A DNA stretch of 64,000 nt from positions 4,548 to 68,547 of the forward strand of contig CAZFPI010000002.1 of the NCBI GenBank assembly GCA_964521075.1. Reading direction: 5' to 3'. The stretch's first letter is position 1. Every line of letters begins with the position of its first letter. Source of the stretch: an uncultured Sterolibacterium sp. GTDB lineage: Bacteria; Pseudomonadota; Gammaproteobacteria; Burkholderiales; Rhodocyclaceae. This document shows, piece by piece, positions 1-64,000 of this stretch. Below the pieces are notes generated by a model, which saw nothing but the letters and a program-made list of their open reading frames with translations, did not search any database and had not been told where the DNA came from. The translations under genes and the position numbers were made by a program.

Positions 1-782
1 TCAAGGCAGCCCCGGTATTGTCCGATGACGGCAGCGGTATGAAGAGAATCCGGGCTGATACGCGCCACAGCCACCTTCATTTCCCGCAGGCGGGGCAGTT
101 CAAGCAACAGATCGTAGGTTCTGGAAGACTGGGTCTGCGTTCCGTTGAGCGTCAGGAAGGCTTCGCCTTCGCGCGTTTTCAGTGCCATGCCATCCGGAAA
201 CTCGATACACCGGAATTCGCAGGTATCCTTCTGCAGATTGAAACGACGCGCCGTGAAACAACGGGCCGAAAAAGCCAGCGGTAGACGCCCGTGAGCAAAT
301 ACTTCTGTTTCAAGCCCCGGCGGAGCTTGATTTTGCAGGGAAGATAATGTCCCGGCACTGAGTTCGGGAGGCATCACCCAGCGCATCGCCCCGGCCTCAT
401 GCAAGATGCCCAGCGTCTCGCCATTGAACACATTGAGAGTGGGCCCGGCGACGAAAGGGATTTTCTGCGCGGACAGAAGATTCACTGCCCCCATATCGTT
501 GGCTTCTACCGAAAAATCGCCATTGCCGACAATTTTTCGCAGCATTTTGAGGTCGGACTCGGATTCGATCAGCGTCAGCGTGGACAACACGACAGATTTA
601 CCTGCCACGGCCAGTTTTCTGGCCACATCGAGCCAGTCATCGAGGCGCAATTCATGGCGGCGCGAGCAGACGGTTTCGCCCAGATAGACGATATCGACCG
701 GCTGTTTCGCCATTTCTTCGTAAAACGCGAAAACCTGATCGCGCGGCCAGTAAGTAAGAATGGGGCCCAGGGACAACTTCAT
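1..782 (-). CDS. ubiV: UbiV (YhbV-type U32 peptidase-family protein, O2-independent ubiquinone hydroxylation); 3' end runs off the window
   Basis: Absent from the ORF track because it has no stop inside the window. Manual minus-strand translation from ATG at 782-780 gives [42 protein letters not shown]...[29 protein letters not shown], collinear with E. coli YhbV/UbiV as I recall it. It starts 4 nt after the ubiU stop. Confidence 0.85.
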
Positions 783-786
783 GACT

Positions 787-1800
787 TCACTTCCACGGAC
801 GGTTGTAGGCCCCCAGCGTGCTGGTCTGGCCTTCGGAAACCTTGTTCAATTCATTCAGCCAGGCAGGCTTGACGGCAAAATGCGCCGGATCCCGCTGGCA
901 CTGGTCGATAGCCTCACGCCAGACCTGCGTCACCTGCCCCACATAGGCCGGGCTGCGCTGGCGTCCCTCGATCTTGATGGCGCGCACACCGGTTCTCAGC
1001 AATTCCGGCAATAGTTCCAGCGTATTCAGGCTGGTCGGTTCTTCCATGGCGTAATAGGTTTCTTCCTCGACGGCAAAACGCCCCTTGCACAAGGTCGGAT
1101 AACCGGCGCGTTCGCCGTCGGCATAACGGTCGATGAGAATTCCGTTCAGCCGCGTCTCCATCCCGGCATCGGTCTGCTCCCAGCGCACACTTTTGGCGGG
1201 CGAACAGGCCCCGTTACAGTTGGGCGAAGTCCCTGTGGTGTAAGCCGACAATGAGCAACGCCCCTCGACCATCACACACAAGCCGCCAAAACCGAAGACT
1301 TCGATCTCGACATCGGTATTGGCCACCACCTGAGCCACCTGCGCCATGGACAGCACACGCGGCAACACGGCACGCTGAACGCCGAATCGCTCACGATAAA
1401 AATTGATGGCCTCATAGCTCGTCGCCGAACCCTGCACCGACAGATGCAGGCGCAACTCCGGCCAGGTGCGCCGCGCGTAGGCCATCAAACCGGGGTCTGC
1501 CAGGATGATGGCGTCGATCCCTGCCTGTGCAGCGCGATCCACGGCTCCCGTCCAGCGCGTCCAGTTATCGGCCTGCGGGTAGGTATTCAAGGCCAGCAGC
1601 ACCTTGCGGCGACGGTCATGCGCGTAACGCAAGCCTTCGGCCAGTGCCTTGTCGTCGAAATTGAGGCCATTGAAATTCCGCGCATTGGTGTCATCACGGA
1701 AACCGAGATAAACGCAATCGGCCCCATGATCAATGGCGGCCTTCAGCGCCGGCAGGCTACCGGCGGGACAGACGAGTTCCATGGCGGTCTGGGCAGACAT
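787..1800 (-). CDS. ubiU: UbiU (YhbU-type U32 peptidase-family Fe-S protein, O2-independent ubiquinone hydroxylation)
   Basis: ORF 787..1851. I prefer the internal ATG at 1800 ([33 protein letters not shown]...), and MELVCPAG at 1779 is also possible. Conserved features include the Cys cluster [14 protein letters not shown]...[10 protein letters not shown]...YPTLCKGR and the C-terminal [17 protein letters not shown] lies 11 nt upstream of 1800. Confidence 0.9.
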
Positions 1801-1859
1801 ATCGAGACAGGCTCCCAAAAAAGAGCCGCAAGTATACGCGCATCCGTTCAAACCTGCGA

Positions 1860-1873
1860 TTGATCCGGCTCAA
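1860..1873. promoter_or_regulatory. Candidate FNR/ANR-type box TTGATCCGGCTCAA in the ubiU / yjdM divergent intergenic region
   Basis: Matches TTGAT-N4-ATCAA with one mismatch. Its centre is about 66 bp upstream of the ubiU ATG at 1800 and about 73 bp upstream of the yjdM ATG. Confidence 0.4.
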
Positions 1874-1939
1874 GCCGACCGCAGCAAGCACAGTAAAATG
1901 CCCCTTTTTAGATACCCTTTTGTTCCCGGAAAATACCCC

Positions 1940-2290
1940 ATGAGCTCCCTACCCGCCTGCCCGAAATGCCAGTCTGCCTACACTTACGAAGATAACGGCC
2001 TCGTGATCTGCCCGGAATGCGCGCATGAATGGTCAGCCCTTGCCGACGTTGCCACCGATGCCGCACAGGAAACCCGCATCATCAAGGATGCCGTCGGCAA
2101 CGCCCTGCAGGACGGCGACAGCGTGACTGTCATCAAGGATCTCAAGGTCAAAGGTTCCTCGCTGGTCGTCAAGGTCGGCACCAAGGTCAGGAACATCCGT
2201 CTCGTCGAAGGCGATCACGACATCGAGTGCAAAATCGACGGTATCGGTGCGATGAGCCTCAAGTCGGAATTCGTGAAGAAGGTTCAGTAA
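1940..2290 (+). CDS. yjdM: YjdM/PhnA-family zinc-ribbon protein
   Basis: 116 aa from the internal ATG of ORF 1733..2290: [31 protein letters not shown]...[17 protein letters not shown]...[20 protein letters not shown]. This is the typical PhnA N-terminal zinc ribbon plus C-terminal domain. Confidence 0.9.
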
Positions 2291-2346
2291 CCCCTCACCC
2301 TGGCGAAGGTGCCCGCAGGTGCCCACGGGGAAACACTGATTGATCC

Positions 2347-2413
2347 GTCACCCCGGCGAAAGCCGGGGCCCAGTGCCTTGATTTTCCGTATTCCAGCCTT
2401 CGCCGGAACGACG
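2347..2413 (+). repeat. REP-like double-hairpin element, copy A
   Basis: GTCACCCCGGCGAAAGCCGGGGCCCAG ... TTCCAGCCTTCGCCGGAACGACG. It contains two GC hairpins (CCCCGGC/GCCGGGG and TTCCaGC/GCCGGAA). It lies between the convergent yjdM and chpA genes. A second copy in the same orientation is at 48727..48800. Confidence 0.7.
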
Positions 2414-2443
2414 GTTTCGAATCAATCAGCACGCACCCAGTCT

Positions 2444-5400
2444 TCAGTGCATCCCGGACTTCTGCGCGTACCCCCGCAGCAAGCCCAGCAAAACCTCTTC
2501 GTCGTAGGGCTTGCCCAGGTATTCGCTGACACCCATTTCCTGCGCGTAATTACGGTGTTTATCCGCGATACGTGAGGTAATCATGACGATGGGCACATTC
2601 TTCAGACGCGGGTCACTGCGGACATTGCGGGTCAGCTCGAAACCATCCATGCGCGGCATTTCGATGTCGACCAGCATGGCCGTCGGGACGAATTCGAGCA
2701 GCTGTTCGAGGGCATCGACCCCGTCCTTGGCTGTGACGACCTGATAACCTTCGCGCGCCAGCAGGCGGCCCGTGATCTTGCGGACAGTCAGGGAATCGTC
2801 GACGACCATGATAGTAGGCGTGACCGAAGAAACCGGCGATGCGGCCGGCCGGGCAGACGACGACGCGGCAGCCTCGGCGACTGCAGCCGCCCGGGCGGCA
2901 TGGCTAGCCAGCACCAGCGGGCTGAGAATCAGGGCAATTTCGCCATCATTGAGCACCGTCGCCCCGGCAATCCCGGACACACGGGCAAGCTGCGGGCCAA
3001 TGTTCTTGACGACGACTTCCTGATTACCGACCAGCCCGTCGACTTCAAGTGCGATGCGACGATCCGCCCCCTTGAGGAGCAAAACCCAGTGACGCCGGGC
3101 GGGCTGCGGGGGTTCTGTGGTTTCTTCGAGCAGATGGGCCAGATAAAACCAGGGGTAATGCACATCCAGCCAGTCGGTTCCACCCGCCGCGCGGATTTTT
3201 TCCACGGCTTCGGGGCGAAGCTCCATGACCTGCTCAACCATGGTGGAAGGCAGGGCGAAGGTATGGTTACCCGAGCGCACCAGTACGGCCTGGGTGACGG
3301 CCAGCGTGAGCGGCAAAAAGATGCGGAAACGCGTTCCCTGGCCGGTTTTCGACTGGGCCTCGACGTGCCCGCCCAGGCTGACAGCCTCGGTCTTGACAAC
3401 ATCCATGCCAACACCACGCCCGGCAATTTCGCTAACCTGTTTGGCAGTACTGAATCCGGGCAGGAAAACAAACTGCATCAGCCGATGCTCGTCCGCCGGC
3501 TCACCGGAATCGAGCAGCCCCTGCTCGATGGCCTTGGCGCGAATGCGATCGTAGTTGAAACCCGCACCGTTGTCGGCAATCTCGATGAAAATTTCGTTGC
3601 CCTGCTGCACCAGCGTTACGGTGATTTCGCCAATTTCCGGCTTGCCTGCCTGCCGGCGGTCATCCCGGCTTTCGATGCCATGAGCAACGGAATTACGCAA
3701 CAGATGCTCGATCGGCCCGATCATTTTTTCCAGCACCGAGCGATCCAGTTCAACCTGGCCGCCGATGATGTCGAGATTGACGCGCTTGTCGAGCTCCTTG
3801 GCCGTCTGGCGCACGACGCGATAAAGCCTGTCGGCCACGGAACTGAACGGCACCATGCGAACCCCCATCAGGGCTTGCGACAAATCGCGGTTCAGACGCG
3901 ACTGGGCCGTCAGGGCCGCGCTGGCGTTATCGACGCTACGCAGCAGGTTATGTTGCAGGGTCGTCACGTCATTGACGCTCTCTGCCATCATCCGCGTGAG
4001 TTCCTGGAAGCGCGTGAAACGGTCCATTTCCAGCGGATCGAAATCCTGATGAACCTCCTGGAGCTGGCTCATCTGCGACTGCATCTGGGTTTCGGCCTGG
4101 ATTTCGATTTCGCGCAGTTGCTGGCGCAGACGAATGACGTTTTCAGTCAGGTCGAGCAACGAGCCCTTGAAGGAACGCATTTCGGCTTCGACACGGCCCC
4201 GTGCGATGGCCATTTCGCCCGCTTCGTTGATGAGATCGTCGATCAGCTCGGCGCGAACGCGCAACTGGGCGCGGCTGCTGGAGGCTTCGTGGGCCTCGGC
4301 AGGCTCTGCCGCCTTCGGTACAACAGGAGCGGCTGCCATGGCAGCATCTCCCGCCGTAGCCGGAGCTGATTCTGCTTCCGGCATCGCTTCAGCGGCATCC
4401 CCTGCCAAAACAGGCTGATCGGCAGGATGAGCTTCTTCCACGACAGTTTCGCCGCGATCAATACGCACCAGATCATCCAGCATGGACAAGGCACGATCGA
4501 AGAAACTATCGAGGTCGTCAAGGAAAGCCGGCACGGGTGCCGCGCCATGCCGTGTCGCCTGAACGATTCGTGTCTCGATACCATGGACTAGCTCGCCCAT
4601 ACGCATGGCCCCCGCCATACGCGCACTCCCTTTGAGCGTATGAAGCAGGCGTTGCAGATGTTGCCCGATGGCAACATCTTCGGGTGTGCTGCGCCACAAG
4701 CGAAGCTCTGCACCGATTTCACGCAGCAGGTCACCCCCTTCTTCAAGGAAGATGGGTAAAAGCTGGCGATCGACGTCGTCATGAATCCGCAACTTGCGAC
4801 GCTGGTCGACAAAGGGCGCATCCCCATCCCCTGCCAGGGCGGGGACGGGCATTTCTGCCTGCGGCAGCGGCTCTGCGGCGACCCCGGATGCTGCAGCAGG
4901 CTCAGGCATGGCGGCCGCGGCTTGTTCGGCCAGCCCGGGCGTCAGGCTTTCCAGGCTGGCGAACAGTGCCTCGTCCATCTCCGGCATACGCCGCCCGGTC
5001 ACATCATCAACCATCTCACGGAGGGCGGAGAGTGTTTTTGCGACCAAAGCCTGCTGCGCGGCATCGAGCAGGGAGCTATCCTGGGTGAAGCGTTCCAGCG
5101 CATGTTCCAGTGCCTTGCCCAGACGATTGACGCTTTTCACGCCAACCGTGCCGGAAACCCCCGCCAGGGTATGAATCGCCCGCAAAATTTCCCGGCTGGG
5201 AGTCGCCTCCTTCAACAAGGGCAGCTGTGCATCGAGCACGGCCATGTGATCGCGCGACTCGGCCAGGTAGATGTCATACACCAGCGGCGACAAAGCCAGA
5301 TCACCGATGATGATGTCGTCCGTTGTTGCCGGAGCAAGCACCGGAGCGTCTGCCGGAGCTTCCACAGAAGGCGGTGCAAGCTCCGCAGCCTCTTCAACCT

Positions 5401-7939
5401 CCGGCGCAATATCATCCGCAGGTGGCACGTCCGCTGTGATTTCCGCTGCGAGTGCTCCAGCTCCAGCTCCAGCTCCAGCCAACGGCTCAACGATGTCGGC
5501 AGATTCTGCCACCGGAAGCGATGCTGGCTCGGGCGAAGACACGGAGGAAGGGGCTTCCGGCAGAGCCAGCGGCGATTCTGCGGCGGGTGGCTGCAAAGCT
5601 TCACCGCGCATGAGCTGCTCGCAGGCAGTGTGCAAGGCCTGCACTTCGGGAGACTGGGGAACAGGCGGCGGCTCGTGCGATTCCAGCCGCCCCACCCAGT
5701 CTGAAAACAGGCGGCGGGCCATCTGCAACACCGTTTGCAGATCGTCCGTCACGGACTGGTTCAGTTTGAGCCACTGGTTCATGAGCTGCTCGACCGACCA
5801 GGCCGCTTCACCCAGGTCAGTCAGATTGACCATGCGTCCACTGCCCTTGAGGGTATGGAAAGCACGACGGACGACGGTCTGTAATTCGTGGTCATTCGGC
5901 TGCTGGGCAAGCAGCGGCAAATGTTCGGTGATGGTTGCCAGAACCTCATGTGCTTCTTCGAGGAAAATTTCCAGCAATTCCGCATCGACGGCATCACTGC
6001 TGGCTTCAGCCAGCCGGGCGGCTTCGGGCGAAGGGGGTTGCACGGGCGGCGGCACGACAGGCTGGCTACCGGGGGCGTCATGCAATTCATGACCGGCTGG
6101 TGTCAGATCGGCAATATGGGCGGCAACATGCTCGGCGACGAGGGCATCCGCACCCTCGCTCTCGCTGGCCGGGGAGGGTTCCGGCGCGGACACCACGGCA
6201 GGCACGGAAATCTGCGGAGCGGGCGATGCGGGGGGAAGATCGACGACAGCAGCAGTGTCTGGCGCATCGGGTATCGGCTGGCGCGGCTGAAGAATGCTGT
6301 CGATGTCTGCCGGGCCATGGCGCAACTGTTCGACGAAAAAGCCCAGGGCAGAAAGTTTGTTGGCGACATCTTCGAAAGCCGCTTTGTCGGAATCCGCCCC
6401 CGAGGCGGTAAACCCGGCAATCTGCCGTTCACATTCACGCAGGATTTCCACCGCGCGAGGCTCGCCCAGGATGGTCAGCGCACCCGCCGTCTGGTTGAGC
6501 GGCCCCTTGAGCGTCGCCAGCGCATCGGCATGCGCGGCCGGATCACGGAAGAAGTTGTCCAGTTTTTGCTCGACATTGGACAGATTGCCCAGAATCTCGC
6601 GCACCACCTGGTTCATCAGCAGACGTTCCTGCGCCTTGCGGGAAATTTCGTCGAGCTGGGGCAATTCCATCGCAGCCAGCGGCTCGCCCTTGAGCAGCAG
6701 ATTCAGCCGTCCGGTCATGAGATCGACCTGGTGGGCGAAATCCACACCCAGCTGAGCGAAACGATCCAGCGCATTTTCCACGAGCAGCAAGGAAGTCGCG
6801 ACTTCCAGTGCCAGAGAATCGCTGGCCTCGGTTTGTGACTGATTGACCAGCATGTTGGCGACGGCCTGGATGCTGCCGGTCAGGCGGGCGAGATCCATCT
6901 GGCCGACGGCCTGCCCCTGTTCAGCCAGTTGCCGGGCCTGAGTCTGGAATTGCGCCAGCGCGGAAGGAATCCGGCCGGTATAACGATTCCAGTCTTCCTT
7001 GGCAGCTTCGAGCGTTTCCCGCAGTGCACGTAACTGCGTCACCTGCGGTGTCGCGATGACCACGACGGCATGGGCGGGATCGGGAATGAGGTCTTCCAGA
7101 CGGTACGCCGCCCGGACACAGGCCAGGTGATCGGTGCGCGTCGTCGAAATGGCAACGTAGTACAGCACATCGCGTTGCAGTCTTTCCGCAACCTGAGTGG
7201 AGCCTTCCAGCAAGCGGGCAATCTGTGCGTCGATTCGCCCGCAGAGTTTCTTGACACCCGGATCGACCGGCACACCCCCACCGATCAGGGCATCCAGAAA
7301 GGCCAGCGCGCTCCACCAGAAAGCGCGTTCTGCGGGCTGTTGCTGGGTGAACTCGATGACAGCCATCGAGTTACGCATTTCCGTCAGCCCCTTGGCATCC
7401 CCCTTGAGCCACTTCAGCAGGCCACGCTGAAAACCCAGGCGAGCGGCCTTCAGACGCGCTGCCAGAGCAGCGGGGGCGAGCGGTGTCGCCTCTTTTTCAC
7501 GTCGCGGCGGGCGTAAGGCGGGGTCGGGAAAGAAAAGATCGGCAGGCAGCACCGTCGTCCCCATCCATTCTCCCAGCTCGCGATAAACCGGCCACAGACG
7601 CAGGGATTGATCCGGCACACCACCAAGCAGCTCGTCGAGATAAGCACTGATCGTCGCCAGTGCGCGGTGGCAGCCGGATTCGATTTCGGCTGAAAACGCC
7701 AGTTTGCCTTCTGTCAGCTGGGTCAAAAGCTGTTCGAGCGATTCGGCCAGGCGCGTCACGCCGCCTAGTCCGACGATGGTGAGCGCGCCACGCGCCTGAT
7801 GCAGATGATTCAGTGCTGCCTTGAGCTGGGCAGGATCCGCCGCCTGTTTCAGGGCCTCGCCGGCACGATGAAGTGCCTGGTCAATTTCGCCCTTGACCCA
7901 GGTCAGGGGGCCGATATCGAATTCGACGGGATTATTCAT
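2444..7939 (-). CDS. chpA: ChpA/PilL hybrid histidine kinase of the Pil-Chp chemosensory system (multi-Hpt CheA with CheW-like and receiver domains)
   Basis: 1831 aa. Hpt-like modules are HQARGALTIVG, NQTAGALTILG (His replaced), HTLKGSGRM, HTLAGVSG and HTLKGSARM. The kinase core has DNGAGF and GRGVGMD motifs. A CheW-like region and a C-terminal REC domain (IMVVDDS...VDIEMPRMDG...LGKP) follow. It sits directly downstream of pilJ. Confidence 0.95.
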   Translation of the reverse strand: MNNPVEFDIGPLTWVKGEIDQALHRAGEALKQAADPAQLKAALNHLHQARGALTIVGLGGVTRLAESLEQLLTQLTEGKLAFSAEIESGCHRALATISAYLDELLGGVPDQSLRLWPVYRELGEWMGTTVLPADLFFPDPALRPPRREKEATPLAPAALAARLKAARLGFQRGLLKWLKGDAKGLTEMRNSMAVIEFTQQQPAERAFWWSALAFLDALIGGGVPVDPGVKKLCGRIDAQIARLLEGSTQVAERLQRDVLYYVAISTTRTDHLACVRAAYRLEDLIPDPAHAVVVIATPQVTQLRALRETLEAAKEDWNRYTGRIPSALAQFQTQARQLAEQGQAVGQMDLARLTGSIQAVANMLVNQSQTEASDSLALEVATSLLLVENALDRFAQLGVDFAHQVDLMTGRLNLLLKGEPLAAMELPQLDEISRKAQERLLMNQVVREILGNLSNVEQKLDNFFRDPAAHADALATLKGPLNQTAGALTILGEPRAVEILRECERQIAGFTASGADSDKAAFEDVANKLSALGFFVEQLRHGPADIDSILQPRQPIPDAPDTAAVVDLPPASPAPQISVPAVVSAPEPSPASESEGADALVAEHVAAHIADLTPAGHELHDAPGSQPVVPPPVQPPSPEAARLAEASSDAVDAELLEIFLEEAHEVLATITEHLPLLAQQPNDHELQTVVRRAFHTLKGSGRMVNLTDLGEAAWSVEQLMNQWLKLNQSVTDDLQTVLQMARRLFSDWVGRLESHEPPPVPQSPEVQALHTACEQLMRGEALQPPAAESPLALPEAPSSVSSPEPASLPVAESADIVEPLAGAGAGAGALAAEITADVPPADDIAPEVEEAAELAPPSVEAPADAPVLAPATTDDIIIGDLALSPLVYDIYLAESRDHMAVLDAQLPLLKEATPSREILRAIHTLAGVSGTVGVKSVNRLGKALEHALERFTQDSSLLDAAQQALVAKTLSALREMVDDVTGRRMPEMDEALFASLESLTPGLAEQAAAAMPEPAAASGVAAEPLPQAEMPVPALAGDGDAPFVDQRRKLRIHDDVDRQLLPIFLEEGGDLLREIGAELRLWRSTPEDVAIGQHLQRLLHTLKGSARMAGAMRMGELVHGIETRIVQATRHGAAPVPAFLDDLDSFFDRALSMLDDLVRIDRGETVVEEAHPADQPVLAGDAAEAMPEAESAPATAGDAAMAAAPVVPKAAEPAEAHEASSSRAQLRVRAELIDDLINEAGEMAIARGRVEAEMRSFKGSLLDLTENVIRLRQQLREIEIQAETQMQSQMSQLQEVHQDFDPLEMDRFTRFQELTRMMAESVNDVTTLQHNLLRSVDNASAALTAQSRLNRDLSQALMGVRMVPFSSVADRLYRVVRQTAKELDKRVNLDIIGGQVELDRSVLEKMIGPIEHLLRNSVAHGIESRDDRRQAGKPEIGEITVTLVQQGNEIFIEIADNGAGFNYDRIRAKAIEQGLLDSGEPADEHRLMQFVFLPGFSTAKQVSEIAGRGVGMDVVKTEAVSLGGHVEAQSKTGQGTRFRIFLPLTLAVTQAVLVRSGNHTFALPSTMVEQVMELRPEAVEKIRAAGGTDWLDVHYPWFYLAHLLEETTEPPQPARRHWVLLLKGADRRIALEVDGLVGNQEVVVKNIGPQLARVSGIAGATVLNDGEIALILSPLVLASHAARAAAVAEAAASSSARPAASPVSSVTPTIMVVDDSLTVRKITGRLLAREGYQVVTAKDGVDALEQLLEFVPTAMLVDIEMPRMDGFELTRNVRSDPRLKNVPIVMITSRIADKHRNYAQEMGVSEYLGKPYDEEVLLGLLRGYAQKSGMH

Positions 7940-7972
7940 GCGGAACCGTGCGCGAAAAATTCAAAGAAGAGA

Positions 7973-10234
7973 TCAAACCTTGAAGCCGGCTACCGAAGCC
8001 TTCAGCTCACCCGCCAGCGTCGAGAGTTCGCTAATGGAGGTGGCGGTCTGCTTCGTGCCGTCCGTGGTCTGTTCCGTGATATGCAGAATCGTTTGCATGC
8101 TTTCAGCCACCTGGCGGGCGGAATCGGCCTGATGCTGTGTGTCGCTCGAAATGTTTTCGATGAGCTGGGCCAGATTGCTCGACACCGAGGAAATTTCCTG
8201 CAAGGCCTGGCCCGCCGCATCGGAGAGGCGCGCGCCATCGACCACGTTGCGCGTCGAATACTCCATGGCCAGCACGGCGTCATGCGTGTCGGTCTGAATG
8301 GTTTTCACGATCGCGGCAATCTGCTTGGTCGCCTCGCCGGATCGCTCGGCCAGTCGCTGCACTTCTTCTGCCACCACCGAGAAGCCCCGGCCGGCTTCAC
8401 CGGCGGAGGCAGCCTGAATGGCGGCATTCAAAGCCAGCACGTTGGTCTGTTCGGTAATGTCCGAAATCAGTTCGACGATTTCGCCGATCTCCTGGGAAGA
8501 CTCACCCAGCCGCTTGATACGTTTGGAGGTTTCCTGAATCTGCTCGCGGATTTCGTTCATGCCCTTGATCGAGTTGGTCACCGCCTCCGAGCCCTTTTGC
8601 GCGGCATCCAGCGAGTGGCGGGCCACGCGGGCGGATTCCAGCGCGTGCGCGGAAACATCCCCCATGGACTGCGCCATGCCCAGGACGGAATCACCCGCCT
8701 CGGTAATCTGGTGCGACTGGGTTTCTGTCGCCTCCAGCAGACGCACCGATGTGTTCTGCGCGTTTTCCGAAGCCGTGGCAACGCGGCTGGCGGTTTCATT
8801 GATGCGTTTGACCAGCACGGACAATTCTTCAATGGTGTAATTGACCGAATCGGCAATGGCCCCGGTGATGTTTTCCGTCACCGTTGCCCGCACGGTCAAG
8901 TCACCATCGGCCAGATCGCCCATCTCGTTCATCAGGCGCAAAATGGCCTCCTGCGTCGCATCCTTGGAAGCCTCTGCCTCGCGCCGCTGGCGATCAGCCT
9001 CGATACGCTGACGTTCGGATTCCTCGTTTCGCGTGGCGGATTCGTCATTGAAGACCTTGGCCATCAGCAACAGCACGACTACTGCGAGCAGGGTGGTCAC
9101 GATGACGGGGGTAACCGCACGATTGAGCGAAAGTTCGGCAGCCTCCTTGGCATAGGCTTCGAACAGTTTGTCGGAATCCATCTGCAGCATCGGGCTGTCC
9201 TTGAGCAGGCTCACCCCGGCCTGCCGGGCAAGCGACATTTTCTTCTGGTTGGCCAGCACCGCCGTCAGTGCCGTGTGCTGAGGCATGAACAGGGTTTCGA
9301 TGCCAGTCAATTTTTCGCGCGCGGCAGGTTCATGCACCGCCACGATACGCAAGGCGTCATTTCCGTGCGTCAATGCGGCCAGCAAGTCGCGGAAGACGTC
9401 GATATCCTTGCGGAGCTGCTCGACTTCCTCGGCCCCCGGGGCTTCGGCGGCCGTCAGGATGCCTGCTGTCCGGACAATGCGCTGCCCGAGCAAGGCCAGC
9501 TGGTTGGCTGCCGCCGCATCCGCCCCCCCCGCCGCCACGCGCGATGCGGCCAGCTCGTCCAGAAGGGCAAACAGGGATGAACTTTTCTGGTTAACCAGGC
9601 TGACCGCCTGCCCCATGGCAAGCAGCCCCTTTTCCTGGGCCTGAAGCTGCTCGAGGTTCTTGTTGTCGATCGCCCAGCGCGCTGTGACTTCCTGAAGTGC
9701 CGGACGAGTCTGCTCGGAGGTGGCAGAAACAGAAACCGAGCCAACTTCGCCGCCATTGGTCAGGGTATCCAGGAGTTGATTGATCCTGTCACGGGAAGCG
9801 TTGATATCCTTGAAGGCCGCCGCATTTCCCTGCAGGGCCGTCGGCGTGGAACGGGCGAGCTGCTGCAGCGAGGTGCGTAACTGCCCGGCAGCACTGATAT
9901 AAGCCAGCCCATGGCCTGCGTCGCGCACACTGATCCAGAGGGATGCGCCGCCCAGGCCGAACAGCAGAAACAGCAAGGTACCGAGAATGGCAAGTTGCCG
10001 GGTGGCGGGCAGCTCGCCTATCAGAGGCAGGCGTCTGCGCCCGGCAGACGAGGCGGGCGAGGCCGAAACTGTGGAAGATGCCGGGGCCGGGGTCGGCCGG
10101 GCGGGCGGGGCGATGACGATGGTTTCCTGCATCGGGTCGACTTCCCTGGCCGACACGGATGTTTTTTTGGCAAAGGGTAGTTTGAAATTCAGTGCCATAA
10201 ATTCCTCTTGTTCCTCTTGCTGGTTCTGGCGCAA
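7973..10234 (-). CDS. pilJ: PilJ-type methyl-accepting chemotaxis protein
   Basis: 753-aa ORF; an alternative ATG at 10198 gives MALNFKLPF. It has an N-terminal TM segment, a large periplasmic region, a second TM segment, and an MCP signalling domain ([38 protein letters not shown]). It lies between pilI and chpA. Confidence 0.9.
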
Positions 10235-10279
10235 ATCTGTTTTGTCAGGGCGGTAAACATGGGCAGAGTGCCTCCGGAA

Positions 10280-10807
10280 TCAGCGGCTGATATCCAGGAA
10301 GGCCGCATGTCCCAGCAGTGGCTTGATCAGCAGCCTGCGCCAGGTCAAGGGGGGGGTTCCCTGTTTGTCACGCAAAGTCTCGCCCGCCCAGGGAGCCGAA
10401 AGATTTTCCACGGGCTCAGGCAGGTCATCGAGGGTTTCCGGGTTTTTCAAGCCCAGCGTCCGGGAAACCAGCAAGGCGCAATTGAGCCCGTGACGCGCCC
10501 CCACCAGCAACAGGCGCGCTTCGTGATTCCGCAGCGTCGCTTCCCCTCCGAGAAAGGCCGAAAAATCCACCACGCCGTAGAGCACACCCCGGATATTGGC
10601 CATCCCCACAAACCAGTGTTTCGTCTTTGGCACGGGGGTCAGCGGAGGCAAGGGCATGATTTCCCCCGCATCGGAGAGATTCAGCAGCCAATGGTCGCCA
10701 CCTGTCTGTACACCAAGCAGTGCGGTCGAATTCTCGCCACGCGCCGCCGAAGTCAGACGCTCGACCAGTCCTGCCTGGAATTCACGCAAACTGATGCGTT
10801 TGGCCAT
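10280..10807 (-). CDS. pilI: PilI, CheW-like coupling protein
   Basis: 175 aa with a CheW-like core (HWFVGMANIRGVLYGVVDFSAFLGGE). Its position between pilH and pilJ supports the call. Confidence 0.85.
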   Translation of the reverse strand: MAKRISLREFQAGLVERLTSAARGENSTALLGVQTGGDHWLLNLSDAGEIMPLPPLTPVPKTKHWFVGMANIRGVLYGVVDFSAFLGGEATLRNHEARLLLVGARHGLNCALLVSRTLGLKNPETLDDLPEPVENLSAPWAGETLRDKQGTPPLTWRRLLIKPLLGHAAFLDISR

Positions 10808-10868
10808 GGAGCACGATCTTCCTGTTCATTCAAATATCAGCATCGGGCCGACGGGAAACACCCCCGGA

Positions 10869-11234
10869 TCAACCCATGGACGCCACCTTGGCCAGCAATT
10901 CAGCCGGATTGATGGGTTTGACGAGATAACCTTGCGCCCCCTGGCGCATACCCCAGATCTTGTCGGTTTCCTGATCCTTGCTGGTACACATGATGATGGG
11001 GATATGACGGGTCGCCTCCTCGCGGGAGATGGTGCGCGTCGCCTGGTAGCCATTCATGCCGGGCATGACGACGTCCATCAGGATCAGATCGGGCAATTCC
11101 TGTTTGGCCAGGATGATGGCCTGCTCACCGCTATCAGCGGCCACGACACCGTAGCCATTGCGCGTGAGAAGATCCGTGAGCACCAAACGTTCAGTGGGCG
11201 AATCATCGACCACCATGATTTTCTTGACGGGCAT
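10869..11234 (-). CDS. pilH: PilH, CheY-like single-domain response regulator
   Basis: 121 aa with REC-domain residues (IMVVDDS...LILMDVVMPGMNG...IIMCTSK...YLVKP). Confidence 0.85.
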   Translation of the reverse strand: MPVKKIMVVDDSPTERLVLTDLLTRNGYGVVAADSGEQAIILAKQELPDLILMDVVMPGMNGYQATRTISREEATRHIPIIMCTSKDQETDKIWGMRQGAQGYLVKPINPAELLAKVASMG

Positions 11235-11276
11235 TCTTTCTTCCTTGAATCCTGGCAGATCGGCTGCTGCCTGTAT

Positions 11277-11738
11277 TTACTGCGTACCCGCAGCGTGAGC
11301 ATGGGCGGCGACGGTCTTGAGCAGGCCATCCTTGGTAAAGGGCTTGGTCAGATATTCTTCCGAACCCACCATGCGGCCACGCGCCCGGTCGAACAGGCCA
11401 TCCTTGGAGGAGAGCATGATGACGGGCGTCGCGCTGAACATGGCGTTCTTCTTGATCAGCGAACAGGTCTGATAGCCATCGAGGCGCGGCATCATGATGT
11501 CGCAGAAAACGATATCCGGCTGATGGTCGGCGATCTTGGCCAGCGCATCGAAGCCATCTTCGGCCAGAAGCACCTGGCAACCGGCCTGCGTCAGAAAAAT
11601 CTCGGCACTCTTGCGTATGGTGTTGGAATCGTCGATTACCATCACCTTGATACCCTTGAGATTGGTGGTTCCAGTCTCGCTCACCCGCGCCCCCTCATCC
11701 AGCTGATTATTGCGATCCGTGCATTGTGTTTCGGCCAA
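11277..11738 (-). CDS. pilG: PilG, CheY-like response regulator
   Basis: 153 aa. KVMVIDDSNTIRKSAE...DGFDALAKIADHQPDIVFCDIMMPRLDGYQTCSLIKKN...TPVIMLSSKDGLFD...YLTKPF is very close to P. aeruginosa PilG as I recall it. The track start is a TTG, so the exact start is uncertain. Confidence 0.9.
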   Translation of the reverse strand: MAETQCTDRNNQLDEGARVSETGTTNLKGIKVMVIDDSNTIRKSAEIFLTQAGCQVLLAEDGFDALAKIADHQPDIVFCDIMMPRLDGYQTCSLIKKNAMFSATPVIMLSSKDGLFDRARGRMVGSEEYLTKPFTKDGLLKTVAAHAHAAGTQ

Positions 11739-11802
11739 TTGTTCCGGGCAGTCCCGAAACGCAACCCAATATAGCAGTCTTCAGGATTCTAAGCACAATT
11801 GG

Positions 11803-11843
11803 ATGACAGGATGACATTGTTGAATGACATTACCGGATGACAT
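11803..11843. promoter_or_regulatory. Array of four direct ATGACA(T) repeats upstream of pilG
   Basis: Cores are at 11803, 11811, 11824 and 11837, giving spacings of 8, 13 and 13 bp. On the pilG sense strand they read (A)ATGTCAT(C/T)C. The array lies 65-105 bp upstream of the annotated pilG start. No function has been demonstrated. Confidence 0.3.
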
Positions 11844-11854
11844 TTGAGCAGTAA

Positions 11855-12060
11855 CAGGGCAATCGCATTTGAAATTTTCCCACCCCGTAGGGGCGAATCA
11901 TTATTCACCCCGAAGCCCTTCGCCCCTTTGCGCGATGCTCCGACGTGTGGCTTCATTTTCAACCCTGCCGGGACTCGCCCAACCTCTACGGGTGGCTCCG
12001 CCCTGCGGGCTCCTGCCGGCGGGCGCAATCCATCATCGAAAATCAAATGCGATTGCCCTG
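11855..12060. mobile_element. MITE-like non-autonomous element (206 bp) with terminal inverted repeats and a 10-bp target duplication
   Basis: The left end is CAGGGCAATCGCATTTGAAATTTTC (11855-11879). The right end is GAAAATCAAATGCGATTGCCCTG (12038-12060). This gives an 18-bp perfect TIR. The element is flanked by the direct repeat TGAGCAGTAA at 11845-11854 and 12061-12070. The interior is GC-rich and hairpin-prone, with no credible CDS. Confidence 0.7.
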
Positions 12061-12180
12061 TGAGCAGTAACGCCCCCCCCGGGGAAAGCCCGGCAGACTG
12101 CTAGAATGCCTGCCTTGCAATCTCTTGCCGCACCGAAGATCCGGCCACATCCGGCGTCCGAAGTTTTGCGGCGGAAAACC

Positions 12181-13071
12181 ATGCCTGCGGACACCCCCGA
12201 GAAACGCCTTCCCATCGTCCTGACCTTTGCAGCCTCCGATCCCACGGGTGGCGCAGGAATGCAGGCCGACCTGCTAACGCTGGCCGCACTCGGCTGCCAC
12301 CCCCTCAGCGTCATGACCGCCCTGACGGTTCAGGACACAGCCGGGGTCGATGCTGTCCTCCCGCTGGACGACGAATGGATCATCGACCAGGCGCGAACCC
12401 TGCTCGAAGACATGCCCGTGGCTGCCTTCAAGCTGGGCATGCTGGGCAGCATCGAAAATGTGGCGGCAATTGCCAGCATCGTGGCCGATTATCCGGACAT
12501 CCCCCTGATTTTCGACCCTGTTCTCGCCTCCGGTCGCGGCGATACGCTGGCCGACGAGGACATGATCTCCGCCATGGTTCAGCTTCTCCTCCCGCAAACC
12601 ACCCTCCTGACGCCCAACAGCCTCGAAGCACGCAGGCTGGTACAGGTCATGGCGGAAGACGACGAAGACAAATACGACGAGGAAACAGACCCCCCCTCCC
12701 CCGCCCCCCCTGCGGGGCTTGCCTTCTACGCCCGCCACCTGACCGAAACCGGCTGCGAGAACGTACTCGTGACAGGAACCCACGAAAACACGGACAAGGT
12801 CATCAATACACTTTACGGTCGACAAGGCGTGATCCGCAGCGACCGCTGGGAACGTCTGCCCGGCAGCTACCACGGCTCGGGCTGCACACTGGCATCCGCC
12901 ATCGCGGCCAATCTTGCCCACGGCATGGACATCATCGACGCCGTACAGGCTGGCCAGAAATACACCTGGCACACCCTGGCCGCCGGTTTCCGGCCTGGCA
13001 TGGGGCAATACCTGCCCGACCGCTTTTTCTGGGCACATGGCCACGAGAGTGAAGATGACACCGGAAACTGA
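12181..13071 (+). CDS. thiD: Hydroxymethylpyrimidine/phosphomethylpyrimidine kinase ThiD
   Basis: Internal ATG of ORF 12106..13071. MPADTPEKRLPIVLTFAASDPTGGAGMQADLLTLAALGCHPLSVMTALTVQDT is the canonical ThiD N-terminus. It overlaps thiE by 17 nt. Confidence 0.9.
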   Translation: MPADTPEKRLPIVLTFAASDPTGGAGMQADLLTLAALGCHPLSVMTALTVQDTAGVDAVLPLDDEWIIDQARTLLEDMPVAAFKLGMLGSIENVAAIASIVADYPDIPLIFDPVLASGRGDTLADEDMISAMVQLLLPQTTLLTPNSLEARRLVQVMAEDDEDKYDEETDPPSPAPPAGLAFYARHLTETGCENVLVTGTHENTDKVINTLYGRQGVIRSDRWERLPGSYHGSGCTLASAIAANLAHGMDIIDAVQAGQKYTWHTLAAGFRPGMGQYLPDRFFWAHGHESEDDTGN

Positions 13072-13720
13072 GCCCGCCCCCCCGCTGCGCGGGCTCTACG
13101 CCATCACCCCTGAAGACACGATCCTGCCGCGCCTGTCCGCCCGGGTCGAAGCCGCCTTGCAAGGCGGCGTCCGCTGGGTGCAATACCGCAACAAAAATGC
13201 CCCGCCCCCCCTGCGCCGCGCGCAGGCCGCCGAAATGATGCGGCTATGCCACGCCCATGACGCGCGGCTCATCATCAATGACGACCTGCCGCTGGCTCTC
13301 GAAATCTGCGCCGACGGCGTTCACCTTGGCCGGGACGACCACGATGGCGAAAACGACCTTCTGGCCGCCCGGGCCGCCCTGGGGCCGGGAAAAATACTTG
13401 GCGTCTCCTGCTACGCCGATCTCGCCCGCGCCGAAACCGCCGCGCGTGCCGGAGCCAGCTACCTGGCCTTTGGCAGCCTCTACCCGTCCAGAACCAAGCC
13501 AGGAGCACCCGCAGCACCGCTCACCCTGCTGGGCGAAGCCCGGCAATTCGGCCTGCCCATCGCCGCCATTGGCGGCATCACCCTGGACAATGCCGCGCAA
13601 ACCCTCGCCGCCGGGGCCGACCTCCTCGCCGTCATCAGCGACATCTTCGATGCGGATGACGTGACCAGCCGCGCCCGCGCCTACACCCGACTTTTTGCCT
13701 CCCTGCCGAGAACATCATGA
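13055..13720 (+). CDS. thiE: Thiamine-phosphate synthase ThiE
   Basis: Internal ATG of ORF 12914..13720. Sequence includes [11 protein letters not shown]...VQYRNK...LIINDD...DGVHLGRDD...AIGGIT. ATGA overlap with hemL. Confidence 0.9.
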
Positions 13721-14994
13721 CCCGCAACGACACCCTGTTCGACCATGCCCAGAAAACCATTCCCGGCGGCGTCAATTCGCCGGTCCGCGCCTTCCGCTCT
13801 GTCGGCGGCACACCGCGCTTCATCAGCAGCGGTGCCGGGGCTCGCGTCCGGGATGTCGATGGCCACGAATATCTGGATTACGTCGGCTCCTGGGGCCCGC
13901 TGATCGTCGGCCACGCCCATCCCGATGTCATTCGCGCCGTGCAGGCAGCGGCGGCCAAGGGCCTCTCCTTTGGCGCACCGACGGCAGGTGAAGTCGAACT
14001 GGCCGAAGAACTCATCCGGCTCGTCCCCAGCCTCGACATGGTTCGCCTCGTCTCCTCCGGAACGGAAGCCACCATGAGTGCCATCCGCCTGGCCCGTGGC
14101 TACACCGGCCGCGATGCCATCATCAAGTTCGAAGGCTGCTACCACGGCCATTCCGACAGTCTCCTCGTCAAAGCCGGCAGCGGCATGCTCACCTTCGGCA
14201 ACCCCTCCTCCAGCGGCGTACCGGCCGATCTCGCCCACCACACACTGGTGCTCGACTACAACGACCCGCAACAACTCGCCGACGCCTTTGCCCGACATGG
14301 CGACAAAATAGCCTGCATCATCGTCGAACCCGTCGCCGGCAACATGAACCTCATACGACCGACCCCGGATTTTCTCAAAGCCCTGCGCGAGCTTTGCACC
14401 CGGCATGGCGCGCTCCTTGTTTTCGACGAAGTCATGACCGGATTCCGCGTCGCCCCGGGCAGCGCGCAAGGCCTGTTCGGCATCACGCCGGACATCTCCA
14501 CCTTCGGCAAGGTCATCGGTGGCGGCATGCCGCTGGGTGCTTTTGGTGGCCGACGCGACATCATGGAAAAAATCGCCCCGCTCGGGCCCGTCTATCAAGC
14601 CGGAACCCTCTCGGGCAACCCCCTGTCCGTCGCTGCGGGCCTGGCCACACTGAAGCTGATTCAAGCCCCGGGCTTCTACGAAAGCCTCACCGAAAAGACA
14701 AAACGCCTGTGCGATGGCCTGACCGCCGCCGCGAAAGCCCATGGCATCGCCTTTTCGGCCCAATCTGTCGGCGGCATGTTCGGCCTCTATTTCAGCGCGG
14801 CCTGCCCCGGCAACTACGCCGAAGTCATGCGCTGCGACAAAGACGCCTTCAACCGCTTTTTCCACGCCATGCTGGATGCGGGCCACTATCTCGCTCCTTC
14901 GGCCTTTGAAGCTGGCTTCGTCTCGGCCGCCCATACGGATGCCGACATCGACAGCACCATTGCTGCGGCAAAAGAAATCTTCGCCCGGACTTGA
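13717..14994 (+). CDS. hemL: Glutamate-1-semialdehyde 2,1-aminomutase
   Basis: 425 aa. Sequence includes [17 protein letters not shown]...[16 protein letters not shown]...[10 protein letters not shown]...[17 protein letters not shown]. Confidence 0.95.
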
Positions 14995-15305
14995 AAACCC
15001 TCCTGCTGCACCGCGACGCGCCTCCCAAGCCCCCCCGGGGCGCGGCCTGCAACGGCTGCGGCGTCTGCTGCGCGGCGCGCCCCTGCCCGGTCAGCCTGCT
15101 CCTTTTCCGGCAAGACAAAAAAGGCGCACCCTGTGCCGCCTTGCAATGGCAAACGGACAAAATGCGTTATGTCTGCGGCCTGCTCACCGAGCCTTGCAGC
15201 CTTCTCCCCTGGCTGCCTGCCTGTCTGGGCCACCCGGCTGCGGCCTGCTTCCGCCGGAGCATCGCCGCAGACACAGGCTGCGATTGCGACATCGAACTGG
15301 CGTAA
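14991..15305 (+). CDS. YkgJ-like Cys-rich protein (CxxCxxCC putative Zn/Fe-chelating domain)
   Basis: 104 aa with CNGCGVCC plus further Cys residues. It has a TTG start overlapping the hemL stop (TTGA). Coding status is moderately supported. Confidence 0.55.
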
Positions 15306-15391
15306 GCCCAAACCACCCGGCCCTATAACATGCACGAATAATGCGGTTTATGTGCCATAATTCCGCCTTTCCAACCCACCAAGGATCCATC

Positions 15392-15643
15392 ATGGCCTGC
15401 AATCACACCGACCCTTCCGCCATCTACCCCTTTGACGCGCGCGGTATTGCCAAGCGTTTCCGCCACGCCGCCATCTTCGGCGCGCTCGATGCCCTGATGC
15501 CTGGCGAAACCATGCGTTTTTGCAACGACCACGACCCCATCCCCCTGCTCAACCAGCTCAACCAGCGTTACGGCGCACAGGTCGAAATCCTCTATCAGCA
15601 GCGCGTTCCCGGCGAAATCGTCATCGACTTCGTCAAGAAGTAA
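15392..15643 (+). CDS. DUF2249 domain protein
   Basis: 83 aa from the internal ATG, preceded by AAGGA. FRHAAIFGALDALMPGETMRFCNDHDPIPLLNQL...EIVIDFVKK matches my memory of the DUF2249 family. Confidence 0.7.
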   Translation: MACNHTDPSAIYPFDARGIAKRFRHAAIFGALDALMPGETMRFCNDHDPIPLLNQLNQRYGAQVEILYQQRVPGEIVIDFVKK

Positions 15644-15667
15644 GCCCCGCCCGCAAGAATCCCGCTC

Positions 15668-16855
15668 ATGTCCCTCCTGCCGCTGCTCGCCATCAACGCG
15701 CTGTTCATGATGGCAGCAGCGGGAGGGCTGGCACTCACCACCGATGTGCCGCCCCAAGCCCTGGCCCACCTGGCACTCGCGCTGGGTGCCCTGCCGCTGA
15801 TCCTCGCGGCCATGGCCTATTTCGTGCCGGTTCTCACCCGCAGTAACGCCACGCTACCCCGCAGCCTGAGTCTGGCTCCCCTCACAGCCTGGCTGGGAGC
15901 CGCCGCCCTGATTGCCGGTTTCACGGGGGCCATGCCCTACATCGCGGCCAGCCATCTCGCCTTCCTTCTGGCCTCCGCCGCCACCCTTGCCCTGCTCCTC
16001 TGGGCCTTTGGCCGCCGACGGCGCACCGTGGGGCGAGCACACCCCGGGCTAAACTGGTATCTCGCCGCCCTGGCCTGTTTCACCCTCGCCCTGCTGGCTG
16101 TCCCCCTGATGTCCCTGTGGCCATCGCAACACCCCGCCCTGCGGCTTTTCCATCTTCATCTAAACCTCCTGGGCTTTGTTGGCCTGACGGCCATCGGCAC
16201 ACTACAAGTCCTGCTGCCGACCACACTCAGCCAGCCCGACCCCCGGGCCGCGCAACGCCTGACACAGGATCTGAAATACGCCATCGCCGGAGTGCTCCTG
16301 CTATCTGCCGCAGCGGCCTGGCTCCCCCCGCTCAGTCTCGCAGGCCTCATTCTTTACCTGATCGCGCCACTGCGAATGCTGTGGCACTGGCACGAGGATT
16401 ACCGTCAGCGGCTCACCGGAGAAAACCGTGCGAACTGCATACACGGGGCAGCCATCTCCCTGATTCTGGCCGGCACAGGGCTCATCGGTCTGCTGCTCCT
16501 CGGCCTGTCGCACAGCGGAACGATGCTGGCCGGGCTGAACGGTCGCGCCAGCATCGCTGCTTTCGTTCTCGCCTTTTTGCTGCCACTGGTCAGCGGTGCG
16601 GCCACGCAGCTGCTGCCCGTCTGGCTGCGTCCCGGCCCGCAGGGCGAGTGGCACAAGCGGATGCGCGCCAGCCTCGGTCGACAAGCCGGGCTGCGCGCCG
16701 GATTGATGGTGACAGGTGGCTGGGCTCTCGCGTTTGGCTCCCTGGCTGGCGCATGGCTTGGCGCGGCAGGCATGGCGATATTGATCGTCACCTTCCTGCG
16801 CGGCCTGTGCTTCACACGCCCCTGGCCTCGCCAGGGCAAGCTCAATTCACCGTGA
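15668..16855 (+). CDS. Polytopic inner-membrane protein, NnrS-like (tentative)
   Basis: 395 aa with about 10-12 hydrophobic helices. It has His-containing helices (LFHLHLNLLGFVGLTAIGTLQ). It is adjacent to DUF2249, a common NnrS neighbour. The family call is tentative. Confidence 0.5.
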   Translation: MSLLPLLAINALFMMAAAGGLALTTDVPPQALAHLALALGALPLILAAMAYFVPVLTRSNATLPRSLSLAPLTAWLGAAALIAGFTGAMPYIAASHLAFLLASAATLALLLWAFGRRRRTVGRAHPGLNWYLAALACFTLALLAVPLMSLWPSQHPALRLFHLHLNLLGFVGLTAIGTLQVLLPTTLSQPDPRAAQRLTQDLKYAIAGVLLLSAAAAWLPPLSLAGLILYLIAPLRMLWHWHEDYRQRLTGENRANCIHGAAISLILAGTGLIGLLLLGLSHSGTMLAGLNGRASIAAFVLAFLLPLVSGAATQLLPVWLRPGPQGEWHKRMRASLGRQAGLRAGLMVTGGWALAFGSLAGAWLGAAGMAILIVTFLRGLCFTRPWPRQGKLNSP

Positions 16856-19013
16856 CATTGACCGACGCCTGCCCCCCCAGCGGGGTCTTGGTCAGGATCT
16901 CCACAGGGCCGGACGGATAACTTCCCGTGCCCGTGCAGTTGGTTCCGCCATCCACCGTCATCGTCACCCAGCTTCCCCCCGCATGCGTCGTATCACCCAC
17001 CGGTGAACCCGAGCCTATCGCCACCGTTGCAGCCGACGGCGTGGAAGCCGGTTCAGTGAAAGTCACGGTATTCGTGCCGATACTCACCTGCGTTCCCGAA
17101 GGCATCGGGTTATTGTTGCGGTCCATCAGCCAGAAGCCGAATGTCCGCGTGCAGGCACTACTCATGGCAAAACTGGTCTGGGACAATTTCGGATAAGAAT
17201 CTGACAGCACGATAACCCGGCTGCGCCGTACATAGGCCTTGCCCCAGGCCCCGCCACAGGTATTTTCCCGGCTCAGTGCGTTGGCGTAATTCGCAGGCAG
17301 GGCCGCCGTGCCGCCATTGACGTTACGGGTCAAACAGGCCACCGGCGAAGAAACGGGCGCAAAGCTCAGATACTGTTCGCGCAAATCGGGCTGAACCGGA
17401 CTCGAATCCCACTTTCCATTCTCGTTGGCATCTACAAAAGGATCGCCCAAGTCATAGAAAGTCTCACCGGCGTCGAATACATTATTGCCATTGGCATCCA
17501 GAAAACTCATCTCGCCCACGGCATAGGCCAGAACCGTGACGCGACCGTTCTGAACGAACAGAGGATTCCCGCTGCTGTCTGTGATCGCCGCCCCACTGGA
17601 ATCCACGGCGGCCACAGCACCCTGTGATTGCGCGCTGGTGAGCTCACCTTGCGGCCGATACTGGGCACTGCGGAAAGAAACCGAACAGCGTCCCGAAGAA
17701 AGAGTGCACGAAGGACTGATCTGCCCACCTTCTGCAATGAAATTGATCGCCGTACCATCCGGGGCTGGATTGCCCATCCGGTCCGAAGCGGTCACCGTCA
17801 ATGCCGTGCTCACGCCATCGTACAACCAGCCCTCGATATTGCCGGTTTCGAGGGCGAGTGAAAAGCCGTTTTGAGCCGGCAAGCCCGTTGAAACCGACAA
17901 CTGGCTGGACTGACTGACGATCCCCGTCGTGCCGCCCAGGCTCGCCCGAACCGAAACCGGGGTCGGAATCGTTCCTGCACTGACCGTGGTCAACACCTCG
18001 CCCAGCGCATCGCTCGTCGCCGTACTGGGGAAAAGCGTGGCCCCGCCCGTCCCATTTGAAGGCAGCAGGCTGAAATCGACGGACACGCCCTGACGCCCAT
18101 TGCCATTCGTGTCAATCACACGGAACTTGACCGTCGCCGTCTGGGGCAGAAGAGAACCAGCACCCTGAATACCAATCAGCGTTGGGGCAACGGAAACGAA
18201 TTGCAGATTATTGGCGGCCGGCAAGGTGACCGCCAGCGTCCCGCTGGATGAAGCCCCGCTGGCTGTTGCCGTCACGACATCCGTCCCGGATGCACAATTC
18301 TGGTCCCGGTAGGTCGTGGTCGCCACGCCATTCAGCACATTCACCGGAGAGTCGATTGTCGCCTTGCCGGAAGAGATGCAAGGAGAGGAAAAGCTGACGG
18401 AAACCTGCGGCCCTGCGGGTGCACCCTCAAGCTGCACCGGCACGCTGACCACCGTTGTCCCATAAGATGAAATCGAGGCCTGCCCGAAACTCAGCGTGCC
18501 CAACGTCACCCTTGAGGTATTGACATCCACCGCCACGGGCAAACTGGCATGGCTTTGTGTGCTGATCGTACCATCTGCCGCCTTGCTGCTGATCTGGACC
18601 GTTGCCGTGATCGCTGTAGAACCCAGTGAGTCCGAGCCGACCGCATCCACCTGGATCGAAGCCACCCCCGTGCTATCCGTGGCGACTTGAGCCGAAGCCG
18701 GGCTGAATCTTACAAAAGCGTCTTTTGCCACAAAGCTGACGAGCGTGTTTGCCAGCGGTGCTCCCCGCCCATCCTTGACCGTCGCCACCGCGTAAATAGG
18801 GGTTCCCGAATTGACCTTGCTGATCGCATTCGAACCACTTGCAGGCAATGCCGCGACCAAAACCAGCTGCACCGTTGGCGTCCCGGCCTGGCCCGTCCCG
18901 GAACCGGAAGAACCGGCTGTCTCCCCCGCGCCCCCCCCCAGACAAGCCGTCAACATCATGGCCAGCATCGCCATCCACATCCAATTCGCCACCTTCCGCC
19001 ATTGCATCATCAT
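16842..19013 (-). CDS. Large lipoprotein with repeated bacterial Ig-like (Big_1/invasin-type) modules
   Basis: 723 aa with a signal peptide and lipobox (MLAMMLTAC). It has at least 4 Ig-like repeats (e.g. ATVKDGRGAPLANTLVSFVA...STGVASIQV...TATVQ; KFRVIDTNGNGRQGVSVDFSL). The Thr/Ser/Gly/Val-rich composition suggests an extracellular protein. Confidence 0.7.
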   Translation of the reverse strand: MMMQWRKVANWMWMAMLAMMLTACLGGGAGETAGSSGSGTGQAGTPTVQLVLVAALPASGSNAISKVNSGTPIYAVATVKDGRGAPLANTLVSFVAKDAFVRFSPASAQVATDSTGVASIQVDAVGSDSLGSTAITATVQISSKAADGTISTQSHASLPVAVDVNTSRVTLGTLSFGQASISSYGTTVVSVPVQLEGAPAGPQVSVSFSSPCISSGKATIDSPVNVLNGVATTTYRDQNCASGTDVVTATASGASSSGTLAVTLPAANNLQFVSVAPTLIGIQGAGSLLPQTATVKFRVIDTNGNGRQGVSVDFSLLPSNGTGGATLFPSTATSDALGEVLTTVSAGTIPTPVSVRASLGGTTGIVSQSSQLSVSTGLPAQNGFSLALETGNIEGWLYDGVSTALTVTASDRMGNPAPDGTAINFIAEGGQISPSCTLSSGRCSVSFRSAQYRPQGELTSAQSQGAVAAVDSSGAAITDSSGNPLFVQNGRVTVLAYAVGEMSFLDANGNNVFDAGETFYDLGDPFVDANENGKWDSSPVQPDLREQYLSFAPVSSPVACLTRNVNGGTAALPANYANALSRENTCGGAWGKAYVRRSRVIVLSDSYPKLSQTSFAMSSACTRTFGFWLMDRNNNPMPSGTQVSIGTNTVTFTEPASTPSAATVAIGSGSPVGDTTHAGGSWVTMTVDGGTNCTGTGSYPSGPVEILTKTPLGGQASVNVTVN

Positions 19014-19232
19014 CCACTCCAGAGAAGTACATTTGGGGATTATGGAGCCGGAATGAACGTCTGTAGATAAAAAATCGAGGGGATTTCACCCTCTTGTCCT
19101 GACAGCCAGATTCAGAATTCGGGCTTCAATTCAAGGCATAATTCGCAAAATCATGACGAATGTCACACCCGGCCCTTTCCTCTCCTGCCCCACCCTTGCT
19201 TCCAGACAGACTTTCCTGACAGAGGCCCCTTG

Positions 19233-20288
19233 ATGACCACCGCCGCTCACCTGCAGCACTTCGGCCTGACCCGCCCGCCCTTCCAGATTCGGCCCGATAC
19301 GGATTTCTTCTTCCCGGGCAACCGCCAGGGAGAATATCTGGACGCCCTGCTGCATGTCGCCGCGCACGACGAAGGGCTCTGCATCGTCATCGCCGGTGCA
19401 GGCAGCGGAAAAACGCTCATGGCACGCCAGATGATTTCCCGGCTCCCCGAGGACATCCAGGCACTTTACCTGGCCTACCCCTGCCTCGGTCGCGGCGAAA
19501 TTCTCGATGCCATCGGCAGCGAACTGGGCATGGACTCCCTGCCCGACACGATGGATGGCAAACTCGCCATGCTGCAAGGGCAGCTCCGGCAGCGGCATGC
19601 CGACGGAAAACGGATACTGCTCGTCATCGACGAAGCGCACACCCTGCCGACCGAATCGCTCGAAGAAATCCGCATGCTCTCCGATCTGGAAGCAGAACAG
19701 CACAAACTGGTCAACATTCTGCTGCTGGGCCAACCCGGGCTGGACACCCTGCTCACCGACCCCCGCCTGCGGCAGGTGCAGGATCGCGTGATCCACCGCT
19801 TCGAGCTCACCCCTTTCTCGCGCGACGATGTTGCCGCCTATATCGACCACCGTCTGCGTGCCTCGGGCTGGCAAGGCGGCCCGCTGTTCGACGACAAGGC
19901 ACTTGACGCCATCAGCCACGCCTCCGAAGGCCGGGCGCAACGGATCAACCTGCTGGCCGATCTCTCCTTGCAGGCAGCCTGCGCCAAAGATGCCAAACAG
20001 GTTCACGCCAGCCACGTCAAACAGGCCATGGCCAGCCTACCCGACGCCCCGGCCCTGCCCCGGGAACAATCCACCCTGAAACTCCCCACCCTGCCTCGTC
20101 TGCGGCTAGCGGGCTCGCTTGCCGCGCTGGCCCTGGCAGGCACGGTTGCCTGGGCCCTCACCTTCACCGGCACGGCCTCAAAACAGGCTGCTCCGGCATC
20201 CCCCCCCCATGCCCAGGCCAAACCCCAGACCAAAGCCGGGGGCAATGCCGCCTCACCTGCCGAACCGGCAGCCACCCAACTGGCCTAA
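19233..20288 (+). CDS. ExeA/GspA/MshM-like AAA+ ATPase with C-terminal TM segment (paralog 1)
   Basis: Sequence includes HFGLTRPPFQIRPDTDFFFPG... It has Walker A (GAGSGKT) and Walker B (LLVIDEAH) motifs, then a TM helix (LAGSLAALALAGTVAWALTF) and a Pro/Ala linker. It ends at TAA 20286-20288. Confidence 0.8.
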   Translation: MTTAAHLQHFGLTRPPFQIRPDTDFFFPGNRQGEYLDALLHVAAHDEGLCIVIAGAGSGKTLMARQMISRLPEDIQALYLAYPCLGRGEILDAIGSELGMDSLPDTMDGKLAMLQGQLRQRHADGKRILLVIDEAHTLPTESLEEIRMLSDLEAEQHKLVNILLLGQPGLDTLLTDPRLRQVQDRVIHRFELTPFSRDDVAAYIDHRLRASGWQGGPLFDDKALDAISHASEGRAQRINLLADLSLQAACAKDAKQVHASHVKQAMASLPDAPALPREQSTLKLPTLPRLRLAGSLAALALAGTVAWALTFTGTASKQAAPASPPHAQAKPQTKAGGNAASPAEPAATQLA

Positions 20289-20363
20289 AACACCCACACT
20301 CCGCCACCCGGCCCATCCCCCGCAGACACACCGGCCAGCGCGGCACAAGCCACCGTCGCACCG

Positions 20364-21002
20364 GTGCGCCCTGAACCAGCATCGCCAGCTCCCGCCCCGG
20401 TCGCCGCAGCCCCGACGGCCAAACTCCCTGCCCAGTCCGCACCATCCACACCATCCGCCCCCACCTCCGCCAAAACGACACCCACCGCAACGACAGCCCC
20501 GGCGCAGGCCAATGGTGCCAGTGGAAAACCCTCGCCGAAACTGAAGCTCGACACCGAACTGGCCTCCGTGCAACGTGTCATTCCCTTCGCAGTGTATTCC
20601 GCCAGTCTCGGGCCGCGCGGACGCAAGGCCATTGCCGAAATCGTGCCGCTGGCCAAACAAGCCGAGCGCATCAATGTCCGTGGCCGCACCGACAGCTCTG
20701 GCGACCGCGAACAGAACCGAGAAATCGCCAAAGCCCGCGCCATCAGCGTCATTTACGCCTTCAAGGCCGAAGGTGTTTCGCGCAAAATCATGAAAGCCAC
20801 CTACTGCACCCGCTGCTTCGTCGCCACGAACGACACGGCAGAAGGCCGCCGCGCCAACCGCCGCGTCGATGTCGAACTGGTCATGCCAGCCAAGCTGGCC
20901 CTGCACCTGCCCAAACCGGTCTATTCCGCGCCGGACGTCGACAACGGCCCGGTACTGCTGGCGCGTCTGGACGACCGTTTCATGGAATTCGGCCACCGCT
21001 GA
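20364..21002 (+). CDS. OmpA_C-like peptidoglycan-binding module with no signal peptide or credible start; probably the detached C-terminus of the preceding ExeA-like gene
   Basis: It is in the same reading frame as 19233..20288, and the frame stays open from 20289 onward. A Pro/Ala/Thr linker precedes the OmpA-like core (INVRGRTDSSGDREQNREIAKARA...AEGRRANRRVDVELV). The only start candidate is GTG 20364, which has no SD sequence. Confidence 0.6.
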   Translation: MRPEPASPAPAPVAAAPTAKLPAQSAPSTPSAPTSAKTTPTATTAPAQANGASGKPSPKLKLDTELASVQRVIPFAVYSASLGPRGRKAIAEIVPLAKQAERINVRGRTDSSGDREQNREIAKARAISVIYAFKAEGVSRKIMKATYCTRCFVATNDTAEGRRANRRVDVELVMPAKLALHLPKPVYSAPDVDNGPVLLARLDDRFMEFGHR

Positions 21003-21039
21003 CCCCATCGCCTCCGTCACCTGACCGCCCTTCACTGCC

Positions 21040-22173
21040 ATGTCCATCCTCTATCTGGAACACTTCGGCCTCTCCAGGCCGCCCTTCCAGATCACCCCAG
21101 ACACGGATTACTTCTACACCGGCGGCCAGCGAGGCGAGCTCCGCTCTGCCCTGCTGCATGTCGCCGTACATGACGAAGGTATCAGCACGATCGTCGCCGA
21201 AATCGGCAGCGGCAAGACGCTGCTCGCGCGGCAGATGCTGGGAGACCTGCCCAAAGACATCACCACGATCTACCTGGCCAACCCCTGCTTCAGCCGGGAA
21301 GAAATCCTCAGTGCCATCGGCCGCGATCTGGGCATGGAAAACATGCCCGCCTCCATCGAAGCCAAACTCGCCGCACTGCATCGGGAACTGCTCCGCCGCC
21401 ATGGCAACGGCGAACGGGTGCTCCTCGTCATCGACGAAGCCCACGCCATGCCGGCCGAATCCCTCGAAGAAGTCCGGCTGCTCTCCAACATCGAAACCGG
21501 CAGCCACAAGCTCGTCAATATCCTGCTGTTCGGCCAGCCCGAGCTCGACGAGCTCCTGAGCGAACCCCGTCTGCGGCAAGTGCGTGACCGCATCATCCAC
21601 CGCTTCACCCTCACCCCCTTCTCCCGTGCCGATGGCCTGGCCTATCTCAATCACCGCCTGCACATCGCGGGCTGGCACGGCGGCCCCATTTTCACGCGCG
21701 GCGCGATCAGGCTCCTGATGAAAGCCTCCGGCGGACGCGCCCGGCGCATCAACCTGCTCGCCGACAAATCCCTGCTGGCCGCCTATGCCGAACAGGCCCG
21801 CAAGGTCACCTGGCGGCATGTACGCAATGCCTGCAAGGATTTCGAGCCCCGGCGACATAAAAAACACCGCCCGGCCTGGCTTGCCCGGCCAGCCAGCACC
21901 AGCGCGGCCACACACACCGCCCCCCAGTTTTCCTGGCTGCAGGTTTTCGTACTGAGCCTGGCCGCATCCATTCTCGCGGCCACCGCCGCCCTGATATTCA
22001 CCAGAACATCGCCCCCCTGGAAAGCTCTGGAACCGGGCATCCTGCCCCAGGCAAACACAGCGGCCGCATCAACCGCATCAACCGCATCAACCGCATCGAC
22101 CACATTGGCCACAACACCCGCCCCGGGCAAAAAAACAACGCCTACCACCCCCTTAACTAAAGTAAAACCTTGA
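21040..22173 (+). CDS. ExeA/GspA/MshM-like AAA+ ATPase with C-terminal TM segment (paralog 2)
   Basis: Sequence includes HFGLSRPPFQITPDTDYFYTG..., EIGSGKT, LLVIDEAH and a TM helix (VFVLSLAASILAATAALIF). It has a short Ala/Ser/Thr/Pro tail. By eye it is about 55-60% identical to paralog 1 over the ATPase domain. Confidence 0.8.
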   Translation: MSILYLEHFGLSRPPFQITPDTDYFYTGGQRGELRSALLHVAVHDEGISTIVAEIGSGKTLLARQMLGDLPKDITTIYLANPCFSREEILSAIGRDLGMENMPASIEAKLAALHRELLRRHGNGERVLLVIDEAHAMPAESLEEVRLLSNIETGSHKLVNILLFGQPELDELLSEPRLRQVRDRIIHRFTLTPFSRADGLAYLNHRLHIAGWHGGPIFTRGAIRLLMKASGGRARRINLLADKSLLAAYAEQARKVTWRHVRNACKDFEPRRHKKHRPAWLARPASTSAATHTAPQFSWLQVFVLSLAASILAATAALIFTRTSPPWKALEPGILPQANTAAASTASTASTASTTLATTPAPGKKTTPTTPLTKVKP

Positions 22174-22236
22174 CATTTCAAGGTATCCCATTGATATTCA
22201 AAGCCGTATAAAGAATTTCCTACAGGACACCTCACC

Positions 22237-24090
22237 GTGACGCCCTCCGCTGCCTCCCGATCCAACGGCAAAATGCTGCGTCCAGACCTTGGCCTGTGGC
22301 TACTGCCAGCACTGCTCACTGCCTGCGCCACCCAGCCCCCCGCACCTTCCGACAAGCACCTGGCTCCCCAAACAGCCATCGACGGCCGCGCCCCCGACTT
22401 CCTCACCCAGCCCCCCCTGCCCCCGGCTCCCCGCCCACAAGCCCGGCCGGAGCTCTACAGCGTCGTGGTCCACAATATCGACGTTCAGCAGCTCCTCTTT
22501 GCCCTCGCGCGGGACGCAAAAATGAATATCGACGTTCATCCGGGGATCGAAGGCACGATCACCATGAACGTGCTGGACCAGACGCTGCCTGAAATCCTCG
22601 ACCGCATCGCCACCCAGGTCGACATGCGCTATGAAATCAACGGCAAGAACCTCTCCATCCAGCCAGACAGCCCCTACCTGAAAAGCTACCGTATCGACTA
22701 CCCGAACATCCGGCGCGATGCCCAAAGCACGGTCAGCACCTCCACCAACATCGGCGCATCGGGCAGCAACACCGGTGGTTCAGGAGGCAGCTCAGGCAAC
22801 AACTCCTCCAACACCACCCTCGCAAGCATCACCAACAACCGCTTCTGGGAAACGCTAACGACCAATCTGCGCGACATCCTGCGCGAAACAGACAAAATCC
22901 TGCCGGAAGGCTCCAGCGAAACCGTTACCGAACAAAGCAGCCAGCAAACCGCCCAGGCCCAACCCGGCCAGACCGCTGCCGAACCCGCCGCCAGCCCAAG
23001 CGGACGAAATACCCGCCGGGAAGCCATCCCGGCCCAGCTGAACCAGCAAGGGGCTACCACCGTCCGCCGCACCACCTTCCGCGAAGCCGCCTCGGTCATC
23101 GTCAATGCCGAAACCGGCCTCGTCAGTGTGCGTGCCACGGCGCGCCAGCACGAAAAAATCCGCGAATTCCTGGGAGGCATTCTCAGCAGCGCGCGCCGCC
23201 AGGTACTGATCGAAGCCACCATCATCGAAGTCGACCTCTCCGACCGCTTCCAGCAAGGCATCGACTGGAGCATCGTGCGAAAAATCGGCAGCTCGACAGG
23301 CTCCAGCCTCACGATGCAGCCGGCAGGCCCGGCCGCATCCGGCATGCTCACCGGCGGGCTCGTCAGCACCTTGGCTTCGCTCACCTGGAAAAAGAGCAGT
23401 GCCGAAGCCGACATCAGTGCAGCCATCAAGATGCTCGAATCCTTCGGAACCCTGCGTGTTCTCTCCAGCCCGAAAATCTCCGTCCTCAACAGCCAGACCA
23501 GCCTGCTCAAGGTTGTCGATAACCAGGTTTATTTCAACATCACCGTCACCCCCGGCACCCCGGCCACGGCCACAGCACCGGCAACCCAGCCCACCTACAG
23601 CAGCACGCTGAACACCGTCCCCATCGGCTTTCTGATGACCGTCACCCCGCAAATCAGCGACAACGGCGAAGTCACGCTCAACCTGCGCCCCAGCATCAGC
23701 CGCATCAGCGGCTACGCGCTCGACCCCAACCCCATCCTGGCCCAGAACAACATCACCAACCCCGTTCCCATCATCCAGACCCGGGAAATGGAATCCGTCA
23801 TGCGGGTGCAATCCGGCGATGTCGCCATCCTGGGCGGTCTGATGCAAGACGGCCGCGACAACAAATCCGACGAAGTCCCGATCCTGAACAAAATCCCCTT
23901 CCTGGGCGAGCTCTTCAAGTTCAAGGACAACAGCAGCCGAAAATCCGAACTCGTCGTCTTCCTGCGCCCCACCGTACTCAAGGACGCCAGCCTGGATGGC
24001 GATTTCAGCACCTACCGCAACGTCCTGCCGAATGCCATTCGCGCCATGCAAGCCCCGTCTGAACAAGTCCGCACCGGGAATGCCCCATGA
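22237..24090 (+). CDS. Secretin (MshL/PilQ/GspD family) with lipoprotein signal
   Basis: 617 aa; an alternative ATG at 22273 gives MLRPDLGLWLLPALLTAC, which contains a lipobox. The C-terminal secretin domain includes LRVLSSPKISVLNSQTS...VPILNKIPFLGELFKFKDNSSRKSELVVFLRPTVL. Confidence 0.85.
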   Translation: MTPSAASRSNGKMLRPDLGLWLLPALLTACATQPPAPSDKHLAPQTAIDGRAPDFLTQPPLPPAPRPQARPELYSVVVHNIDVQQLLFALARDAKMNIDVHPGIEGTITMNVLDQTLPEILDRIATQVDMRYEINGKNLSIQPDSPYLKSYRIDYPNIRRDAQSTVSTSTNIGASGSNTGGSGGSSGNNSSNTTLASITNNRFWETLTTNLRDILRETDKILPEGSSETVTEQSSQQTAQAQPGQTAAEPAASPSGRNTRREAIPAQLNQQGATTVRRTTFREAASVIVNAETGLVSVRATARQHEKIREFLGGILSSARRQVLIEATIIEVDLSDRFQQGIDWSIVRKIGSSTGSSLTMQPAGPAASGMLTGGLVSTLASLTWKKSSAEADISAAIKMLESFGTLRVLSSPKISVLNSQTSLLKVVDNQVYFNITVTPGTPATATAPATQPTYSSTLNTVPIGFLMTVTPQISDNGEVTLNLRPSISRISGYALDPNPILAQNNITNPVPIIQTREMESVMRVQSGDVAILGGLMQDGRDNKSDEVPILNKIPFLGELFKFKDNSSRKSELVVFLRPTVLKDASLDGDFSTYRNVLPNAIRAMQAPSEQVRTGNAP

Positions 24091-25700
24091 GCCTGCTCCT
24101 CGACGCCCTGCAACGCGCCAGCCAGGAAAAAGCCGCCACAGCAGGCAAAGTGGCCGAATCTGCCGAAACCACCAAAGCCGCCGGGGCCGACCAGGCTACG
24201 GAGGCGGCGAAAAAATCCCCCGCACCGCCTCCGCCGGAAAAGCCCGCCAGGCCACCCGTCGAACTCTCTCTGGAGCCCACGACAGCCCGGGCAATCCCCA
24301 CGCCTCCCCCCCCCGCGGCATCTCCGGCAGCCACCTTGCCGCCGGAAACGCCCCCCCTGATACCGCCCCTGACACTGGCTCCTGCCCCGGCCACGGACAC
24401 TTCCAAACCCGCGCCGGAAAAACTCTCTATCGCCCCTCCTCCCCCGGCGGACACAAAAATCCCGGAACCTGCAGCATCAACCCTCCCGCCGCCCCAGCCG
24501 GTTACACCGCCGCCCCCCCCCGACACCCGCCCCCCCATCGCTGCCGTGCCGGATACCGCCGGGCCTGCCACCGCCCTGCCCCGCAAGGAGCCCCCTCTCC
24601 CCGGGGCCAATACCTCGACAGCGCGAGACATCCTCATCGCGCAGCAGCCCGCCAGACCGCCTTCCCGCCAACGTACCCTGGCACTGGCTGCCACCGGCGT
24701 TTTTGTCGGCCTGCTCACAGGCAGCTTCTTCCTGGGCTACTGGGATCCGCTTTTCAACACCTCCCCGGGCATCGTGCCCCCCCACGCTTCCCTTCCCGCC
24801 GAAACCCACGCCCCGTCTGCTCCGCCTGTCTCGCCACCTGAGGACACCCCAAGCAACACCCCAAGCACTGCAAACGCAGCGAGTGCCACGCCCACAACCC
24901 CCCCCGTACCCGACCGCCCGGCACGGCAGACCGCCCCTGCGCGTCTGCCCGCCAGTGTGGATACGGCACGCACCGCACACACCGCACGCACCGCCCGCCC
25001 GGCCACGGCGGCCAGAATTGCAGGTGTTGCCAGCCCCGCCAGTGCCGCACAATCCGGCAAACCTGCCATCACCCGCAGCAATGCGGCAGCCTCCTCCCCG
25101 CTGGAAACGGCCTACCGCGCCCTGACCCAGGGCCGCTACGCCGAAGCCACCCAAGCCTACCGCCAGGCCCTCCAGAACAATCCGGAAGAACGCGATGCCC
25201 TGCTGGGCCTGGCCTATATCGCCCACCGCCAGGGCAACCGTGACGAAGCCCGCGATTACTACCAGCGCGCCTTGCGGACAGACCCCGACAACACCACCGC
25301 CCGCGCCGGCCTGCTGGCACTGGCGGCAGAAGGCAACCCGCAAGAAGCCGCCGGAGCTGCCCGCGACCTGAGCGAAGCTCACCCGCGTTCTGCCAGCGCG
25401 CTGGCCACGCTCGGCGGCATTCTCGCCAGGGAAGGGCGGCTGGCCGACGCGCAACAAGCCTTTTTCAAGGCCGCGAGCCTTGAACCTGCCAACCCGGCCT
25501 ACGCCTACAACCTCGCCGTCGCCCTCGACCGTCTGCACAAGCCGGTTCAGGCAGCGGATTACTACACCCGCGCCCTGCATCTGGCCGAACAGGCAGGCAA
25601 CCCCGACGCCATCCCCCGGGCAAGTGCCCTGCAACGCCTGGAACAACTGCGCGGCGTCATCGCTGCCCGGACGACCGCTCAAGACACCACCGCCCCATGA
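24087..25700 (+). CDS. Bitopic protein with GspB/MshN-like N-terminus, Pro-rich regions, one TM segment and a C-terminal TPR domain
   Basis: The MSLLLDALQRA start is typical of GspB-like proteins. About 190 aa of Pro-rich cytoplasmic sequence follows, then a TM helix (LALAATGVFVGLLTGSFFLGYW). TPR repeats come last (YRQALQNNPEERDALLGLAYIA...YYQRALRTDPDN...). ATGA overlaps on both sides. Confidence 0.65.
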   Translation: MSLLLDALQRASQEKAATAGKVAESAETTKAAGADQATEAAKKSPAPPPPEKPARPPVELSLEPTTARAIPTPPPPAASPAATLPPETPPLIPPLTLAPAPATDTSKPAPEKLSIAPPPPADTKIPEPAASTLPPPQPVTPPPPPDTRPPIAAVPDTAGPATALPRKEPPLPGANTSTARDILIAQQPARPPSRQRTLALAATGVFVGLLTGSFFLGYWDPLFNTSPGIVPPHASLPAETHAPSAPPVSPPEDTPSNTPSTANAASATPTTPPVPDRPARQTAPARLPASVDTARTAHTARTARPATAARIAGVASPASAAQSGKPAITRSNAAASSPLETAYRALTQGRYAEATQAYRQALQNNPEERDALLGLAYIAHRQGNRDEARDYYQRALRTDPDNTTARAGLLALAAEGNPQEAAGAARDLSEAHPRSASALATLGGILAREGRLADAQQAFFKAASLEPANPAYAYNLAVALDRLHKPVQAADYYTRALHLAEQAGNPDAIPRASALQRLEQLRGVIAARTTAQDTTAP

Positions 25701-27421
25701 ACGCGCCCAAGCCCGCCAATGGCAAACCCGTCCGCATTGGCGACCTGCTGATCGAACGCGGCCTGCTCACGCAGGATCAACTCCGCATCGCCCTGCACGA
25801 GCAAAAATCCTCCGGAAAACAACTGGGCGAAACCCTCATCGCGCTGGGCTTCATCACCGAAGAAGCCATGCGTGGCGCGCTGGCCGACAACCTGGGCGAA
25901 CAGGCCATCAGTCTCAAGGGCATCGCAGCGGACGCCCGCGCCCTGGAGCTCATCCCGAAACAGATCGCCAAGCACCACACCCTGTTTCCGGTCAGTTTCA
26001 ATGTCGAGAAGAACGAGCTGCTGATTGCCTGTGCCGACCCCAACGACATCGTCGCCAGCGACCAGATCAACGCCCTGCTCGGCAGCAGCCCCGGCTCGCC
26101 CACCCCCGTCTGGCGGCTGGCTTCGGGCAACGAAATCCTCCCGGCCATCGAGCAGTTCTACGGCCACGAGCTTTCCATCGACGGCATCCTCCACGAGCTG
26201 GAAACCGGCAACGTCGACATGACCAGCCTTTCGCTGGGCACGCAAGGCTACAGCCACCCCGTCGTCCGCCTCATGGATTCCCTCCTCGTCGATGCCACCT
26301 TGCGCGGCGCATCCGACATCCACTTCGAACCGGAAGCGCAATTCCTGCGTATCCGTTACCGCATCGATGGCGTCCTGCGCCAGGTACGCATCCTGCACAT
26401 GCGTTACTGGTCGGCCATGGTTGTCCGCCTCAAGGTGATGGCCGGCATGAACATCGCCGAAACCCGCGCCCCGCAAGATGGCCGGATTTCGCTCTCGATC
26501 TCCGGCAGCCCGGTCGACTTCCGCTGCGCGGCGCAGCCCACCATCCACGGCGAAAACTTCGTCCTGCGGATTCTCGACCGCAAGCGCGGCATCGTGCCGC
26601 TCACCGGCCTGGGCCTGTCCGACCACCAGCTGACGCTGCTCCAGCTCATGCTGGCCCGCCCCGAAGGCATCATGCTGGTCACCGGGCCTACCGGCTCGGG
26701 CAAGACAACCACGCTCTACTCCATCCTCGGCCACCTGAACGATGAGGGCGTAAACATCATGACCCTCGAAGACCCGGTCGAGTACCCGATGCCCATCATC
26801 CGCCAGACATCGATTTCCGAAGCCGTGAAAATGGATTTCGCCGAAGGGATCCGTTCGATGATGCGGCAAGACCCGGACATCATCCTCGTGGGCGAAATCC
26901 GCGACCACGACACCGCAGAAATGGCCCTGCGCGCCGCGATGACCGGCCACCAGGTCTTTTCCACCCTCCACACCAACTCCGCCGTCCGCTCCATTCCCCG
27001 CCTGCTCGATCTGGGGATCAAACCGGATGTCCTGGCCGGCAACATCATCGGCATCGTCGGCCAGCGGCTGATCCGCACCCTCTGCAAGGCCTGCAAGAAA
27101 CCCGACACGCCCACGCCACTGGAAGCCCAGATGCTCGGCCTGGCTCCGGGTGAAGAAATCACCCTCTACCGCCCCGCAGGCTGCCCGGCCTGCGAACTCA
27201 GCGGTTACAAAGGCCGAACCTCCATCGTCGAACTGCTCAAATTCGACGGTGGTCTGGACGACCTCCTCTCCCAGCGCGCCACCCTGCACGTCCTGAACCA
27301 GTACGCCCTGGAGCGGGGGTTCATCACCATGGCCATGGATGGCCTGCGGCGGGTGCGCGAAGGGGTGACCACCCTCGAAGAAATCGCCCGGGTGGTTGAC
27401 CTCACCGATCTGGTGAGCTGA
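25697..27421 (+). CDS. mshE: GspE/PilB-family secretion ATPase of MshE type (N-terminal MshEN c-di-GMP-binding motifs)
   Basis: 574 aa. It has MshEN motifs (see findings), Walker A GPTGSGKTTT, Walker B DPDIILVGEIRD, a His box TGHQVFSTLHTN, and a tetracysteine motif CKACKK...CPAC. Confidence 0.9.
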   Translation: MNAPKPANGKPVRIGDLLIERGLLTQDQLRIALHEQKSSGKQLGETLIALGFITEEAMRGALADNLGEQAISLKGIAADARALELIPKQIAKHHTLFPVSFNVEKNELLIACADPNDIVASDQINALLGSSPGSPTPVWRLASGNEILPAIEQFYGHELSIDGILHELETGNVDMTSLSLGTQGYSHPVVRLMDSLLVDATLRGASDIHFEPEAQFLRIRYRIDGVLRQVRILHMRYWSAMVVRLKVMAGMNIAETRAPQDGRISLSISGSPVDFRCAAQPTIHGENFVLRILDRKRGIVPLTGLGLSDHQLTLLQLMLARPEGIMLVTGPTGSGKTTTLYSILGHLNDEGVNIMTLEDPVEYPMPIIRQTSISEAVKMDFAEGIRSMMRQDPDIILVGEIRDHDTAEMALRAAMTGHQVFSTLHTNSAVRSIPRLLDLGIKPDVLAGNIIGIVGQRLIRTLCKACKKPDTPTPLEAQMLGLAPGEEITLYRPAGCPACELSGYKGRTSIVELLKFDGGLDDLLSQRATLHVLNQYALERGFITMAMDGLRRVREGVTTLEEIARVVDLTDLVS

Positions 27422-27428
27422 GCCTGCC

Positions 27429-28628
27429 ATGCCGCACTACCGCTACCGCGCTGCCGATGCCTCGGGAAACATCGCCAAAGGGGTGGTCGAGGCCCTGAAT
27501 GAAGCCGATCTCGAAGCCCAGCTCAGAAACCACGGCCTGTCGCTGATCGAAGCTACCGAAGCCAAGCCCCGACAAATCAACGTCAAAAGCCTGCCGCCGC
27601 GTGAAGTCATCAACTTCCTCTTTCAGCTCGAAATGCAGGTTCGCGGCGGTGTTCCCATCCGCACGGCCCTGGCCGACATGGGCGAAGACGCAGAATCCAC
27701 CGAGTCCCGAAACCTGGCGGCGGGCCTGACCGAAAAAATCAGTGCCGGGGCCACACTCGCTGAAGCCATCAACGGCTACCCGGGCATCTTCTCCGAAGTC
27801 GTCCGCAGCCTCATCCATGCGGGCGAAGCCTCCGGGCAACTCCCCGAAGTCCTGCGTGAAATCGTCCGTTCGCTCAAGTGGCAGGACGAAATGGCCGCCG
27901 AAACCAAGAAGCTGCTGATGTACCCCAGCTTCATCATCGTCGTCATCAGCGGCGTGGTTTTCTTCCTGATGATCTACCTTGTGCCGCAACTGGTGGGCTT
28001 TCTTACCAACATGGGCCAGGAAATCCCGATCCAGACCCGCGCCCTCATCTTCCTCTCCGGCATTTTTGTTCACTACTGGTGGGCCATCATCACCTTCCCC
28101 GTCGTGGCCGGCATCGGCATTGCCACCCTCGTTCGGGTCAATCCCAAAGCACGTTTCCAGCTGCACCGGCTGATTCTCGCTCTCCCTTATGTCGGCCTCA
28201 TCATCAAGAAAATCATCCTGGCGCGCTTTGCCGACACCTTCGCCCTCATGTACCGCACCGGCATCCCCATGCTCGAAGGGCTTGTCTATTGCGAGAAAGT
28301 CACGGGCAACCTCGCCATCCAGCAAGCCGTCGCCCGCGCGCGCGACCGCATCGCCAACGGCGAGCCCATCTCCGCCAGCTTCGCCACCGAAACCCTCTTT
28401 CCCAACATCGTCATCCGCATGCTGAAAGTCGGCGAATCCACCGGCGCGCTCGACGAAGCCCTGAGCAACATCAACTACTTTTATTCACGCGACATCGAAG
28501 AATCCATCGGCAAGGTGCAAGCCATGATCGAGCCGGCCATCACGGTCATCATGGGCCTAATCCTCGGCTGGATCATGCTGGCCGTCCTGAGCCCGATCTA
28601 CGACACCCTCACGAAGATGAAGACGTAA
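27429..28628 (+). CDS. GspF/PilC/MshG-family inner-membrane platform protein
   Basis: 399 aa with two T2SSF-type repeats (LRNHGLSLIE...GEASGQLPEVL and ...GESTGALDEAL) and three TM segments. Confidence 0.9.
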   Translation: MPHYRYRAADASGNIAKGVVEALNEADLEAQLRNHGLSLIEATEAKPRQINVKSLPPREVINFLFQLEMQVRGGVPIRTALADMGEDAESTESRNLAAGLTEKISAGATLAEAINGYPGIFSEVVRSLIHAGEASGQLPEVLREIVRSLKWQDEMAAETKKLLMYPSFIIVVISGVVFFLMIYLVPQLVGFLTNMGQEIPIQTRALIFLSGIFVHYWWAIITFPVVAGIGIATLVRVNPKARFQLHRLILALPYVGLIIKKIILARFADTFALMYRTGIPMLEGLVYCEKVTGNLAIQQAVARARDRIANGEPISASFATETLFPNIVIRMLKVGESTGALDEALSNINYFYSRDIEESIGKVQAMIEPAITVIMGLILGWIMLAVLSPIYDTLTKMKT

Positions 28629-28638
28629 GCCCCAGCCC

Positions 28639-30102
28639 ATGACCACGCTCCTTCATCTCACGGCCGCCGGCCCGCAATACTGGCGTCGCCTGCGCGGCGA
28701 ATGGCAACCTCTCGCCGCCCCGCCCGACACGCCCAGGCCCGTCTGGATCGTCACCGATCTGGCCGAAGAAACCCTGGTCGACATCGACATCCCCCGCCTT
28801 TACGGAGCCAACCGGAATACCCTGCTGGAACGCCAGCTCACCACGCGCTTCCCGGACACGCCCTACCGTCGCACACTGGACATCGCCCACGGCACAACCC
28901 TGCTCGACCGGCTGGCTCCGGTCAAACACACCCTCTTCGGCCTGCCCGCCGCCAAACGCATCGAAGACGAACTCGACGCCCGGCGACTGTCCATCGCCAC
29001 ACTCTGCCCGACCACCCTGCTGCTGGCTCACCTGGGCCAGCACAAATCCCTGCCGCCCAACCTCTTTATCGTCCTGCCTACCAGTGCCGGCCTGCGTATC
29101 GTTTTCCTCAAGAACCGGCTGCCCGTCCTGACCCGTCTGGCCCCCATCGTCAATGATGCCCGGGCACAAGCCGAAGAAATCCTGCGAACGCACCGCTATC
29201 TGGGCAATACGCGCATCCTGCCATTCGGAGCCCCCCCGCCTGCCGTCCTTCTGCTGGGCAAGGCCGACGACTTCGCCGCCCCGCTGGCCACAGCGAAAAT
29301 CGGACTCGCCCCCCCGCCAGCCTCCTGGAAAATACCCGCCGCAGACGACTGGCGGCCCTTCCTGTTCGAGCTGGCTGTCCGGAAACAGCCTTACGGGCAA
29401 CTGGCCCCCCTTCAACGGCGCATCCCCTGGATGGCCAGCCATCTGCGTCGCATGGCCCTGACCGGCGCGGCACTGACGCTTTGCACCGGGCTGACGACAG
29501 CGGCCATCAGCCTCAAGGAAATATTCGACATCCAGCGCACCAGAACAGCCGATGCCCGACTGCACCAGGAAACAAGAAGCAACCTGGATCTCATCGAAAA
29601 AACCATCGCAACCCTGGGGACTACGCCGGACAAAATGCGGCGAGCCATCGAGATCAATGACCACGAAATCATCGGCGCGCCGCCATTCGCCCGGCAAATG
29701 AAACAAATCGCCCAAGCCCTGGGTGACCCGCCGCCCGCCCGGATTGCCCTGCTCGAATGGCAGGTTTTGCCCGCCAGTGCCACTCCCTGCCAGCGATACC
29801 TGCCCCCGGCCAGTACCGATGCCGCCGCACCGGCTGAAACGACAGAAAATACCGCCGCCCCCCTGAAAGCAGAACTTGCCTTCCAGATCGCCCTGCCCAC
29901 CAGCATCAGCCCCCGCCTCAAGACAGAGGCCGTGCGCCAGATTTCCGCCCGCCTGAGCCGGATTCCCGGGGCGACACTGATTCAGGATCCGGCAAAATCG
30001 CTTTCCAAAGACACACTGCGCGGCGGCGGCTCCGCCAGCGAAGATCCGGACAAAGCCCCCCTCTGGTGTCTGACACTCGCCCCGCAGGAGAAACAGCCAT
30101 GA
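28639..30102 (+). CDS. Bitopic assembly protein, MshI / PilM-PilN-fusion / GspL-like (tentative)
   Basis: 487 aa. A roughly 270-aa cytoplasmic domain is followed by one TM helix (MALTGAALTLCTGLTTAAISL) and a periplasmic coiled-coil-like region. The size and topology match MshI/GspL. No motif-level proof. Confidence 0.45.
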   Translation: MTTLLHLTAAGPQYWRRLRGEWQPLAAPPDTPRPVWIVTDLAEETLVDIDIPRLYGANRNTLLERQLTTRFPDTPYRRTLDIAHGTTLLDRLAPVKHTLFGLPAAKRIEDELDARRLSIATLCPTTLLLAHLGQHKSLPPNLFIVLPTSAGLRIVFLKNRLPVLTRLAPIVNDARAQAEEILRTHRYLGNTRILPFGAPPPAVLLLGKADDFAAPLATAKIGLAPPPASWKIPAADDWRPFLFELAVRKQPYGQLAPLQRRIPWMASHLRRMALTGAALTLCTGLTTAAISLKEIFDIQRTRTADARLHQETRSNLDLIEKTIATLGTTPDKMRRAIEINDHEIIGAPPFARQMKQIAQALGDPPPARIALLEWQVLPASATPCQRYLPPASTDAAAPAETTENTAAPLKAELAFQIALPTSISPRLKTEAVRQISARLSRIPGATLIQDPAKSLSKDTLRGGGSASEDPDKAPLWCLTLAPQEKQP

Positions 30103-30716
30103 GCCCCCGGCGCAGCATTCTCCTCGCAGCCCGGCCCCAGCTCATCCTCCTGGCCGCAAGCCTCCTGCTGGCCATATTGCTGGGCGGCGGTGGCGTTTTC
30201 CTTGAAGAAAGGGCACAAGATGAACTTCGCCAGCAAAATAGCCAGACCCAGCGTCTGCACGACGACCTGAACGCCCGCCAGGAAGAACTCGCCTATCTGA
30301 CCAGCCACATCCAGGCCTTTCGAACACTCAAAGCCCAGGGGCTGCTGGAAGTGCCCGACCGGGAAAACTGGGTCGAAAATCTGCTATCCACCCGCCGGGA
30401 ATTGCGTCTGCCCGACACACTGGCCTACACCCTTCCCCCCTCCAGGCCCTTGGTCGACCGCCCGGATGCCACAGCTGCCACGAATACCCCGGCGGCAACC
30501 GAGCCTCCCCCGGCAGATACTCCGCTCATCTACGACCTCGAAATCCGCCTGCGAGACATCCACGAAGGCGAGCTCCTCAATTTTCTGGCAGCCTTCCAGC
30601 CCTCGATCAAGGAACATTTCCGTGTCCAGTCCTGCCTGCTGAACAACCCCGGAGCCACGGGGCTGGAAGCCCATTGCACCCTGCGTTTTTTCACCCTGCC
30701 GCCAGACACAAAATAA
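30099..30716 (+). CDS. Bitopic TM + coiled-coil protein, MshJ/PilO/GspM-like (tentative)
   Basis: 205 aa from ATG 30099, which forms an ATGA overlap with the upstream stop and has AGGAG 8 nt upstream. It has an N-terminal TM helix ([21 protein letters not shown]) followed by a coiled coil ([26 protein letters not shown]). Confidence 0.45.
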
Positions 30717-30840
30717 CCGTAGCCCGGGCAGGCAGCCAGGAGCACACCGGGCCACGAAGCAGCACCCGCCCGGCAGCCTGTCTTTGAGCTACACTCCCGC
30801 GTTTCCTGCCTCTGTCACCATTCCCGAAAGGAACCCTCGC

Positions 30841-32667
30841 ATGTGTGGCATCGTTGCCGCCGTTGCCCGTCGCAACGTTGTTCCCGTCCTCATCGAAGGA
30901 TTATGCAAGCTCGAATATCGCGGCTATGACTCGGCCGGGCTGGCCGTGCTCAATCCCGGTCTTCACCGCCTTCGCAGCGTGGGCCGCGTGGCCGAGCTGT
31001 CCAGGCAGGCCGAAGGACTGAGCGCATCACTGGGCATCGCCCACACCCGTTGGGCCACCCACGGCGTGCCCGCCGAGCGCAATGCCCATCCCCACATTTC
31101 CGCCGGGCTGGCGGTGGTACATAACGGCATCATCGAAAACTTCGCCGAAATCCGCCAGCGTCTTTCCACGGCGGGTTATGTCTTCACCTCCGACACGGAT
31201 ACCGAGGTCATCGCCCACCTGGTTTGCGATCTGCTGAAAACAGCCCCCGACCTGACAGAAGCCGTGCGCCTGGCCACCGCGCAACTGGTGGGAGCCTATG
31301 CCATCGCCGTGCTGTGCGAGAAGAACGAACACATCATCGTCGCCCGTCAGGGCGCGCCGCTCTTGCTGGGCGTGGCCGACGACGGACTCTACGCTGCTTC
31401 CGATGCCTCTGCCCTGCTGCAGGTCACACGCCGCATGGTGTATCTGGAAGACGGCGATCTGGCCGTACTCGACCCGCAAGGCTACCGCCTCCTGCGCCAG
31501 GACGGCTCCCCCGTGGAACGTCCCTGCCACGAGAGCACACTGTCTGCCGATGCTGTCGAGCTGGGCACTTTCCAGCACTACATGCAAAAAGAAATTTTCG
31601 AGCAGCCCTCAGCCCTGGCCAATACGCTGGAAATGCTGGGCAGCGGCTCGTCGGCACAGAGTTTTTCGGCCAATCTGTTCGGCGCGGCCGCCCCGGAACT
31701 GCTGAAGACGACGAAATCCGTGCTGATTCTCGCCTGCGGCACGAGCTTTCATTCGGGTCTGGTCGCCCGTTACTGGATCGAACAGCTGGCAGGCATTCCC
31801 TGCACGGTGGAAATCGCCAGCGAATACCGCTACCGCGTCTCCGTCACCGATCCGGAACAACTGGTCGTCGCCATCTCCCAGTCGGGCGAAACAGCCGACA
31901 CGCTAGCCGCCATCAAACACGCGAAATCCCGTGGCATGACACGCACCCTGGCCGTGTGCAATGTCGCTGAATCCGCCATCGTACGTGAGTGCGCGCTTCG
32001 CTTTTTAACAAGGGCAGGACTGGAAATCGGTGTCGCATCGACCAAAGCATTCACCACCCAGCTTGCCGCCTTGTTCCTGCTTGCCGCCACCCTCGCCCGC
32101 ATCAACGGCAGACTCTCCCCCGAAGAAGAAACGACCCACCTCACCGCCTTGCGCCACCTGCCGCTGGCCATCAAAAAGGTACTCGAGCTCGAGGCAGACA
32201 TCGCCCGCTGGGCCAAACGCTTTGCCAACAAGCAGCACGCGCTGTTTCTCGGGCGGGGCCACCATTACCCGATCGCCCTGGAAGGCGCGCTCAAGCTCAA
32301 GGAAATTTCCTATATCCATGCCGAAGGCTACCCGGCGGGCGAACTCAAACACGGGCCGCTGGCTCTGGTCGACCAGGACATGCCGGTGATTTCCGTCGCT
32401 CCGAACGACAATCTGCTGGAAAAACTCAAATCCAATCTGCAAGAAGTCCGCGCCCGGGGCGGGGAGCTCTACGTCTTCGCGGATGCCGACAGCGAAGTCG
32501 CCGCCAGCGAAGGGGTACACGTTCTACGCCTGCCGGAACATTACGGCTTGCTCTCTCCTGTGCTGCATGTCGTGGCCCTGCAGTTGCTGGCCTACCATGT
32601 GGCCCTGGTACGCGGCACGGATGTCGACAAGCCGCGCAATCTCGCCAAGTCGGTAACGGTCGAATAA
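30841..32667 (+). CDS. glmS: Glutamine--fructose-6-phosphate aminotransferase
   Basis: MCGIVAAV start: the catalytic Cys must be residue 2, so the upstream extension of ORF 30784 is rejected. It has two SIS domains and the C-terminal NLAKSVTVE. Confidence 0.95.
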
Positions 32668-32782
32668 AATGCCCGGTTGGACGCGGAAAGAATCAGAGCC
32701 ATAATCCGCGTTCCGCCCGCAGATGCCCATCAATGATTTCACCCCGTTCCCGGGGGCCGGACAAGACAGGAAGACAGAAAAA

Positions 32783-34027
32783 ATGAAACGAGTAGATGAC
32801 TTCCGCCTGAAGTTCGGCAAGCACGAGCTGGTCCCCATCATGATCGGCGGCATGGGCGTCGACATTTCGACGGCCGATCTTGCCCTGGAAGTCGCCCGTC
32901 TGGGCGGGGTAGGCCACATTTCCGACGCCATGGTGCCCACGGTCGCCGACCGCCGGTTCAAGACGCACTTCGTCCGGGACAAGCTCAAACAATACAAGTT
33001 CAATGTCGCCAACGCCGACAAATCCGTCGTGCAGTTCGACCTGGGCCTGCTCGAAGAAGCCTCGCGCATGCATGTGGGCAAGACCATGGAAGCCAAACGC
33101 GGGCCGGGCATGGTGTTCGTAAACTGCATGGAAAAGCTCACCATGAACGCCCCGCGCGAAACCCTGCGGGTACGGCTCAGGGCCGCGCTCGATGCCGGGG
33201 TCGACGGCATCACGCTTTCCGCCGGGCTGCATCTGGGCTCCTTCGCACTGATCGAAGACCACCCCCGCTTTCGCGATGCCTATCTGGGCATCATCGTCTC
33301 CTCCTTGCGCGCCCTTCAGCTTTTTCTGCGGAAAAACGCCCGCGTCAATCGCCTGCCCGATTTCGTCGTCGTCGAAGGCCCGCTGGCCGGGGGCCACCTG
33401 GGCTTCGGCATGGACTGGGCAGAATATGACCTGGCCACCATCACCGCCGAAATCCAGACCTGGCTGAAAGCCGAAAGCCTCGACATTCCGCTCATCCCCG
33501 CCGGAGGCATCTTCACCGGCACGGATGCGGCCACCTTCCTCGAAAACGGCGCGGCCGCCGTGCAGGTTTCCACCCGTTTCACGGTCGCCAAAGAATGCGG
33601 GCTGCCCGAAAACGTCCAGCAGGAATACTTCAAGGCCAACGAAGACGACATCGAAGTCAACCTGCTCTCCCCCACGGGCTACCCCATGCGGATGCTCAAG
33701 CACTGCCCGGCCATCGGCTCCGGCATCCGCCCCAATTGCGAAGCCTTCGGCTACATCCTCGACGGCTCGGGCAAATGCGCCTACATCACCGCCTACAACA
33801 AGGCACTCGAAGCCAATCCGGACACCAAAACGCTCTCGGTCAAGGACAAAACCTGTCTTTGCACCCACATGCGAAATTTCGACTGCTGGACCTGCGGCCA
33901 CTACACCTACCGGCTCAAGGACACCACGCGCAAACTGGACGACGGCAGCTACCAGATACTGACCGCCGAACACATCTTCCGCGACTACCAGTACAGCACC
34001 GACCACCAGATCGCCCTGCCCGAGTGA
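32783..34027 (+). CDS. Nitronate monooxygenase (2-nitropropane dioxygenase, NMO) family FMN oxidoreductase
   Basis: 414 aa from the internal ATG. Sequence includes PIMIGGMGVDIS...LARLGGVGHIS...VVVEGPLAGGHLGF...IPAGGIFTG...GAAAVQVSTRF. Confidence 0.8.
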   Translation: MKRVDDFRLKFGKHELVPIMIGGMGVDISTADLALEVARLGGVGHISDAMVPTVADRRFKTHFVRDKLKQYKFNVANADKSVVQFDLGLLEEASRMHVGKTMEAKRGPGMVFVNCMEKLTMNAPRETLRVRLRAALDAGVDGITLSAGLHLGSFALIEDHPRFRDAYLGIIVSSLRALQLFLRKNARVNRLPDFVVVEGPLAGGHLGFGMDWAEYDLATITAEIQTWLKAESLDIPLIPAGGIFTGTDAATFLENGAAAVQVSTRFTVAKECGLPENVQQEYFKANEDDIEVNLLSPTGYPMRMLKHCPAIGSGIRPNCEAFGYILDGSGKCAYITAYNKALEANPDTKTLSVKDKTCLCTHMRNFDCWTCGHYTYRLKDTTRKLDDGSYQILTAEHIFRDYQYSTDHQIALPE

Positions 34028-34058
34028 GCAGGCACTTTCACACAGAGCAAAGCCCGTC

Positions 34059-35717
34059 ATGAAGTTTGATGATCGTGCCAACCGTCACGTCCCCGTATCC
34101 CCCCCCCTGGTCATCCACGATCCGGAACATCATTCCTGGGATGCCGAAACCGATGTCGCCATCGTCGGCATCGGCCTGGCCGGGGCGTCGGCGGCTCTGG
34201 AAGCTGCGAACCAGGGCGTTCGCGTTCTGGCACTCGACCGCCTGGCAGGCGGCGGAGCCTCCCGGCTTTCCGGCGGTGTGGTCTACACCGGTGGCGGCAC
34301 ACGGCAGCAGCGCGAAGCCGGTGTCGAGGACAGCCCGGACAATATGTTCGAATACCTCAAAATCCAGGTGGGTGGCGTCGTATCAGATGCCACCTTGCGC
34401 CGCTTCTGCCAAGACAGCGTAGCCAATCTCGAATGGCTGGAAAGCTTTGGGGTACGTTACGCCAGCCGCTACTACAAGGAAAAAAACTCCTTTCCCGGCG
34501 GCCACTGGGGCCTCTACCACTCCGGCAACGAAGCCTACGCCCCCTACAACGCGAACACGACCCCCGCCGCGCGGGGCCACATCACCCAGGGTAGCGGCTA
34601 TTTTGGCGGCCCGGCCGTCATGGACCCGCTGCTCCTTGCCATGCGCGCGCACCCGAAGGTCGAACTGCAAACCTACGCCTGCGTCCATCGCCTGATCGTT
34701 GACCCGCAAAATCGCATCATCGGTCTGGCCTACCGGCTAGGCCCCCAGTCCGGCCTGATCCCCGCCTTGCGGACGGGCCTGCACCGTCTGGCCAGCAAGA
34801 TCAACATCGGCATGCCGCGCGCAGGAGCCCCCTTCCGCTGGCTGGCCACACGCTTTGAAGCCTTCGACCGCGAAAAACAGGTGCGCGTCAAAAAAGGCGT
34901 CGTCCTCAGCGCGGGCGGCTTCGTTTTCAACCGCGCCATGATCGAACAGGCCACGGATGCCCCCATGCGTACCCCCCACGCACTGGGCGAAGACTGCAAC
35001 GGCAGCGGCATCCGCCTGGGGCTCACGCAGGGAGCCTCCACCGGCCGGATCGACCGGCTGACCTACTGGCGTTTCTACGCCCCGCCCCATGCCTGGCTCA
35101 ATGCCGTCAGCGTCGGGCTGAAAGGGCAAAGGCTGTGCAACGAAGCCCTTTATGGCGCGACAGTTGCCGACGACATGCTCGAAAAAAGCCAGGGACGCGG
35201 CTGGCTCATCCTCGATGCCCCACTGATGCAAGCCGCCCGGGCACAGCTTCGCCACGACAAGAGCATCGCCCTCGTGCAAAAGCTCATGAGCCTCATGTAC
35301 ATCTTCCGCTGCACCGCCCGGGCCGACAGCCTCGCCGGGCTCGCCGGCAAGATCGGCATCCCCGCTGCCGCGCTGGAACAAACCATCGCCCGTTACAACC
35401 AGGACATCGCCAGCGGCCAGCCCGACGAACACGCCAAGCCCGACAAATACCGCACAGCCATCACAACCGGCCCCTTCCTCGCCATCGACATCAGCATCGG
35501 CTCGAAATTCCCCTGCCCCACGCTGACACTGGGCGGCCTGAACGTGGAAGAAGACAGCGGCCGGGTTCTCGACGAGCAAAAAAACCCCATCCCGGGCCTC
35601 TACGCCGCCGGGCGAAACGCCGTCGGCCTGTGTGCACACACTTACATCAGCGGCCTTTCCCTGGCTGATTGCCTGTTCAGTGGGCGTCGGGCCGGGCGGC
35701 ATGCCGCCAACGGCTGA
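34059..35717 (+). CDS. FAD-dependent oxidoreductase, KstD / fumarate-reductase flavoprotein-like
   Basis: 552 aa with an N-terminal dinucleotide fold (DVAIVGIGLAGASAALEAANQGVRVLALDR...GGASRLSGG). The C-terminal LYAAGRNAVGL is typical of the FAD_binding_2 family. Confidence 0.7.
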   Translation: MKFDDRANRHVPVSPPLVIHDPEHHSWDAETDVAIVGIGLAGASAALEAANQGVRVLALDRLAGGGASRLSGGVVYTGGGTRQQREAGVEDSPDNMFEYLKIQVGGVVSDATLRRFCQDSVANLEWLESFGVRYASRYYKEKNSFPGGHWGLYHSGNEAYAPYNANTTPAARGHITQGSGYFGGPAVMDPLLLAMRAHPKVELQTYACVHRLIVDPQNRIIGLAYRLGPQSGLIPALRTGLHRLASKINIGMPRAGAPFRWLATRFEAFDREKQVRVKKGVVLSAGGFVFNRAMIEQATDAPMRTPHALGEDCNGSGIRLGLTQGASTGRIDRLTYWRFYAPPHAWLNAVSVGLKGQRLCNEALYGATVADDMLEKSQGRGWLILDAPLMQAARAQLRHDKSIALVQKLMSLMYIFRCTARADSLAGLAGKIGIPAAALEQTIARYNQDIASGQPDEHAKPDKYRTAITTGPFLAIDISIGSKFPCPTLTLGGLNVEEDSGRVLDEQKNPIPGLYAAGRNAVGLCAHTYISGLSLADCLFSGRRAGRHAANG

Positions 35718-35754
35718 CTCCATTCGTCTCCCCTCTGCTTTTTCAGGAATCCCC

Positions 35755-37434
35755 ATGACCACACCACAAGACAGCACCACCTATGATGTCATCGTCGTCG
35801 GCTCGGGAGCCGGTGCCATGCTCACCGCCGCGCGCGCCCACGATCTGGGGCTTTCCGTTCTCGTGGTCGAAAAGAGCGACAAATACGGCGGCACATCGGC
35901 GGTTTCCGGTGGCGCGATCTGGATTCCCAACAACAGCCAGATGAAAATCAAGGACAGCTACGACGACGCCCTGGCCTATGTCAAAGCCGCCACGCGCGGG
36001 CTTGTTGCGGAAGACCGTCTGCACGCCTATCTCGACAGCGCGCCGCAGATGGTCGAATACATCAACAGCAAGATGACACTCAACTACTTCCCCTGTCATC
36101 GCTACCCCGATTACTACCAGCACCTGCCGGGCTCCCGCCCGGGCGGGCGCACCATGGAACCCAATCTTTTCGATGCCTCCCTGCTCGGCGAAGAATTCGA
36201 CAACCTGCGCCTGTCCTACAACGGCACGCTCCTGATGGGCAAGGCCAGCATGACCGCCACACAAGCCCACGTCATGCTCTCCAAACAGCCTGGCTGGATG
36301 CTGCAGGTCATGAAAACCCTGGGCCGTTACTTCCTCGACATCCCCTGGCGTCTCAAAACGAAGCACGACCGGATTCGCGGTCTGGGCAACGCCATGGCCG
36401 CCGGCCTGCGCCACGCCCTTCTGGTTCGCAAGGTTCCGCTGTGGCTGAACACGCCTTTTGAATCACTGACCACCGAAGGCGGCCGCGTGACCGGCATCGT
36501 CGTCAAACGCAATGGCCAGACGCTCACGCTCACGGCCCGTCGTGGCGTTGTCCTCGGCGCGGGCGGTTTCGAGCGCAACCAGCAAATGCGCGAACAATAT
36601 CTGCCCAAACCCAGCAAAGCCGAATGGAGCGTGACCCCCCCGCACAACACCGGCGACACCATCCGCGCGGCCCAGGCCATCGGCGCGAAAACCGAGCTCA
36701 TGAACTGGGCCTGGTGGACACCCTCCATTCATGTGCCAGGCGAGCCCTATCAGGTGGGCCTCTTTGCCGAACGCAACCTTCCCGGCTGCATCGTGATCAA
36801 CGGCCAGGGCCAGCGTTTCGTCAATGAAGCCTCGCCCTATCTCGAATTCGGCGCGGCGATGTACGCGGAAAATGACAAGAACGGCAAGGGTGTGCCCTGC
36901 TGGCTGATCTTCGATGCCAAATTCCGCTACAACTACCCCATGGGCCCGCTCATGCCCAGCCAGATCGCCCCCGACCGCAAATCCTGGCTCGGCAAGGTGT
37001 ACTGGAAAGACGACACCCTGGACGGCCTGGCCAAACAAATCAACGTCGACGCCGCCGGCCTCAAAAAGACGGTGGAACTCAACAATGAATACGCGCAAAG
37101 CGGCAAGGACAAGGACTTCAACAAGGGCAGCAACGTCTTCGACTGCTACTACGGCGACTGCAACGTAAAGCCCAACCCCTGCATCGCCCCCATCCTCAAG
37201 GCCCCCTTCTACGCCATGCGCGTCGATGCAGGCGACATCGGCACCAAAGGTGGCCTGCTCACCGACAAGGATGCCCGCGTTCTCGACCAGAACAATCAAC
37301 CCATCGAAGGGCTGTTCTGCATCGGCAACAATTCCGCCTCCGTTATGGGCACGGCCTACCCCGGCGCGGGCGGCACACTCGGCCCGGCCATGACTTTCGG
37401 CTTCCGCGCTGCGAACTTCATCGCAGGAAAGTAA
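35755..37434 (+). CDS. 3-oxosteroid 1-dehydrogenase (KstD/AcmB)-like flavoprotein
   Basis: 559 aa from the internal ATG. Sequence includes YDVIVVGSGAGAMLTAARAHDLGLSVLVVEKSDKYGGTSAVSGGAIWIPNN...GDIGTKGGLLTD...GLFCIGNNSASVMG. Substrate unknown. Confidence 0.75.
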   Translation: MTTPQDSTTYDVIVVGSGAGAMLTAARAHDLGLSVLVVEKSDKYGGTSAVSGGAIWIPNNSQMKIKDSYDDALAYVKAATRGLVAEDRLHAYLDSAPQMVEYINSKMTLNYFPCHRYPDYYQHLPGSRPGGRTMEPNLFDASLLGEEFDNLRLSYNGTLLMGKASMTATQAHVMLSKQPGWMLQVMKTLGRYFLDIPWRLKTKHDRIRGLGNAMAAGLRHALLVRKVPLWLNTPFESLTTEGGRVTGIVVKRNGQTLTLTARRGVVLGAGGFERNQQMREQYLPKPSKAEWSVTPPHNTGDTIRAAQAIGAKTELMNWAWWTPSIHVPGEPYQVGLFAERNLPGCIVINGQGQRFVNEASPYLEFGAAMYAENDKNGKGVPCWLIFDAKFRYNYPMGPLMPSQIAPDRKSWLGKVYWKDDTLDGLAKQINVDAAGLKKTVELNNEYAQSGKDKDFNKGSNVFDCYYGDCNVKPNPCIAPILKAPFYAMRVDAGDIGTKGGLLTDKDARVLDQNNQPIEGLFCIGNNSASVMGTAYPGAGGTLGPAMTFGFRAANFIAGK

Positions 37435-37513
37435 GCCCAGAAACCCGGGGAACCCAAGGCACTGTGCCCCCCGGCCCTCCGCCGGGGCGAGGTATCAGCC
37501 GCCCTTCACCCCC

Positions 37514-38857
37514 TCACCAGGCCCAGTACGGGCCCTGGCCGATGGAGGTGTTGCGGTTCTCGATGGCAACGAAAACATCGCGGCCAAAGAAGAAAGGCAA
37601 GCCCCAGTCGAAGCTGTTGCCGTCGAGCACTTCCGTCCCGCCAACCGTGACCGCCCGGACGGATGCCGACAGACGATCCGGATTCTCCAGCGCGAAGCTG
37701 ACAACCTTGCTGAGGCCGCTGCGCGTCAGCTGCGTGGCAGACAGATTCAGCAAGGACGGCGGACAATAAAAATCCGTGGCGCGGGAGCAAACGGGGATGG
37801 AGGTATCCATGAAAAACAGCGCATTCGAGCCACTGTCGATGAAGCTCGCCGTCATGGTGCGGCCCTTGTAGACCGTCGTGAAATTACCCCGCGCATCAGT
37901 GGCGAAAACCGTAGCACTCCCTGGCTGATTATTCGTCCCGGTTCCGATGCCGAAAATCAACGATCCGGCCAGCCGCGCCACCCCACCGGCAGGCACGGCG
38001 GGCAGACGCACCAGCACCCCGTTGTTGTTGCGCGAAAAAGCCGTCACCGGATTTTTCGCCTGGCGCGCGCGCGGCAGAGCCGTCGGTGTACAGGCATTCC
38101 CGCTGCAAGCGTAATACACCCCGGGAATCGCCCGGGCTTCGCACGCCACGCCGCAATCTTCCGCAAACAGGCCGATGCCCAGAATCCCCTTCGCCCCCAT
38201 CTCAGCCACCGTCCGCCAGCCGGGCCCCACACTGCTGCAATCGCCGGGGGCCACCTCTGGCACACTCGAATCCCCGATGATCTGGACGGGCAAGGCACTG
38301 GCCAGCTCGCCCGCAATCCGCACATCCGCCGAGCGCATGGCCCCCCAGGTATGCCCCGAGGCAAACTGGCCACAGGCACCGGCGAGTTGCCCGGAGGGGG
38401 TTCTGACTTCCGGCAAGGCCCAGGGAGCCGCCAGTGCCCGGCCGATCAGGCGCAAACCGGAAGAACCGGTATCAACCAGAACGTGGTCGATGGTCTGGCA
38501 GTTCTGGCTGCCCGGCACACAAACCGTCACATCGACAAATAGCGCATTGATCGAAGCACTGCCGAAGGGGCCGCCGTCGATGGAGATCGGTGCGACATTG
38601 GTGAGGGAATCTGGCGTGGGCGCAGGTGCGGGGGCAGGTGTCCCCGGTGCAGCGGGTGCATCGCTGCCGCCCCCGCCGCCATTGCAGGCTGCCAGTAAAA
38701 AACACAGTGCCCAGGCGGCAAGAAAGCCAAGGAAACGATGACTTATTCCGTTCGCCCTGAGCCTGTCGAAGGGAATCTCCTGTAATAACAAGGGCTTCGA
38801 CAAGCTCAGCCCGAACGGATCTGATTTAATCAGTGCCTCCCTAAAGCGCATCGGCAT
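37514..38857 (-). CDS. DUF3443-type lipoprotein with pepsin-like (A1 aspartic protease) signature motifs
   Basis: 447 aa with a lipobox (LLAAC at about residue 57). Motifs are VDTGSSGL (D129), GILGIGL (about 224), IDSGSNALFF (D341), and C-terminal LPFFFGRDVFV. The start is uncertain (ATG at 38857 or 38851), and the pre-signal extension is long. Confidence 0.7.
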   Translation of the reverse strand: MPMRFREALIKSDPFGLSLSKPLLLQEIPFDRLRANGISHRFLGFLAAWALCFLLAACNGGGGGSDAPAAPGTPAPAPAPTPDSLTNVAPISIDGGPFGSASINALFVDVTVCVPGSQNCQTIDHVLVDTGSSGLRLIGRALAAPWALPEVRTPSGQLAGACGQFASGHTWGAMRSADVRIAGELASALPVQIIGDSSVPEVAPGDCSSVGPGWRTVAEMGAKGILGIGLFAEDCGVACEARAIPGVYYACSGNACTPTALPRARQAKNPVTAFSRNNNGVLVRLPAVPAGGVARLAGSLIFGIGTGTNNQPGSATVFATDARGNFTTVYKGRTMTASFIDSGSNALFFMDTSIPVCSRATDFYCPPSLLNLSATQLTRSGLSKVVSFALENPDRLSASVRAVTVGGTEVLDGNSFDWGLPFFFGRDVFVAIENRNTSIGQGPYWAW

Positions 38858-38866
38858 CCTCCCGGC

Positions 38867-39313
38867 TCAGTGAATTCCGGCGGGATCAAACCCCGCAGGC
38901 AGCATGGCCGGTAACCACGCCCGCCCCGTGAAGGCGCGCATATGCCCCCCCGAGAACAGCACCAGATCAGGCCGCTGAATCACGACCTGCGAACGCCCGG
39001 CCATCGGCAGTCTGGCCGTCTCGGCGACAAAAACATCGAAATGACTCCCCAGCAATTCGCGCAGATCCGGCATGAACGGCCCGGCCCAGGCCAGCGCGAA
39101 CACCCGCCCGCCTGCCGCCACATACTCGTGCACCACGACACCATTGGCCCGGCTCGTCGTCTGTACGCTGTAATCCGCCCCGGCGGGCGTGGCGAAATGG
39201 CGGGTCTCGTCGCTGGCCCCAGGGGCATCGCCCAGGGCGGCCAGGCAGGTTCCCGCGAAAAGCGGCAAGCCCAGAAAGATCAGCAGCTGAAAAATGGAAC
39301 GCAGAAATGTCAC
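38867..39313 (-). CDS. DUF2844-like secreted protein
   Basis: 148 aa with a signal peptide (IFQLLIFLGLPLFAGTCLA). It lies 9 nt upstream of the DUF3443 gene. The family call is from memory of a recurrent DUF2844-DUF3443 pairing. Confidence 0.55.
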   Translation of the reverse strand: MTFLRSIFQLLIFLGLPLFAGTCLAALGDAPGASDETRHFATPAGADYSVQTTSRANGVVVHEYVAAGGRVFALAWAGPFMPDLRELLGSHFDVFVAETARLPMAGRSQVVIQRPDLVLFSGGHMRAFTGRAWLPAMLPAGFDPAGIH

Positions 39314-39475
39314 AAAAATCCCCTCGTCATCGGCCGATCCAAAGACATCAACAGGTGTGCATATTACGCCACAGCGTGACGCAATTCACGCAAGCCTGTT
39401 CTGCCTGCCACTAAAGTTATGCCCGCTCCAGACGTATGAGTAATCAAGACCGGACAAACATCAAAGGAGAACGAA

Positions 39476-39736
39476 ATGTTGCACCTGGCTCTGGCCTCCC
39501 AAAGCCCCTCCCGGCCAAGCTCGCAGGAAAAAGCGCGCGACGAACGCAGGAATCTGATTCCGCAACTGCACCGCCTGGCCGATGAGCTGGCCATCATCCT
39601 GCAATCCGGCCATGCCGCGCAAGCCCGCCAGCTGACCCGGCAACTGCTCATGCCCCCCATCGCCTGGGGCTTTCTCGCCGCCTGCCTGCAGAAAAAACAG
39701 ATCCCGGCAGAGATGATCGAAGGTTTGCTGTCCTGA
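39476..39736 (+). CDS. Small hypothetical protein (86 aa)
   Basis: It has a strong SD sequence (AAAGGAGAA) 7 nt before the ATG. I recognise no family. Confidence 0.35.
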   Translation: MLHLALASQSPSRPSSQEKARDERRNLIPQLHRLADELAIILQSGHAAQARQLTRQLLMPPIAWGFLAACLQKKQIPAEMIEGLLS

Positions 39737-39763
39737 GCATTCAGGCAGGCAACGATTCAGACG

Positions 39764-40810
39764 TCATGCCATAAGGGAACGGTAGCGGTATCGCCCGTCG
39801 GCATCCTGAAAACGCTCGAGCCTGCCTTGTCGGGCCAGATGTGTCAGATGCGCCAGTGCTTCGCCCATGGCCATCATCTCGTCCATGGGAGCGTCGATGG
39901 CGCGATGGGCAAAAAGCTGGCGGGAGGCTTCGTAAGCGGTGGGCGTGGCGGTGGCGCAAATCCGAAAGAGGGTGTCGAGCTGGTTTTGGTGGTGGCGGTG
40001 TAGCTGGGCCACGCGGGTGGCCAGGCCGCGATAGGGCAGGTCGTGGGAAGGCAGGATCAGCGTGTCTTCCGGGAGCTGGCTCAGACGATCCAGCGAATCG
40101 AACCAGCCAGCGAGCAGATCGGCTTCGGGTTCAGTCGGCAAGACGCTGACGTTGGAGGTGATGCGGGGCAAAAGCTGGTCACCGGCGATCAGCACGCCTT
40201 CTTCGGCGCAGTGGAGCAGCATGTGTTCGGTGACATGGCCTTCGCCCAGATGAAGTTGCCAGCTTCGCTCGCCCAGCCTGAGCGTTTCGCCATGACGCAG
40301 GCGGCGGAAGCTGGCGGGCGGATCGCTGACCAGTTTTCCGGCGGCGCAAAGCATGGCGTAGATGGCGGGCAGGCGGTCATCAGGCATGCCCGACCGGTAA
40401 AAATACTGCCGGTGCGCCCAGGGCAGTTCGTCGCCCTGCCGGGTGTGGGTGGCCAGAACACGCAGGGTGTAATACTCGCCGTGGCTGATGTAGAAGGGGA
40501 CTTGCAGCCGGTCGATGAGCCAGCCTGCAAGGCCCGCGTGGTCGAAGTGATGATGGGTGCACAACACGCCCGTGAGCGGGCAGCCCGCCAGCGGGCCGTC
40601 AAAGAGCTGCACCCACAGCTGGCGTGTGCGCTCGTCCCCGATGCCGGTGTCGACGAGCAGCCAGCCTCCATCATCGCGGATCAGGTAAAGGTTGATGTGG
40701 TCGAGGGCCAGCGGCAGCGGCATCCGCAGCCATTTGACGTTTGGCGTGAGATCGAACACCTCCACCCCGGGCCGGGGTGGTTCGGTGCAGGGGTAGTGCA
40801 GGGTGTCCAA
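39764..40810 (-). CDS. MBL-fold metallo-hydrolase
   Basis: 348 aa with the HxHxDH motif (LCTHHHFDHAG). It has a TTG start 2 nt after the upstream acyl-CoA dehydrogenase stop. Confidence 0.8.
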   Translation of the reverse strand: MDTLHYPCTEPPRPGVEVFDLTPNVKWLRMPLPLALDHINLYLIRDDGGWLLVDTGIGDERTRQLWVQLFDGPLAGCPLTGVLCTHHHFDHAGLAGWLIDRLQVPFYISHGEYYTLRVLATHTRQGDELPWAHRQYFYRSGMPDDRLPAIYAMLCAAGKLVSDPPASFRRLRHGETLRLGERSWQLHLGEGHVTEHMLLHCAEEGVLIAGDQLLPRITSNVSVLPTEPEADLLAGWFDSLDRLSQLPEDTLILPSHDLPYRGLATRVAQLHRHHQNQLDTLFRICATATPTAYEASRQLFAHRAIDAPMDEMMAMGEALAHLTHLARQGRLERFQDADGRYRYRSLMA

Positions 40811-40812
40811 AC

Positions 40813-41988
40813 TCAGCGCGAACGCGGCATACGAAGGCCAAACTGGGCGATGAGATCACGCTGGAGTTCGTTCACGCCACCGCCGAAGGTGTTGATGGTG
40901 GCGGCGCGGTACTCTTCTTCGAGCAGCCCCTTGAATTCCGCCGCTTCGCTGCCGAGGCGATACAGGCCGCCCATGCCGAGAATTTCCAGCAGGCGACGGA
41001 AGACGAAGATCATGGTTTCGGAACCATAGACCTTGGAGGCCGAGGCCAGGCCGACATCCATGCGACCGGCGTTCAGGTCGCAGGAGATGCGGTAGTTGAG
41101 CAGACGCATGGCTTCGATCTGGCTGTAGGCTTCGGCCAGGGCGCGGCGAACCCAGGGCTCGTCGACGGCGCGACGGCCGTTTTCGTCCGGTGTCTTGGCC
41201 CAGGCGAGCACTTTCTGGAAGGCCCCCGTCGCCTTGACGCCGAACGCGCCGAGGCCGACACGTTCATGATTGAGCTGCGAGGTGATGAGCTTCCAGCCGC
41301 CGTGAAGCTGCCCAACCAGCATGTTGGCGGGCACTTTGACGTTGTCGTAGTAGGTGGCGTTGGTGCGGTGGCCGACGGTGTGGATGGGCGTGAGCGAATA
41401 GCCGGGCAGTTTCGTGTCGACGATGAGGATGGAAATGCCTTTGTGGCGTTTTTCCTCCGGATGGGTGCGGCAGGCGAGCCAGATGTAGTCGGCCGATTCG
41501 GCATCGGAAGTGAAAAGCTTGCTGCCGTTGACGACGAAGTGGTCGCCTTCCTGCACCGCGCTGGTGGAGAGCGTGGCCAGATCCGTACCCGCATTGCCTT
41601 CGGTGTAGCCGATGGCGAAATGCAGTTCGCCCGCAGCGATGCCGGGCAGGAATTTTTTCTTGTGCTCTTCGGAGCCGTTGGCCATGAGGGCCGGGCCGAC
41701 GGTGTTGACCGTCACGAAGGGGAGGGTTGCGCCGGCCAGAAACACTTCTTCGAAGAAGATGAGCTGTTCGATCGGCGTGTAGCCACGGCCGCCGTATTCC
41801 TTGGGCCAGCCGACGGCCAGCCAGCCGTCACGGCCCATCTGGCGGCAGAGGTTCTTGTAGGCTTCATGACGTTCGTCGCCGTCTTCACGACGCAGGGCGA
41901 CGCGAATTTCTTCGGTCATGATCTTGTTGAAATAGGCGCGGATTTCCTTGCGTAGCGCCTTTTGTTCCGGGGTCAAATCGACAAACAT
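40813..41988 (-). CDS. Acyl-CoA dehydrogenase (ChsE/FadE-like subunit retaining the C-terminal catalytic-Glu motif)
   Basis: 391 aa. Sequence includes IGYTEGNAGTDLA...VVNGSKLFTS... and the C-terminal FGGGVNELQRDLIA. Confidence 0.85.
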   Translation of the reverse strand: MFVDLTPEQKALRKEIRAYFNKIMTEEIRVALRREDGDERHEAYKNLCRQMGRDGWLAVGWPKEYGGRGYTPIEQLIFFEEVFLAGATLPFVTVNTVGPALMANGSEEHKKKFLPGIAAGELHFAIGYTEGNAGTDLATLSTSAVQEGDHFVVNGSKLFTSDAESADYIWLACRTHPEEKRHKGISILIVDTKLPGYSLTPIHTVGHRTNATYYDNVKVPANMLVGQLHGGWKLITSQLNHERVGLGAFGVKATGAFQKVLAWAKTPDENGRRAVDEPWVRRALAEAYSQIEAMRLLNYRISCDLNAGRMDVGLASASKVYGSETMIFVFRRLLEILGMGGLYRLGSEAAEFKGLLEEEYRAATINTFGGGVNELQRDLIAQFGLRMPRSR

Positions 41989-42030
41989 GTTTGATCTTTC
42001 GCGGTCAGGTTGGGCCAGTTGGCAAGGGAA

Positions 42031-43143
42031 TCAGAGTTCGACGCCGACGGTTTCCGGCTTCGCCAGCCAGTCGCCCAGGGCTTGCAGGTCGGCTGTCGCG
42101 CCGCCTAACGAGAGCTCCAGCGCGCGGCTCCAGTAGAGGAAACGGTGGATCGGGTAGCTCACGTCGGAGCCCATGCCGCCGTGCATGTGGGAGCAGGCGT
42201 GGGAGACGCGATGGGCGCATTCGCAGGCCCAGTATTTGGCAACACGCGCCGCACCTTCGGCTTCGAGCCCGTTGTCCAGTCGCCAGCACAGTTGCCAGAG
42301 GGTCGAGCGCAGGGCTTCGATGTCGATGTAGCAGTCTGCCGAACGCGCGCCGATGACCTGGAAGCTGCCGATGGGGCGGTCGAACTGGATACGCTGGCTG
42401 GTGTATTCGACGGTGCGGCGCAGGTCTTCGGCGGCCACCCCGAGTTGCAGCGCGGCCAGGCAGGCCAGCGCGCGCTGTTCCAGCCAGGGCAAGGCTTCAG
42501 GCGGCAGGGCGTGGTCGTTGCCCACGAGTGCCGATTTGAAAATCAGGTCGGCGGCGGGTTCGGCGTGGGTCAGCATGCCTTTCGTCTTTTCGATGCCCGG
42601 GGTCGTGGATTCGATGATGAACAGGCGCGCGCCTTCTGGGGTTTCGGCGGCAACGATCGCAAGCTGTGCCGTAGCACCCAGCGGCACGGCGACGGCGCGG
42701 CCATCGAGCTGCCAGCCCTGCGGCGTGAGCCGGGCTTGCAGGGGCTGGCCACGCGAGGCCGAAAGGCCGTCGAGGGAGAGCGTGGCCAGTGCCGTGCCCG
42801 CCAGCAGTTTTTCCAGCCAGGCGGCCTTGAGCGAAGCCGGGGCGAATTTCGCCAGCGCGGCGGTGGCAAGCTGCTGACGCCACAGCGGAACGGGGGCGAC
42901 GAAGCGGCCTTGCTGTTCGAGGGCGAGCATGAGTTCGGTCATGCCCAGCCCGCTACCGCCGTCGGCTTCGGGGAGGGTCAGGCCCAGCAGGCCGGTTTCG
43001 GCGAGCTGTTGCCAGAGGGCTGCGTCGTAGTCCTTGCCGCTATCCCAGAAGGCACGAATCTGGTCGTCGTTGCAGTAGTCGGCGAACACGCTGCCCGCCA
43101 TGTCGGCGATGGCGCGTTGTTCTTCGCTGAAATCGAAATTCAT
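42031..43143 (-). CDS. Acyl-CoA dehydrogenase family protein (second, divergent subunit)
   Basis: 370 aa from the internal ATG (MNFDFSEEQRAIADM...). The equivalent C-terminal motif reads LGGATADLQAL, with no Glu at the aligned position by eye. Confidence 0.8.
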   Translation of the reverse strand: MNFDFSEEQRAIADMAGSVFADYCNDDQIRAFWDSGKDYDAALWQQLAETGLLGLTLPEADGGSGLGMTELMLALEQQGRFVAPVPLWRQQLATAALAKFAPASLKAAWLEKLLAGTALATLSLDGLSASRGQPLQARLTPQGWQLDGRAVAVPLGATAQLAIVAAETPEGARLFIIESTTPGIEKTKGMLTHAEPAADLIFKSALVGNDHALPPEALPWLEQRALACLAALQLGVAAEDLRRTVEYTSQRIQFDRPIGSFQVIGARSADCYIDIEALRSTLWQLCWRLDNGLEAEGAARVAKYWACECAHRVSHACSHMHGGMGSDVSYPIHRFLYWSRALELSLGGATADLQALGDWLAKPETVGVEL

Positions 43144-43302
43144 ATCGATGATCCTTGTTGATGTTCCGCTTGACACCGTTCGCCCCGTAGGGGCAACCTT
43201 TACGGTTGCCCTTGCCAAAGGAAGCCCCCCTCTCGAGGGTTCCCTTCGGTCACAGGCGCAGCCCGAACGGGAAAGGTACTGCGCGCTTGCGTCACCCGCC
43301 GC

Positions 43303-44481
43303 TTACATTCTGCCCAGAATCGCCCCGCCCGTCGGCACGCCGACGCCGGAGGTGACGAGTGCGTGTTTCACGTCCTTCTTCGGTTGATTGACCGAGGTGC
43401 CACGGACCAGGCGCGTGGCTTCGACGATGCCATTAACACCGTGAATGTAGGCCTCCGACAATTGACCGCCGTGGGTGTTGGTCGGCAGGCGGCCATTCGG
43501 GCGCAGATTGCCGTCGAGCACGAACTTCGCCGCTTCGCCGAATTCACAGAAGCCCCAGGATTCGAGCTGCATCAGGACGATGGAGGAGAAGGCGTCATAA
43601 ATGACGGCGGCGTCGATGTCCTTCGCGCTCAAACCGCACTGGGCGTAGGCGTGTTTGGCGGCGATGTCCATTTCGGGGATGCGGCCGATTTCGGCGCGGT
43701 AGAAGGAGGTCATCTCCTCCTGATCCTTGGGCGAACACTGGGCCACACCGTTGATGAGCACACCGGGCTGTTTGAGGTCGCGGGCGCGCTCGGGAGTGGT
43801 GACGATCACTGCAGAGCCGCCGTCGCTTTCCTGGCAGCAGTCAAAGAGACGCAGCGGGTCGCAGATGCGGCGGGCGTTGTTGTAATCAGCACGGGTGAAG
43901 GGCTGGTTGTAGAAGAAGGCCGCCGGGTTCTTGACGGCGTATTCACGCGTGGTGTGGGCGATTTCGAACAGGGCGTCTTCGGTGCAGCCGGTCAGGTGCA
44001 TGTAACGCTGGGTGTACATGGCGACCCAGGAGGTCGGGGTAAGCAGGCCGTAGGGCGTGTACCAGCCGTAGTGGATCGCGCTGCCGGTAATCAGCGAGCC
44101 GGACACGCCTGCCGAGTAGCGGTGGCCCGAACGGCCATTGAGCGCGCGGTAGCAGACCACCACTTCGGCCATGCCGGTGGCGACTGCCATGGCCGCCTGC
44201 AGCAGTGTGCCGGTGGCAGCCCCGCCGCCGTAAGGCACGCGGGAGAAGAAGCTCAGGTCGTTGCAGCCGAGCGCGCGGGCGACGTCGACCTCTTCGTTCT
44301 GGTCCATGGTGAAGGTCACCATGCCGTCGACGTCGGAAGCCTTGAGGCCAGCGTCGTCGAGCGCGGCGCGAACGGCTTCGGCGGCGAGCGACAGCTCCGA
44401 GCGGCCGGAGTTCTTGGAGAATTCCGTCGAGCCGATGCCGACGATGGCGGATTTATTGGCGATATTGGCAACCATGTTCAA
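43303..44481 (-). CDS. SCP-x / Ltp-type thiolase-fold protein (Ltp2-like aldolase/thiolase)
   Basis: 392 aa. Sequence includes IVGIGSTEFSKNSGRS...GGGAATGTLLQAAMAV... and the C-terminal THGGQLSEAYIHGVNG. It overlaps the upstream MaoC gene by 4 nt. Confidence 0.8.
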   Translation of the reverse strand: MNMVANIANKSAIVGIGSTEFSKNSGRSELSLAAEAVRAALDDAGLKASDVDGMVTFTMDQNEEVDVARALGCNDLSFFSRVPYGGGAATGTLLQAAMAVATGMAEVVVCYRALNGRSGHRYSAGVSGSLITGSAIHYGWYTPYGLLTPTSWVAMYTQRYMHLTGCTEDALFEIAHTTREYAVKNPAAFFYNQPFTRADYNNARRICDPLRLFDCCQESDGGSAVIVTTPERARDLKQPGVLINGVAQCSPKDQEEMTSFYRAEIGRIPEMDIAAKHAYAQCGLSAKDIDAAVIYDAFSSIVLMQLESWGFCEFGEAAKFVLDGNLRPNGRLPTNTHGGQLSEAYIHGVNGIVEATRLVRGTSVNQPKKDVKHALVTSGVGVPTGGAILGRM

Positions 44482-44906
44482 GCCTCCTTGGGCAGGGCGA
44501 CTCGCACCGTGCCGTTCATATGCGTGCCCCAGACGTTATTCACTCCTTCCACCGCGACCGAGACCACGCCGGTGGCGTCATCCTTGGCCTTGACTTCGCC
44601 GGTGATGGTCATGACGAAACCGGGCAGATTAGGGGCACCCAGCTTGATGTCGATGCCTTTCAACGTCGAGTCCGGGCCGGCCCAGTCGGTGACGAAGCGG
44701 CCCATGAAGCCGTTGCTGGTGATGATGTTCATGAAGACATCGGAAAGCCCGGTGGCCTGGGCAACTTTCTTGTCGTGGTGCACGGGCGTGAAATCGCGCG
44801 AAGCCAGGGCAGAGCCGATGATGAGGCCGGAGGTGATGTCGATCTTCAACTCGGGCAGCTTGTCGCCGACTTTCACCTGGCCGTATTTCAGGGTATTCAG
44901 ATTCAT
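44478..44906 (-). CDS. MaoC-like (R)-hydratase hot-dog subunit (ChsH1-like)
   Basis: 142 aa. Sequence includes ASRDFTPVHHDKKVAQATGLSDVFMNIITSNGF. Confidence 0.75.
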   Translation of the reverse strand: MNLNTLKYGQVKVGDKLPELKIDITSGLIIGSALASRDFTPVHHDKKVAQATGLSDVFMNIITSNGFMGRFVTDWAGPDSTLKGIDIKLGAPNLPGFVMTITGEVKAKDDATGVVSVAVEGVNNVWGTHMNGTVRVALPKEA

Positions 44907-44924
44907 GATGTTTTCTCTCCGTAA

Positions 44925-45890
44925 TCAGGCCAGATAGAACTGTGGCAGCCAGGTCTTTTCATCTACCTTTTCGACCTTGCCCTTGACCTTCATGCCGATC
45001 TTGATGGCTTCCGGCTCGCAGCCAACGAGGTTGGCGACGAGGTTCGTGCCTTCGGAGAGCTTCACGACGGCGCAGATGAGCGGGTAGGGGTAGCCCGGGA
45101 ATTTCGGGTAGTGCATCTGGGTGAAGCTGATGATCTCGCCTTCGAGTTTCGATTCGATCGAATCCCATTCGGTGGACTGGCATTCGCCGCACATCGGGCG
45201 CGGTGGGTGGCGCAGGGTGTTGCAGCTCTTGCAACGCTGGATCAGGAGTTTGCCGGCATCGACGGCTTCCCACCACCAGGCGTTGTCGTGGCCACGCGGC
45301 GAGGCAATGCGGGTGGCCACGGCGGGCGTGGCATCGGCTTCAGAAGCAGCGGCCGGGGCGGCATCGGCATTGGGGATGAATTTCAGGCAGCGGAAGACCT
45401 GACGGCCGACTTCTTCCTTGTTCTGGTCGGTGAAGGTGGTGGTCGTCTCGATGAAGTAGCCCACGCCACGCTGTGTTGCCTTGGGTTCGGAGATGCTGGA
45501 GATGATGGTGTGGGCAAACACCTGGTCATCCGGACGCAGATCGCGGAAGTATTCGCTGTTGGTGTTGGTGCCGAGCACGCCGGTAAAGCCATGGGCATCG
45601 AAAACATTGTGCAGTTCGCGTTGCAGGTCGACGGCCGGCTTCTGGCACATGGGGTAGCCTTCCATGCTCCAGATCTGCAGCATGGTCGGCGGCGCGATGA
45701 TGCCTTTTTTGCCTGACTTCGCCGCTGCGGCCTCGTCGGTATAGACGGGGTTTTCGTCACCCGTGACTTCAGCCCAGTGACGGATCATGGCTTTGTTGAC
45801 ATCATCCTTGCCGCGCTTTGGCGCGCCAAGTTCCCGGCCGACATAGGCACGAATCTTTTCTTCAAACGCCTTGGTTTCTTCAGGAGTCAT
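44925..45890 (-). CDS. MaoC-N-like hot-dog domain fused to DUF35 zinc-ribbon/OB-fold domain (ChsH2-like architecture)
   Basis: 321 aa. The N-terminal part includes IRHWAEVTGDENPVYTD. An Ala-rich linker follows. The DUF35 part has CKSCNTLRHPPRPMCGECQS plus an OB fold (ISFTQMHYP...VVKLSEG...GMKVKG). Confidence 0.75.
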   Translation of the reverse strand: MTPEETKAFEEKIRAYVGRELGAPKRGKDDVNKAMIRHWAEVTGDENPVYTDEAAAAKSGKKGIIAPPTMLQIWSMEGYPMCQKPAVDLQRELHNVFDAHGFTGVLGTNTNSEYFRDLRPDDQVFAHTIISSISEPKATQRGVGYFIETTTTFTDQNKEEVGRQVFRCLKFIPNADAAPAAASEADATPAVATRIASPRGHDNAWWWEAVDAGKLLIQRCKSCNTLRHPPRPMCGECQSTEWDSIESKLEGEIISFTQMHYPKFPGYPYPLICAVVKLSEGTNLVANLVGCEPEAIKIGMKVKGKVEKVDEKTWLPQFYLA

Positions 45891-46094
45891 GGTTCATTTC
45901 CCGGTAAGTCAAAGAGGGGCAATTTCATGGATACGAAAGCATACCCAAGTAACGCCAGGGTGCGTCTGAATCTACGCGAATCCCCCTGCAGGCTCCTCGT
46001 CTGATCGGACGATACCTGTGGAAGGCGAGTAACCCTGCTTCAAACAAGGTCACACAACCCGAATCATCCGTAATAAACTCCGCAGGCTGTTTTT

Positions 46095-46112
46095 TTGGCA
46101 AACACTTGCCAA
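46095..46112. promoter_or_regulatory. Perfect palindrome TTGGCAA-ACAC-TTGCCAA upstream of the TonB-dependent receptor gene
   Basis: A 7-bp inverted repeat with a 4-bp spacer, 37 bp upstream of the proposed TTG start at 46149. It is a candidate operator with no known cognate regulator. Confidence 0.3.
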
Positions 46113-46148
46113 CTGCCTGTTTCCTCCCCCGAATCTCAGGAGAATCCC

Positions 46149-48608
46149 TTGAATAAATTCGTCAAAAAACCCGCTTCGCTCACGCTGAGCCTGGCCATTG
46201 CCCAGCTCTTCGCCGCACCGGTTTACGCCCAGGCCACCAAGGCCGCCGATGCGCCCCAGACCGGTGCCATCGAAGAAGTCATCGTGACCGCGCAAAAGCG
46301 CAAGGAAAACCTGCAAGACGTGCCAATCTCCATCCAGGCACTGGGCATGAAGGACATCGAAAAGCGCAACATCGTCACTCTGTCCAATATCGGCGCGGAA
46401 GTCCCCGGCCTCAATCTCGCCCCCTACCCGGGCAGCAGCGAAGCCTTCTTCCCCACCTTCCGCGGCATCACCACCAACGCCGTGTTCGTCAGCGCGCCCA
46501 ACCCCGTCGCCTTCCACGTCGATGGCGTCTTCCGCTCGCAGCTCGTGGGCCTGAACAATGCCGCAGGCGACATCGAACGTATCGAAGTTCTGAAAGGCCC
46601 GCAAGGCGTGCTCTCCGGCCGTAACGCCACGGGCGGTGCGGTCAATCTGCATTACGCCAAGGCCGACCTCGACGGCTTCGGCTTCAAGCAACAGCTCACC
46701 TTCGCCAATCGCGGCCAACTCGTTTCCAAGACGGTCGTCAATCTGCCGATCAAGGACGACCTGGCCATGCGTCTGTCCTATCTGCATCGCCAGAAAGACA
46801 GCGACGGCGTGACCAACTCTGCCCCGGGCGGTGTGCAGTTCGGCAAGCTCAATGGCGATGGCTATCGCGTCGATATCCGCTGGAAACCCAGCTCGGCCTT
46901 CACGATGGACTACGCTTACGACAACACTGAAACCAAGAGCTACGACACGCCGCCGCAGTGCCTGATCGCCGGGAATGGCGCGCGTGGCTATCAGGGTGGA
47001 CTGAACTACTTCCTTTGGGATCCTCGCGTGGCGGCCTATGCCAACGGGTGCTCCAGAGACAAGCTCGACAAGCTTTCCGTACCGTTCAATTTTGCCAAGA
47101 ACGTAAACAAGACCGAGGCACATACCCTCAATATCAACTGGGAAGTCGATCCGAAGCTGACCATTCGCTCGATCACCGGCTACAACGTGGTGGATACGCT
47201 CAACCATTACCACTACGGTGCTTACGCGGGGGGAGCGGATGTGCGCCAGGATAGCTATCCGACCACCTTCATGACAGCCACCGGCCCGATGGCACTGGGC
47301 CAGCCGATGGTGCTGTACAACAAGTCCTGGTCGCAGGAATTCCAGTTCCTGGGCGATGTCTCGAAGACGCTCAAGTACACCACCGGGCTTTATTTCTCGA
47401 CGGAAGAGGGATACCAGCATTCCGGGCCCAATATCGGTGTGTATCTGCCCTCCATCATGGCAGGCCAGGTCCCCCCGGCATTGACCGGCTTCAACGATCT
47501 TCTGATGATCGACCACAAGGGGCTGACTTCCTCGAAGAGCGATTCCTGGGCGATCTTCGCCCAGGTGACCTGGACACCGGACATCCTGGACAGCAAGCTG
47601 GACATCGTCCCGGGTCTGCGTTTCACCCGCGACCATCGTACTGCGGTGGGTTACAACTTCGGCTGGGATCAAACCTATGTGGTCAATCCCCTCATCAATA
47701 CTGCGGTCGGCTTCGGCCCGGGAACCGGTGGCCCCAACATCACGCCGTTTAACAATGTTTCCGGCGATCGCAAGTGGACCAAGACCACCCCGGCCGTTTC
47801 CTTCAACTACCACTGGCAAAAAGACCTGATGACCTACTTCAAGTATTCATCGGCCTACACCAGTGGCGGCTTCGACCCCATCGCCGGCCCGGGTAACGGT
47901 GCGGCAGCCTTTGCCAACGGCTTCGATCCGGAAACGATCAAGTCCATCGAAATGGGTGTGAAGGGCGAGTTCCTGGAGCGTCGTCTGCGGACCAACCTGG
48001 CGGTCTTCCAGAGCAAGTTCACCAACGAGCAGAAATCGACGGCCCAGGCTTCGAATGGCTGGCAGACGGTGAACGTCGGTCGTTCGACCTATCAGGGTCT
48101 GGAGCTGGATGTGACAGCCTCTTTGACCGACAGCCTGCGTCTGGGCCTGAACTACGCCTACCTGCACCACAAGTACAACCAGTGGATCGACCCTGTCAGC
48201 AAGGTGGATGTCACGGCACAGCGCGACCTGATCGTACCGAAGAACGATTACGCGGTGAATCTCGACTATCGTTTCCCGAACTTCGGCTTGCCCGGCAAGC
48301 TCGATGCCAACCTGAACTTCACGCACAAGGACGCCACTTCGACGCCGATCGCGCTGAACATCCCCTACATTCCCGATCCGCGTACGCCGCTGACCACGCC
48401 GGCATACAGCCTGTGGAACGCACGCCTGGCTCTCTCGCAGATCAAGGCGGGCCCGAAGGATGAAGGCCGGGTGACGGTTGCCTTGTGGGCGAAGAACATC
48501 ACCAACAAGAAGTACCTCATCATGGCCAACCCGGGCTGGGCAACAGAAATGTCCGGTAACTGGGGCGAGCCGCGCAGCGTCGGGATGGACCTGATCTACA
48601 AGTACTAA
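46149..48608 (+). CDS. TonB-dependent outer-membrane receptor
   Basis: TTG start with AGGAG 6 nt upstream. The signal peptide is LNKFVKKPASLTLSLAIAQLFAAPVYAQA. The plug region has EEVIVTAQKRKENLQDVPISI. The C-terminal beta-barrel ends ...SVGMDLIYKY, with an aromatic terminal residue. Confidence 0.9.
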   Translation: MNKFVKKPASLTLSLAIAQLFAAPVYAQATKAADAPQTGAIEEVIVTAQKRKENLQDVPISIQALGMKDIEKRNIVTLSNIGAEVPGLNLAPYPGSSEAFFPTFRGITTNAVFVSAPNPVAFHVDGVFRSQLVGLNNAAGDIERIEVLKGPQGVLSGRNATGGAVNLHYAKADLDGFGFKQQLTFANRGQLVSKTVVNLPIKDDLAMRLSYLHRQKDSDGVTNSAPGGVQFGKLNGDGYRVDIRWKPSSAFTMDYAYDNTETKSYDTPPQCLIAGNGARGYQGGLNYFLWDPRVAAYANGCSRDKLDKLSVPFNFAKNVNKTEAHTLNINWEVDPKLTIRSITGYNVVDTLNHYHYGAYAGGADVRQDSYPTTFMTATGPMALGQPMVLYNKSWSQEFQFLGDVSKTLKYTTGLYFSTEEGYQHSGPNIGVYLPSIMAGQVPPALTGFNDLLMIDHKGLTSSKSDSWAIFAQVTWTPDILDSKLDIVPGLRFTRDHRTAVGYNFGWDQTYVVNPLINTAVGFGPGTGGPNITPFNNVSGDRKWTKTTPAVSFNYHWQKDLMTYFKYSSAYTSGGFDPIAGPGNGAAAFANGFDPETIKSIEMGVKGEFLERRLRTNLAVFQSKFTNEQKSTAQASNGWQTVNVGRSTYQGLELDVTASLTDSLRLGLNYAYLHHKYNQWIDPVSKVDVTAQRDLIVPKNDYAVNLDYRFPNFGLPGKLDANLNFTHKDATSTPIALNIPYIPDPRTPLTTPAYSLWNARLALSQIKAGPKDEGRVTVALWAKNITNKKYLIMANPGWATEMSGNWGEPRSVGMDLIYKY

Positions 48609-48665
48609 ACCCGAACCGTACCGCCGCCCCGGACTTCGGCGCGGCGGCTCCGGTGATCCGCAAAG

Positions 48666-48700
48666 AAACCGCCCCCATCAAAAGTGGGGGCGGTTTTTAT
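48666..48700 (+). terminator. Rho-independent terminator after the TonB-dependent receptor gene
   Basis: AAACCGCCCCC-ATCAAAAGT-GGGGGCGGTTT followed by a T-run (TTTTTAT). Confidence 0.75.
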
Positions 48701-48726
48701 TGTCCGGCCCCAAAATGCATGAAGCC

Positions 48727-48800
48727 TTCACCCCGGCGAACGCCGGGGCCCAGGGGGAAGCCAGCCCGCTACTGGCTTCCGGCTTTCGCCGGAATGACGA
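48727..48800 (+). repeat. REP-like double-hairpin element, copy B
   Basis: TTCACCCCGGCGAACGCCGGGGCCCAG ... GAAGCCAG-N8-CTGGCTTC ... CTTCCGGCTTTCGCCGGAATGACG. It is the same family and orientation as 2347..2413. It lies between the convergent TBDR and liuE genes. Confidence 0.7.
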
Positions 48801-48839
48801 AAACTTTAGGGATGGCTGATTAATCCGCGATCCGGAATT

Positions 48840-49751
48840 TCAGCCTGACGATGCTGCGGCTGACATCGCCTGGCTGACGCGCGATGCGGGGAGGCGGTTC
48901 AGCTGCGCGCTGATCCAGGCGGCGGTGTCGACCAGGCGGCCGAGATTGACGCCCGTGCCGATTCCCAGCCCCTGCATCAGCCAGACGACTTCTTCGGTGG
49001 CGACATTGCCCGATGCTCCGGGTGCGTAGGGGCAGCCGCCCAGACCGGCGACAGAGCTATCGAAAACACGGATGCCCACTTCCATCGCAGCGTAGATATT
49101 GGCGATGGCCATGCCATAAGTGTCGTGAAAATGCCCTGCCAGCCGTTCGACGGGCACATCGCGGGCAACCGCTTCGATCATGGCCTGGGCCTTGCGGGGA
49201 GTCCCCGCGCCGATGGTGTCGCCCAGGCTGATTTCCTCAACACCCATTTCAAAAAGGGCACGGGCAAGCCGGCGAACATCGTCGGGAGGAATCTCGCCTT
49301 GCCAGGGGCAAACGAGCGCGCAGGAGACATAGCCGCGCACGGCCACACCCGAGGCCCGTGCCCGGGTAATGACGGGCTCGAAACGACGCAGCGATTCGTC
49401 GATGCTGCATTGGATGTTTTTTTGCGAAAAGGCTTCCGAGGCAGCGGCGAAAACGGCGATTTCGTCAACTCTCGCCGCCAGGGCACCGGCCATACCCTGT
49501 GCATTGGGCACAAGCGCGGAATAGCGCACTCCGGGCAAACGGGGAAGCCCGGCCAGTACATCGCCGCTCCCTGCCATCTGCGGCACACGGCGGGGAGAGA
49601 CGAAAGCCCCCGCCTCGATATGCCGTAGTCCGCAGGCGGCAAGACGTTCGATCAGGGCAATCCTGTTTTCAACGGAAACAGGCCGGGGCTCGTTTTGCAA
49701 GCCATCTCGCGGGCCAACTTCGACGATACGGACTTCGGTGGGCAGCTTCAT
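48840..49751 (-). CDS. liuE: Hydroxymethylglutaryl-CoA lyase
   Basis: 303 aa. Sequence includes VEVGPRDGLQNE...HFHDTYGMAIANI...GLGGCPYAPGASGNVATE. It is the last gene of the liu operon. Confidence 0.9.
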   Translation of the reverse strand: MKLPTEVRIVEVGPRDGLQNEPRPVSVENRIALIERLAACGLRHIEAGAFVSPRRVPQMAGSGDVLAGLPRLPGVRYSALVPNAQGMAGALAARVDEIAVFAAASEAFSQKNIQCSIDESLRRFEPVITRARASGVAVRGYVSCALVCPWQGEIPPDDVRRLARALFEMGVEEISLGDTIGAGTPRKAQAMIEAVARDVPVERLAGHFHDTYGMAIANIYAAMEVGIRVFDSSVAGLGGCPYAPGASGNVATEEVVWLMQGLGIGTGVNLGRLVDTAAWISAQLNRLPASRVSQAMSAAASSG

Positions 49752-51772
49752 CCGGCTTCCGTTTCCGGGACAAAATCCACCAGCACGGCTTCTTCACCCA
49801 CGAGCTCGCCCACGGCATGAGGAAAGCTCCGGACGAGGCCATCGGCCGGGGCGCGGATCGTTGTTTCCATTTTCATGGCTTCGAGGATGAGCAGCGGAGC
49901 AGCAGCTTTCACGCGCTCGCCCGGGCGAACGAGCAGGGCAACCACCTTGCCGGGCATGGGCGAAGTGAGCCGGTGTTCCGCACCAGATACCGCGCCATGC
50001 CCCTGCAAAGGGTCCACGCAGACGAACACATGAGCCTCCCCCTCGAACCAGACATGACATCGCGCTTCATCGAAAACGATACTGGCCTGGAGGTGGTGGC
50101 CGTCGATTTGCGCGCTCAGGTGGTTTTCGCTTTGCCATTCTGCCCGGGCAAACCGGTGCTGCCCGTCGAGTTCGAGACGAAAACCCTGGTCTTGCCGTGT
50201 CAGAAAAACGGTGCGGTTTCGTGCCAGGCTCTCGTGGCGGAAATGACAGCGGTGCGGGGCTTTCCCCGTCAAACGCCAGCCATCCTGGCAATGCCACGGA
50301 TCATTCCCGCACTCCCCGGAGGCGGCTGGCAGCACTTTCGCCAAAGCCGCCAGCAGCCAGACTTCATCGGAAGGCAGAAGTGATGCCGGAGACAAAAGCC
50401 CGCTCCCTTCCCTGTCGATCAACCGCGTATCGTGCGCGCCACGCCGAAATGGCGGGCAAGCGGCCAGCCGCGAAAGAAAACTGATATTGCTGGCCAGGCC
50501 CAGCAGCTGGCACTGCGCCAGTGCCGCCCGCAAGCGCATCAAGGCCTCATCGCGCGTCGTTCCGACGACGATGAGCTTGGCGATCATCGGATCGTAAAAA
50601 GGCGGGATCATGTCACCGGCATCCACCCCCCGATCGATGCGGCAAGCCGCGCCCTCCCCGGGCAAGGCAAGATGCAGCAGGCGGCCGGGGGCGGGCAGGA
50701 AATCCCGCGCGGGATCTTCAGCGCAGATTCGCGCCTCGATGGCGTGGCCGTTGATCCGAACGGCTTCCTGCGTCATCGGCAAAGGCTCGCCTGCGGCAAC
50801 GCGCAACTGCCACTCGACAAGATCGAGCCCGGTAATCATTTCCGTCACCGGATGCTCGACCTGCAGGCGGGTGTTCATCTCCATGAAATAGAACGCACCA
50901 TCGGGGGAAGCGGCATCGACGATGAATTCCACCGTACCCGCCCCCACATAGCCGGCCGATCTCGCAGCCAGGAGAGCCGCCTCGCCCATGGCTGCGCGGC
51001 GGGCAGAAGTCATGCCCGGTGCCGGTGCCTCTTCCAGCACTTTCTGGTGGCGACGCTGTACGGAGCAGTCACGCTCGAACAGATGGATGACATTGCCATG
51101 TGTGTCGGCAAAGATCTGTATCTCGATATGCCGGGCGCAAGCAAGATATTTTTCGATCAGGACGCGGCCATCGCCAAAGGAAGACAGTGCCTCACGCTGA
51201 CAGGCCGCAAGAATATCGGCAAATTTTCCGTCTCCTGCCTGCCCGATGTCACTTTCCTGAACGACGCGCATACCTTTGCCACCACCGCCAGCCACGGGCT
51301 TGAGCAGCACGGGATAGCCGATGGAATCTGCCTGGGCCTGCAGGAAATCCGCATCTTGCCGTTCGCCGTGATACCCCGGTGCTACCGGCACACCCGCCTG
51401 TTCCATCCTTGCGCGGGCGGCGGATTTCGAGCCCATGGCGCGAATGGCACCGGGCGGCGGGCCGATGAAGACAAGCCCTGCGGCTTCGCAAGCCTGCGCG
51501 AAATCCGCATTCTCGGAAAGGAAGCCATAGCCCGGATGCACGGCCTGCGCGCCGCTTTTGCGGCAGGCATCGATAATGCACCCGATGGAAAGATAGGAAG
51601 AACGCGCATCCGATGCGCCGATGTACCAGGCCTCATCCGCGAGCCGGACATGACGGGCACGGGCATCGGCATCGGAATACACGGCGACGGTACGAATCCC
51701 CAGCCGCCGCGCTGTTTTCAGGATGCGGCAGGCGATTTCCCCCCGGTTTGCGATCAGGATTTTGTCGAACAT
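49748..51772 (-). CDS. liuD: 3-methylcrotonyl-CoA carboxylase alpha subunit (biotin carboxylase + BCCP)
   Basis: 674 aa. Sequence includes MFDKILIANRGEIACR... It has an ATP-grasp domain and a C-terminal biotinylation motif (EAMKMET). Confidence 0.95.
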   Translation of the reverse strand: MFDKILIANRGEIACRILKTARRLGIRTVAVYSDADARARHVRLADEAWYIGASDARSSYLSIGCIIDACRKSGAQAVHPGYGFLSENADFAQACEAAGLVFIGPPPGAIRAMGSKSAARARMEQAGVPVAPGYHGERQDADFLQAQADSIGYPVLLKPVAGGGGKGMRVVQESDIGQAGDGKFADILAACQREALSSFGDGRVLIEKYLACARHIEIQIFADTHGNVIHLFERDCSVQRRHQKVLEEAPAPGMTSARRAAMGEAALLAARSAGYVGAGTVEFIVDAASPDGAFYFMEMNTRLQVEHPVTEMITGLDLVEWQLRVAAGEPLPMTQEAVRINGHAIEARICAEDPARDFLPAPGRLLHLALPGEGAACRIDRGVDAGDMIPPFYDPMIAKLIVVGTTRDEALMRLRAALAQCQLLGLASNISFLSRLAACPPFRRGAHDTRLIDREGSGLLSPASLLPSDEVWLLAALAKVLPAASGECGNDPWHCQDGWRLTGKAPHRCHFRHESLARNRTVFLTRQDQGFRLELDGQHRFARAEWQSENHLSAQIDGHHLQASIVFDEARCHVWFEGEAHVFVCVDPLQGHGAVSGAEHRLTSPMPGKVVALLVRPGERVKAAAPLLILEAMKMETTIRAPADGLVRSFPHAVGELVGEEAVLVDFVPETEAG

Positions 51773-52578
51773 GGCGCGATATCCTGTGAATTTCTCTCAC
51801 ACCAGCGGGGCGAACGCCGTTCGAGGAAAGCACGCATGCCTTCTTGCGCCTCACTGCCTGCGCGTATCGTGGCGATGCGCTGCGCCGTATCCTCCACCAG
51901 AGCCGGGCTCACAGGCTGCCCGGCCACACCGGCGATGAGCTGCTTGCAGGCAGCAAGCGCGCGGGGGCCGTTTTTCATCAGAGAGAGGGTCAGGTCTTGC
52001 ATTACGACATCCAGCCCGGATTCATTGGCCACGAGCTCATGGAGCAAGCCGATTTCCCGCGCAGTTTCTGCGGTGAAAACTTCTGCCGTGAGCAGATAAC
52101 GATGCGCGTATCGCTCGCCAATGGCGCGAATCACATGCGGACCGATGGCGGCAGGAATGAGCCCCAGACGCACTTCCGTCAGGGCGAAGCGGGCATTCCG
52201 CGTGGCGATGGCGATGTCGCAGGCGGCAATCAGGCCAACCCCCCCGCCGTAGGCCGGGCCTTGCACCCGGGCGATCGTGGGCTTGTCGAGCATGGAGAGC
52301 TTTTGCAGCATGCGGGCAAGGCAGCGGGCATCGTCGAGATTTTCTGACGACGAGCGGGCGGCAGCCGCGCGCATCCAGTCAAGGTCCGCTCCGGCAGAAA
52401 AGCTCGGCCCATTAGCCGCCAGCACGAGAACACGCACCCTGGCATCGGCGGATACGGCGTCGAAGGCTGCATCGAGCGCGGCAATGGTCGCGGCATCGAA
52501 GGCGTTGTGACGCTCCGGGCGATTCAGGGTGAGCCTGGCAATGCCGTCCTGGATGTCGATCTGCAAAGGAGAGGACAT
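51754..52578 (-). CDS. liuC: Methylglutaconyl-CoA hydratase (crotonase family)
   Basis: 274 aa. Sequence includes LTLNRPERHNAF...FSAGADL...GPAYGGGVGL. Its position between liuB and liuD supports the call. Confidence 0.8.
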   Translation of the reverse strand: MSSPLQIDIQDGIARLTLNRPERHNAFDAATIAALDAAFDAVSADARVRVLVLAANGPSFSAGADLDWMRAAAARSSSENLDDARCLARMLQKLSMLDKPTIARVQGPAYGGGVGLIAACDIAIATRNARFALTEVRLGLIPAAIGPHVIRAIGERYAHRYLLTAEVFTAETAREIGLLHELVANESGLDVVMQDLTLSLMKNGPRALAACKQLIAGVAGQPVSPALVEDTAQRIATIRAGSEAQEGMRAFLERRSPRWCERNSQDIAPCSTKS

Positions 52579-52587
52579 GGGGCATCC

Positions 52588-54195
52588 TTACATGCGGAAC
52601 ACGCCGAAGCGTGTGGGTTCAATGGGCGCATTGAGCGATGCGGAAATCCCGAGGGCCAGGGCGCGGCGGGTTTGTGCCGGGTCGAGAAGGCCATCGTCCC
52701 AGAGCCTTGCCGTAGCGTAATAGGGGTGGCCCTGGGTTTCGTACTGCTGGCGGATCGGATGTTTGAAAACTTCCTCATCCTCCGTGGACCAGGATTGCCC
52801 TTCCGCTGCCATCGCATCGCGGCGGATCGTGGCGAGTACCGAGGCGGCCTGCTCGCCGCCCATGACGGAAATCCGGGCATTGGGCCACATCCAGAGCAGA
52901 CGTGGATCATAGGCACGTCCGCACATGCCGTAATTGCCCGCGCCAAAGGAGCCGCCGATGATGAGGGTGAACTTTGGCACTTGCGCGCAGGCAACCGCTG
53001 TGACCATCTTCGCGCCATCCCGGGCGATCCCGGTGTTTTCGGCCTTTCGCCCGACCATGAAGCCCGTGATGTTCTGCAGGAAAAGCAGTGGAATCCCGCG
53101 CTGGGCGCACAGCTGAACGAAATGGGCACCCTTCTGGGCAGATTCGCCAAACAGGATGCCGGTGTTGGCGACGATGCCAATCGGGTAACCGTGGATGTGA
53201 GAAAAACCTGTCACCAGCGTCGTGCCATAGCGCGTCTTGAATTCGTCAAAGCGCGAACCATCGACGAGCCGGGCGATGACTTCGCGCACATCAAACGGCT
53301 TGCGCGGGTCGGCAGGCAAGAGCCCGTAGAGCTCTGCGGCGTCATAGCGCGGCTCTTCGGGCGGGGCCAGATCGAGAGAAACGTTTTTTTTCCGGTTGAG
53401 ATTACCCACGATCTGCCGGCACAGGGCCAGCGCATGCAGATCATTTTCAGCCAGATGATCCGCCACACCGGACAGACGGGTGTGCACATCGCCTCCGCCG
53501 AGCTCTTCGGCTGTCACGACTTCACCCGTTGCCGCCTTGACGAGCGGCGGGCCGCCAAGAAAGATCGTGCCCTGATTCCTGACGATGATGGTTTCGTCCG
53601 ACATGGCCGGAACATACGCGCCACCCGCCGTGCACGACCCCATGACAACGGCAATCTGCGGAATGCCTTGCGCCGAAAGATTCGCCTGGTTGAAAAAGAT
53701 GCGGCCGAAGTGTTCGCGGTCAGGAAACACTTCATCCTGCATGGGCAGGTTGGCTCCGCCGGAATCGACGAGGTAAAGGCAAGGCAAGCGATTCTGGCGG
53801 GCGATTTCCTGGGCGCGCAGATGCTTTTTGACGGTGACCGGGTAATAGGAGCCCCCCTTCACCGTCGCATCGTTCGCAACGATCATGCACTCCGTGCCTT
53901 TGACGCAGGCGATGCCGCAGACGATGCCGCCCGAGGCGACTTCATTGCCGTACATGCCCCAGGCAGCCATGGGCGAGAGTTCGAGAAAGGGCGAGCCAGG
54001 GTCGACCAGATGATCGATGCGCTCCCGCACCAGCAATTTGCCGCGTGCCGTGTGGCGCGCGCGGTGGGCAGACGGGCCGCCCGACATCGCTTGCGCCTCT
54101 TTGCTTTGCAGGTCAGCCACGAGCGAACGCATGGCGGCAGCATTGGCGAGAAACTCCTCGCTGCGGGGGTCGAGACTGGAGGAAATGACACTCAT
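52588..54195 (-). CDS. liuB: 3-methylcrotonyl-CoA carboxylase beta subunit (carboxyltransferase)
   Basis: 535 aa from the internal ATG ([22 protein letters not shown]...). Sequence includes [19 protein letters not shown]...[10 protein letters not shown]. Confidence 0.95.
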
Positions 54196-54221
54196 GATAT
54201 TCGGGTAACGTGAACGTTTGC

Positions 54222-55412
54222 TCAGGAAAGTCTCGTTTGCTCGAACAGCTCGCGGCCAATCAGCATGCGGCGGATTTCGCTCGTGCCCGCGCCGATTTCG
54301 TAAAGTTTGGCATCGCGCCACAGGCGGCCTGCCGGGCAGTCGTTGGTATAGCCTATCCCACCCAGGGCCTGTATCGTCTCCCCCGCCATCCAGGTAGCTT
54401 TTTCGGCAGCGTAGAGAATGGCTCCGGCCGCATCCTTGCGTAATGCCCGCACAGCGGCGGGATGGCTGCCTGCCTCATCGCAGGCCCGCCCGACGGCATA
54501 GACGAAACTGCGGGCGGCCATCCATATCGCATACATATCGGCCAGCTTGCCCTGCATGAGCTGAAACTCACCAATGGCCTGATTGAACTGGCGACGTTCA
54601 TGCACATAAGGCAGCACGAGCTCCATGCAGGCGGCCATGATGCCCAACGGCCCGCCTGCAAGCACCGCGCGTTCGAAGTCGAGGCCGGACATCAACACCT
54701 TCGCCCCCTCGCCCAGACCGCCGAGGATATTTTCCTCCGGCACTTCGCAGGCATCGAAAAAAAGCGGCCAGGTGTTTGAGCCACGCATGCCCAGTTTGTC
54801 GAGCGGCTGGCCATAAGACAAGCCCGGGCTGCCACGTTCGACCAGAAAGGCAGTCACACCCCGGCTGCCTGCCTGCGGGTCCGTCCGGGCATAAACCACC
54901 AGCACATCGGCATCTCCCCCGTTCGTGATCCACATTTTTGCGCCGTTGAGCACATACCGGTTGCCCTTCTTTTCGGCGCGCAGCTTCATGCTCATGACAT
55001 CCGACCCGGCTTCGGGTTCGGACATGGCCAGCGCGCCGATGTTGTCTCCGGCAATGAGTCCGGGCAGGTAACGGCTTTTCTGTGCTGCCGTGCCATTGCG
55101 CCTGATCTGGTTGATGCACAAATTGGAATGCGCGCCCCAGGAAAGCCCGACAGCTGCCGAAGCACGGGAGATTTCTTCCATGGCGAGGATATGGGCCAGG
55201 TAACCCATGCGGCTGCCGCCGTAATCTTCTTCCACCGTCAACCCATGAAGGCCCAACCCCCCCATGCGTTTCCAGAGATCGGCCGGGAAGCGGTTGTCGC
55301 GGTCGATGCTCGCCGCGCGGGGTGCGATTTCAGTGTCGGCGAAACGCCGGACGGTGCTTTGCAGCAGGCGTTGCGTTTCAGAGAGAGGAAAATTCAGGGT
55401 GGGGATCATCAT
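54222..55412 (-). CDS. liuA: Isovaleryl-CoA dehydrogenase
   Basis: 396 aa. Sequence includes [14 protein letters not shown]...[10 protein letters not shown]...[19 protein letters not shown]. It is the first gene of a liuABCDE-ordered operon. Confidence 0.9.
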
Positions 55413-55572
55413 TGTGTTCCTCCTTTTCCGGCCGATGGCGAATCTGAAATTTTGCAGGCACTGCCCCCAGCGGCTACGATGCTATTGGAAGGCAGCATTC
55501 GTTGCAATGGTCAGCAATTCATGTACAAGGATTCTTTCCGGGGTTTGCTCATATGTTCGCAGGGAGGATGTC

Positions 55573-56340
55573 ATGCAGATCAGGAACTCGGTCTTTGTCG
55601 TCACGGGCGGCGCGTCGGGCCTCGGAGCGGCGACAGTCGCCATGCTGGCGGAGCTGCAAGGGCGTGTGGTGATCGCCGATCTCAACAAGGCGGCTGGAGA
55701 AGCTCTCGCGCAACGCATCGGGGGAGATGTCTGTTATGCCGGTTGCGACGTGAGCGACCCGGCCAGCGCGCAATCCGCCATCGACACCGCGCGGGATCGT
55801 TTTGGTGGCCTGCACGGCCTCGTCAATTGCGCCGGCATCGCCCCGGCGGAAAAACTGGTGGGCTCTCTGGGGCCGCACCGGCTGGAGACATTCGCCCGCA
55901 CCCTCAGCATCAACCTGGTCGGAACGTTCAATATGTGCCGACTAGCCGCCGATGTCATGACACACAATGATCCGGTGGAAGACGGGGAACGGGGAGTGCT
56001 CATCAACACGGCTTCCATCGCTGCCTTTGAGGGCCAGATCGCACAGGTGGCTTACGCGGCATCCAAGGGAGGCGTAGCCAGCATGACGCTGCCCATCGCC
56101 CGGGAGCTCGCGCGCCATGGCATCCGCTGCATGGCCATCGCGCCGGGTATCTTCGAGACGCCACTGTTACAGGATCTCGCCCCCGAAGTTCAGGCATCCC
56201 TCAAAGGCACGGCGGTTTTCCCGCCCCGTGCCGGACGCGCCGTGGAATATGCCCGGCTGGTACGCGCCATCATCGAAAACCCCATGCTCAACGGAACCAC
56301 CCTGCGGCTGGACGGGGCCTTGAGGATGGCCGCGAAGTAA
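55573..56340 (+). CDS. Short-chain dehydrogenase, 3-hydroxyacyl-CoA dehydrogenase type II (HSD10)-like
   Basis: 255 aa from the internal ATG, with GGGAGG upstream. Sequence includes VVTGGASGLG...NCAGI...YAASKGGV...PGIFETPL. Confidence 0.85.
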   Translation: MQIRNSVFVVTGGASGLGAATVAMLAELQGRVVIADLNKAAGEALAQRIGGDVCYAGCDVSDPASAQSAIDTARDRFGGLHGLVNCAGIAPAEKLVGSLGPHRLETFARTLSINLVGTFNMCRLAADVMTHNDPVEDGERGVLINTASIAAFEGQIAQVAYAASKGGVASMTLPIARELARHGIRCMAIAPGIFETPLLQDLAPEVQASLKGTAVFPPRAGRAVEYARLVRAIIENPMLNGTTLRLDGALRMAAK

Positions 56341-56350
56341 ATCAGCCCAA

Positions 56351-64000: not shown

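Follow-up and report, generated by a model that had tools for sequence, protein, structure and literature searches.

The MSHA (mannose-sensitive haemagglutinin) type IV pilus system of Vibrio and Aeromonas is encoded by mshHIJKLMNEGF plus mshBACDOPQ, and we know of no MSH locus that carries its own prepilin peptidase. In Aeromonas, ExeAB helps ExeD to multimerise. The MSH class is that of Denise, Abby & Rocha 2019 (PMC6668835), and ExeA/ExeB (GspA/GspB) is the secretin-assembly complex of the Aeromonas type II secretion system (T2SS) (PMC4098917).

At 19233-30716, the stretch of DNA analysed here (64 kb, referred to as the window) probably encodes the assembly machine of a type IV pilus of the MSHA type (MSH-like). 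In this Sterolibacterium-like betaproteobacterium, the pilus genes would be split over two loci, the operon in the window being one of them. The system would be an uncharacterised betaproteobacterial form of the MSH-like pilus, a known kind, its class being read from scores, folds and gene architecture. The features are as follows (positions in the window):

16842-19013, minus strand: Big_1 (Ig-like) lipoprotein, divergent; three Big_1 domains, lipobox MLTAC
19233-21002, plus strand: ExeA/GspA-type secretin-assembly factor, interrupted by a TAA; AAA_22 (9e-21) and OmpA (8e-10) in one frame
20286-20288, plus strand: premature stop TAA that splits the ExeA-OmpA gene; GAA (Glu) in contig L018
21040-22173, plus strand: second ExeA/MshM-like AAA+ protein; AAA_22 (1.7e-25), 39% identity to Aeromonas MshM
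22270-24090, plus strand: MshL-type lipoprotein secretin; Secretin (3.5e-37), Secretin_N_2, TIGR02519
24087-25700, plus strand: MshN-like bitopic protein; TPR families, placed between secretin and ATPase like mshN
25697-27421, plus strand: MshE-type assembly ATPase with an N-terminal c-di-GMP-binding MshEN domain; T2SSE (1.4e-121), MshEN
27429-28628, plus strand: GspF/MshG-type inner-membrane platform protein; two T2SSF domains (1.6e-48)
28639-30102, plus strand: candidate fused PilM/PilN-type (GspL/MshI-class) alignment protein, 487 aa (protein 8); Foldseek on an AF2 model
30099-30716, plus strand: putative PilO/MshJ/GspM-class bitopic protein, 205 aa (protein 9); TM residues 6-36, Foldseek on an AF2 model

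The locus comprises nine ORFs, all in one orientation, as a previous reading of the sequence alone (the sequence-only reading) had reported. Its count of nine genes, however, has to be reduced to what we read as eight, because ORF1 and ORF2 share a frame and are split only by the TAA at 20286-20288 and a Pro/Ala linker that lacks a start codon. ORF1 (19233-20288) carries AAA_22 and ORF2 (20364-21002) carries OmpA_C (PF00691). The joint product would have a cytoplasmic AAA+ domain, one predicted TM segment (residues ~292-311), the Pro/Ala linker and a periplasmic OmpA_C domain. Its homologue in the relative L002 is a fused protein of 627 aa, with a single tblastn HSP spanning 19257-20981, and an ENA contig (L018) that is 99.6% identical over 19451-20892 has GAA at the codon in question and codes for a continuous protein. 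On these alignments, the TAA is taken to be either a nonsense SNP or an assembly error. What had been called a separate OmpA_C-type gene instead encodes the part of an ExeA/GspA-type AAA+ protein that lies in the periplasm. OmpA_C in place of the usual peptidoglycan-binding domain is a known architecture for such proteins; the domain of ExeA itself we take to be of the PG_binding_1 type. The idea of a variant machine whose front end anchors to peptidoglycan in an unusual way is borne out only in part; what holds is that the order of the genes and two of the components depart from canonical MSHA. The order is M'-M-L-N-E-G-I*-J*, which indeed departs from the Vibrio mshIJKLMNEGF, and the ATGA start/stop overlaps at 24087-24090, 25697-25700 and 30099-30102 are present in the sequence. 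Except for the first gene, all ORFs of the locus are intact. The dN/dS values against the sister species (0.08 for the platform, 0.31 for the 487-aa protein and 0.23 for the 205-aa protein) indicate purifying selection on the machine genes. Independent Logan assemblies, L004 and L005, both contain the junction between protein 9 and glmS with 100% identity.

Five core proteins are recognisable, and they show the same NCBIfam score pattern as the MSHA locus of Aeromonas caviae (mshH-I-I2-J-K-L-M-N-E-G-F-pilins, L037), which served as reference. The second AAA+ protein (TM residues 296-322, a short periplasmic tail, no peptidoglycan-binding domain in a domain search) scores 190.6 bits against TIGR03015, below the cutoff, as does canonical Aeromonas MshM. 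The secretin, for which ATG 22270 is the likely start in an ORF that opens at GTG 22237, has the lipobox LLTAC. It passes TIGR02519 (pilus_MshL; 255.9 bits, cutoff 250.2), as does the A. caviae secretin, and remains below the cutoffs of GspD (162.6 bits, cutoff 351) and PilQ (113.5 bits). The protein encoded at 24087-25700 has a conserved N-terminal motif, a Pro-rich cytoplasmic region, a TM segment (residues 197-218) and periplasmic TPR. Its top match is PrsT (63.8 bits), which is also the best model for Aeromonas MshN (58.9 bits). The label "GspB-like" does not hold for this protein, which has no match to Pfam T2SSB and an N-terminus resembling that of Aeromonas MshN. The ATPase scores nearly equally against GspE (483 bits) and PilB (481 bits), below both cutoffs, and matches the c-di-GMP motif model NF053729 (68.8 bits, cutoff 38); the same tie and the NF053729 match are found for Aeromonas MshE. 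It carries the RIGDLLIERGLLTQDQLRIALHEQ motif, a Walker A motif and a tetracysteine motif, matches PDB 5HTL (MshE N domain) at 2e-15, and has its best place in the A. caviae chromosome at mshE. The platform protein (97.7% identical to that of the sister species) has GspF as its best model but misses the cutoff (298.8 bits), as does Aeromonas MshG (330.5 bits).

Proteins 8 and 9 had been assigned by size. No Pfam or NCBIfam model matched the 487-aa protein; likewise, none matched MshI, MshJ and MshK of A. caviae. In its AF2 model (pLDDT 80.5), the cytoplasmic domain is predicted to be actin-like and the periplasmic one to be a small alpha/beta domain; a long helix carries a predicted membrane segment of weak hydrophobicity. 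The top Foldseek matches are PilM (5eou, 5.5e-8) and the GspL cytoplasmic domain (5tkw, 4pht), which is strong evidence for a PilM/GspL-like fold and bears out the MshI/GspL guess. For the 205-aa protein, the model (pLDDT 73) predicts a TM segment, a coiled coil and a ferredoxin-like periplasmic domain. PilO (5uvr, 2rjz) is among its top folds, together with Amuc_1100, but the best E-value is only about 2e-3, so that the MshJ/PilO/GspM guess is weakly supported for a putative PilO-like protein. Each of the two periplasmic domains has two invariant Cys (C384 and C477 in the 487-aa protein; C179 and C193 in the 205-aa protein). In hhalign comparisons with Aeromonas MshI, MshI2 and MshJ, the probability was 4% or less, and no similarity in sequence was detectable for either protein. 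They are ~70% identical to their counterparts in the sister species, against 90-98% for their neighbours, which points to faster evolution.

A class III leader motif is absent from all six frames of the window, tblastn with the pilins of relatives gave no match there, and Peptidase_A24 is missing from its called ORFs; the reported lack of prepilin and prepilin peptidase genes in the 64 kb is therefore confirmed. In relatives, the same core is followed by a pilin module, which consists of a small protein (D1), a pilin-like protein of ~690-717 aa (D2), two class III prepilins and a two-component system (response regulator/kinase). D1 and the prepilins lie directly downstream of the core in six relatives with enough downstream sequence (L001, L002, L010, L014, L015 and L017), five of which also have D2; in L007, only D1 and D2 follow. 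The sister-genome pilins pass TIGR02532 and PF07963. D2, the largest pilin-like protein, lacks Glu5, as presumably does GspK, and its relatives are annotated as PulG by JGI. The presumed major pilin has ~218 aa with a Cys six residues before the C-terminus; major pseudopilins are generally shorter and are not known to have such a near-C-terminal Cys.

These components could also be read as a T2SS-like machine, in which a short pseudopilus from the unlinked module would push folded proteins, possibly the Ig lipoprotein, through the secretin. In its favour, the 487-aa protein has PilM and PilN parts fused as in GspL, GspF is the best model for the platform, the best weak matches of the pilins are GspG and GspH, and assembly factors of the ExeA type, which bind peptidoglycan, are known to occur in T2SS (PMC4098917); the missing Glu5 and the PulG annotation of D2 point the same way. 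We nevertheless hold this to be unlikely: the secretin exceeds the cutoff for MshL but stays far under that for GspD, a bona fide MSHA locus has the same sub-cutoff GspE and GspF scores, neither the window nor the gene list of any relative shows a GspC-like or PDZ protein, the presumed major pilin has the length and the Cys mentioned above, and the link of the Ig lipoprotein to the system is inconsistent.

For the MSH-like pilus, the question is where the pilins are encoded. The closest species-level relative, a sister Sterolibacterium MAG, shares with the window the order platform, protein 8, protein 9, glmS, NMO (L012), while the pilin module is on another contig of the same assembly (GCA_964500605.1), behind an SDR gene (L022). 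The split is thus directly seen in the sister genome, and both of its loci recur in Logan run SRR27217540. Core DNA of the window type (L019, 95.6-96.5% nt) is found in the ENA assembly ERZ15185866, together with a detached pilin module behind the same SDR gene, which is 98.6% identical (L047). D2 of L047 falls in the 90% cluster of P0172, a protein that is NCBI-only and unindexed, like the window proteins. Each of the two lineages in which no pilins adjoin the core has the module at a second locus. We infer that the module is also present in the window's own genome, based on co-occurrence in metagenome assemblies and on the sister MAG, whose binning can err. The suggestion that the pilins are encoded elsewhere is supported by the relatives, and the "pilin-less" appearance would reflect the splitting of the cluster rather than a machine of a new kind.

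The in-frame TAA, the absence of pilin, D1 and D2 sequences from the 64 kb and the faster evolution of proteins 8 and 9 would also fit a decaying remnant, in which the pilin module is lost and the machine genes are becoming pseudogenes, the nonsense codon being the first sign. This is quite improbable, as the 99.6%-identical contig lacks the stop, the other genes are all intact (dN/dS 0.08-0.31), the truncated architecture is common to the sister species, whose intact module sits elsewhere, and ERZ15185866 has a matching module alongside core DNA of the window type.

The Ig lipoprotein had been proposed as an obvious passenger or adhesin, which finds no support: the window and L002 are the only cases in which it adjoins the system, and it is absent from the locus in L001, L010, L015, L016 and L017. 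Distant homologues are encoded beside pilMNOPQ or several kb from other secretins, which suggests some link to secretin clusters but not export; the lipoprotein is a neighbour of uncertain relevance. A variant in which secretin, ATPase and platform work without dedicated pilins, e.g. as exporter or anchor of this lipoprotein, would account for the lack of pilin genes in the window, for the divergent adjacency and for the homologues beside pilMNOPQ, but it is very improbable given the modules (or, in L007, D1 and D2) downstream of the core in relatives, the second loci in both lineages without adjacent pilins and the five loci devoid of the lipoprotein, and we know of no T4F motor that works without pilins.

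In the MSH-like pilus that we favour, c-di-GMP would bind to the MshEN domain of the ATPase, which may act on the GspF/MshG platform and dock on the 487-aa protein at the latter's actin-like cytoplasmic domain. With their periplasmic parts, this protein and the PilO-like protein would connect the inner-membrane motor to the secretin. The secretin's multimerisation across the cell wall may be aided by the two AAA+ proteins (one with OmpA_C) and the TPR protein. Both the c-di-GMP control and this ExeA-like role are proposed by analogy. Pilins would come from the unlinked module (small periplasmic protein, ~717-aa pilin-like protein, two class III prepilins, response regulator/kinase), and a prepilin peptidase that belongs to another system presumably processes them.

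Compared with ExeA/ExeB (PMC4098917), the window has the same type of AAA+ ATPase, which sits in the inner membrane with one TM segment and has a peptidoglycan-binding domain in the periplasm, its gene adjoining those for a secretin and a bitopic partner. The domain is OmpA_C in the window, while the paper names that of ExeA just "peptidoglycan binding domain" (PMC4098917). Unlike ExeA/ExeB, the window has two AAA+ paralogues, a TPR (MshN-like) partner without T2SSB, and an MshL-type secretin instead of GspD. With the T2SS series GspE-F-L-M, it shares a fused actin-like-plus-periplasmic protein beside a GspM/PilO-class partner, and the Foldseek matches of the former include the GspL cytoplasmic domain alone and with GspE (5tkw, 4pht). 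It differs in missing all T2SS equivalog cutoffs, in lacking GspC and in its MshL-type secretin.

The likeness to MSHA extends to the MshL-type lipoprotein secretin passing TIGR02519, the MshE-type ATPase with the MshEN c-di-GMP motif, the GspF-like platform, the MshM-like AAA+ protein, the TPR protein between secretin and ATPase, and a locus without prepilin peptidase; identity to the Aeromonas MSHA proteins is 29-39%. MshF and MshH are missing from the window, and its order contrasts with I-J-K-L-M-N-E-G-F. The PilM-like and PilN-like parts are fused (487 aa), whereas Aeromonas MshI (291 aa) and MshI2 (197 aa) are separate. The window has an extra ExeA paralogue with an OmpA_C domain, and the pilin module of the relatives includes a pilin-like protein of ~700 aa and its own two-component system.

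The locus at 19233-30716 (+) is predicted from its sequence to be the machine half of an MSH-like type IV pilus system, in a betaproteobacterial variant whose genes are split over two loci. The nine co-oriented ORFs listed by the sequence-only reading are present at their coordinates, with a coding signature that matches a 62% G+C genome, and the three ATGA overlaps (24087-24090, 25697-25700 and 30099-30102) are all real. Pfam and NCBIfam bear out the domain calls: two AAA_22 proteins (ExeA/MshM-like), OmpA_C, a secretin (with a lipobox), a Pro-rich TPR protein, an ATPase (T2SSE and MshEN) and a platform protein with two T2SSF domains. The last two proteins, termed proteins 8 and 9 here, are matched by no Pfam or NCBIfam model. 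Counts from a scan for promoters and terminators did not rise above chance. The features that need coordinates are the following.

2444-10234 (-): PilJ-type MCP and ChpA-like hybrid kinase (three Hpt, CheW and receiver domains), part of a Pil-Chp chemosensory system
15668-16855 (+): 395-aa polytopic membrane protein directly upstream of the locus, without a Pfam match
16842-19013 (-): Big_1 (Ig-repeat) lipoprotein
19233-20288 (+): ORF1, the AAA_22 half of the first gene
20364-21002 (+): OmpA ORF, the second half of the first gene
28639-30102 (+): protein 8 (487 aa)
30099-30716 (+): protein 9 (205 aa)

The count of nine genes has to be reduced to eight, because ORF1 and the "OmpA module" are one gene. 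They share one frame and are separated by a TAA (20286-20288) and a start-less Pro/Ala linker. The AAA_22 and OmpA halves are fused as a 627-aa protein in a relative, where a single HSP spans the window's stop, and an ENA contig that is 99.6% identical over the stretch has GAA at the stop codon and is translated continuously. The interruption in this record is a nonsense SNP or an assembly error. The OmpA ORF was also considered as a separate periplasmic protein; this was rejected, as it has no signal peptide and no start context and shares the frame of ORF1. AAA_22, a TM segment and OmpA_C thus lie in one frame, encoded together with a secretin, and the predicted architecture of the first gene is that of ExeA/GspA: a cytoplasmic AAA+ domain, one TM segment and a putative periplasmic, peptidoglycan-binding OmpA_C domain. 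ExeA itself consists of a cytoplasmic AAA+ domain, a single TM segment and a periplasmic peptidoglycan-binding domain (PMC4098917). The architecture is the same, and the window adds an ExeA-type secretin-assembly factor with OmpA_C as the putative peptidoglycan-binding domain.

A genome scan with an alignment of the eight closest sequences was among the searches for homologous loci. The core (secretin, TPR protein, ATPase, platform, protein 8 and protein 9) is found in seven metagenome or MAG loci (L001, L002, L010, L014, L015, L016 and L017), and an ExeA-like gene precedes it in all of these except L010 (6/7). In six of these loci, a second module follows directly 3' of the core; the seventh, L016, stops too close behind protein 9 to show one. 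An eighth locus (L007) begins at the platform gene and has only the first two module genes, D1 and D2, downstream. D1 is a protein of ~150 aa. D2 (~700 aa; in five of the six loci) has a pilin-like N-terminus without Glu5. D3/D7 are at least two prepilins with classical G|FTLVE leaders, which score above the TIGR02532 and PF07963 cutoffs. A response regulator/kinase pair is part of the module in three of the six loci. D2 has more than 500 homologues, among others from Propionivibrio, Rhodocyclus tenuis, Rhodoferax, Sulfuricella, Sideroxydans and Sterolibacterium. Because the core is accompanied by a prepilin module in relatives and D2 is spread across these genera, the family is predicted to be a pilin-polymerising machine that is widespread in Betaproteobacteria.

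Three details concern these relatives. D2 (~717 aa; 769-2928 in L022 and 1619-3772 in L047, two loci described below) combines a hydrophobic pilin-like N-terminus, in which Glu5 is lacking, with many conserved cysteines. Neither Pfam nor NCBIfam has a model that matches it, and it may represent a giant minor pilin or a tip adhesin. The response regulator and kinase (L022 3911-5621; L047 4765-6478) have the PEP-CTERM regulators PrsR and PrsK as their best sub-threshold NCBIfam matches. L016 (CALPVM020000050.1) is filed under an Akkermansia muciniphila MAG, yet the locus is of betaproteobacterial type and its ATPase is 78% identical to that of the window; it is probably a mis-binned contig.

The window itself has no pilin genes, as had been noticed. 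A six-frame motif scan of the 64 kb found no class III prepilin leader, the pilins of the relatives had no tblastn match in the window, and there is no prepilin peptidase among the called window ORFs. A complete filament motor without filament genes would matter if it were real. The absence from the window holds, but the relatives explain it by a split gene cluster. In the window, 124 bp separate protein 9 from glmS, a junction which occurs at 100% identity in two independent Logan assemblies. The closest species-level relative, an uncultured Sterolibacterium MAG (L012), has the same junction (identity to the window: platform 97.7%, protein 8 71%, protein 9 69%, glmS 90%). On another contig of its assembly (GCA_964500605.1), an SDR gene is directly followed by the complete D1-D7 module (L022). 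Exact copies of both its core locus and its module locus are found in Logan run SRR27217540. ENA assembly ERZ15185866 contains window-type core DNA (L019; 95.6-96.5% nt identity, coverage 1.7) and also a D1-D7 module behind the same SDR gene (L047; coverage 2.1), with the SDR 98.6% identical to that of the sister MAG at the protein level. The D2 of this module belongs to the 90% cluster of P0172, a protein found on NCBI only; the contig index lacks it, as it lacks the proteins of the window. Between the two lineages, D2 is 76% identical, similar to proteins 8 and 9. As both lineages have the same junction and a detached module, the split predates their divergence. From this co-occurrence and from the contiguous or detached modules of relatives, we infer that the D1-D7 module is also present in the exact genome of the window.

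Values of dN/dS (platform 0.08, protein 8 0.31, protein 9 0.23; for comparison, glmS 0.10) indicate that the machine half stayed under purifying selection. Identity along the operon is mosaic. Compared to L018, the ENA contig that has GAA at the stop codon, window 19451-30103 is 99.6%, 95.6% and 97.5% identical in successive segments. Compared to L012, window 27595-30697 shows a platform dS of 0.16, against 0.63-0.93 in the neighbouring genes. This pattern suggests recombination within the operon or, in the ATPase and platform genes (GC3 0.80-0.84), a strongly biased codon usage.

Three known systems were considered for the class assignment. For a type IVa pilus, scores stay below equivalog level (PilB 481, cutoff 675.65; PilC 230, cutoff 700; PilQ 113.5, cutoff 284.35), and none of the locus proteins matches the Pfam families PilM_2, PilN, PilO or PilP, all of which are matched by a true pilMNOPQ cluster (L030). 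A T2SS is likewise not reached at equivalog level (GspD 162.6, cutoff 351.35; GspE 483.4, cutoff 630.25; GspF 298.8, cutoff 424), and GspC (HR domain, with or without PDZ) had no Pfam match in any window ORF or in the lists from relatives. For MSH, the mandatory genes in TXSScan are mshA, mshE, mshG, mshL plus mshM. The secretin scores 255.9 bits against TIGR02519 (pilus_MshL), above the cutoff of 250.2 (Aeromonas MshL: 279.1). The ATPase has the MshEN domain (PF05157) with the full 24-residue motif (residues 13-36), matches the N domain of MshE in 5HTL at 2e-15, and scores 68.8 bits (cutoff 38) against NF053729, the MshE-related c-di-GMP motif. The MshEN domain is also known in some PilB proteins, so that it supports MshE without being exclusive to it. 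The two T2SSF domains and AAA_22 are as in MshG and MshM, respectively.

The reference for MSH was the Aeromonas caviae replicon NZ_AP026896.1 (L037), which has a canonical MSHA locus (mshH-I-I2-J-K-L-M-N-E-G-F, then pilins). PLSDB lists this 4.94-Mb replicon as a "plasmid", but it is evidently the chromosome. Its best match to the window ATPase is mshE, within this locus. Identity to the Aeromonas proteins is 29-39% (MshG 29.6%, MshM 39%). The NCBIfam score pattern, listed here, is the same for the window proteins and the Aeromonas MSHA proteins.

NCBIfam scores of window proteins and Aeromonas MSHA proteins
ATPase, PilB / GspE models: window 481 / 483, Aeromonas 526 / 524; both below cutoff
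ATPase, NF053729 c-di-GMP motif: window 68.8, Aeromonas 73.6
Platform, GspF model: window 298.8, Aeromonas 330.5; below cutoff
Secretin, TIGR02519 MshL (cutoff 250.2): window 255.9, Aeromonas 279.1
MshM-like, TIGR03015: window 180.7 and 190.6, Aeromonas 232.6; below cutoff
TPR protein, best match PrsT: window 63.8, Aeromonas 58.9
MshI/J/K-class proteins: no model in window or Aeromonas

The ExeA-like and TPR proteins have a PEP-CTERM-associated ATPase and PrsT as best matches. Since the same is true for the canonical MshM and MshN of Aeromonas, these matches, together with those of the module's regulator and kinase to PrsR and PrsK, reflect family relatedness and not a link to an exosortase.

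Protein 8 has a family model with a mean pLDDT of 80.5. It shows an actin-like N-terminal domain, with PilM and the cytoplasmic domain of GspL as the best PDB matches, followed by a helix of ~70 residues with a weakly hydrophobic membrane segment. The C-terminal part is a small periplasmic domain of alpha/beta type, in which two cysteines are invariant. By this model, protein 8 is a fused PilM/PilN protein of the GspL/MshI class. At E<=1e-3, a profile search retrieved 1,374 representatives out of 1.84 billion, and ten distant members that were inspected are unnamed or "hypothetical protein". Protein 9, predicted from an alignment built from database homologues, consists of a TM helix, a coiled coil and a ferredoxin-like domain, also with two invariant cysteines. 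Its best fold matches include PilO and the PilO-like Amuc_1100, with an E of only about 2e-3; a comparison of its family profile with PDB sequences gave nothing meaningful. When the family profiles of proteins 8 and 9 were aligned to Aeromonas MshI, MshI2 and MshJ with hhalign, the probability was <=4%; with single sequences as templates, the sensitivity of this test is low.

A mechanism can be proposed from the known families. Binding of c-di-GMP to the MshEN domain would activate the ATPase. To polymerise prepilins, the ATPase would act through the platform and through protein 8's actin-like domain. Proteins 8 and 9 would bridge to the lipoprotein secretin. Assembly of the secretin would be aided by the ExeA-type AAA+ proteins, one of them anchored to peptidoglycan through OmpA_C, and by the MshN-like TPR protein. 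The prepilins would be processed by the peptidase of another system. The Pil-Chp genes at 2444-10234 suggest that the organism also has a type IVa pilus, which is a likely source of this peptidase.

The divergent Big_1 lipoprotein had been put forward as a passenger. It adjoins the system only in the window and in L002 and is absent at the locus in five other relatives. In another organism, a homologue of 33% identity follows a genuine pilMNOPQ and is flanked by pilQ and aroB (L030/L031; L030 8001-10172), and ~45%-identical homologues lie 7.5 kb from secretin and TPR genes (L025-L027; L025 8001-10610). The Big_1 lipoproteins may be a secretin- or pilus-associated family. Their recurrent nearness to secretin clusters in unrelated contexts is noteworthy but does not support a passenger role. 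The 395-aa membrane protein has a 59%-identical homologue directly upstream of the ExeA gene in L015 and a 56%-identical one beside the Big_1 homologue in L029; its neighbourhood may be conserved.

Elsewhere, the gene content fits a denitrifying, sterol-degrading Sterolibacterium-like organism.

37514-39313 (-): DUF3443/DUF2844 gene pair
39764-45890 (-): steroid-type beta-oxidation genes (ChsH2-like hydratase, acyl-CoA dehydrogenases, thiolase-like protein)
48840-54321 (-): carboxylase cluster (methylcrotonyl-CoA carboxylase and HMG-CoA lyase)
58081-59685 (-): cytochrome cd1 gene (NirS-like)

The observation made from the sequence was largely right, while its striking interpretation, a new kind of machine, was not. 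What stays is modest but useful: an MSH-like pilus system that is conserved in Betaproteobacteria of environmental importance. Neither Pfam nor NCBIfam has a model for four of its components, namely the PilM/PilN-type fusion protein, the PilO-like protein, D1 and the pilin-like D2 of ~700 aa. Within the library searched, a literature search on betaproteobacterial MSH systems returned nothing specific. It is possible, although we rather doubt it, that the family forms a distinct type IV filament subtype of Betaproteobacteria, undescribed so far, which has a relationship to MSH but a place outside the canonical MSH clade. Carriers would include Sterolibacterium, Rhodocyclaceae, Propionivibrio, Rhodocyclus tenuis, Sulfuricella, Sideroxydans and Rhodoferax. 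It would stand out by a fused alignment protein in the style of GspL, whose periplasmic disulfide is conserved, by a Glu5-less pilin-like protein of ~700 aa that may be a tip adhesin, by a response regulator/kinase pair of its own and, in one sublineage, by a duplication of ExeA, with a cell-wall anchor of the OmpA type. If true, the subtype could be a c-di-GMP-gated adhesion organelle in wastewater and sediment bacteria.

Compared to MSH, the locus of the window differs in several respects. Proteins 8 and 9 have no detectable sequence similarity to MshI, MshI2 or MshJ, and an MshK-like gene is absent from the window; the fold class agrees for PilM/GspL and weakly for PilO. The gene order is M'-M-L-N-E-G-I*-J* and not I-J-K-L-M-N-E-G-F. 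A fused PilM/PilN-type protein takes the place of the split proteins of Aeromonas, MshF and MshH are lacking, an extra ExeA-OmpA paralogue is present, and the pilin module includes a two-component system. MSH loci never carry a prepilin peptidase (PMC6668835), and the window locus likewise has none. MSH systems are, however, almost always encoded at a single locus (PMC6668835), while the lineage of the window has two loci. An MSH-class system can thus be divided between two loci, an unusual arrangement in this class.

Follow-up and report, generated by a model that had tools for sequence, protein, structure and literature searches.

The window analysed here is a 64,000-nucleotide stretch of a contig from an uncultured Sterolibacterium sp. 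A single reading frame runs in it from ATG 19233 to TGA 21000-21002 and comprises 589 sense codons and one internal stop. This stop, TAA 20286-20288, closes the upstream ORF 19233-20285 and leaves a 351-aa product. The residues flanking it read ...AEPAATQLA-TAA-NTHTPPPGPSP..., and the frame directly 3' of it, which reads NTHTPPPGPSPADTPASAAQ, stays open for 237 codons up to the terminal TGA. An earlier note on this DNA had described an ORF encoding an ATPase, a transmembrane (TM) helix and a linker that stops at this TAA, which sequence and translation confirm. It had also described the downstream part as devoid of an in-frame ATG before the domain, a Shine-Dalgarno sequence and a signal peptide. 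We found the same, and no usable start: GTG 20364 is the sole in-frame ATG, GTG or TTG between the TAA and the OmpA domain, the bases preceding it (CACAAGCCACCGTCGCACCG) contain no Shine-Dalgarno sequence, and hydropathy reveals a Pro/Ala linker after it instead of a hydrophobic signal peptide. The features of the locus are collected in the table.

Table. Features of the interrupted gene and of its neighbourhood in the window.
Feature	Position	Strand	Evidence or remark
723-aa lipoprotein with Big_1 Ig-like repeats, divergent	16842..19013	-	Big_1 E 1e-14
5' part of the fused gene: ATPase, TM, first ~40 aa of the linker	19233..20285	+	Pfam, hydropathy
In-frame TAA; T at 20286 private to the assembly	20286..20288	+	Metagenome contigs
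Second private allele, T, 14 nt downstream of 20286	20300..20300	+	Metagenome contigs
3' part of the fused gene: remaining linker, OmpA-like domain, tail, TGA 21000-21002	20289..21002	+	PF00691
Tandem paralogue: MshM/ExeA-like ATPase, TM, short Thr/Ala/Pro tail	21040..22173	+	52% identical to the fused gene
MshL-type secretin lipoprotein	22237..24090	+	Secretin PF00263 E 3.5e-37; TIGR02519 pilus_MshL 255.9 bits vs 250.2
Protein with Pro-rich N-terminus and TPR repeats, in MshN position	24087..25700	+	Pfam
MshE-type assembly ATPase with N-terminal c-di-GMP-binding motif	25697..27421	+	T2SSE E 1e-121; MshEN; NF053729 68.8 bits vs 38
GspF/MshG-type inner-membrane platform protein	27429..28628	+	

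The upstream part carries an AAA_22 domain (PF13401; E 9e-21, 75 bits against a cut-off of 27) at aa 46-174 (nt 19368-19754), and both its Walker A (GAGSGKT) and its Walker B motif (LLVIDEAH) are intact in the translation. Hydropathy displays a single hydrophobic peak at aa 290-312 (nt 20100-20168) with RLR directly before it, consistent with an N-in/C-out topology in which the linker would cross the periplasm. From the TM helix to the OmpA domain this linker measures ~120 residues, of which 29% are Ala, 22% Pro and 21% Thr or Ser. The AAA_22 P-loop ATPase, the single TM helix and the secretin gene alongside place the protein with ATPases of the ExeA/GspA/MshM type. We also considered membership in the XrtA/PEP-CTERM-associated ATPases (TIGR03015) and rejected it at a score of 180.7 bits, under the equivalog cut-off of 324.5.

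That the same frame stays open past the TAA into an OmpA-type domain and ends at 21002, as the earlier note had claimed, is borne out by Pfam, which assigns OmpA (PF00691; E 1e-9, 39 bits against a cut-off of 27.2) to aa 100-191 of the 237-aa downstream part (nt 20586-20861). A conserved tail of ~45 aa lies between this domain and TGA 21000-21002. In the two pieces of the window and in P0001, an intact variant in ENA with three substitutions, PF00691 is the only peptidoglycan (PG)-binding family found by Pfam. Sequence matches of the domain include YiaD (2k1s, E 3e-9) and PA0833-PD. We modelled the domain (mean pLDDT 72, core 83-93), and Foldseek superposed the model on the OprF C-terminal domain 5u1h (TM 0.80, probability 1.00) and on A. 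baumannii OmpA with DAP, 3td4 (TM 0.78, probability 1.00), as well as on the PG-binding domains of YfiB, TagL, Pal and MotB. T486, D487, R502, A503 and N542-V545 (NRRV), along with the motif GRTDSSG-x4-N-x3-AK-x-RA, are invariant in an alignment of four fused orthologues. In OmpA-like domains, the DAP carboxylate is bound by an Asp and an Arg that belong to the GRTDSSG...RA and NRRV motifs. The Pfam score, the beta-alpha-beta-alpha-beta-beta fold and the conserved Asp and Arg thus identify an OmpA_C domain, and we infer that it binds peptidoglycan non-covalently through the canonical TD...RA and NRRV residues.

The fused gene is the first of a co-oriented cluster that continues with the paralogue, the secretin, the TPR protein, MshE and the platform protein. 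No PG-binding domain was found in the tandem paralogue 21040..22173. The MshL secretin, which starts 1.2 kb downstream of the fused gene on the same strand, is the presumed client of the two ATPases. No pilin genes were found near the locus.

We searched the read-through protein against the whole genomes of 40 relatives. Residues 1-589 were matched without an internal stop in G001 (71% identity), G009 (59%) and G008 (58%), and both halves lie inside one 694-codon open frame in G003; in the ORF lists, the single ORFs are 641 aa (G001), ~570 aa (G009), ~578 aa (G008) and 634 aa (G003) long. These genomes, Sterolibacterium-like wastewater MAGs, represent other species of the same genus. In all four, the fused gene has the Big_1 gene on its 5' side and is followed by the genes of the paralogue and the secretin, and the Big_1 lipoprotein is syntenic in every relative carrying the fused gene. 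The ATPase and the OmpA domain are strongly conserved in the four-orthologue alignment; the linker that holds the TAA site varies in length and sequence. Other forms of the gene exist as well: G002 has one anchorless 355-aa copy of the ATPase gene, G010 has a 509-aa copy with a SPOR-like C-terminus, and the same-genus protein L008 scores 19.5 bits for SPOR.

Because the 589-aa reading aligns over residues 1-589 with single open ORFs of relatives at 58-71% identity, the co-linearity of ATPase and OmpA domain is not due to chance, and these comparisons indicate that the fused form is the ancestral state. The earlier note had proposed that the two pieces belong to one ExeA-like protein combining ATPase, TM helix and PG-binding domain, and had suggested that an alignment of orthologous loci would reveal whether the codon is a sense codon. 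The intact single ORFs of the congeners agree with this proposal, and the alignment returned a sense codon and a fused protein in four congeners, with GAA in 13 metagenome runs. Neither of the patterns that the note had named as speaking against one gene, two separate genes or a TAA conserved in orthologues, was seen, the orthologues at the locus all being fused.

To survey the alleles of this species, Logan contigs of public metagenome runs that hold the stretch almost word for word were placed on the window. The site is covered by contigs of 13 runs (X1-X11, X13 and X14), and every one of these has G at 20286, giving GAA (Glu352), although rare variants are dropped from Logan contigs and TAA would go unseen as a minority allele of these samples. 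The same 13 of 13 runs have C at 20300; the codon is ACC there and ACT in the window, a synonymous difference with Thr either way. The runs stem from activated sludge, wastewater, freshwater and bioreactor samples of at least 10 studies. X16, which has no contig across 20256-20387, stands outside the allele count. Positions 20286 and 20300 are the two at which every run differs from the window, and the other differences between window and population, over 12-31 kb, are scattered and vary by run. One X3 contig of 7.5 kb (15704-23223) agrees with the window at all positions up to 22261 except 20286 and 20300.

The TAA/ACT haplotype was sought through 31-mers from the 71 bases around the site, each spanning a private allele, and was found in 0 indexed runs; no source-like run was present among the indexed runs, the best word shares being 0.93 and 0.92. 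In a collection of ~15 billion proteins, the only occurrence of the truncated 351-aa product is on the 69,621-nt contig to which the window belongs, and a 589-aa protein with E352, identical apart from residue 352, is encoded on a Logan contig. E352 is present in P0001 and P0166. An exact-pattern search of JGI metagenome contigs gave 0 matches to either allele, in a set from which near-identical records are possibly missing. Within the MAG itself, we found no second copy or alternative allele of the region. The sequence 3' of the stop has not decayed, matching the intact allele at 100% identity. Altogether, we consider it highly probable that 19233-21002 is one gene for a 589-aa bitopic inner-membrane protein and that a private G>T change, either a nonsense mutation or a consensus error, accounts for the TAA.

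The choice between these two origins, a very recent strain-private nonsense mutation and an error in the MAG consensus, is about evenly balanced. Two private changes 14 nt apart in ~6.5 kb of otherwise identical sequence are unusual for independent point mutations; the pair would be compatible with one faulty read or patch, with a multi-nucleotide mutation or with the import of a short tract. We put the chance that the TAA arose solely in assembly or consensus calling, the organism itself having GAA, at slightly under even. The T at 20286 and the T at 20300 are absent from every other data set, but several concordant reads are usually needed for two linked changes on one assembled path, and SNPs of this population are clustered in general, for example at 15309-15324 and 22163-22374. 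G>T and C>T changes are well-known artefacts of damaged DNA templates, and a nonsense codon arises more often by random error than among surviving natural SNPs; yet private SNPs in such MAGs are at least as common as errors. Likewise, the fragmentation of the MAG (2.64 Mb in 184 contigs, N50 22 kb) suggests modest coverage, whereas a careful consensus is suggested by reading frames elsewhere in the window, which are preserved even across C9 homopolymers at which compensated indels distinguish the strains. Slippage in the C9 tract 20200-20208 was considered as a cause of the stop and rejected, no run having an indel there. As a proxy for the error rate, we also looked genome-wide for pairs of ORFs in the same frame separated by one stop; this measure was noisy and dominated by abutting genes, and its filter missed the target pair at a GC3 of only ~0.75.

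If the TAA is real, leaky termination could yield a little full-length PG-anchored protein next to the anchorless stub and so tune the ratio of tethered to free ATPase, or the stub could be sufficient alone beside the anchorless paralogue, a combination of assumptions that we regard as very unlikely. Were the stub alone sufficient, the strain would be a natural experiment in which the PG anchor is dispensable.

Programmed readthrough or recoding at TAA 20286, an option raised by the earlier note, would produce a 351-aa short form together with a 589-aa PG-anchored long form. The 237 codons that stay open past the stop and an OmpA domain devoid of its own start or export signal would suit such an arrangement. 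However, a programmed recoding site is expected to keep its stop, and here a sense codon takes its place in 4/4 same-genus orthologues and in 13/13 near-identical populations, where it is GAA. UAA is the least leaky bacterial stop, TAA is an ordinary terminator in this genome (357/1476 long ORFs end with it), and the TAA haplotype is missing from the indexed runs. Because no orthologue and no other population of the species that was sampled contains the stop, it is no programmed readthrough signal; we judge this option extremely improbable, and a role of the stop as a regulatory or recoding signal is effectively excluded. Just as improbable is a pair of distinct working genes, one for the ATPase and one for an OmpA-like protein that would be free and start at GTG 20364: stand-alone relatives of the OmpA-like subfamily are known elsewhere (P0005; L026 and L027), but these come with a signal peptide and a lipobox of their own, GTG 20364 has neither a Shine-Dalgarno sequence nor a signal, its 212-aa product is missing from the called proteins of the 15-billion collection, and the orthologues offer no unfused version at this locus.

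We further investigated how the fused protein, read as one gene with a private stop, relates to its family. A HMMER search with the intact protein in 1.84 billion representative proteins returned 27,376 relatives. Pfam finds SPOR at the C-terminus in 16/59 long nearest relatives and an OmpA domain in 0/59; the consensus C-terminus of the relatives' alignment is SPOR-like, and P0015 reaches 32.9 bits for SPOR. On the strength of the 16/59 SPOR assignments, this consensus and the P0015 score, the usual architecture of the family is ATPase, TM helix, Pro-rich linker and SPOR. MshM-like or 'ExeA family' SPOR ATPases resemble the fused protein at 35-50% identity across the ATPase, TM helix and Pro-rich linker, but a non-homologous OmpA-like domain stands in SPOR's place here. 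No other fusion of AAA_22 with OmpA occurs in the top 150 of the 27,376 relatives; the family's own representatives in the 1.84-billion set are fragments (P0020 and P0066), and the count of fused clusters rests on other searches.

The OmpA-like version was found only in four congeneric species and in the window's species. A domain pattern scan of 185,579 species genomes identified six loci, namely four fusions, all in this genus, and two free lipoproteins. The latter (L026 and L027; 312 and 323 aa, each with a lipobox, 49% identity) come from one Burkholderiaceae MAG and neighbour ParA-like, integrase and transposase genes; P0005 is a further free form, at 57% identity. The closest sequence relatives of the OmpA-like module are the free lipoproteins of this Burkholderiaceae MAG. 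From this distribution, the fusion appears to be a genus-restricted module swap, OmpA-like for SPOR, and the module was possibly taken from the free lipoprotein lineage. TagL/TssL (T6SS), MotB, PorE (T9SS), Pal and YiaD have the same fold and the same DAP-contacting TD...R and NRRV motifs, and likewise tether a trans-envelope machine to the wall (PMC8253398; PMC7192894). Unlike the protein described here, none of them is fused to an ExeA-type AAA+ ATPase.

In Aeromonas, ExeA is composed of a cytoplasmic AAA ATPase, a single TM helix and a periplasmic PG-binding domain (PMC4098917; PMC9239104). ExeA multimerises on PG, and the ExeD secretin needs it to move from the inner to the outer membrane and assemble there (PMC4098917). 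The PG domain of GspA is PF01471, and the periplasmic region is missing in some GspAs (PMC9239104). The fused protein shares with ExeA/GspA the N-terminal cytoplasmic AAA_22-type ATPase, the single TM helix, the periplasmic PG-binding end and the link to a secretin (PMC4098917; PMC9239104). It differs from GspA in its PG module, OmpA-like PF00691 rather than PF01471, and in its low-complexity Pro/Ala/Thr linker, no cysteine-peptidase-like periplasmic domain having been found in the protein; moreover, no GspB-like partner was recognised in the locus, and the secretin is MshL-type, not GspD. In lacking PF01471, the cysteine-peptidase-like domain and the GspB partner, it falls outside GspA sensu stricto, and by analogy it would work like ExeA while standing outside the ExeA/GspA archetype. 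The earlier note had read the locus as the ExeA architecture re-created with an OmpA module. The PG-anchored ATPase in this reading holds, but the change is better described as a swap inside an already anchored family in which SPOR is usual.

Homology and gene neighbourhood suggest a role of the fused protein in secretin assembly. Its C-terminal OmpA-like domain would bind PG, reached by the ~120-aa periplasmic linker, and by analogy with ExeA its ATP-dependent multimerisation would probably be coupled to the cell wall. In this way, the protein would probably help the adjacent MshL secretin through the PG and into the outer membrane. The anchorless tandem paralogue may act jointly with it, probably as a hetero-oligomer.

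For annotation, the two pieces are to be treated as one gene and flagged as interrupted, a pseudogene or possible error, not as an ATPase and an orphan OmpA ORF. If the TAA is real, the strain would retain an ATPase and TM stub built like the paralogue, the wall tether would be lost, and the OmpA remnant would be unexported and probably untranslated. The stop codon brings no new mechanism, and what is new, modestly so, is the OmpA-for-SPOR swap only. Wall-binding modules are exchanged among ATPases of the ExeA/MshM type, with PF01471 in GspA, SPOR in most close relatives and an OmpA-like domain here. This exchange supports the view that what counts is the PG tether itself, whichever type of domain supplies it, a modest and incremental point for the biology of the family.

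The OmpA-like module of the fused gene belongs to a subfamily that also occurs in free form. Two stand-alone lipoproteins of this subfamily are encoded in a single Burkholderiaceae MAG (loci L026 and L027), and P0005, at 57% identity, adds another free member. The genes adjoining the two lipoproteins encode ParA-like ATPases and include integrase and transposase genes, which hints that the OmpA-like module came from a mobile element. The tail that follows the OmpA fold is conserved in fused and free forms alike, matched no known domain and was modeled with a pLDDT <50. This segment could bind a partner.

Two same-genus genomes without the OmpA fusion, G010 and G002, each carry one MshM-like gene upstream of the secretin. 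The G010 gene has a SPOR-like end, whereas that of G002 has no wall-binding domain. This difference between congeners shows that the periplasmic module turns over rapidly.

Features discussed in the text, with coordinates in the window or in the named locus.
Feature	Coordinates	Remarks
Stand-alone lipoprotein, OmpA-like subfamily	L026:358-1329	lipobox, 49% identity
Stand-alone lipoprotein, OmpA-like subfamily	L027:3515-4453	lipobox, 49% identity
MshM-like gene, G010	L008:916-2442	509 aa; SPOR-like C-terminus, 19.5 bits
MshM-like gene, G002	L005:1465-2532	355 aa; no wall-binding domain
C-terminal tail, 3' of OmpA fold	window 20862-20999	~45 aa; MPAKLALHLPKPVYSAPDVDNGPVLLARLDDRF...
Polymorphic linker stretch, fused gene	window 20415-20453	
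Pro-rich N-terminal part, TPR/MshN-like gene	window 24300-24540	
MshE-type ATPase	window 25697-27421	
Secretin/ATPase/platform locus	window 19233-30716	

The linker of the fused gene is polymorphic in length inside the species: the strain in metagenome run X13 has 6 nt inserted in frame after 20435 and another 3 nt, also in frame, after 20453; two SNPs of this strain fall in the same stretch. In the TPR/MshN-like gene, C-runs of the Pro-rich part carry paired 1-nt indels that restore the frame. Relative to the window, the strain in run X3 lacks one nucleotide at 24513 and gains a C after 24529, and that in run X5 gains a C after 24440 and lacks one nucleotide at 24513, with further changes at 24308 (CCT inserted after it) and 24381 (6 nt deleted). 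Short stretches of the gene are therefore in a different frame between strains.

A prepilin-motif scan of the entire 69.6-kb contig found no pilin-like ORFs; they lie on other contigs of the genome (C4, C40, C44, C51 and C140), and the secretin/ATPase/platform locus thus has no filament genes nearby. Its MshE-type ATPase matches NF053729, a model of the MshE-related c-di-GMP-binding motif, at 68.8 bits (cut-off 38), and on the strength of this match the machine is probably under c-di-GMP control.

Follow-up and report, generated by a model that had tools for sequence, protein, structure and literature searches.

In the window, which is the whole 64,000-nt stretch of DNA analysed here (contig CAZFPI010000002.1 of an uncultured Sterolibacterium sp.), two adjacent minus-strand genes encode a DUF3443 lipoprotein and a small secreted DUF2844 protein. 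The first-pass annotation placed both correctly: the ORF list gives 37514-38857 (447 aa) and 38867-39313 (148 aa), and the 9-nt spacing can be read from the DNA, with the DUF2844 TGA at 38869-38867 and the DUF3443 ATG at 38857. The DUF3443 ORF matches PF11925 with 427.1 bits (E 6.7e-128, model positions 4-367 of 367; Pfam gathering score 25 bits), and the DUF2844 ORF matches PF11005 with 117.4 bits (E 5.2e-34, model positions 3-128 of 130; gathering score 22.4 bits). Each is present as a single copy in the genome. The features of the locus are as follows, with motif positions counted on the 447-aa numbering:

38867..39313, minus strand: DUF2844 gene, 148-aa secreted partner with a GTG start (PF11005).
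38858..38863, minus strand: Shine-Dalgarno sequence GGGAGG of DUF3443, 6 nt ahead of ATG 38851, read from the sequence.
37514..38857, minus strand: DUF3443 gene, 447-aa ORF, lipoprotein with a predicted bilobal pepsin-like domain (PF11925).
38729..38845, minus strand: 117-nt hairpin repeat (MITE/REP-like), inserted in frame and lengthening the signal-peptide n-region by residues 5-43.
38684..38695, minus strand: lipobox L55-A-A-C58 with predicted lipidated Cys58 and Asn at +2, from sequence and alignment.
38600..38683, minus strand: Gly/Pro/Ala-rich disordered tether, residues 59-86, linking the lipid anchor to the domain.
38447..38485, minus strand: N-lobe motif HVLVD129TGSSGLRL, with D129-S133 at 38473-38459; strand 120-129, turn, strand 133-138 in the model.
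38315..38386, minus strand: beta-hairpin 158-181 (strands 158-165 and 168-181) at the pepsin-flap position, tip S167-G-H169-T-W171-G172.
38165..38197, minus strand: first psi-loop motif GAKGILGIGLF, G221-F231, 92 residues past D129.
37811..37846, minus strand: C-lobe motif SFID341SGSNALFF, with D341-S344 at 37837-37826, 212 residues past D129.
37556..37603, minus strand: second psi-loop-type motif GLPFFFGRDVFVAIEN, G419-N434, which includes GLPFFFG425.
37436..37449, minus strand: weak terminator-like hairpin in the 79-nt convergent spacer past the DUF3443 stop; such hairpins are no more numerous here than in shuffled sequence.

The second ATG of DUF3443, at 38851, is the likelier start because GGGAGG (38863-38858) directly abuts ATG 38857. 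Initiation at 38851 gives a protein of 445 aa, the same length as the cluster representative P0001, and an intergenic gap of 15 nt. DUF2844 has its own Shine-Dalgarno sequence, GAGGGG, at 39325-39320, and a signal peptide ending in CLA/ALG. Between 37300 and 39900 no RNA elements, promoters or terminators were found above chance, and no Pfam family matched the small ORFs of the 450-nt spacer that precedes DUF2844. Searches against NCBIfam returned only a lipoprotein-tail match below threshold, and a PHROGs search gave no match.

The pair is transcribed in situ. Zero-mismatch contigs cover both genes in four metatranscriptome runs from sludge; the same four runs contain no such contigs for the 3' end of the adjoining KstD-like gene. 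The RNA contigs terminate at 37462-37479, near the weak hairpin. The pair had been described as interrupting a catabolic region on the opposite strand, which is right for the KstD-like genes on which it converges and wrong for the upstream igr-like operon, whose strand it shares. A functional tie to the surrounding steroid-catabolic genes was considered and rejected, since in three other genomes the neighbours are unrelated housekeeping genes. We likewise rejected a horizontally acquired island: the GC content at the pair (0.61-0.65) equals that of the flanks, without a composition break.

Across genomes, DUF2844 proves to be a near-obligate neighbour of DUF3443 at a spacing typical of translational coupling, in keeping with the co-transcribed pair first proposed. 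A 251-genome sample of the order contains 22 genomes with DUF3443 above the cut-off; 21 of these also carry DUF2844, none carries DUF2844 alone, and in the 22nd a divergent DUF2844-like ORF (19.5 bits) adjoins DUF3443. Among 80 named genomes ranging from Burkholderiales to Acidobacteriota, DUF2844 lies upstream in 77 and downstream in one, the locus is masked in one and the partner is lacking in one, so that the two genes adjoin in 78 of the 79 informative cases. The distance from stop to start falls between -20 and +30 nt in 74 of 76 loci, the commonest arrangement being a 4-nt overlap. No third gene is conserved beside the pair, and its other neighbours vary (three other genomes). We found no paper on DUF3443, DUF2844, IPR021847 or their accession numbers; text matches to "PF11005" were Plasmodium gene names.

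The lipobox noted in the first-pass annotation is present: FLLAAC58 follows the hydrophobic core, and L-A-A-C fits the pattern [LVI][ASTVI][GAS]C, which is a pattern match only. L55 and C58 occur in at least 90% of a 35-sequence family alignment, which also conserves LxxC with a run of Gly behind it. The many Cys residues are likewise a family trait, with 10 more invariant Cys besides C58 in the same alignment. The tether is predicted with pLDDT below 50 at residues 55-70 and 78-84 (AlphaFold2) and falls in a gap region of variable length in the alignment. DUF3443 has no N-terminal prosegment; Cys58 is followed by a 28-residue Gly/Pro linker (pLDDT <50), and the first strand of the domain begins at residue 88.

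In this organism the n-region of the DUF3443 signal peptide is abnormally long owing to the repeat insertion. The 117-nt repeat is missing from P0002, the closest relative (76% identical), and elsewhere in the genome it occurs as seven near-full copies of 86-94% identity, plus fragments. Its hairpin folds at -45.7 kcal/mol. Both repeat junctions are present in contigs of four independent DNA metagenomes from different studies. Conceivably this copy of DUF3443 is impaired and the gene is decaying, with the repeat, whose strong hairpin stands about 20 nt past the start codon, lowering translation or blocking export. Such damage could follow from the strength of the hairpin and from the 39 mostly charged or polar residues placed ahead of the hydrophobic core, all absent from P0002, the more so as no alternative in-frame ATG, GTG or TTG was found just ahead of that core. 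We nevertheless consider impairment quite improbable: the insertion is in frame and introduces no stop, the remainder of the protein keeps every invariant residue, and the same allele recurs in those four metagenomes and is transcribed. Moreover, Sec signal peptides tolerate long n-regions.

Coordinate arithmetic on the 447-aa numbering puts all four pepsin motifs where they had been reported, at the reported spacings. The 35-sequence alignment shows that they are under strong conservation. Invariant residues are D129, T130, G134, L135 and R136 in the N-lobe motif, W171 and G172 in the hairpin, G224 and G227 in the first psi-loop, D341, G343 and N345 in the C-lobe motif, and G419, P421, F422, F423, G425 and R426 in the second psi-loop-type motif. 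Both Asp motifs, as D-[TS]-[GA]-S and D-[ST]-G-[ST], are found in 120 of 120 close homologues, in every one of 14 divergent, full-length homologues examined from genomes, the weakest at E 2e-48 (one further sequence, cut off by a contig end, still has the second Asp motif), and in 79 of the 80 named genomes, the exception being a broken ORF. The psi-loop Gly motifs are kept as widely: G-x-L-G-[IV] occurs in all divergent homologues examined, and the second motif is also retained in them. On grounds of sequence conservation, chance can be excluded as the source of these motifs. By its spacing, the 158-181 hairpin may be equivalent to the pepsin flap; on that equivalence the candidate counterpart of Tyr75 is His in this protein and, among 78 relatives scored, Tyr in 47, Phe in 16, Val in 7 and other residues in the remainder.

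The pepsin fold that had been proposed from the motifs held up in a Foldseek comparison of the AlphaFold2 model of DUF3443 (pLDDT 84.3, pTM 0.78; above 90 over residues ~90-447). The model is a two-lobed beta fold in which each Asp sits in a strand, Asp, turn, strand context. It gives 478 PDB matches at E<=1e-3, and the best 50 of the 478 are all family A1 enzymes at probability 1.00; the matches include endothiapepsin 1epq (E 1.8e-11), Candida SAPs, BACE1, cathepsin D, rhizopuspepsin, plasmepsins and pepsin 5pep. The resemblance to A1 enzymes is a moderate one (TM ~0.6, rmsd 6-8 A), with target-normalised TM-scores of 0.45-0.61 for nearly all of the best 50 over ~400 columns. The model thereby supports a two-lobed pepsin-like fold (clan AA) for DUF3443.

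Sequence comparison does not reach as far. None of 35 DUF3443 members matches PF00026 (Asp) at E<=1. When the family profile was aligned with porcine pepsin by hhalign (the pepsin sequence verified 326/326 against 1f34_A), the probability was 0.5% and only the DTG stretch aligned. A purely sequence-based route to pepsin was also tried with phmmer and a profile hmmsearch against all PDB sequences, and it gave noise only, with no A1 match. Because sequence searches do not reach pepsin, the homology claim rests on predicted structure and motifs. No sequence match puts DUF3443 in PF00026. The sub-threshold Pfam matches among the 35 members are to aspartic-peptidase families only (Asp_protease_2 in 6 of 35, best 8.7e-4; gag-asp_proteas in 4; PE-PGRS_C in 2). 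When the two lobes are aligned with each other by hhalign, similarity is confined to the stretches around the two Asp motifs. The lobes of pepsin are likewise alike around the Asp motifs only, according to Rawlings and Bateman (PMC2761423). DUF3443 has the look of a family of its own within the pepsin clan, and it comprises about 2,800 clusters at 50% identity.

The partner is predicted to be an ordered protein of its own. The AlphaFold2 model of DUF2844 (pLDDT 90.3) is a well-ordered globular domain of four strands, one long helix and three strands, in which E63 is invariant and D83 and H124 occur in at least 90% of sequences. Foldseek against the PDB returned nothing at E<=1e-3 (best E 0.049) and matched no known inhibitor or chaperone, and a DUF2844 profile search of PDB sequences gave no match. 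The weak Foldseek matches (adenovirus fibre head, FABP, roadblock/longin, Ugi-2) are mutually inconsistent and were set aside. The median pI of the DUF2844 family is 8.5, versus 4.6 for DUF3443, which suggested a basic, prosegment-like partner. This idea was dropped, as the mature DUF2844 of this organism has a pI of 6.2 and charge complementarity is not general.

Taken together, we think it reasonably likely that the two genes form a self-contained envelope module, made of a lipid-anchored pepsin-type protease and a dedicated partner that helps it fold or inhibits it. DUF3443 would be exported via its Sec/lipoprotein signal peptide, lipidated on Cys58 and anchored on its ~28-residue Gly/Pro tether, most likely to the outer membrane because there is no Asp at +2. 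It would fold, without a prosegment, as a disulfide-rich two-lobed domain in which Asp129 (DTGS) and Asp341 (DSGS), one from each lobe, activate water to cut peptide bonds, with the 158-181 hairpin serving as the flap. DUF2844, translated from the same message in a coupled, 1:1 manner, would be secreted separately into the periplasm and bind DUF3443 as its dedicated partner. Its part there may be that of an inhibitor, a subunit or an aid to folding. We regard folding aid, inhibition or both as most likely, with DUF2844 standing in for the prosegment that DUF3443 lacks until the protease arrives where it acts. A more far-reaching form of this idea, which we put forward tentatively as a possibility, is a split zymogen: a large, ancient, purely bacterial lineage of bilobed pepsin-type enzymes to which DUF2844, secreted on its own, coupled in translation and differing in fold from known proteins, supplies both prosegment functions, folding help and latency, in trans.

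Strict pairing and translational coupling would fit a stoichiometric subunit equally well. DUF3443 might be an active protease whose partner is a stable, non-inhibitory subunit, such as an activator, a substrate-recruiting adaptor or a surface-placement factor. A globular domain with invariant or near-invariant polar residues of its own is unlike a prosegment peptide, and here it is not basic. We find this arrangement unlikely, however, as the fold search linked DUF2844 to none of the known adaptors, Lol proteins or surface-export factors, the pair lacks a conserved third neighbour such as a transporter gene, and a non-inhibitory DUF2844 would leave DUF3443 with no other visible latency mechanism.

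The pepsin fold is by itself no proof of catalysis, and DUF3443 might instead be a non-catalytic, receptor- or inhibitor-like scaffold with DUF2844 as its ligand or co-receptor. The xylanase inhibitor TAXI-I and the pregnancy-associated glycoproteins are non-catalytic eukaryotic pepsin homologues, and the C-terminal domain of mycobacterial PE_PGRS16, which has the pepsin fold with DTG/DSG, reportedly showed no activity in vitro. Classical pepsins also need acid, and the habitat here is near neutral, which counts against an active protease. In addition, DUF3443 does not conserve a Tyr at the putative flap position, and the Gly/Pro tether after the lipobox resembles the N-terminus of TbpB, a surface lipoprotein receptor that was the sole weak PDB sequence match. 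However, catalytic residues are lost or changed in those pepsin homologues that are known to be non-catalytic. In DUF3443, a family of ~2,800 clusters in at least two phyla, the homologues examined retain both Asp with the Thr/Ser and Gly after them, as well as the Gly of both psi-loops. This is the signature of selection on an active site, and it makes a binding-only role very unlikely in our judgement.

Textbooks treat two-lobed, pepsin-type aspartic proteases as enzymes of eukaryotes. Few have been described from bacteria, where they are rare: the shewasins are cytoplasmic, and PecA is confined to mycobacteria. The DUF3443 branch of the predicted fold is invisible to sequence-based annotation. 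If DUF3443 is active, it would constitute a large, envelope-anchored bacterial branch extending from Burkholderiales to Acidobacteriota, with a new type of regulation in which a dedicated partner protein stands in place of the prosegment. It would then bear on the question, raised by Rawlings and Bateman, of when the two-lobed architecture arose (PMC2761423). Were DUF2844 to supply prosegment functions in trans, the duplication and fusion behind two-lobed pepsins would predate eukaryotes, DUF3443 would be a new clan AA peptidase family, and DUF2844 would likewise be new, as a family of inhibitors or chaperones. Members occur in culturable genera that are not pathogenic, including Duganella, Massilia, Collimonas and Paraburkholderia graminis. 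What this window adds is modest, one more family member; new from it are the in situ transcription of the pair and the repeat insertion in the signal peptide.

Compared with the eukaryotic A1 enzymes (pepsin, endothiapepsin, Candida SAPs, BACE1, cathepsin D), DUF3443 has the same two-lobed beta fold by prediction, and in both groups the two lobes each contain a single D-T/S-G-S/T motif with a hydrophobic-hydrophobic-Gly motif after it. The spacing between the Asp residues is 212 in DUF3443 and 183 in pepsin, and a hairpin lies ~40 residues past the first Asp, where the A1 flap sits. Both groups are extracytoplasmic and disulfide-bonded, as predicted in the case of DUF3443. Unlike the eukaryotic enzymes, DUF3443 is bacterial only, has no significant sequence match to them, no prosegment and no conserved Tyr at the putative flap position, and combines an N-terminal lipid anchor and tether with five family-specific, differently placed predicted disulfides and a near-obligate, separately encoded partner.

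Rawlings and Bateman found bacterial pepsin homologues in only seven species in 2009 (PMC2761423). Shewasins A and D resemble DUF3443 in being bacterial and bilobal, with a two-Asp dyad and no prosegment, and they are proven pepstatin-sensitive enzymes (PMC2761423, PMC4814920). They are true PF00026 members without a signal peptide and reside mostly in the cytoplasm (PMC4814920), whereas DUF3443 proteins are predicted to be exported and lipidated, are Cys-rich and far more numerous, and come with a partner gene. PE-PGRS_C (PF20729) is the only bilobal Pfam family with any match to DUF3443, a weak one in the N-lobe only (residues 122-246; 14.8 bits, E 0.018, under the 33-bit gathering score). 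PecA, like DUF3443, is bacterial with a pepsin-like domain, and is a surface-located aspartic protease; in contrast to DUF3443, its PE domain directs it to type VII secretion, and it is no lipoprotein and has no DUF2844-type partner (PMC6819658). The retropepsin-like APRc of Rickettsia (PMC4140852) and the secreted retropepsin-like enzymes of P. aeruginosa (PMC12239564) belong to the aspartic peptidase clan and act in the envelope or are secreted. Such enzymes have a single lobe and must dimerise, whereas DUF3443 has both lobes in one chain; the weak Asp_protease_2 and gag-asp_proteas matches fall at its first DTG. For the partner, neither Foldseek nor the PDB profile search found a fold or sequence likeness of DUF2844 to AprI, staphostatin or Lif-type proteins. 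In AprA/AprI of Pseudomonas, staphopain/staphostatin and lipase/Lif, the gene of a secreted hydrolase lies beside one for a small, beta-rich inhibitor or foldase devoted to that enzyme. The enzyme classes differ, and by analogy the DUF3443/DUF2844 pair may match such systems in its operon logic and 1:1 coupling.

The two open reading frames (ORFs) of the pair lie exactly where the first-pass annotation had placed a DUF3443 lipoprotein with the full pepsin (family A1) motif set and its secreted DUF2844 partner, with Pfam matches at E 6.7e-128 over the full model and E 5.2e-34, respectively. All four motifs were also found at the codons it had named, in the numbering of the 447-aa ORF. Its 9-nt spacing between the genes stands if ATG 38857 is the DUF3443 start, but becomes 15 nt if the start is the second ATG, 38851. 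The Shine-Dalgarno sequence GGGAGG directly abuts ATG 38857 and is spaced 6 nt from ATG 38851; therefore, the true start is probably 38851, which would give 445 aa, the same as the database cluster representative P0001. The features, with starts and stop read from the DNA, are:

37514-38857, minus strand: DUF3443 ORF, 447 aa
38857 and 38851, minus strand: candidate ATG starts of DUF3443
38867-39313, minus strand: DUF2844 ORF, 148 aa
39313, minus strand: GTG start of DUF2844, 6 nt past GAGGGG
38869-38867, minus strand: TGA stop of DUF2844, followed by GCC-GGGAGG
38729-38845, minus strand: 117-nt MITE/REP-like hairpin repeat, in frame and without a stop, in the signal-peptide n-region of DUF3443

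An AlphaFold2 model of the DUF3443 protein, built from its alignment, has pLDDT 84.3 and pTM 0.78; each 10-residue block from about residue 90 onward scores 84-98, and low scores are limited to the leader and tether. Foldseek comparison of this model with the PDB gave 478 matches at E<=1e-3, of which the best 50 are all family A1, including endothiapepsin (1.8e-11), Candida SAPs, tick cathepsin D, rhizopuspepsin, BACE1, plasmepsins and porcine pepsin. These 50 align over about 400 columns with probability 1.00, identity of 10-16% and, for nearly all, a target-normalised TM of 0.45-0.61. In the model, D129 and D341 each end a strand, after which the chain makes a tight turn into a further strand (120-129/133-138; 333-340/347-348), and we infer that the two are close together in a putative active site. 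About 40 residues past the first Asp is a long hairpin, 158-181, which by its position is a candidate equivalent of the pepsin flap. Two residues ahead of an invariant Trp-Gly in this putative flap is His169 (codon 38351-38353), a position occupied by Tyr or Phe in 63 of 78 relatives scored and by His in the window protein and its closest relative; His169 might shift the substrate binding or pH behaviour of the putative enzyme.

Conservation of the Asp motifs is family-wide. In an alignment of 35 DUF3443 homologues of 46-77% identity, the invariant residues are D129, T130, G134-L-R136, D341, G343 and N345 in the Asp-motif regions, G224, G227, G419, P421, F422, F423, G425 and R426 in the Gly motifs, and ten Cys. 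All 120 database homologues examined carry both Asp motifs, as do 14/14 full-length divergent homologues of whole-genome origin, whose matches to the family profile reach down to E 2e-48, and 79 of 80 from named genomes. The single exception, in a Steroidobacteraceae MAG (locus L101, 1501-2805), is an ORF interrupted 5' of the first motif by a frameshift or assembly error. When the two lobes were compared as profiles, similarity was limited to a 15-residue stretch surrounding each lobe's Asp motif, the very pattern that Rawlings and Bateman report for pepsin (PMC2761423).

At the level of sequence, none of the 35 alignment members matched Pfam Asp (PF00026) with the cut-off as loose as E<=1. 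Their sub-threshold Pfam matches are to aspartic-peptidase families only: Asp_protease_2 in 6/35 (best 8.7e-4), gag-asp_proteas in four and PE-PGRS_C in two. Alignment of the family profile by hhalign with porcine pepsin (326/326 residues identical to PDB 1f34_A) paired the DTG stretch alone, at a probability of 0.5%, and profile searches of PDB sequences with DUF3443 found nothing. DUF3443 is thus best described as a distinct family within the pepsin clan, one that only structure and motifs reveal. A profile search over 1.84 billion representatives gave 2,809 clusters at E<=1e-3, of which 1,536 reach E<=1e-30. Named genomes with the family include Duganella, Massilia, Ramlibacter, Collimonas, Paraburkholderia, Trinickia, Neisseriaceae, Steroidobacteraceae, Competibacter and many Acidobacteriota, and its distribution is patchy (22/251 genomes of the host order, counted above the cut-off, and 6/301 of the host class). 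Many members are longer: in a 578-aa protein (P0018; locus L015, 5872-7734), profile positions ~13-66 match three times in tandem ahead of the predicted protease domain, and a few representatives are very large proteins with this domain at their C- or N-terminus (P0305, 1793 aa; P0307, 984 aa).

The lipobox of the DUF3443 protein reads L-A-A-C58, and its +2 residue is Asn, which by the usual sorting rule predicts the outer membrane as destination. After C58 comes a Gly/Pro/Ala tether of 28 residues, predicted to be disordered. With ten invariant Cys, the sequence points to five disulfides, which would place the protein in an oxidising compartment outside the cytoplasm; pepsin has three, at other positions. 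The mature form has an acidic pI of 5.5 (family median 4.6), and no prosegment is present in the DUF3443 protein. Residues 5-43, 39 in all, are missing from its closest relative, P0002 (76% identical); they fall between start and hydrophobic core of the signal peptide, where the 117-nt repeat lies. The repeat folds at -45.7 kcal/mol, its translation includes a 'PFDRLRANG' type string, and the 2.6-Mb genome has seven other near-full copies, 86-94% identical, as well as several fragments. In sludge metagenomes related copies are extremely abundant, with depth rising from ~5 to >3,000 across the element. Four DNA metagenomes, independent of one another and drawn from activated sludge, wastewater and wetland, contain mismatch-free contigs that enter the repeat from both sides, and none of their contigs has an empty site; therefore, the insertion is real and widespread in the population. 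That it impairs export of the window organism's copy is unlikely, and that question is independent of the other readings.

The DUF2844 protein has a signal peptide and the conserved blocks GTVVHEY, VFAxxWxGPxMPDL and SGGHMxAFxGRAWLPxxLPxG, with E63, W76, G123, G130, A132 and P139 invariant and H124 and D83 nearly so. Its model (pLDDT 90.3; four strands, a long helix, three strands) matched no PDB structure at E<=1e-3, and its sequence matched no PDB sequence. The two genes are paired very strictly. DUF2844 is directly upstream in 5/5 DUF3443-positive genomes of the host-class sample and, in the host-order sample, both occur in the same genomes at adjoining coordinates with one apparent exception, G400, where a 143-aa secreted ORF just downstream of DUF3443 scores 19.5 bits on DUF2844 against a 22.4-bit cut-off. 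Of the 80 named genomes, 77 have DUF2844 upstream and one has it downstream; one locus is masked by Ns, and one lacks the gene. Two loci of a single AT-rich, small-genome genus (G400:C21, 2160-3866; G347:C1, 1316-3038) have the reverse order, DUF3443 first, and a highly divergent partner that Pfam misses (19.5 bits) or barely detects (E 1.5e-9); the pairing is therefore slightly underestimated when co-occurrence is counted with Pfam. Of the informative named-genome loci, just one has no DUF2844 within 1.5 kb. It is in a Ramlibacter MAG (DATJJL010000295.1, 1252-2562), where a short-chain dehydrogenase gene takes the upstream place; the DUF3443 gene there may be an additional paralogue that is unpaired. 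Stop and start lie -20 to +30 nt apart in 74/76 loci, most commonly with a 4-nt overlap, and no other neighbours are conserved around the pair.

In the window, two KstD-like flavoprotein genes face the pair in convergent orientation; 450 nt upstream of the pair, on its own strand, an MBL-fold gene closes an igr-like operon. There is no sign of a functional tie to steroid catabolism, because elsewhere the pair has unrelated neighbours. Zero-mismatch contigs from four metatranscriptome runs (at least three studies) cover DUF3443 (e.g., 37462-38483) and DUF2844 (e.g., 38920-39353); none of these runs has a contig over 37300-37386, at the 3' end of the adjacent gene, and this absence speaks against carried-over DNA. 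The RNA contigs break at the repeat, so the DUF2844/DUF3443 junction has no direct coverage. The 450-nt spacer (39314-39763) also has zero-mismatch metatranscriptome contigs (e.g., 39357-39663, run X26) and could be a long 5' leader, igr-like operon read-through or an unannotated small gene; its 86-aa (plus) and 98-aa (minus) ORFs match no Pfam family.

We consider it reasonably likely that DUF3443 is a two-lobed aspartic endopeptidase with a dedicated partner. The enzyme would be outer-membrane-tethered and disulfide-stabilised, with D129 and D341 as the proposed catalytic pair; DUF2844, co-translated and periplasmic, would most likely serve as a folding helper and/or inhibitor that replaces the absent prosegment. 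Such pairing indicates that both proteins are made 1:1 and are directly linked in function, probably by physical contact, in one of several possible ways. It would also accommodate DUF2844 as a non-inhibitory subunit or adaptor, a possible but doubtful role. That DUF3443 is a pepsin-fold binder without catalysis would fit the predicted fold, but the entire active-site signature is invariant over ~2,800 clusters, and we regard this as quite improbable.

No literature mention of DUF3443 or DUF2844 was found, and public names read 'DUF3443 domain-containing protein' with one exception, a JGI record, 'predicted aspartyl protease'. Among the closest known systems, eukaryotic A1 enzymes have the fold and motifs in common with the DUF3443 model, with sequence homology undetectable. 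Among bacterial proteins, the shewasins, unlike DUF3443, are true A1 members, and are cytoplasmic (PMC4814920). Mycobacterial PecA, of the PE-PGRS_C family, is a surface aspartic protease exported by another route (PMC6819658), and retropepsin-like bacterial proteases (PMC4140852, PMC12239564) are single-lobed, whereas DUF3443 is predicted to have two lobes. Alongside these systems, we rate DUF3443 as a putative lipid-anchored, prosegment-less and partner-coupled bacterial family of the pepsin clan.

Follow-up and report, generated by a model that had tools for sequence, protein, structure and literature searches.

The operon described here very probably encodes the C22 module, which removes a three-carbon side chain during the oxygen-independent breakdown of sterols, of a betaproteobacterium of the genus Sterolibacterium. 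It lies in a stretch of 64,000 nucleotides from an uncultured Sterolibacterium sp. (GCA_964521075.1 CAZFPI010000002.1:4548-68547), referred to as the window. The operon is an ordinary counterpart of the already described cholesterol-induced cluster of S. denitrificans. The steroid reading is supported, but nothing novel attaches to it. Direct evidence covers the genes present, their orthology and synteny, the catalytic residues and the phylogeny.

The operon carries an igr-type gene set

An earlier sequence-only reading had proposed an igr-type set comprising ChsH2, ChsH1, Ltp2 and two acyl-CoA dehydrogenases (ACADs), followed by a metallo-beta-lactamase (MBL)-fold hydrolase. All six open reading frames were found on the minus strand, running from 45890 to 39764, and the proposed set was confirmed by Pfam, PDB and NCBIfam scores. 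The features are as follows.

44925..45890, minus strand: ChsH2-like non-catalytic hydratase subunit (Pfam FAS1_DH/MaoC-N PF13452, zf-ChsH2 PF12172 and OB_ChsH2_C PF01796)
44478..44906, minus strand: ChsH1-like catalytic MaoC hydratase subunit (Pfam MaoC; PDB 4wnb_B, E 4e-27)
43303..44481, minus strand: Ltp2-type retro-aldolase with a thiolase fold (Pfam Thiolase_C_1, SCP-x type; PDB 6ok1_A)
43144..43302, minus strand: intergenic spacer of 159 nt between two genes of the operon; its sequence contains two short GC hairpins
42031..43143, minus strand: ChsE1-like (FadE28-type) non-catalytic ACAD subunit (Pfam acyl-CoA dehydrogenase; PDB 6wy8_A, 4x28_D)
40813..41988, minus strand: ChsE2-like (FadE29-type) catalytic ACAD subunit (all three Pfam ACAD domains; PDB 6wy8_B, 4x28_A)
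39764..40810, minus strand: MBL-fold hydrolase, the gene that closes the operon (Pfam Lactamase_B PF00753 and B_lactamase-like_C PF21221)

The best PDB relatives of the five enzymes were the matching chains of 6OK1, 4WNB/4W78, 4X28 and 6WY8, which bears out the assignment to ChsH2, ChsH1, Ltp2, ChsE1 and ChsE2 chain by chain.

The two hydratase subunits differ in their catalytic residues

The ChsH2-like protein consists of an N-terminal hot-dog domain followed by a Cys4 zinc ribbon (C220, C223, C234 and C237) and an OB fold (DUF35), the C-terminal arrangement expected of ChsH2 and recognized by PF12172 and PF01796. Its best PDB matches were 6ok1_B (E 3e-31) and 4wnb_A (E 3e-28). In its hot-dog motif GDENPVYTD, Asp45 is retained and the catalytic His is replaced by Tyr50, a substitution regarded as a hallmark of ChsH2 (PMC11321319). 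The ChsH1-like protein has an intact Asp37/His42 dyad in RDFTPVHHD. Thus the dyad is present in the ChsH1-like subunit only and Tyr stands for His in its partner, the pattern that defines a heteromeric MaoC hydratase (PMC11321319). The end of the ChsH1-like gene, stop codon included, and the start of ltp2 share 4 nt.

One ACAD subunit carries the catalytic base

The two adjacent ACAD genes are orthologous to different chains of the ChsE1-ChsE2 heterotetramer. The first product matched 6wy8_A (E 5e-73) and 4x28_D (E 1e-56), and the second matched 6wy8_B (E 7e-123) and 4x28_A (E 1e-115). Pfam detected no middle domain in the ChsE1-like protein. When the two were aligned with the isovaleryl-CoA dehydrogenase (IVD) encoded in the window, Glu242 (LNHER) of the ChsE2-like subunit coincided with the IVD base, placing it in the IVD/LCAD type. 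The ChsE1-like partner has Arg at this place, both subunits have Gly at the MCAD-type position, and the ChsE1-like protein has no Glu at either catalytic-base position in this alignment. The catalytic base of the M. tuberculosis enzyme is reportedly E241 of ChsE2, a finding attributed to Thomas and Sampson in 2013. The sequence-only reading had held that just one of the two dehydrogenases keeps a catalytic base, arguing from a GGxxELQR motif. The first part stands, with Glu242 in the ChsE2-like subunit alone. The argument for it does not: FGGGVNELQRD and LGGATADLQAL are both present, but the base is Glu242 of the 40813-41988 subunit, not the glutamate of NELQR.

The ChsE1-like open reading frame as listed spans 42031-43218 and reaches a TTG at 43218. 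The translation start is most likely the ATG at 43143, because an AAGGA lies 11 nt upstream of it and homology begins at MNFDF. The spacer upstream contains a weak terminator-like match at 43239-43225, and a gap of roughly 30-185 nt, as estimated from the ends of tblastn HSPs, occurs at the same place in the relatives (loci L007, L009, L045 and L104).

The thiolase-fold protein belongs to the Ltp2 family

The product of 43303..44481 scored 596 bits against NCBIfam NF005892/PRK07855 (Ltp2-type lipid-transfer protein; curated cut-off 469) and 482 bits against 6ok1_A (E 1e-143), and phylogenetic analysis placed it within the Ltp2 family. Its Tyr295 (Y-D-A-F) and Tyr345 (EAYIHG) align with Tyr294 and Tyr344 of Thermomonospora curvata Ltp2 (TcLtp2), which act as base and acid, respectively (PMC12329534). 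The presumed nucleophile loop, its position being judged by eye, reads YGGGAATG, with no Cys in residues 74-109. Pairing with ChsH2 was seen as gene neighbourhood together with the 6ok1_B-like DUF35 domain (E 3e-31).

Since many non-steroid pathways also pair a DUF35 protein with a thiolase-fold protein, the cassette was also considered as a hydratase/aldolase or thiolase module of the BbsAB, isoprenoid or alkylsuccinate type. Weak matches to BbsA/BbsB and PhlB/PhlC and an adjoining liu/atu-like cluster are in line with such a role, but the protein scored 482 bits with 6OK1 versus 82 bits with 7PXP, both catalytic Tyr residues of Ltp2 are retained, and the operon has the heteromeric hydratase as well as the heteromeric ACAD that are specific to steroids, making this explanation extremely improbable. 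A BbsAB-type identity of the DUF35/thiolase pair, which the sequence-only reading had named as the result that would overturn it, was effectively refuted by the NCBIfam equivalog scores (BbsA 33 bits, cut-off 250; BbsB 89 bits, cut-off 750).

Identity with the C5 side-chain system CtShy-CtSal (PDB 9MYR) was likewise rejected. There, too, a thiolase-fold aldolase is docked through the DUF35 tail of the preceding hydratase. However, Shy is a homomeric, catalytically active hydratase whose zinc finger is of the C3H1 type, and Sal uses Tyr302/Cys304 in Y-D-C-Y (PMC12329534), whereas the hydratase of the window is heteromeric, its ChsH2-like subunit lacks the catalytic His and has a Cys4 ribbon, and its aldolase reads Y-D-A-F. 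The score with 9myr_A was 140 bits, compared to 482 bits with 6ok1_A.

The operon corresponds to the acd2 cluster of S. denitrificans

According to a review summarizing Warnke et al. 2017 (PMC6678751), the acd2 cluster of S. denitrificans Chol-1S comprises SDENCHOL_10303 (MBL), 10304 (phytoene-dehydrogenase-like), 10305 (C22 acyl-CoA synthetase, ACS), 10306/10307 (ACADs), 10308 (aldolase) and 10309/10310 (enoyl-CoA hydratases). The review describes acd2 as cholesterol-induced and required for side-chain removal, and the assignment of the cluster to the C22 step is the review's summary of that study. The window has the same five enzymes in the same order and orientation, with the MBL gene within the cluster in both. 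The MBL corresponds to the protein labelled "putative metallo-beta-lactamase" there (PMC6678751, Fig. 11 legend); that it acts as a thioesterase is only a guess.

In G229, a genome of the same genus, the gene order is ACS2-like, ACAD, MBL, gap, ACS, ACAD, ACAD, Ltp2, ChsH1 and ChsH2, which equals the order given for SDENCHOL_10299-10310 in PMC6678751. At the amino acid level the five enzymes of the window and G229 are 83-99% identical and their MBL proteins 72%, with about 85% DNA identity across the cassette. Compared to acd2, the cluster of the window lacks the ACS and the phytoene-dehydrogenase-like gene. These two genes are missing between the MBL and ACAD genes, so that the MBL gene abuts the ChsE2-like gene, starting 2 nt past its stop codon. 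No close orthologue of the cluster-linked C22 ACS was found in the assembly (97.5% complete, 184 contigs), in which the best matches were 22-27% identical, and no phytoene-dehydrogenase-like gene was present in the cluster. The lack of this ACS counts against the C22 reading. If this species has lost it, the module may be fed by another ligase or by a CoA-retaining route.

Neighbouring genes and genome background fit an anoxic steroid route

The following genes flank the operon.

46095..48608, plus strand: TonB-dependent receptor (Pfam Plug and beta-barrel)
35632..37434, plus strand: AcmB orthologue (cholest-4-en-3-one / 3-ketosteroid delta-1-dehydrogenase), FAD_binding_2 (PDB 7p18_A)
34059..35717, plus strand: 3-ketosteroid delta-4-(5alpha)-dehydrogenase-like flavoprotein, FAD_binding_2 (NCBIfam NF005511; PDB 4at0_A)
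32723..34027, plus strand: NMO/FabK-like FMN oxidoreductase (Pfam PF03060)

The NMO, the two FAD_binding_2 flavoproteins and the TonB-dependent receptor were all recovered by Pfam as originally described. The steroid context proved stronger than the sequence-only reading had proposed: the organism is a relative within the genus Sterolibacterium, and one "KstD-like" neighbour is the AcmB orthologue, near-identical to S. denitrificans AcmB (PDB 7P18; 1093 bits over residues 48-599). Its true start is probably near 35761, because homology begins only at residue 48. The other flavoprotein (607 bits with NF005511, cut-off 466; 4at0_A, E 4e-59) is a candidate ring A delta-4 reductase/dehydrogenase. 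In G229 the NMO gene shares its synteny with both glmS and the gene for the delta-4 flavoprotein (DNA match G229:C1:37293-42279).

AcmB lies 2.3 kb from the end of the operon in the window but far away in G229. The TonB receptor gene and the operon diverge from a region of 204 bp between them. This gene adjoins the cassette in six related genomes, at loci L007, L009, L010, L045 and L050 (65-72% amino acid identity) and in genome G310, whereas in G229 it sits elsewhere, apart from the cassette. The presence of both genes beside the cassette is a local rearrangement.

The genome contains an EB_dh gamma-like gene, an ethylbenzene-dehydrogenase-like Mo alpha subunit (555 bits), nine Mo-pterin matches, an AtcA-like MoCoBD gene, and several more ACAD pairs and SCP-x-like genes. 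The search of the genome for KshA_C gave no match, and the control genomes gave no positive control. These genes, nirS and the lack of a KshA_C match fit an anoxic route. A liu/atu-like cluster adjoins, and nirS is in the window.

The M. tuberculosis igr operon (cyp125-chsE1-chsE2-chsH2-chsH1-ltp2) and the T. curvata genes (ChsH1-ChsH2-Ltp2 and Tcur3481-Tcur3483) have the same components and domain architectures as the window, and agree with it in the two Tyr residues of the aldolase, in the Asp/His dyad confined to ChsH1, in the single catalytic ACAD subunit and in the Cys4 DUF35 domain (PDB 4X28, 4W78/4WNB, 6OK1, 6WY8). Unlike igr, the window has the hydratase-aldolase block ahead of the ACADs, no cyp125 and an oxygen-independent context. 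The sequence-only reading had stressed the Gram-negative context. The steroid reading holds, but the cassette is not rare in Gram-negative bacteria, because the literature already describes it both in S. denitrificans and in Proteobacteria that degrade bile acids (PMC6678751, PMC8399759).

The latter raise the alternative that the cassette serves bile-acid side-chain degradation, as the same cassette does in beta- and gammaproteobacteria (PMC8399759), and the Ltp2 clade of the window is nested among gammaproteobacterial sequences. By description, the Scd2AB/Sal2 C3 module of P. stutzeri Chol1 and C. testosteroni resembles the operon in its heteromeric ACAD, Gram-negative host, heteromeric MaoC hydratase with DUF35 and Cys-less aldolase, but works in the aerobic 9,10-seco bile-acid pathway (PMC8399759). 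Against a bile-acid role, cholesterol degradation is a known trait of the genus, the orthologous cluster is cholesterol-induced as reported in PMC6678751, and the ChsH2-like protein has a Cys4 ribbon as in cholesterol-type TcChsH2, although the argument from the C3H1 finger holds for Shy and not for C3 modules (PMC12329534). We therefore consider a bile-acid role unlikely and retain the sterol C22 module.

Proposed C22 route

We infer the substrates, complex formation and induction of the operon, and the steps below, from homology to characterized enzymes. The ChsE1-like/ChsE2-like pair would form a heteromeric FAD dehydrogenase, with its base (Glu242) only in the 40813-41988 subunit, that desaturates 3-oxo-pregn-4-ene (or pregna-1,4-diene)-20-carboxyl-CoA at C17-C20. 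The double bond would be hydrated by the ChsH1-like subunit (Asp37/His42) while the hot-dog domain of the ChsH2-like subunit (His replaced by Tyr50) holds the steroid rings. An Ltp2 dimer, docked by the zinc-ribbon/OB tail of ChsH2, would then cleave the 17-hydroxy intermediate by a retro-aldol reaction (Tyr295 as base, Tyr345 as acid), yielding propionyl-CoA and androst-4-ene- or androsta-1,4-diene-3,17-dione. The neighbouring AcmB and delta-4 flavoprotein would act next on ring A, followed by the 2,3-seco pathway.

The cassette might instead act at another retro-aldol step, either an earlier C27/C24 side-chain cycle or the acetyl-CoA-releasing ring-A step of the 2,3-seco pathway. Aldolases in place of thiolases have been proposed for side-chain degradation in S. 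denitrificans, ring-A breakdown requires an ACAD, a hydratase and an aldolase without assigned genes (PMC11780191), and the further ACAD pairs and SCP-x-like genes of the genome would leave room for such a role. However, the genome has six PRK07855 matches, and this Ltp2 alone exceeds the cut-off. The second-ranked match (365 bits) has Y-D-C-F and sits among crotonases and CoA-transferases. All five proteins match the C3-specific actinobacterial enzymes best, and the reported ring-A candidates adjoin atcABC/SRAH, not this cassette, which makes action at another step highly unlikely and favours the C22 step.

The Gram-negative Ltp2 clade differs from TcLtp2 at the oxyanion hole

TcLtp2 has His296 of Y-D-H-F in its oxyanion hole, whereas Ltp2 of the window has Ala297. 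Ala occupies this position in all 52 proteobacterial-type Ltp2 sequences examined and His in all 36 of the actinobacterial type. Y-D-A-F goes with Ser342 in the protein of the window and Y-D-H-F with Gly, and the two types form separate, well-supported clades. Because replacement of His296 in TcLtp2 costs only 14-fold (PMC12329534), Ala is a subfamily difference that does not exclude the protein from Ltp2; mechanistic details may nevertheless differ from TcLtp2. A joint reading, in which the Gram-negative clade is a distinct catalytic variant and the C22 ACS once linked to the cluster has been lost from this species, is offered tentatively and appears rather doubtful as a whole. If true, the variant clade would stabilize the thioester enolate otherwise than the one solved structure. 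The closest Ltp2 loci (92-96% identity) come from Sterolibacterium/Rhodocyclaceae MAGs. In the Gram-negative clade, which includes Sterolibacterium, Cellvibrionales/Halieaceae, one Myxococcota copy and Binatia, the change from His to Ala is coupled to a change from Gly to Ser three residues ahead of the catalytic Tyr.

Organization of the operon and family identity of its products

All six minus-strand open reading frames (ORFs) claimed by the sequence-only reading were found in the window, with the following coordinates and Pfam matches.

44925-45890, minus strand: ChsH2-like protein; FAS1-type/MaoC-N hot-dog, zf-ChsH2 and OB_ChsH2_C
44478-44906, minus strand: ChsH1-like protein; stand-alone MaoC
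43303-44481, minus strand: Ltp2; SCP-x-type thiolase fold
42031-43218 as listed, 42031-43143 likely, minus strand: ChsE1-like acyl-CoA dehydrogenase (ACAD); acyl-CoA dehydrogenase
40813-41988, minus strand: ChsE2-like ACAD; acyl-CoA dehydrogenase
39764-40810, minus strand: MBL hydrolase; B_lactamase-like_C tail

The genes are closely spaced, with 18 nt between the ChsH2 and ChsH1 genes, a 4-nt overlap of the ChsH1 gene and ltp2, 42 nt between the two ACAD genes and 2 nt from the second ACAD gene to the MBL gene; the sole exception is a structured 159-nt spacer from ltp2 to the first ACAD gene. The start of the first ACAD gene is most likely the ATG at 43143, because AAGGA lies upstream and homology begins there, at MNFDF; the listed TTG at 43218 is probably not the start. 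A promoter and terminator scan returned sites no more numerous than in shuffles.

Comparison with solved structures showed that the closest relative of each operon enzyme is the corresponding chain of an actinobacterial steroid enzyme. The best relatives were Mycobacterium tuberculosis (Mtb) ChsH2 for the hot-dog domain of the ChsH2-like protein (4wnb_A, E 3e-28), Thermomonospora curvata ChsH2(DUF35) for its DUF35 tail (6ok1_B, E 3e-31), Mtb ChsH1 for the small MaoC protein (4wnb_B, E 4e-27) and T. curvata Ltp2 (TcLtp2) for the thiolase-fold protein (6ok1_A, E 1e-143, 482 bits), and each ACAD pairs with a different chain of the heterotetramers 6WY8 and 4X28. Ltp2 scored 596 bits with the NCBIfam Ltp2-type model PRK07855 (curated cut-off 469). 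By the best chains and this score, the assignment of the components to ChsH2, ChsH1, Ltp2, ChsE1 and ChsE2 holds. The grouping that the sequence-only reading had set against its own proposal, with BbsAB-type proteins, was checked with NCBIfam models, and the operon proteins reached only 33 bits with BbsA (cut-off 250) and 89 bits with BbsB (cut-off 750). A BbsAB/aromatic identity is therefore ruled out and the steroid reading favoured. A Shy/Sal (C5) identity was ruled out by residues and scores.

Catalytic residues

Tyr295 and Tyr345 of Ltp2 align with Tyr294 and Tyr344 of TcLtp2, which act as base and acid, respectively (PMC12329534). The nucleophile loop reads GGGAATG, without a cysteine, its position being judged by eye. 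The ChsH1-like protein keeps the Asp/His dyad (RDFTPVHHD), and in the ChsH2-like protein Tyr replaces His (GDENPVYTD), in exact agreement with the described hallmark of ChsH2 (PMC11321319). The zinc ribbon of the latter is of the Cys4 type (C220, C223, C234 and C237).

A heteromeric dehydrogenase had been proposed, and GGxxELQR, kept by one ACAD, had been read as its catalytic-base motif and as consistent with this. Both ACADs were aligned against the isovaleryl-CoA dehydrogenase (IVD) encoded in the window (54222-55412). The result showed that the NELQR Glu is matched by a Glu of IVD (SEIRR) that is conserved but non-catalytic, that the MCAD-type base position is Gly in both ACADs (FGGG and LGGA), and that the IVD/LCAD-type helix-G base position is occupied by Glu242 (LNHER) in the product of 40813-41988 and by Arg in its partner. 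The motif argument is thus overturned by the alignment, with Glu242 as the residue at the base position, but the heteromer inference was right. Given the gene order and E241 of ChsE2, the base in the Mtb enzyme, 40813-41988 encodes the ChsE2-like catalytic subunit and 42031-43143 the ChsE1-like partner. The catalytic Glu has been placed on the alpha subunit only (PMC10925408).

Phylogeny and subfamily signature of Ltp2

A tree of 70 Ltp2 sequences was built by an IQ-TREE quick search (LG+C20) and rooted with the genome's own distant paralog. The results showed that the window Ltp2 clusters with Sterolibacterium/Rhodocyclaceae sequences (SH-aLRT 98), and that this group is nested inside a gammaproteobacterial Cellvibrionales/Halieaceae clade (supports 97-100), which stands apart from the actinobacterial clade (support 99); the latter also includes a second Myxococcota copy. 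The gammaproteobacterial affinity of the Sterolibacterium genes fits the proposed 'patchwork' origin of the pathway.

The motif Y-D-A-F was present in 52/52 proteobacterial-type sequences and Y-D-H-F in 36/36 actinobacterial-type ones, and only five columns discriminate the two types at >=90% conservation. One of them is Ser342 versus Gly, three residues ahead of the catalytic Tyr. In TcLtp2, His296 has been placed in the oxyanion hole, and its substitution costs 14-fold (PMC12329534); Ser342 could compensate for the missing His. The strict A297/S342 signature dividing the two types is a modest new point.

Four Myxococcota loci (L039, L041, L048 and L049) carry two Ltp2 copies each, ~7-8 kb apart: copy 1, of the Y-D-A-F type, lies within a full ACAD-ChsH2-ACAD-ChsH1-Ltp2 cassette, and copy 2, of the Y-D-H-F type, beside a stand-alone DUF35-like ORF. 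Two Bacteroidota-binned contigs, from a Cryomorphaceae MAG (L029) and a Chitinophagaceae MAG (L057), carry Ltp2 near-identical to the Halioglobus type or the Lentzea type; they are probably binning contaminants and not transfers.

Pathway inventory of the host genome

The genome (2.64 Mb, 184 contigs, 97.5% complete) has Gram-negative hallmarks within the window, namely ChpA/PilJ, a secretin, T2SS-type E/F proteins, a TonB receptor and a cytochrome cd1 nitrite reductase, and the closest Ltp2 loci in public genomes (92-96% identity) are in MAGs labelled Sterolibacterium or Rhodocyclaceae. The flavoprotein encoded at 35632-37434 matched Sterolibacterium denitrificans AcmB (7P18) with 1093 bits over the whole AcmB-homologous length, and the nearest relative of the flavoprotein preceding it is the R. 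jostii 3-ketosteroid delta-4-(5alpha)-dehydrogenase (4AT0, E 4e-59). The genome also carries an ethylbenzene-dehydrogenase-like Mo alpha subunit (2ivf_A, 555 bits), an EB_dh gamma-type gene, nine Mo-pterin matches, one AtcA-like MoCoBD gene, four further ACAD pairs and several SCP-x-like genes. The KshA_C profile had no match in the genome; the control genomes had no true KshA, so this is weak evidence against an aerobic route. Such an inventory is what the oxygen-independent sterol pathway would lead one to expect.

The next-best PRK07855 match in this assembly (G000), on contig C35 (L106:5103-10978), scored 365 bits and has a Y-D-C-F motif. It was rejected as a partner module of the Sal type because two family III CoA-transferases and two crotonase-type hydratases, not MaoC/DUF35, surround it; it belongs to a different CoA-dependent module.

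Relationship to the described cluster and distribution

The Fig. 11 legend of PMC6678751 lists the S. denitrificans genes SDENCHOL_10299 as ACS2, 10300/10301 as ACADs, 10302 as unknown, 10303 as MBL, 10304 as phytoene-dehydrogenase-like, 10305 as C22 acyl-CoA synthetase, 10306/10307 as ACADs, 10308 as aldolase and 10309/10310 as enoyl-CoA hydratases. In the same review, the acd1 and acd2 clusters are described as induced by cholesterol and as encoding aldolytic side-chain removal. In G229, a same-genus genome of one 3.0-Mb contig, the matches follow this published order; amino acid identities to the window are 94.6% (ChsE2-like), 82.5% (ChsE1-like), 95.9% (Ltp2), 98.6% (ChsH1), 91.0% (ChsH2) and 72% (MBL), with ~85% DNA identity across the cassette. 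The order and identities indicate that the window operon is an ortholog of the described cluster, in another species of the same genus.

According to a review of bile-acid degradation (PMC8399759), most side-chain-degrading bacteria, P. stutzeri Chol1 and C. testosteroni among them, have kept this cassette with similar synteny, so the Gram-negative context, which had been put forward as notable, is unsurprising. An Ltp2 match above the cut-off was found in 3/3 species of the window's genus, in nine of 151 sampled genomes of the same GTDB family and in two of 201 of the order. The cassette is therefore patchy in distribution, as expected of a specialised, transferable catabolic module.

Taken together, the results confirm the observation, support the steroid reading and correct the ACAD motif argument. 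Publications already cover the cassette, the enzymology behind it and its occurrence in Proteobacteria, so no new question is opened. The operon identifies a 2.6-Mb uncultured genome of the Sterolibacterium type as that of a sterol side-chain degrader, and its genes are a clean set of orthologs for following anoxic sterol turnover in the environment; besides the A297/S342 signature, the gammaproteobacterial affinity and lineage-specific reshuffling of the cluster are modest new points.

Local differences and neighbouring genes

In G229, a synthetase gene and the phytoene-dehydrogenase-like gene separate the MBL gene from the ACADs, whereas in the window MBL directly follows the catalytic ACAD: the ~3.4 kb holding those two genes is lacking, and the gap falls exactly at the junction of the ACAD stop and the MBL start (window 40810-40815; L104:9274-12680). 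The 97.5%-complete assembly contained no close ortholog of the cluster-linked acyl-CoA synthetase, the top matches being 22-27% identical. What follows the ACADs varies within the lineage, with a cNMP-gated transporter in one related MAG (L045) and an AAA_21 ATPase, synthetase, MBL and transporter in another (L007). In L007, an insertion made up of the ATPase, which is AbiEii-like, and a small ORF separates the synthetase from the ACADs (L007:9670-11552), a sign of an insertion hot-spot downstream of the cassette.

Genes for an NMO-type FMN oxidoreductase, for the delta-4-(5alpha)-KSTD-like flavoprotein and for the ortholog of AcmB stand in a row after glmS (32723-37434), the AcmB ortholog lying between the block of glmS, NMO and delta-4 flavoprotein and the cassette. 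In G229, by contrast, synteny with glmS extends to the first two only, AcmB being ~500 kb off and distant from the cassette (541 kb vs 350 kb). Delta-4 reduction starts the 2,3-seco pathway and its gene is still unassigned (PMC8399759); one candidate for this step is the delta-4 flavoprotein.

A DUF2844 and DUF3443 (lipoprotein) gene pair lies between AcmB and the operon (37514-39313), with no DNA-level counterpart at the same place in G229. A REP-like palindromic element of ~115 bp (38729-38844; translation ...FGLSLSKP...FDRLRANG) lies directly upstream of the DUF3443 signal peptide (LLAAC lipobox), and for this reason the listed ORF start (38857) is probably too far upstream. Many contigs of this genome and of both same-genus genomes carry copies of the element (70-92% identity), some of them on both strands.

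The window shares the adjacency of a divergent TonB receptor and the cassette with five related MAG loci and a related genome (G310), but not with G229. Next to this receptor is a complete liu-type cluster (48840-56340), in which Pfam identified IVD, MCCase beta, a hydratase, MCCase alpha and HMG-CoA lyase, with a divergent SDR.
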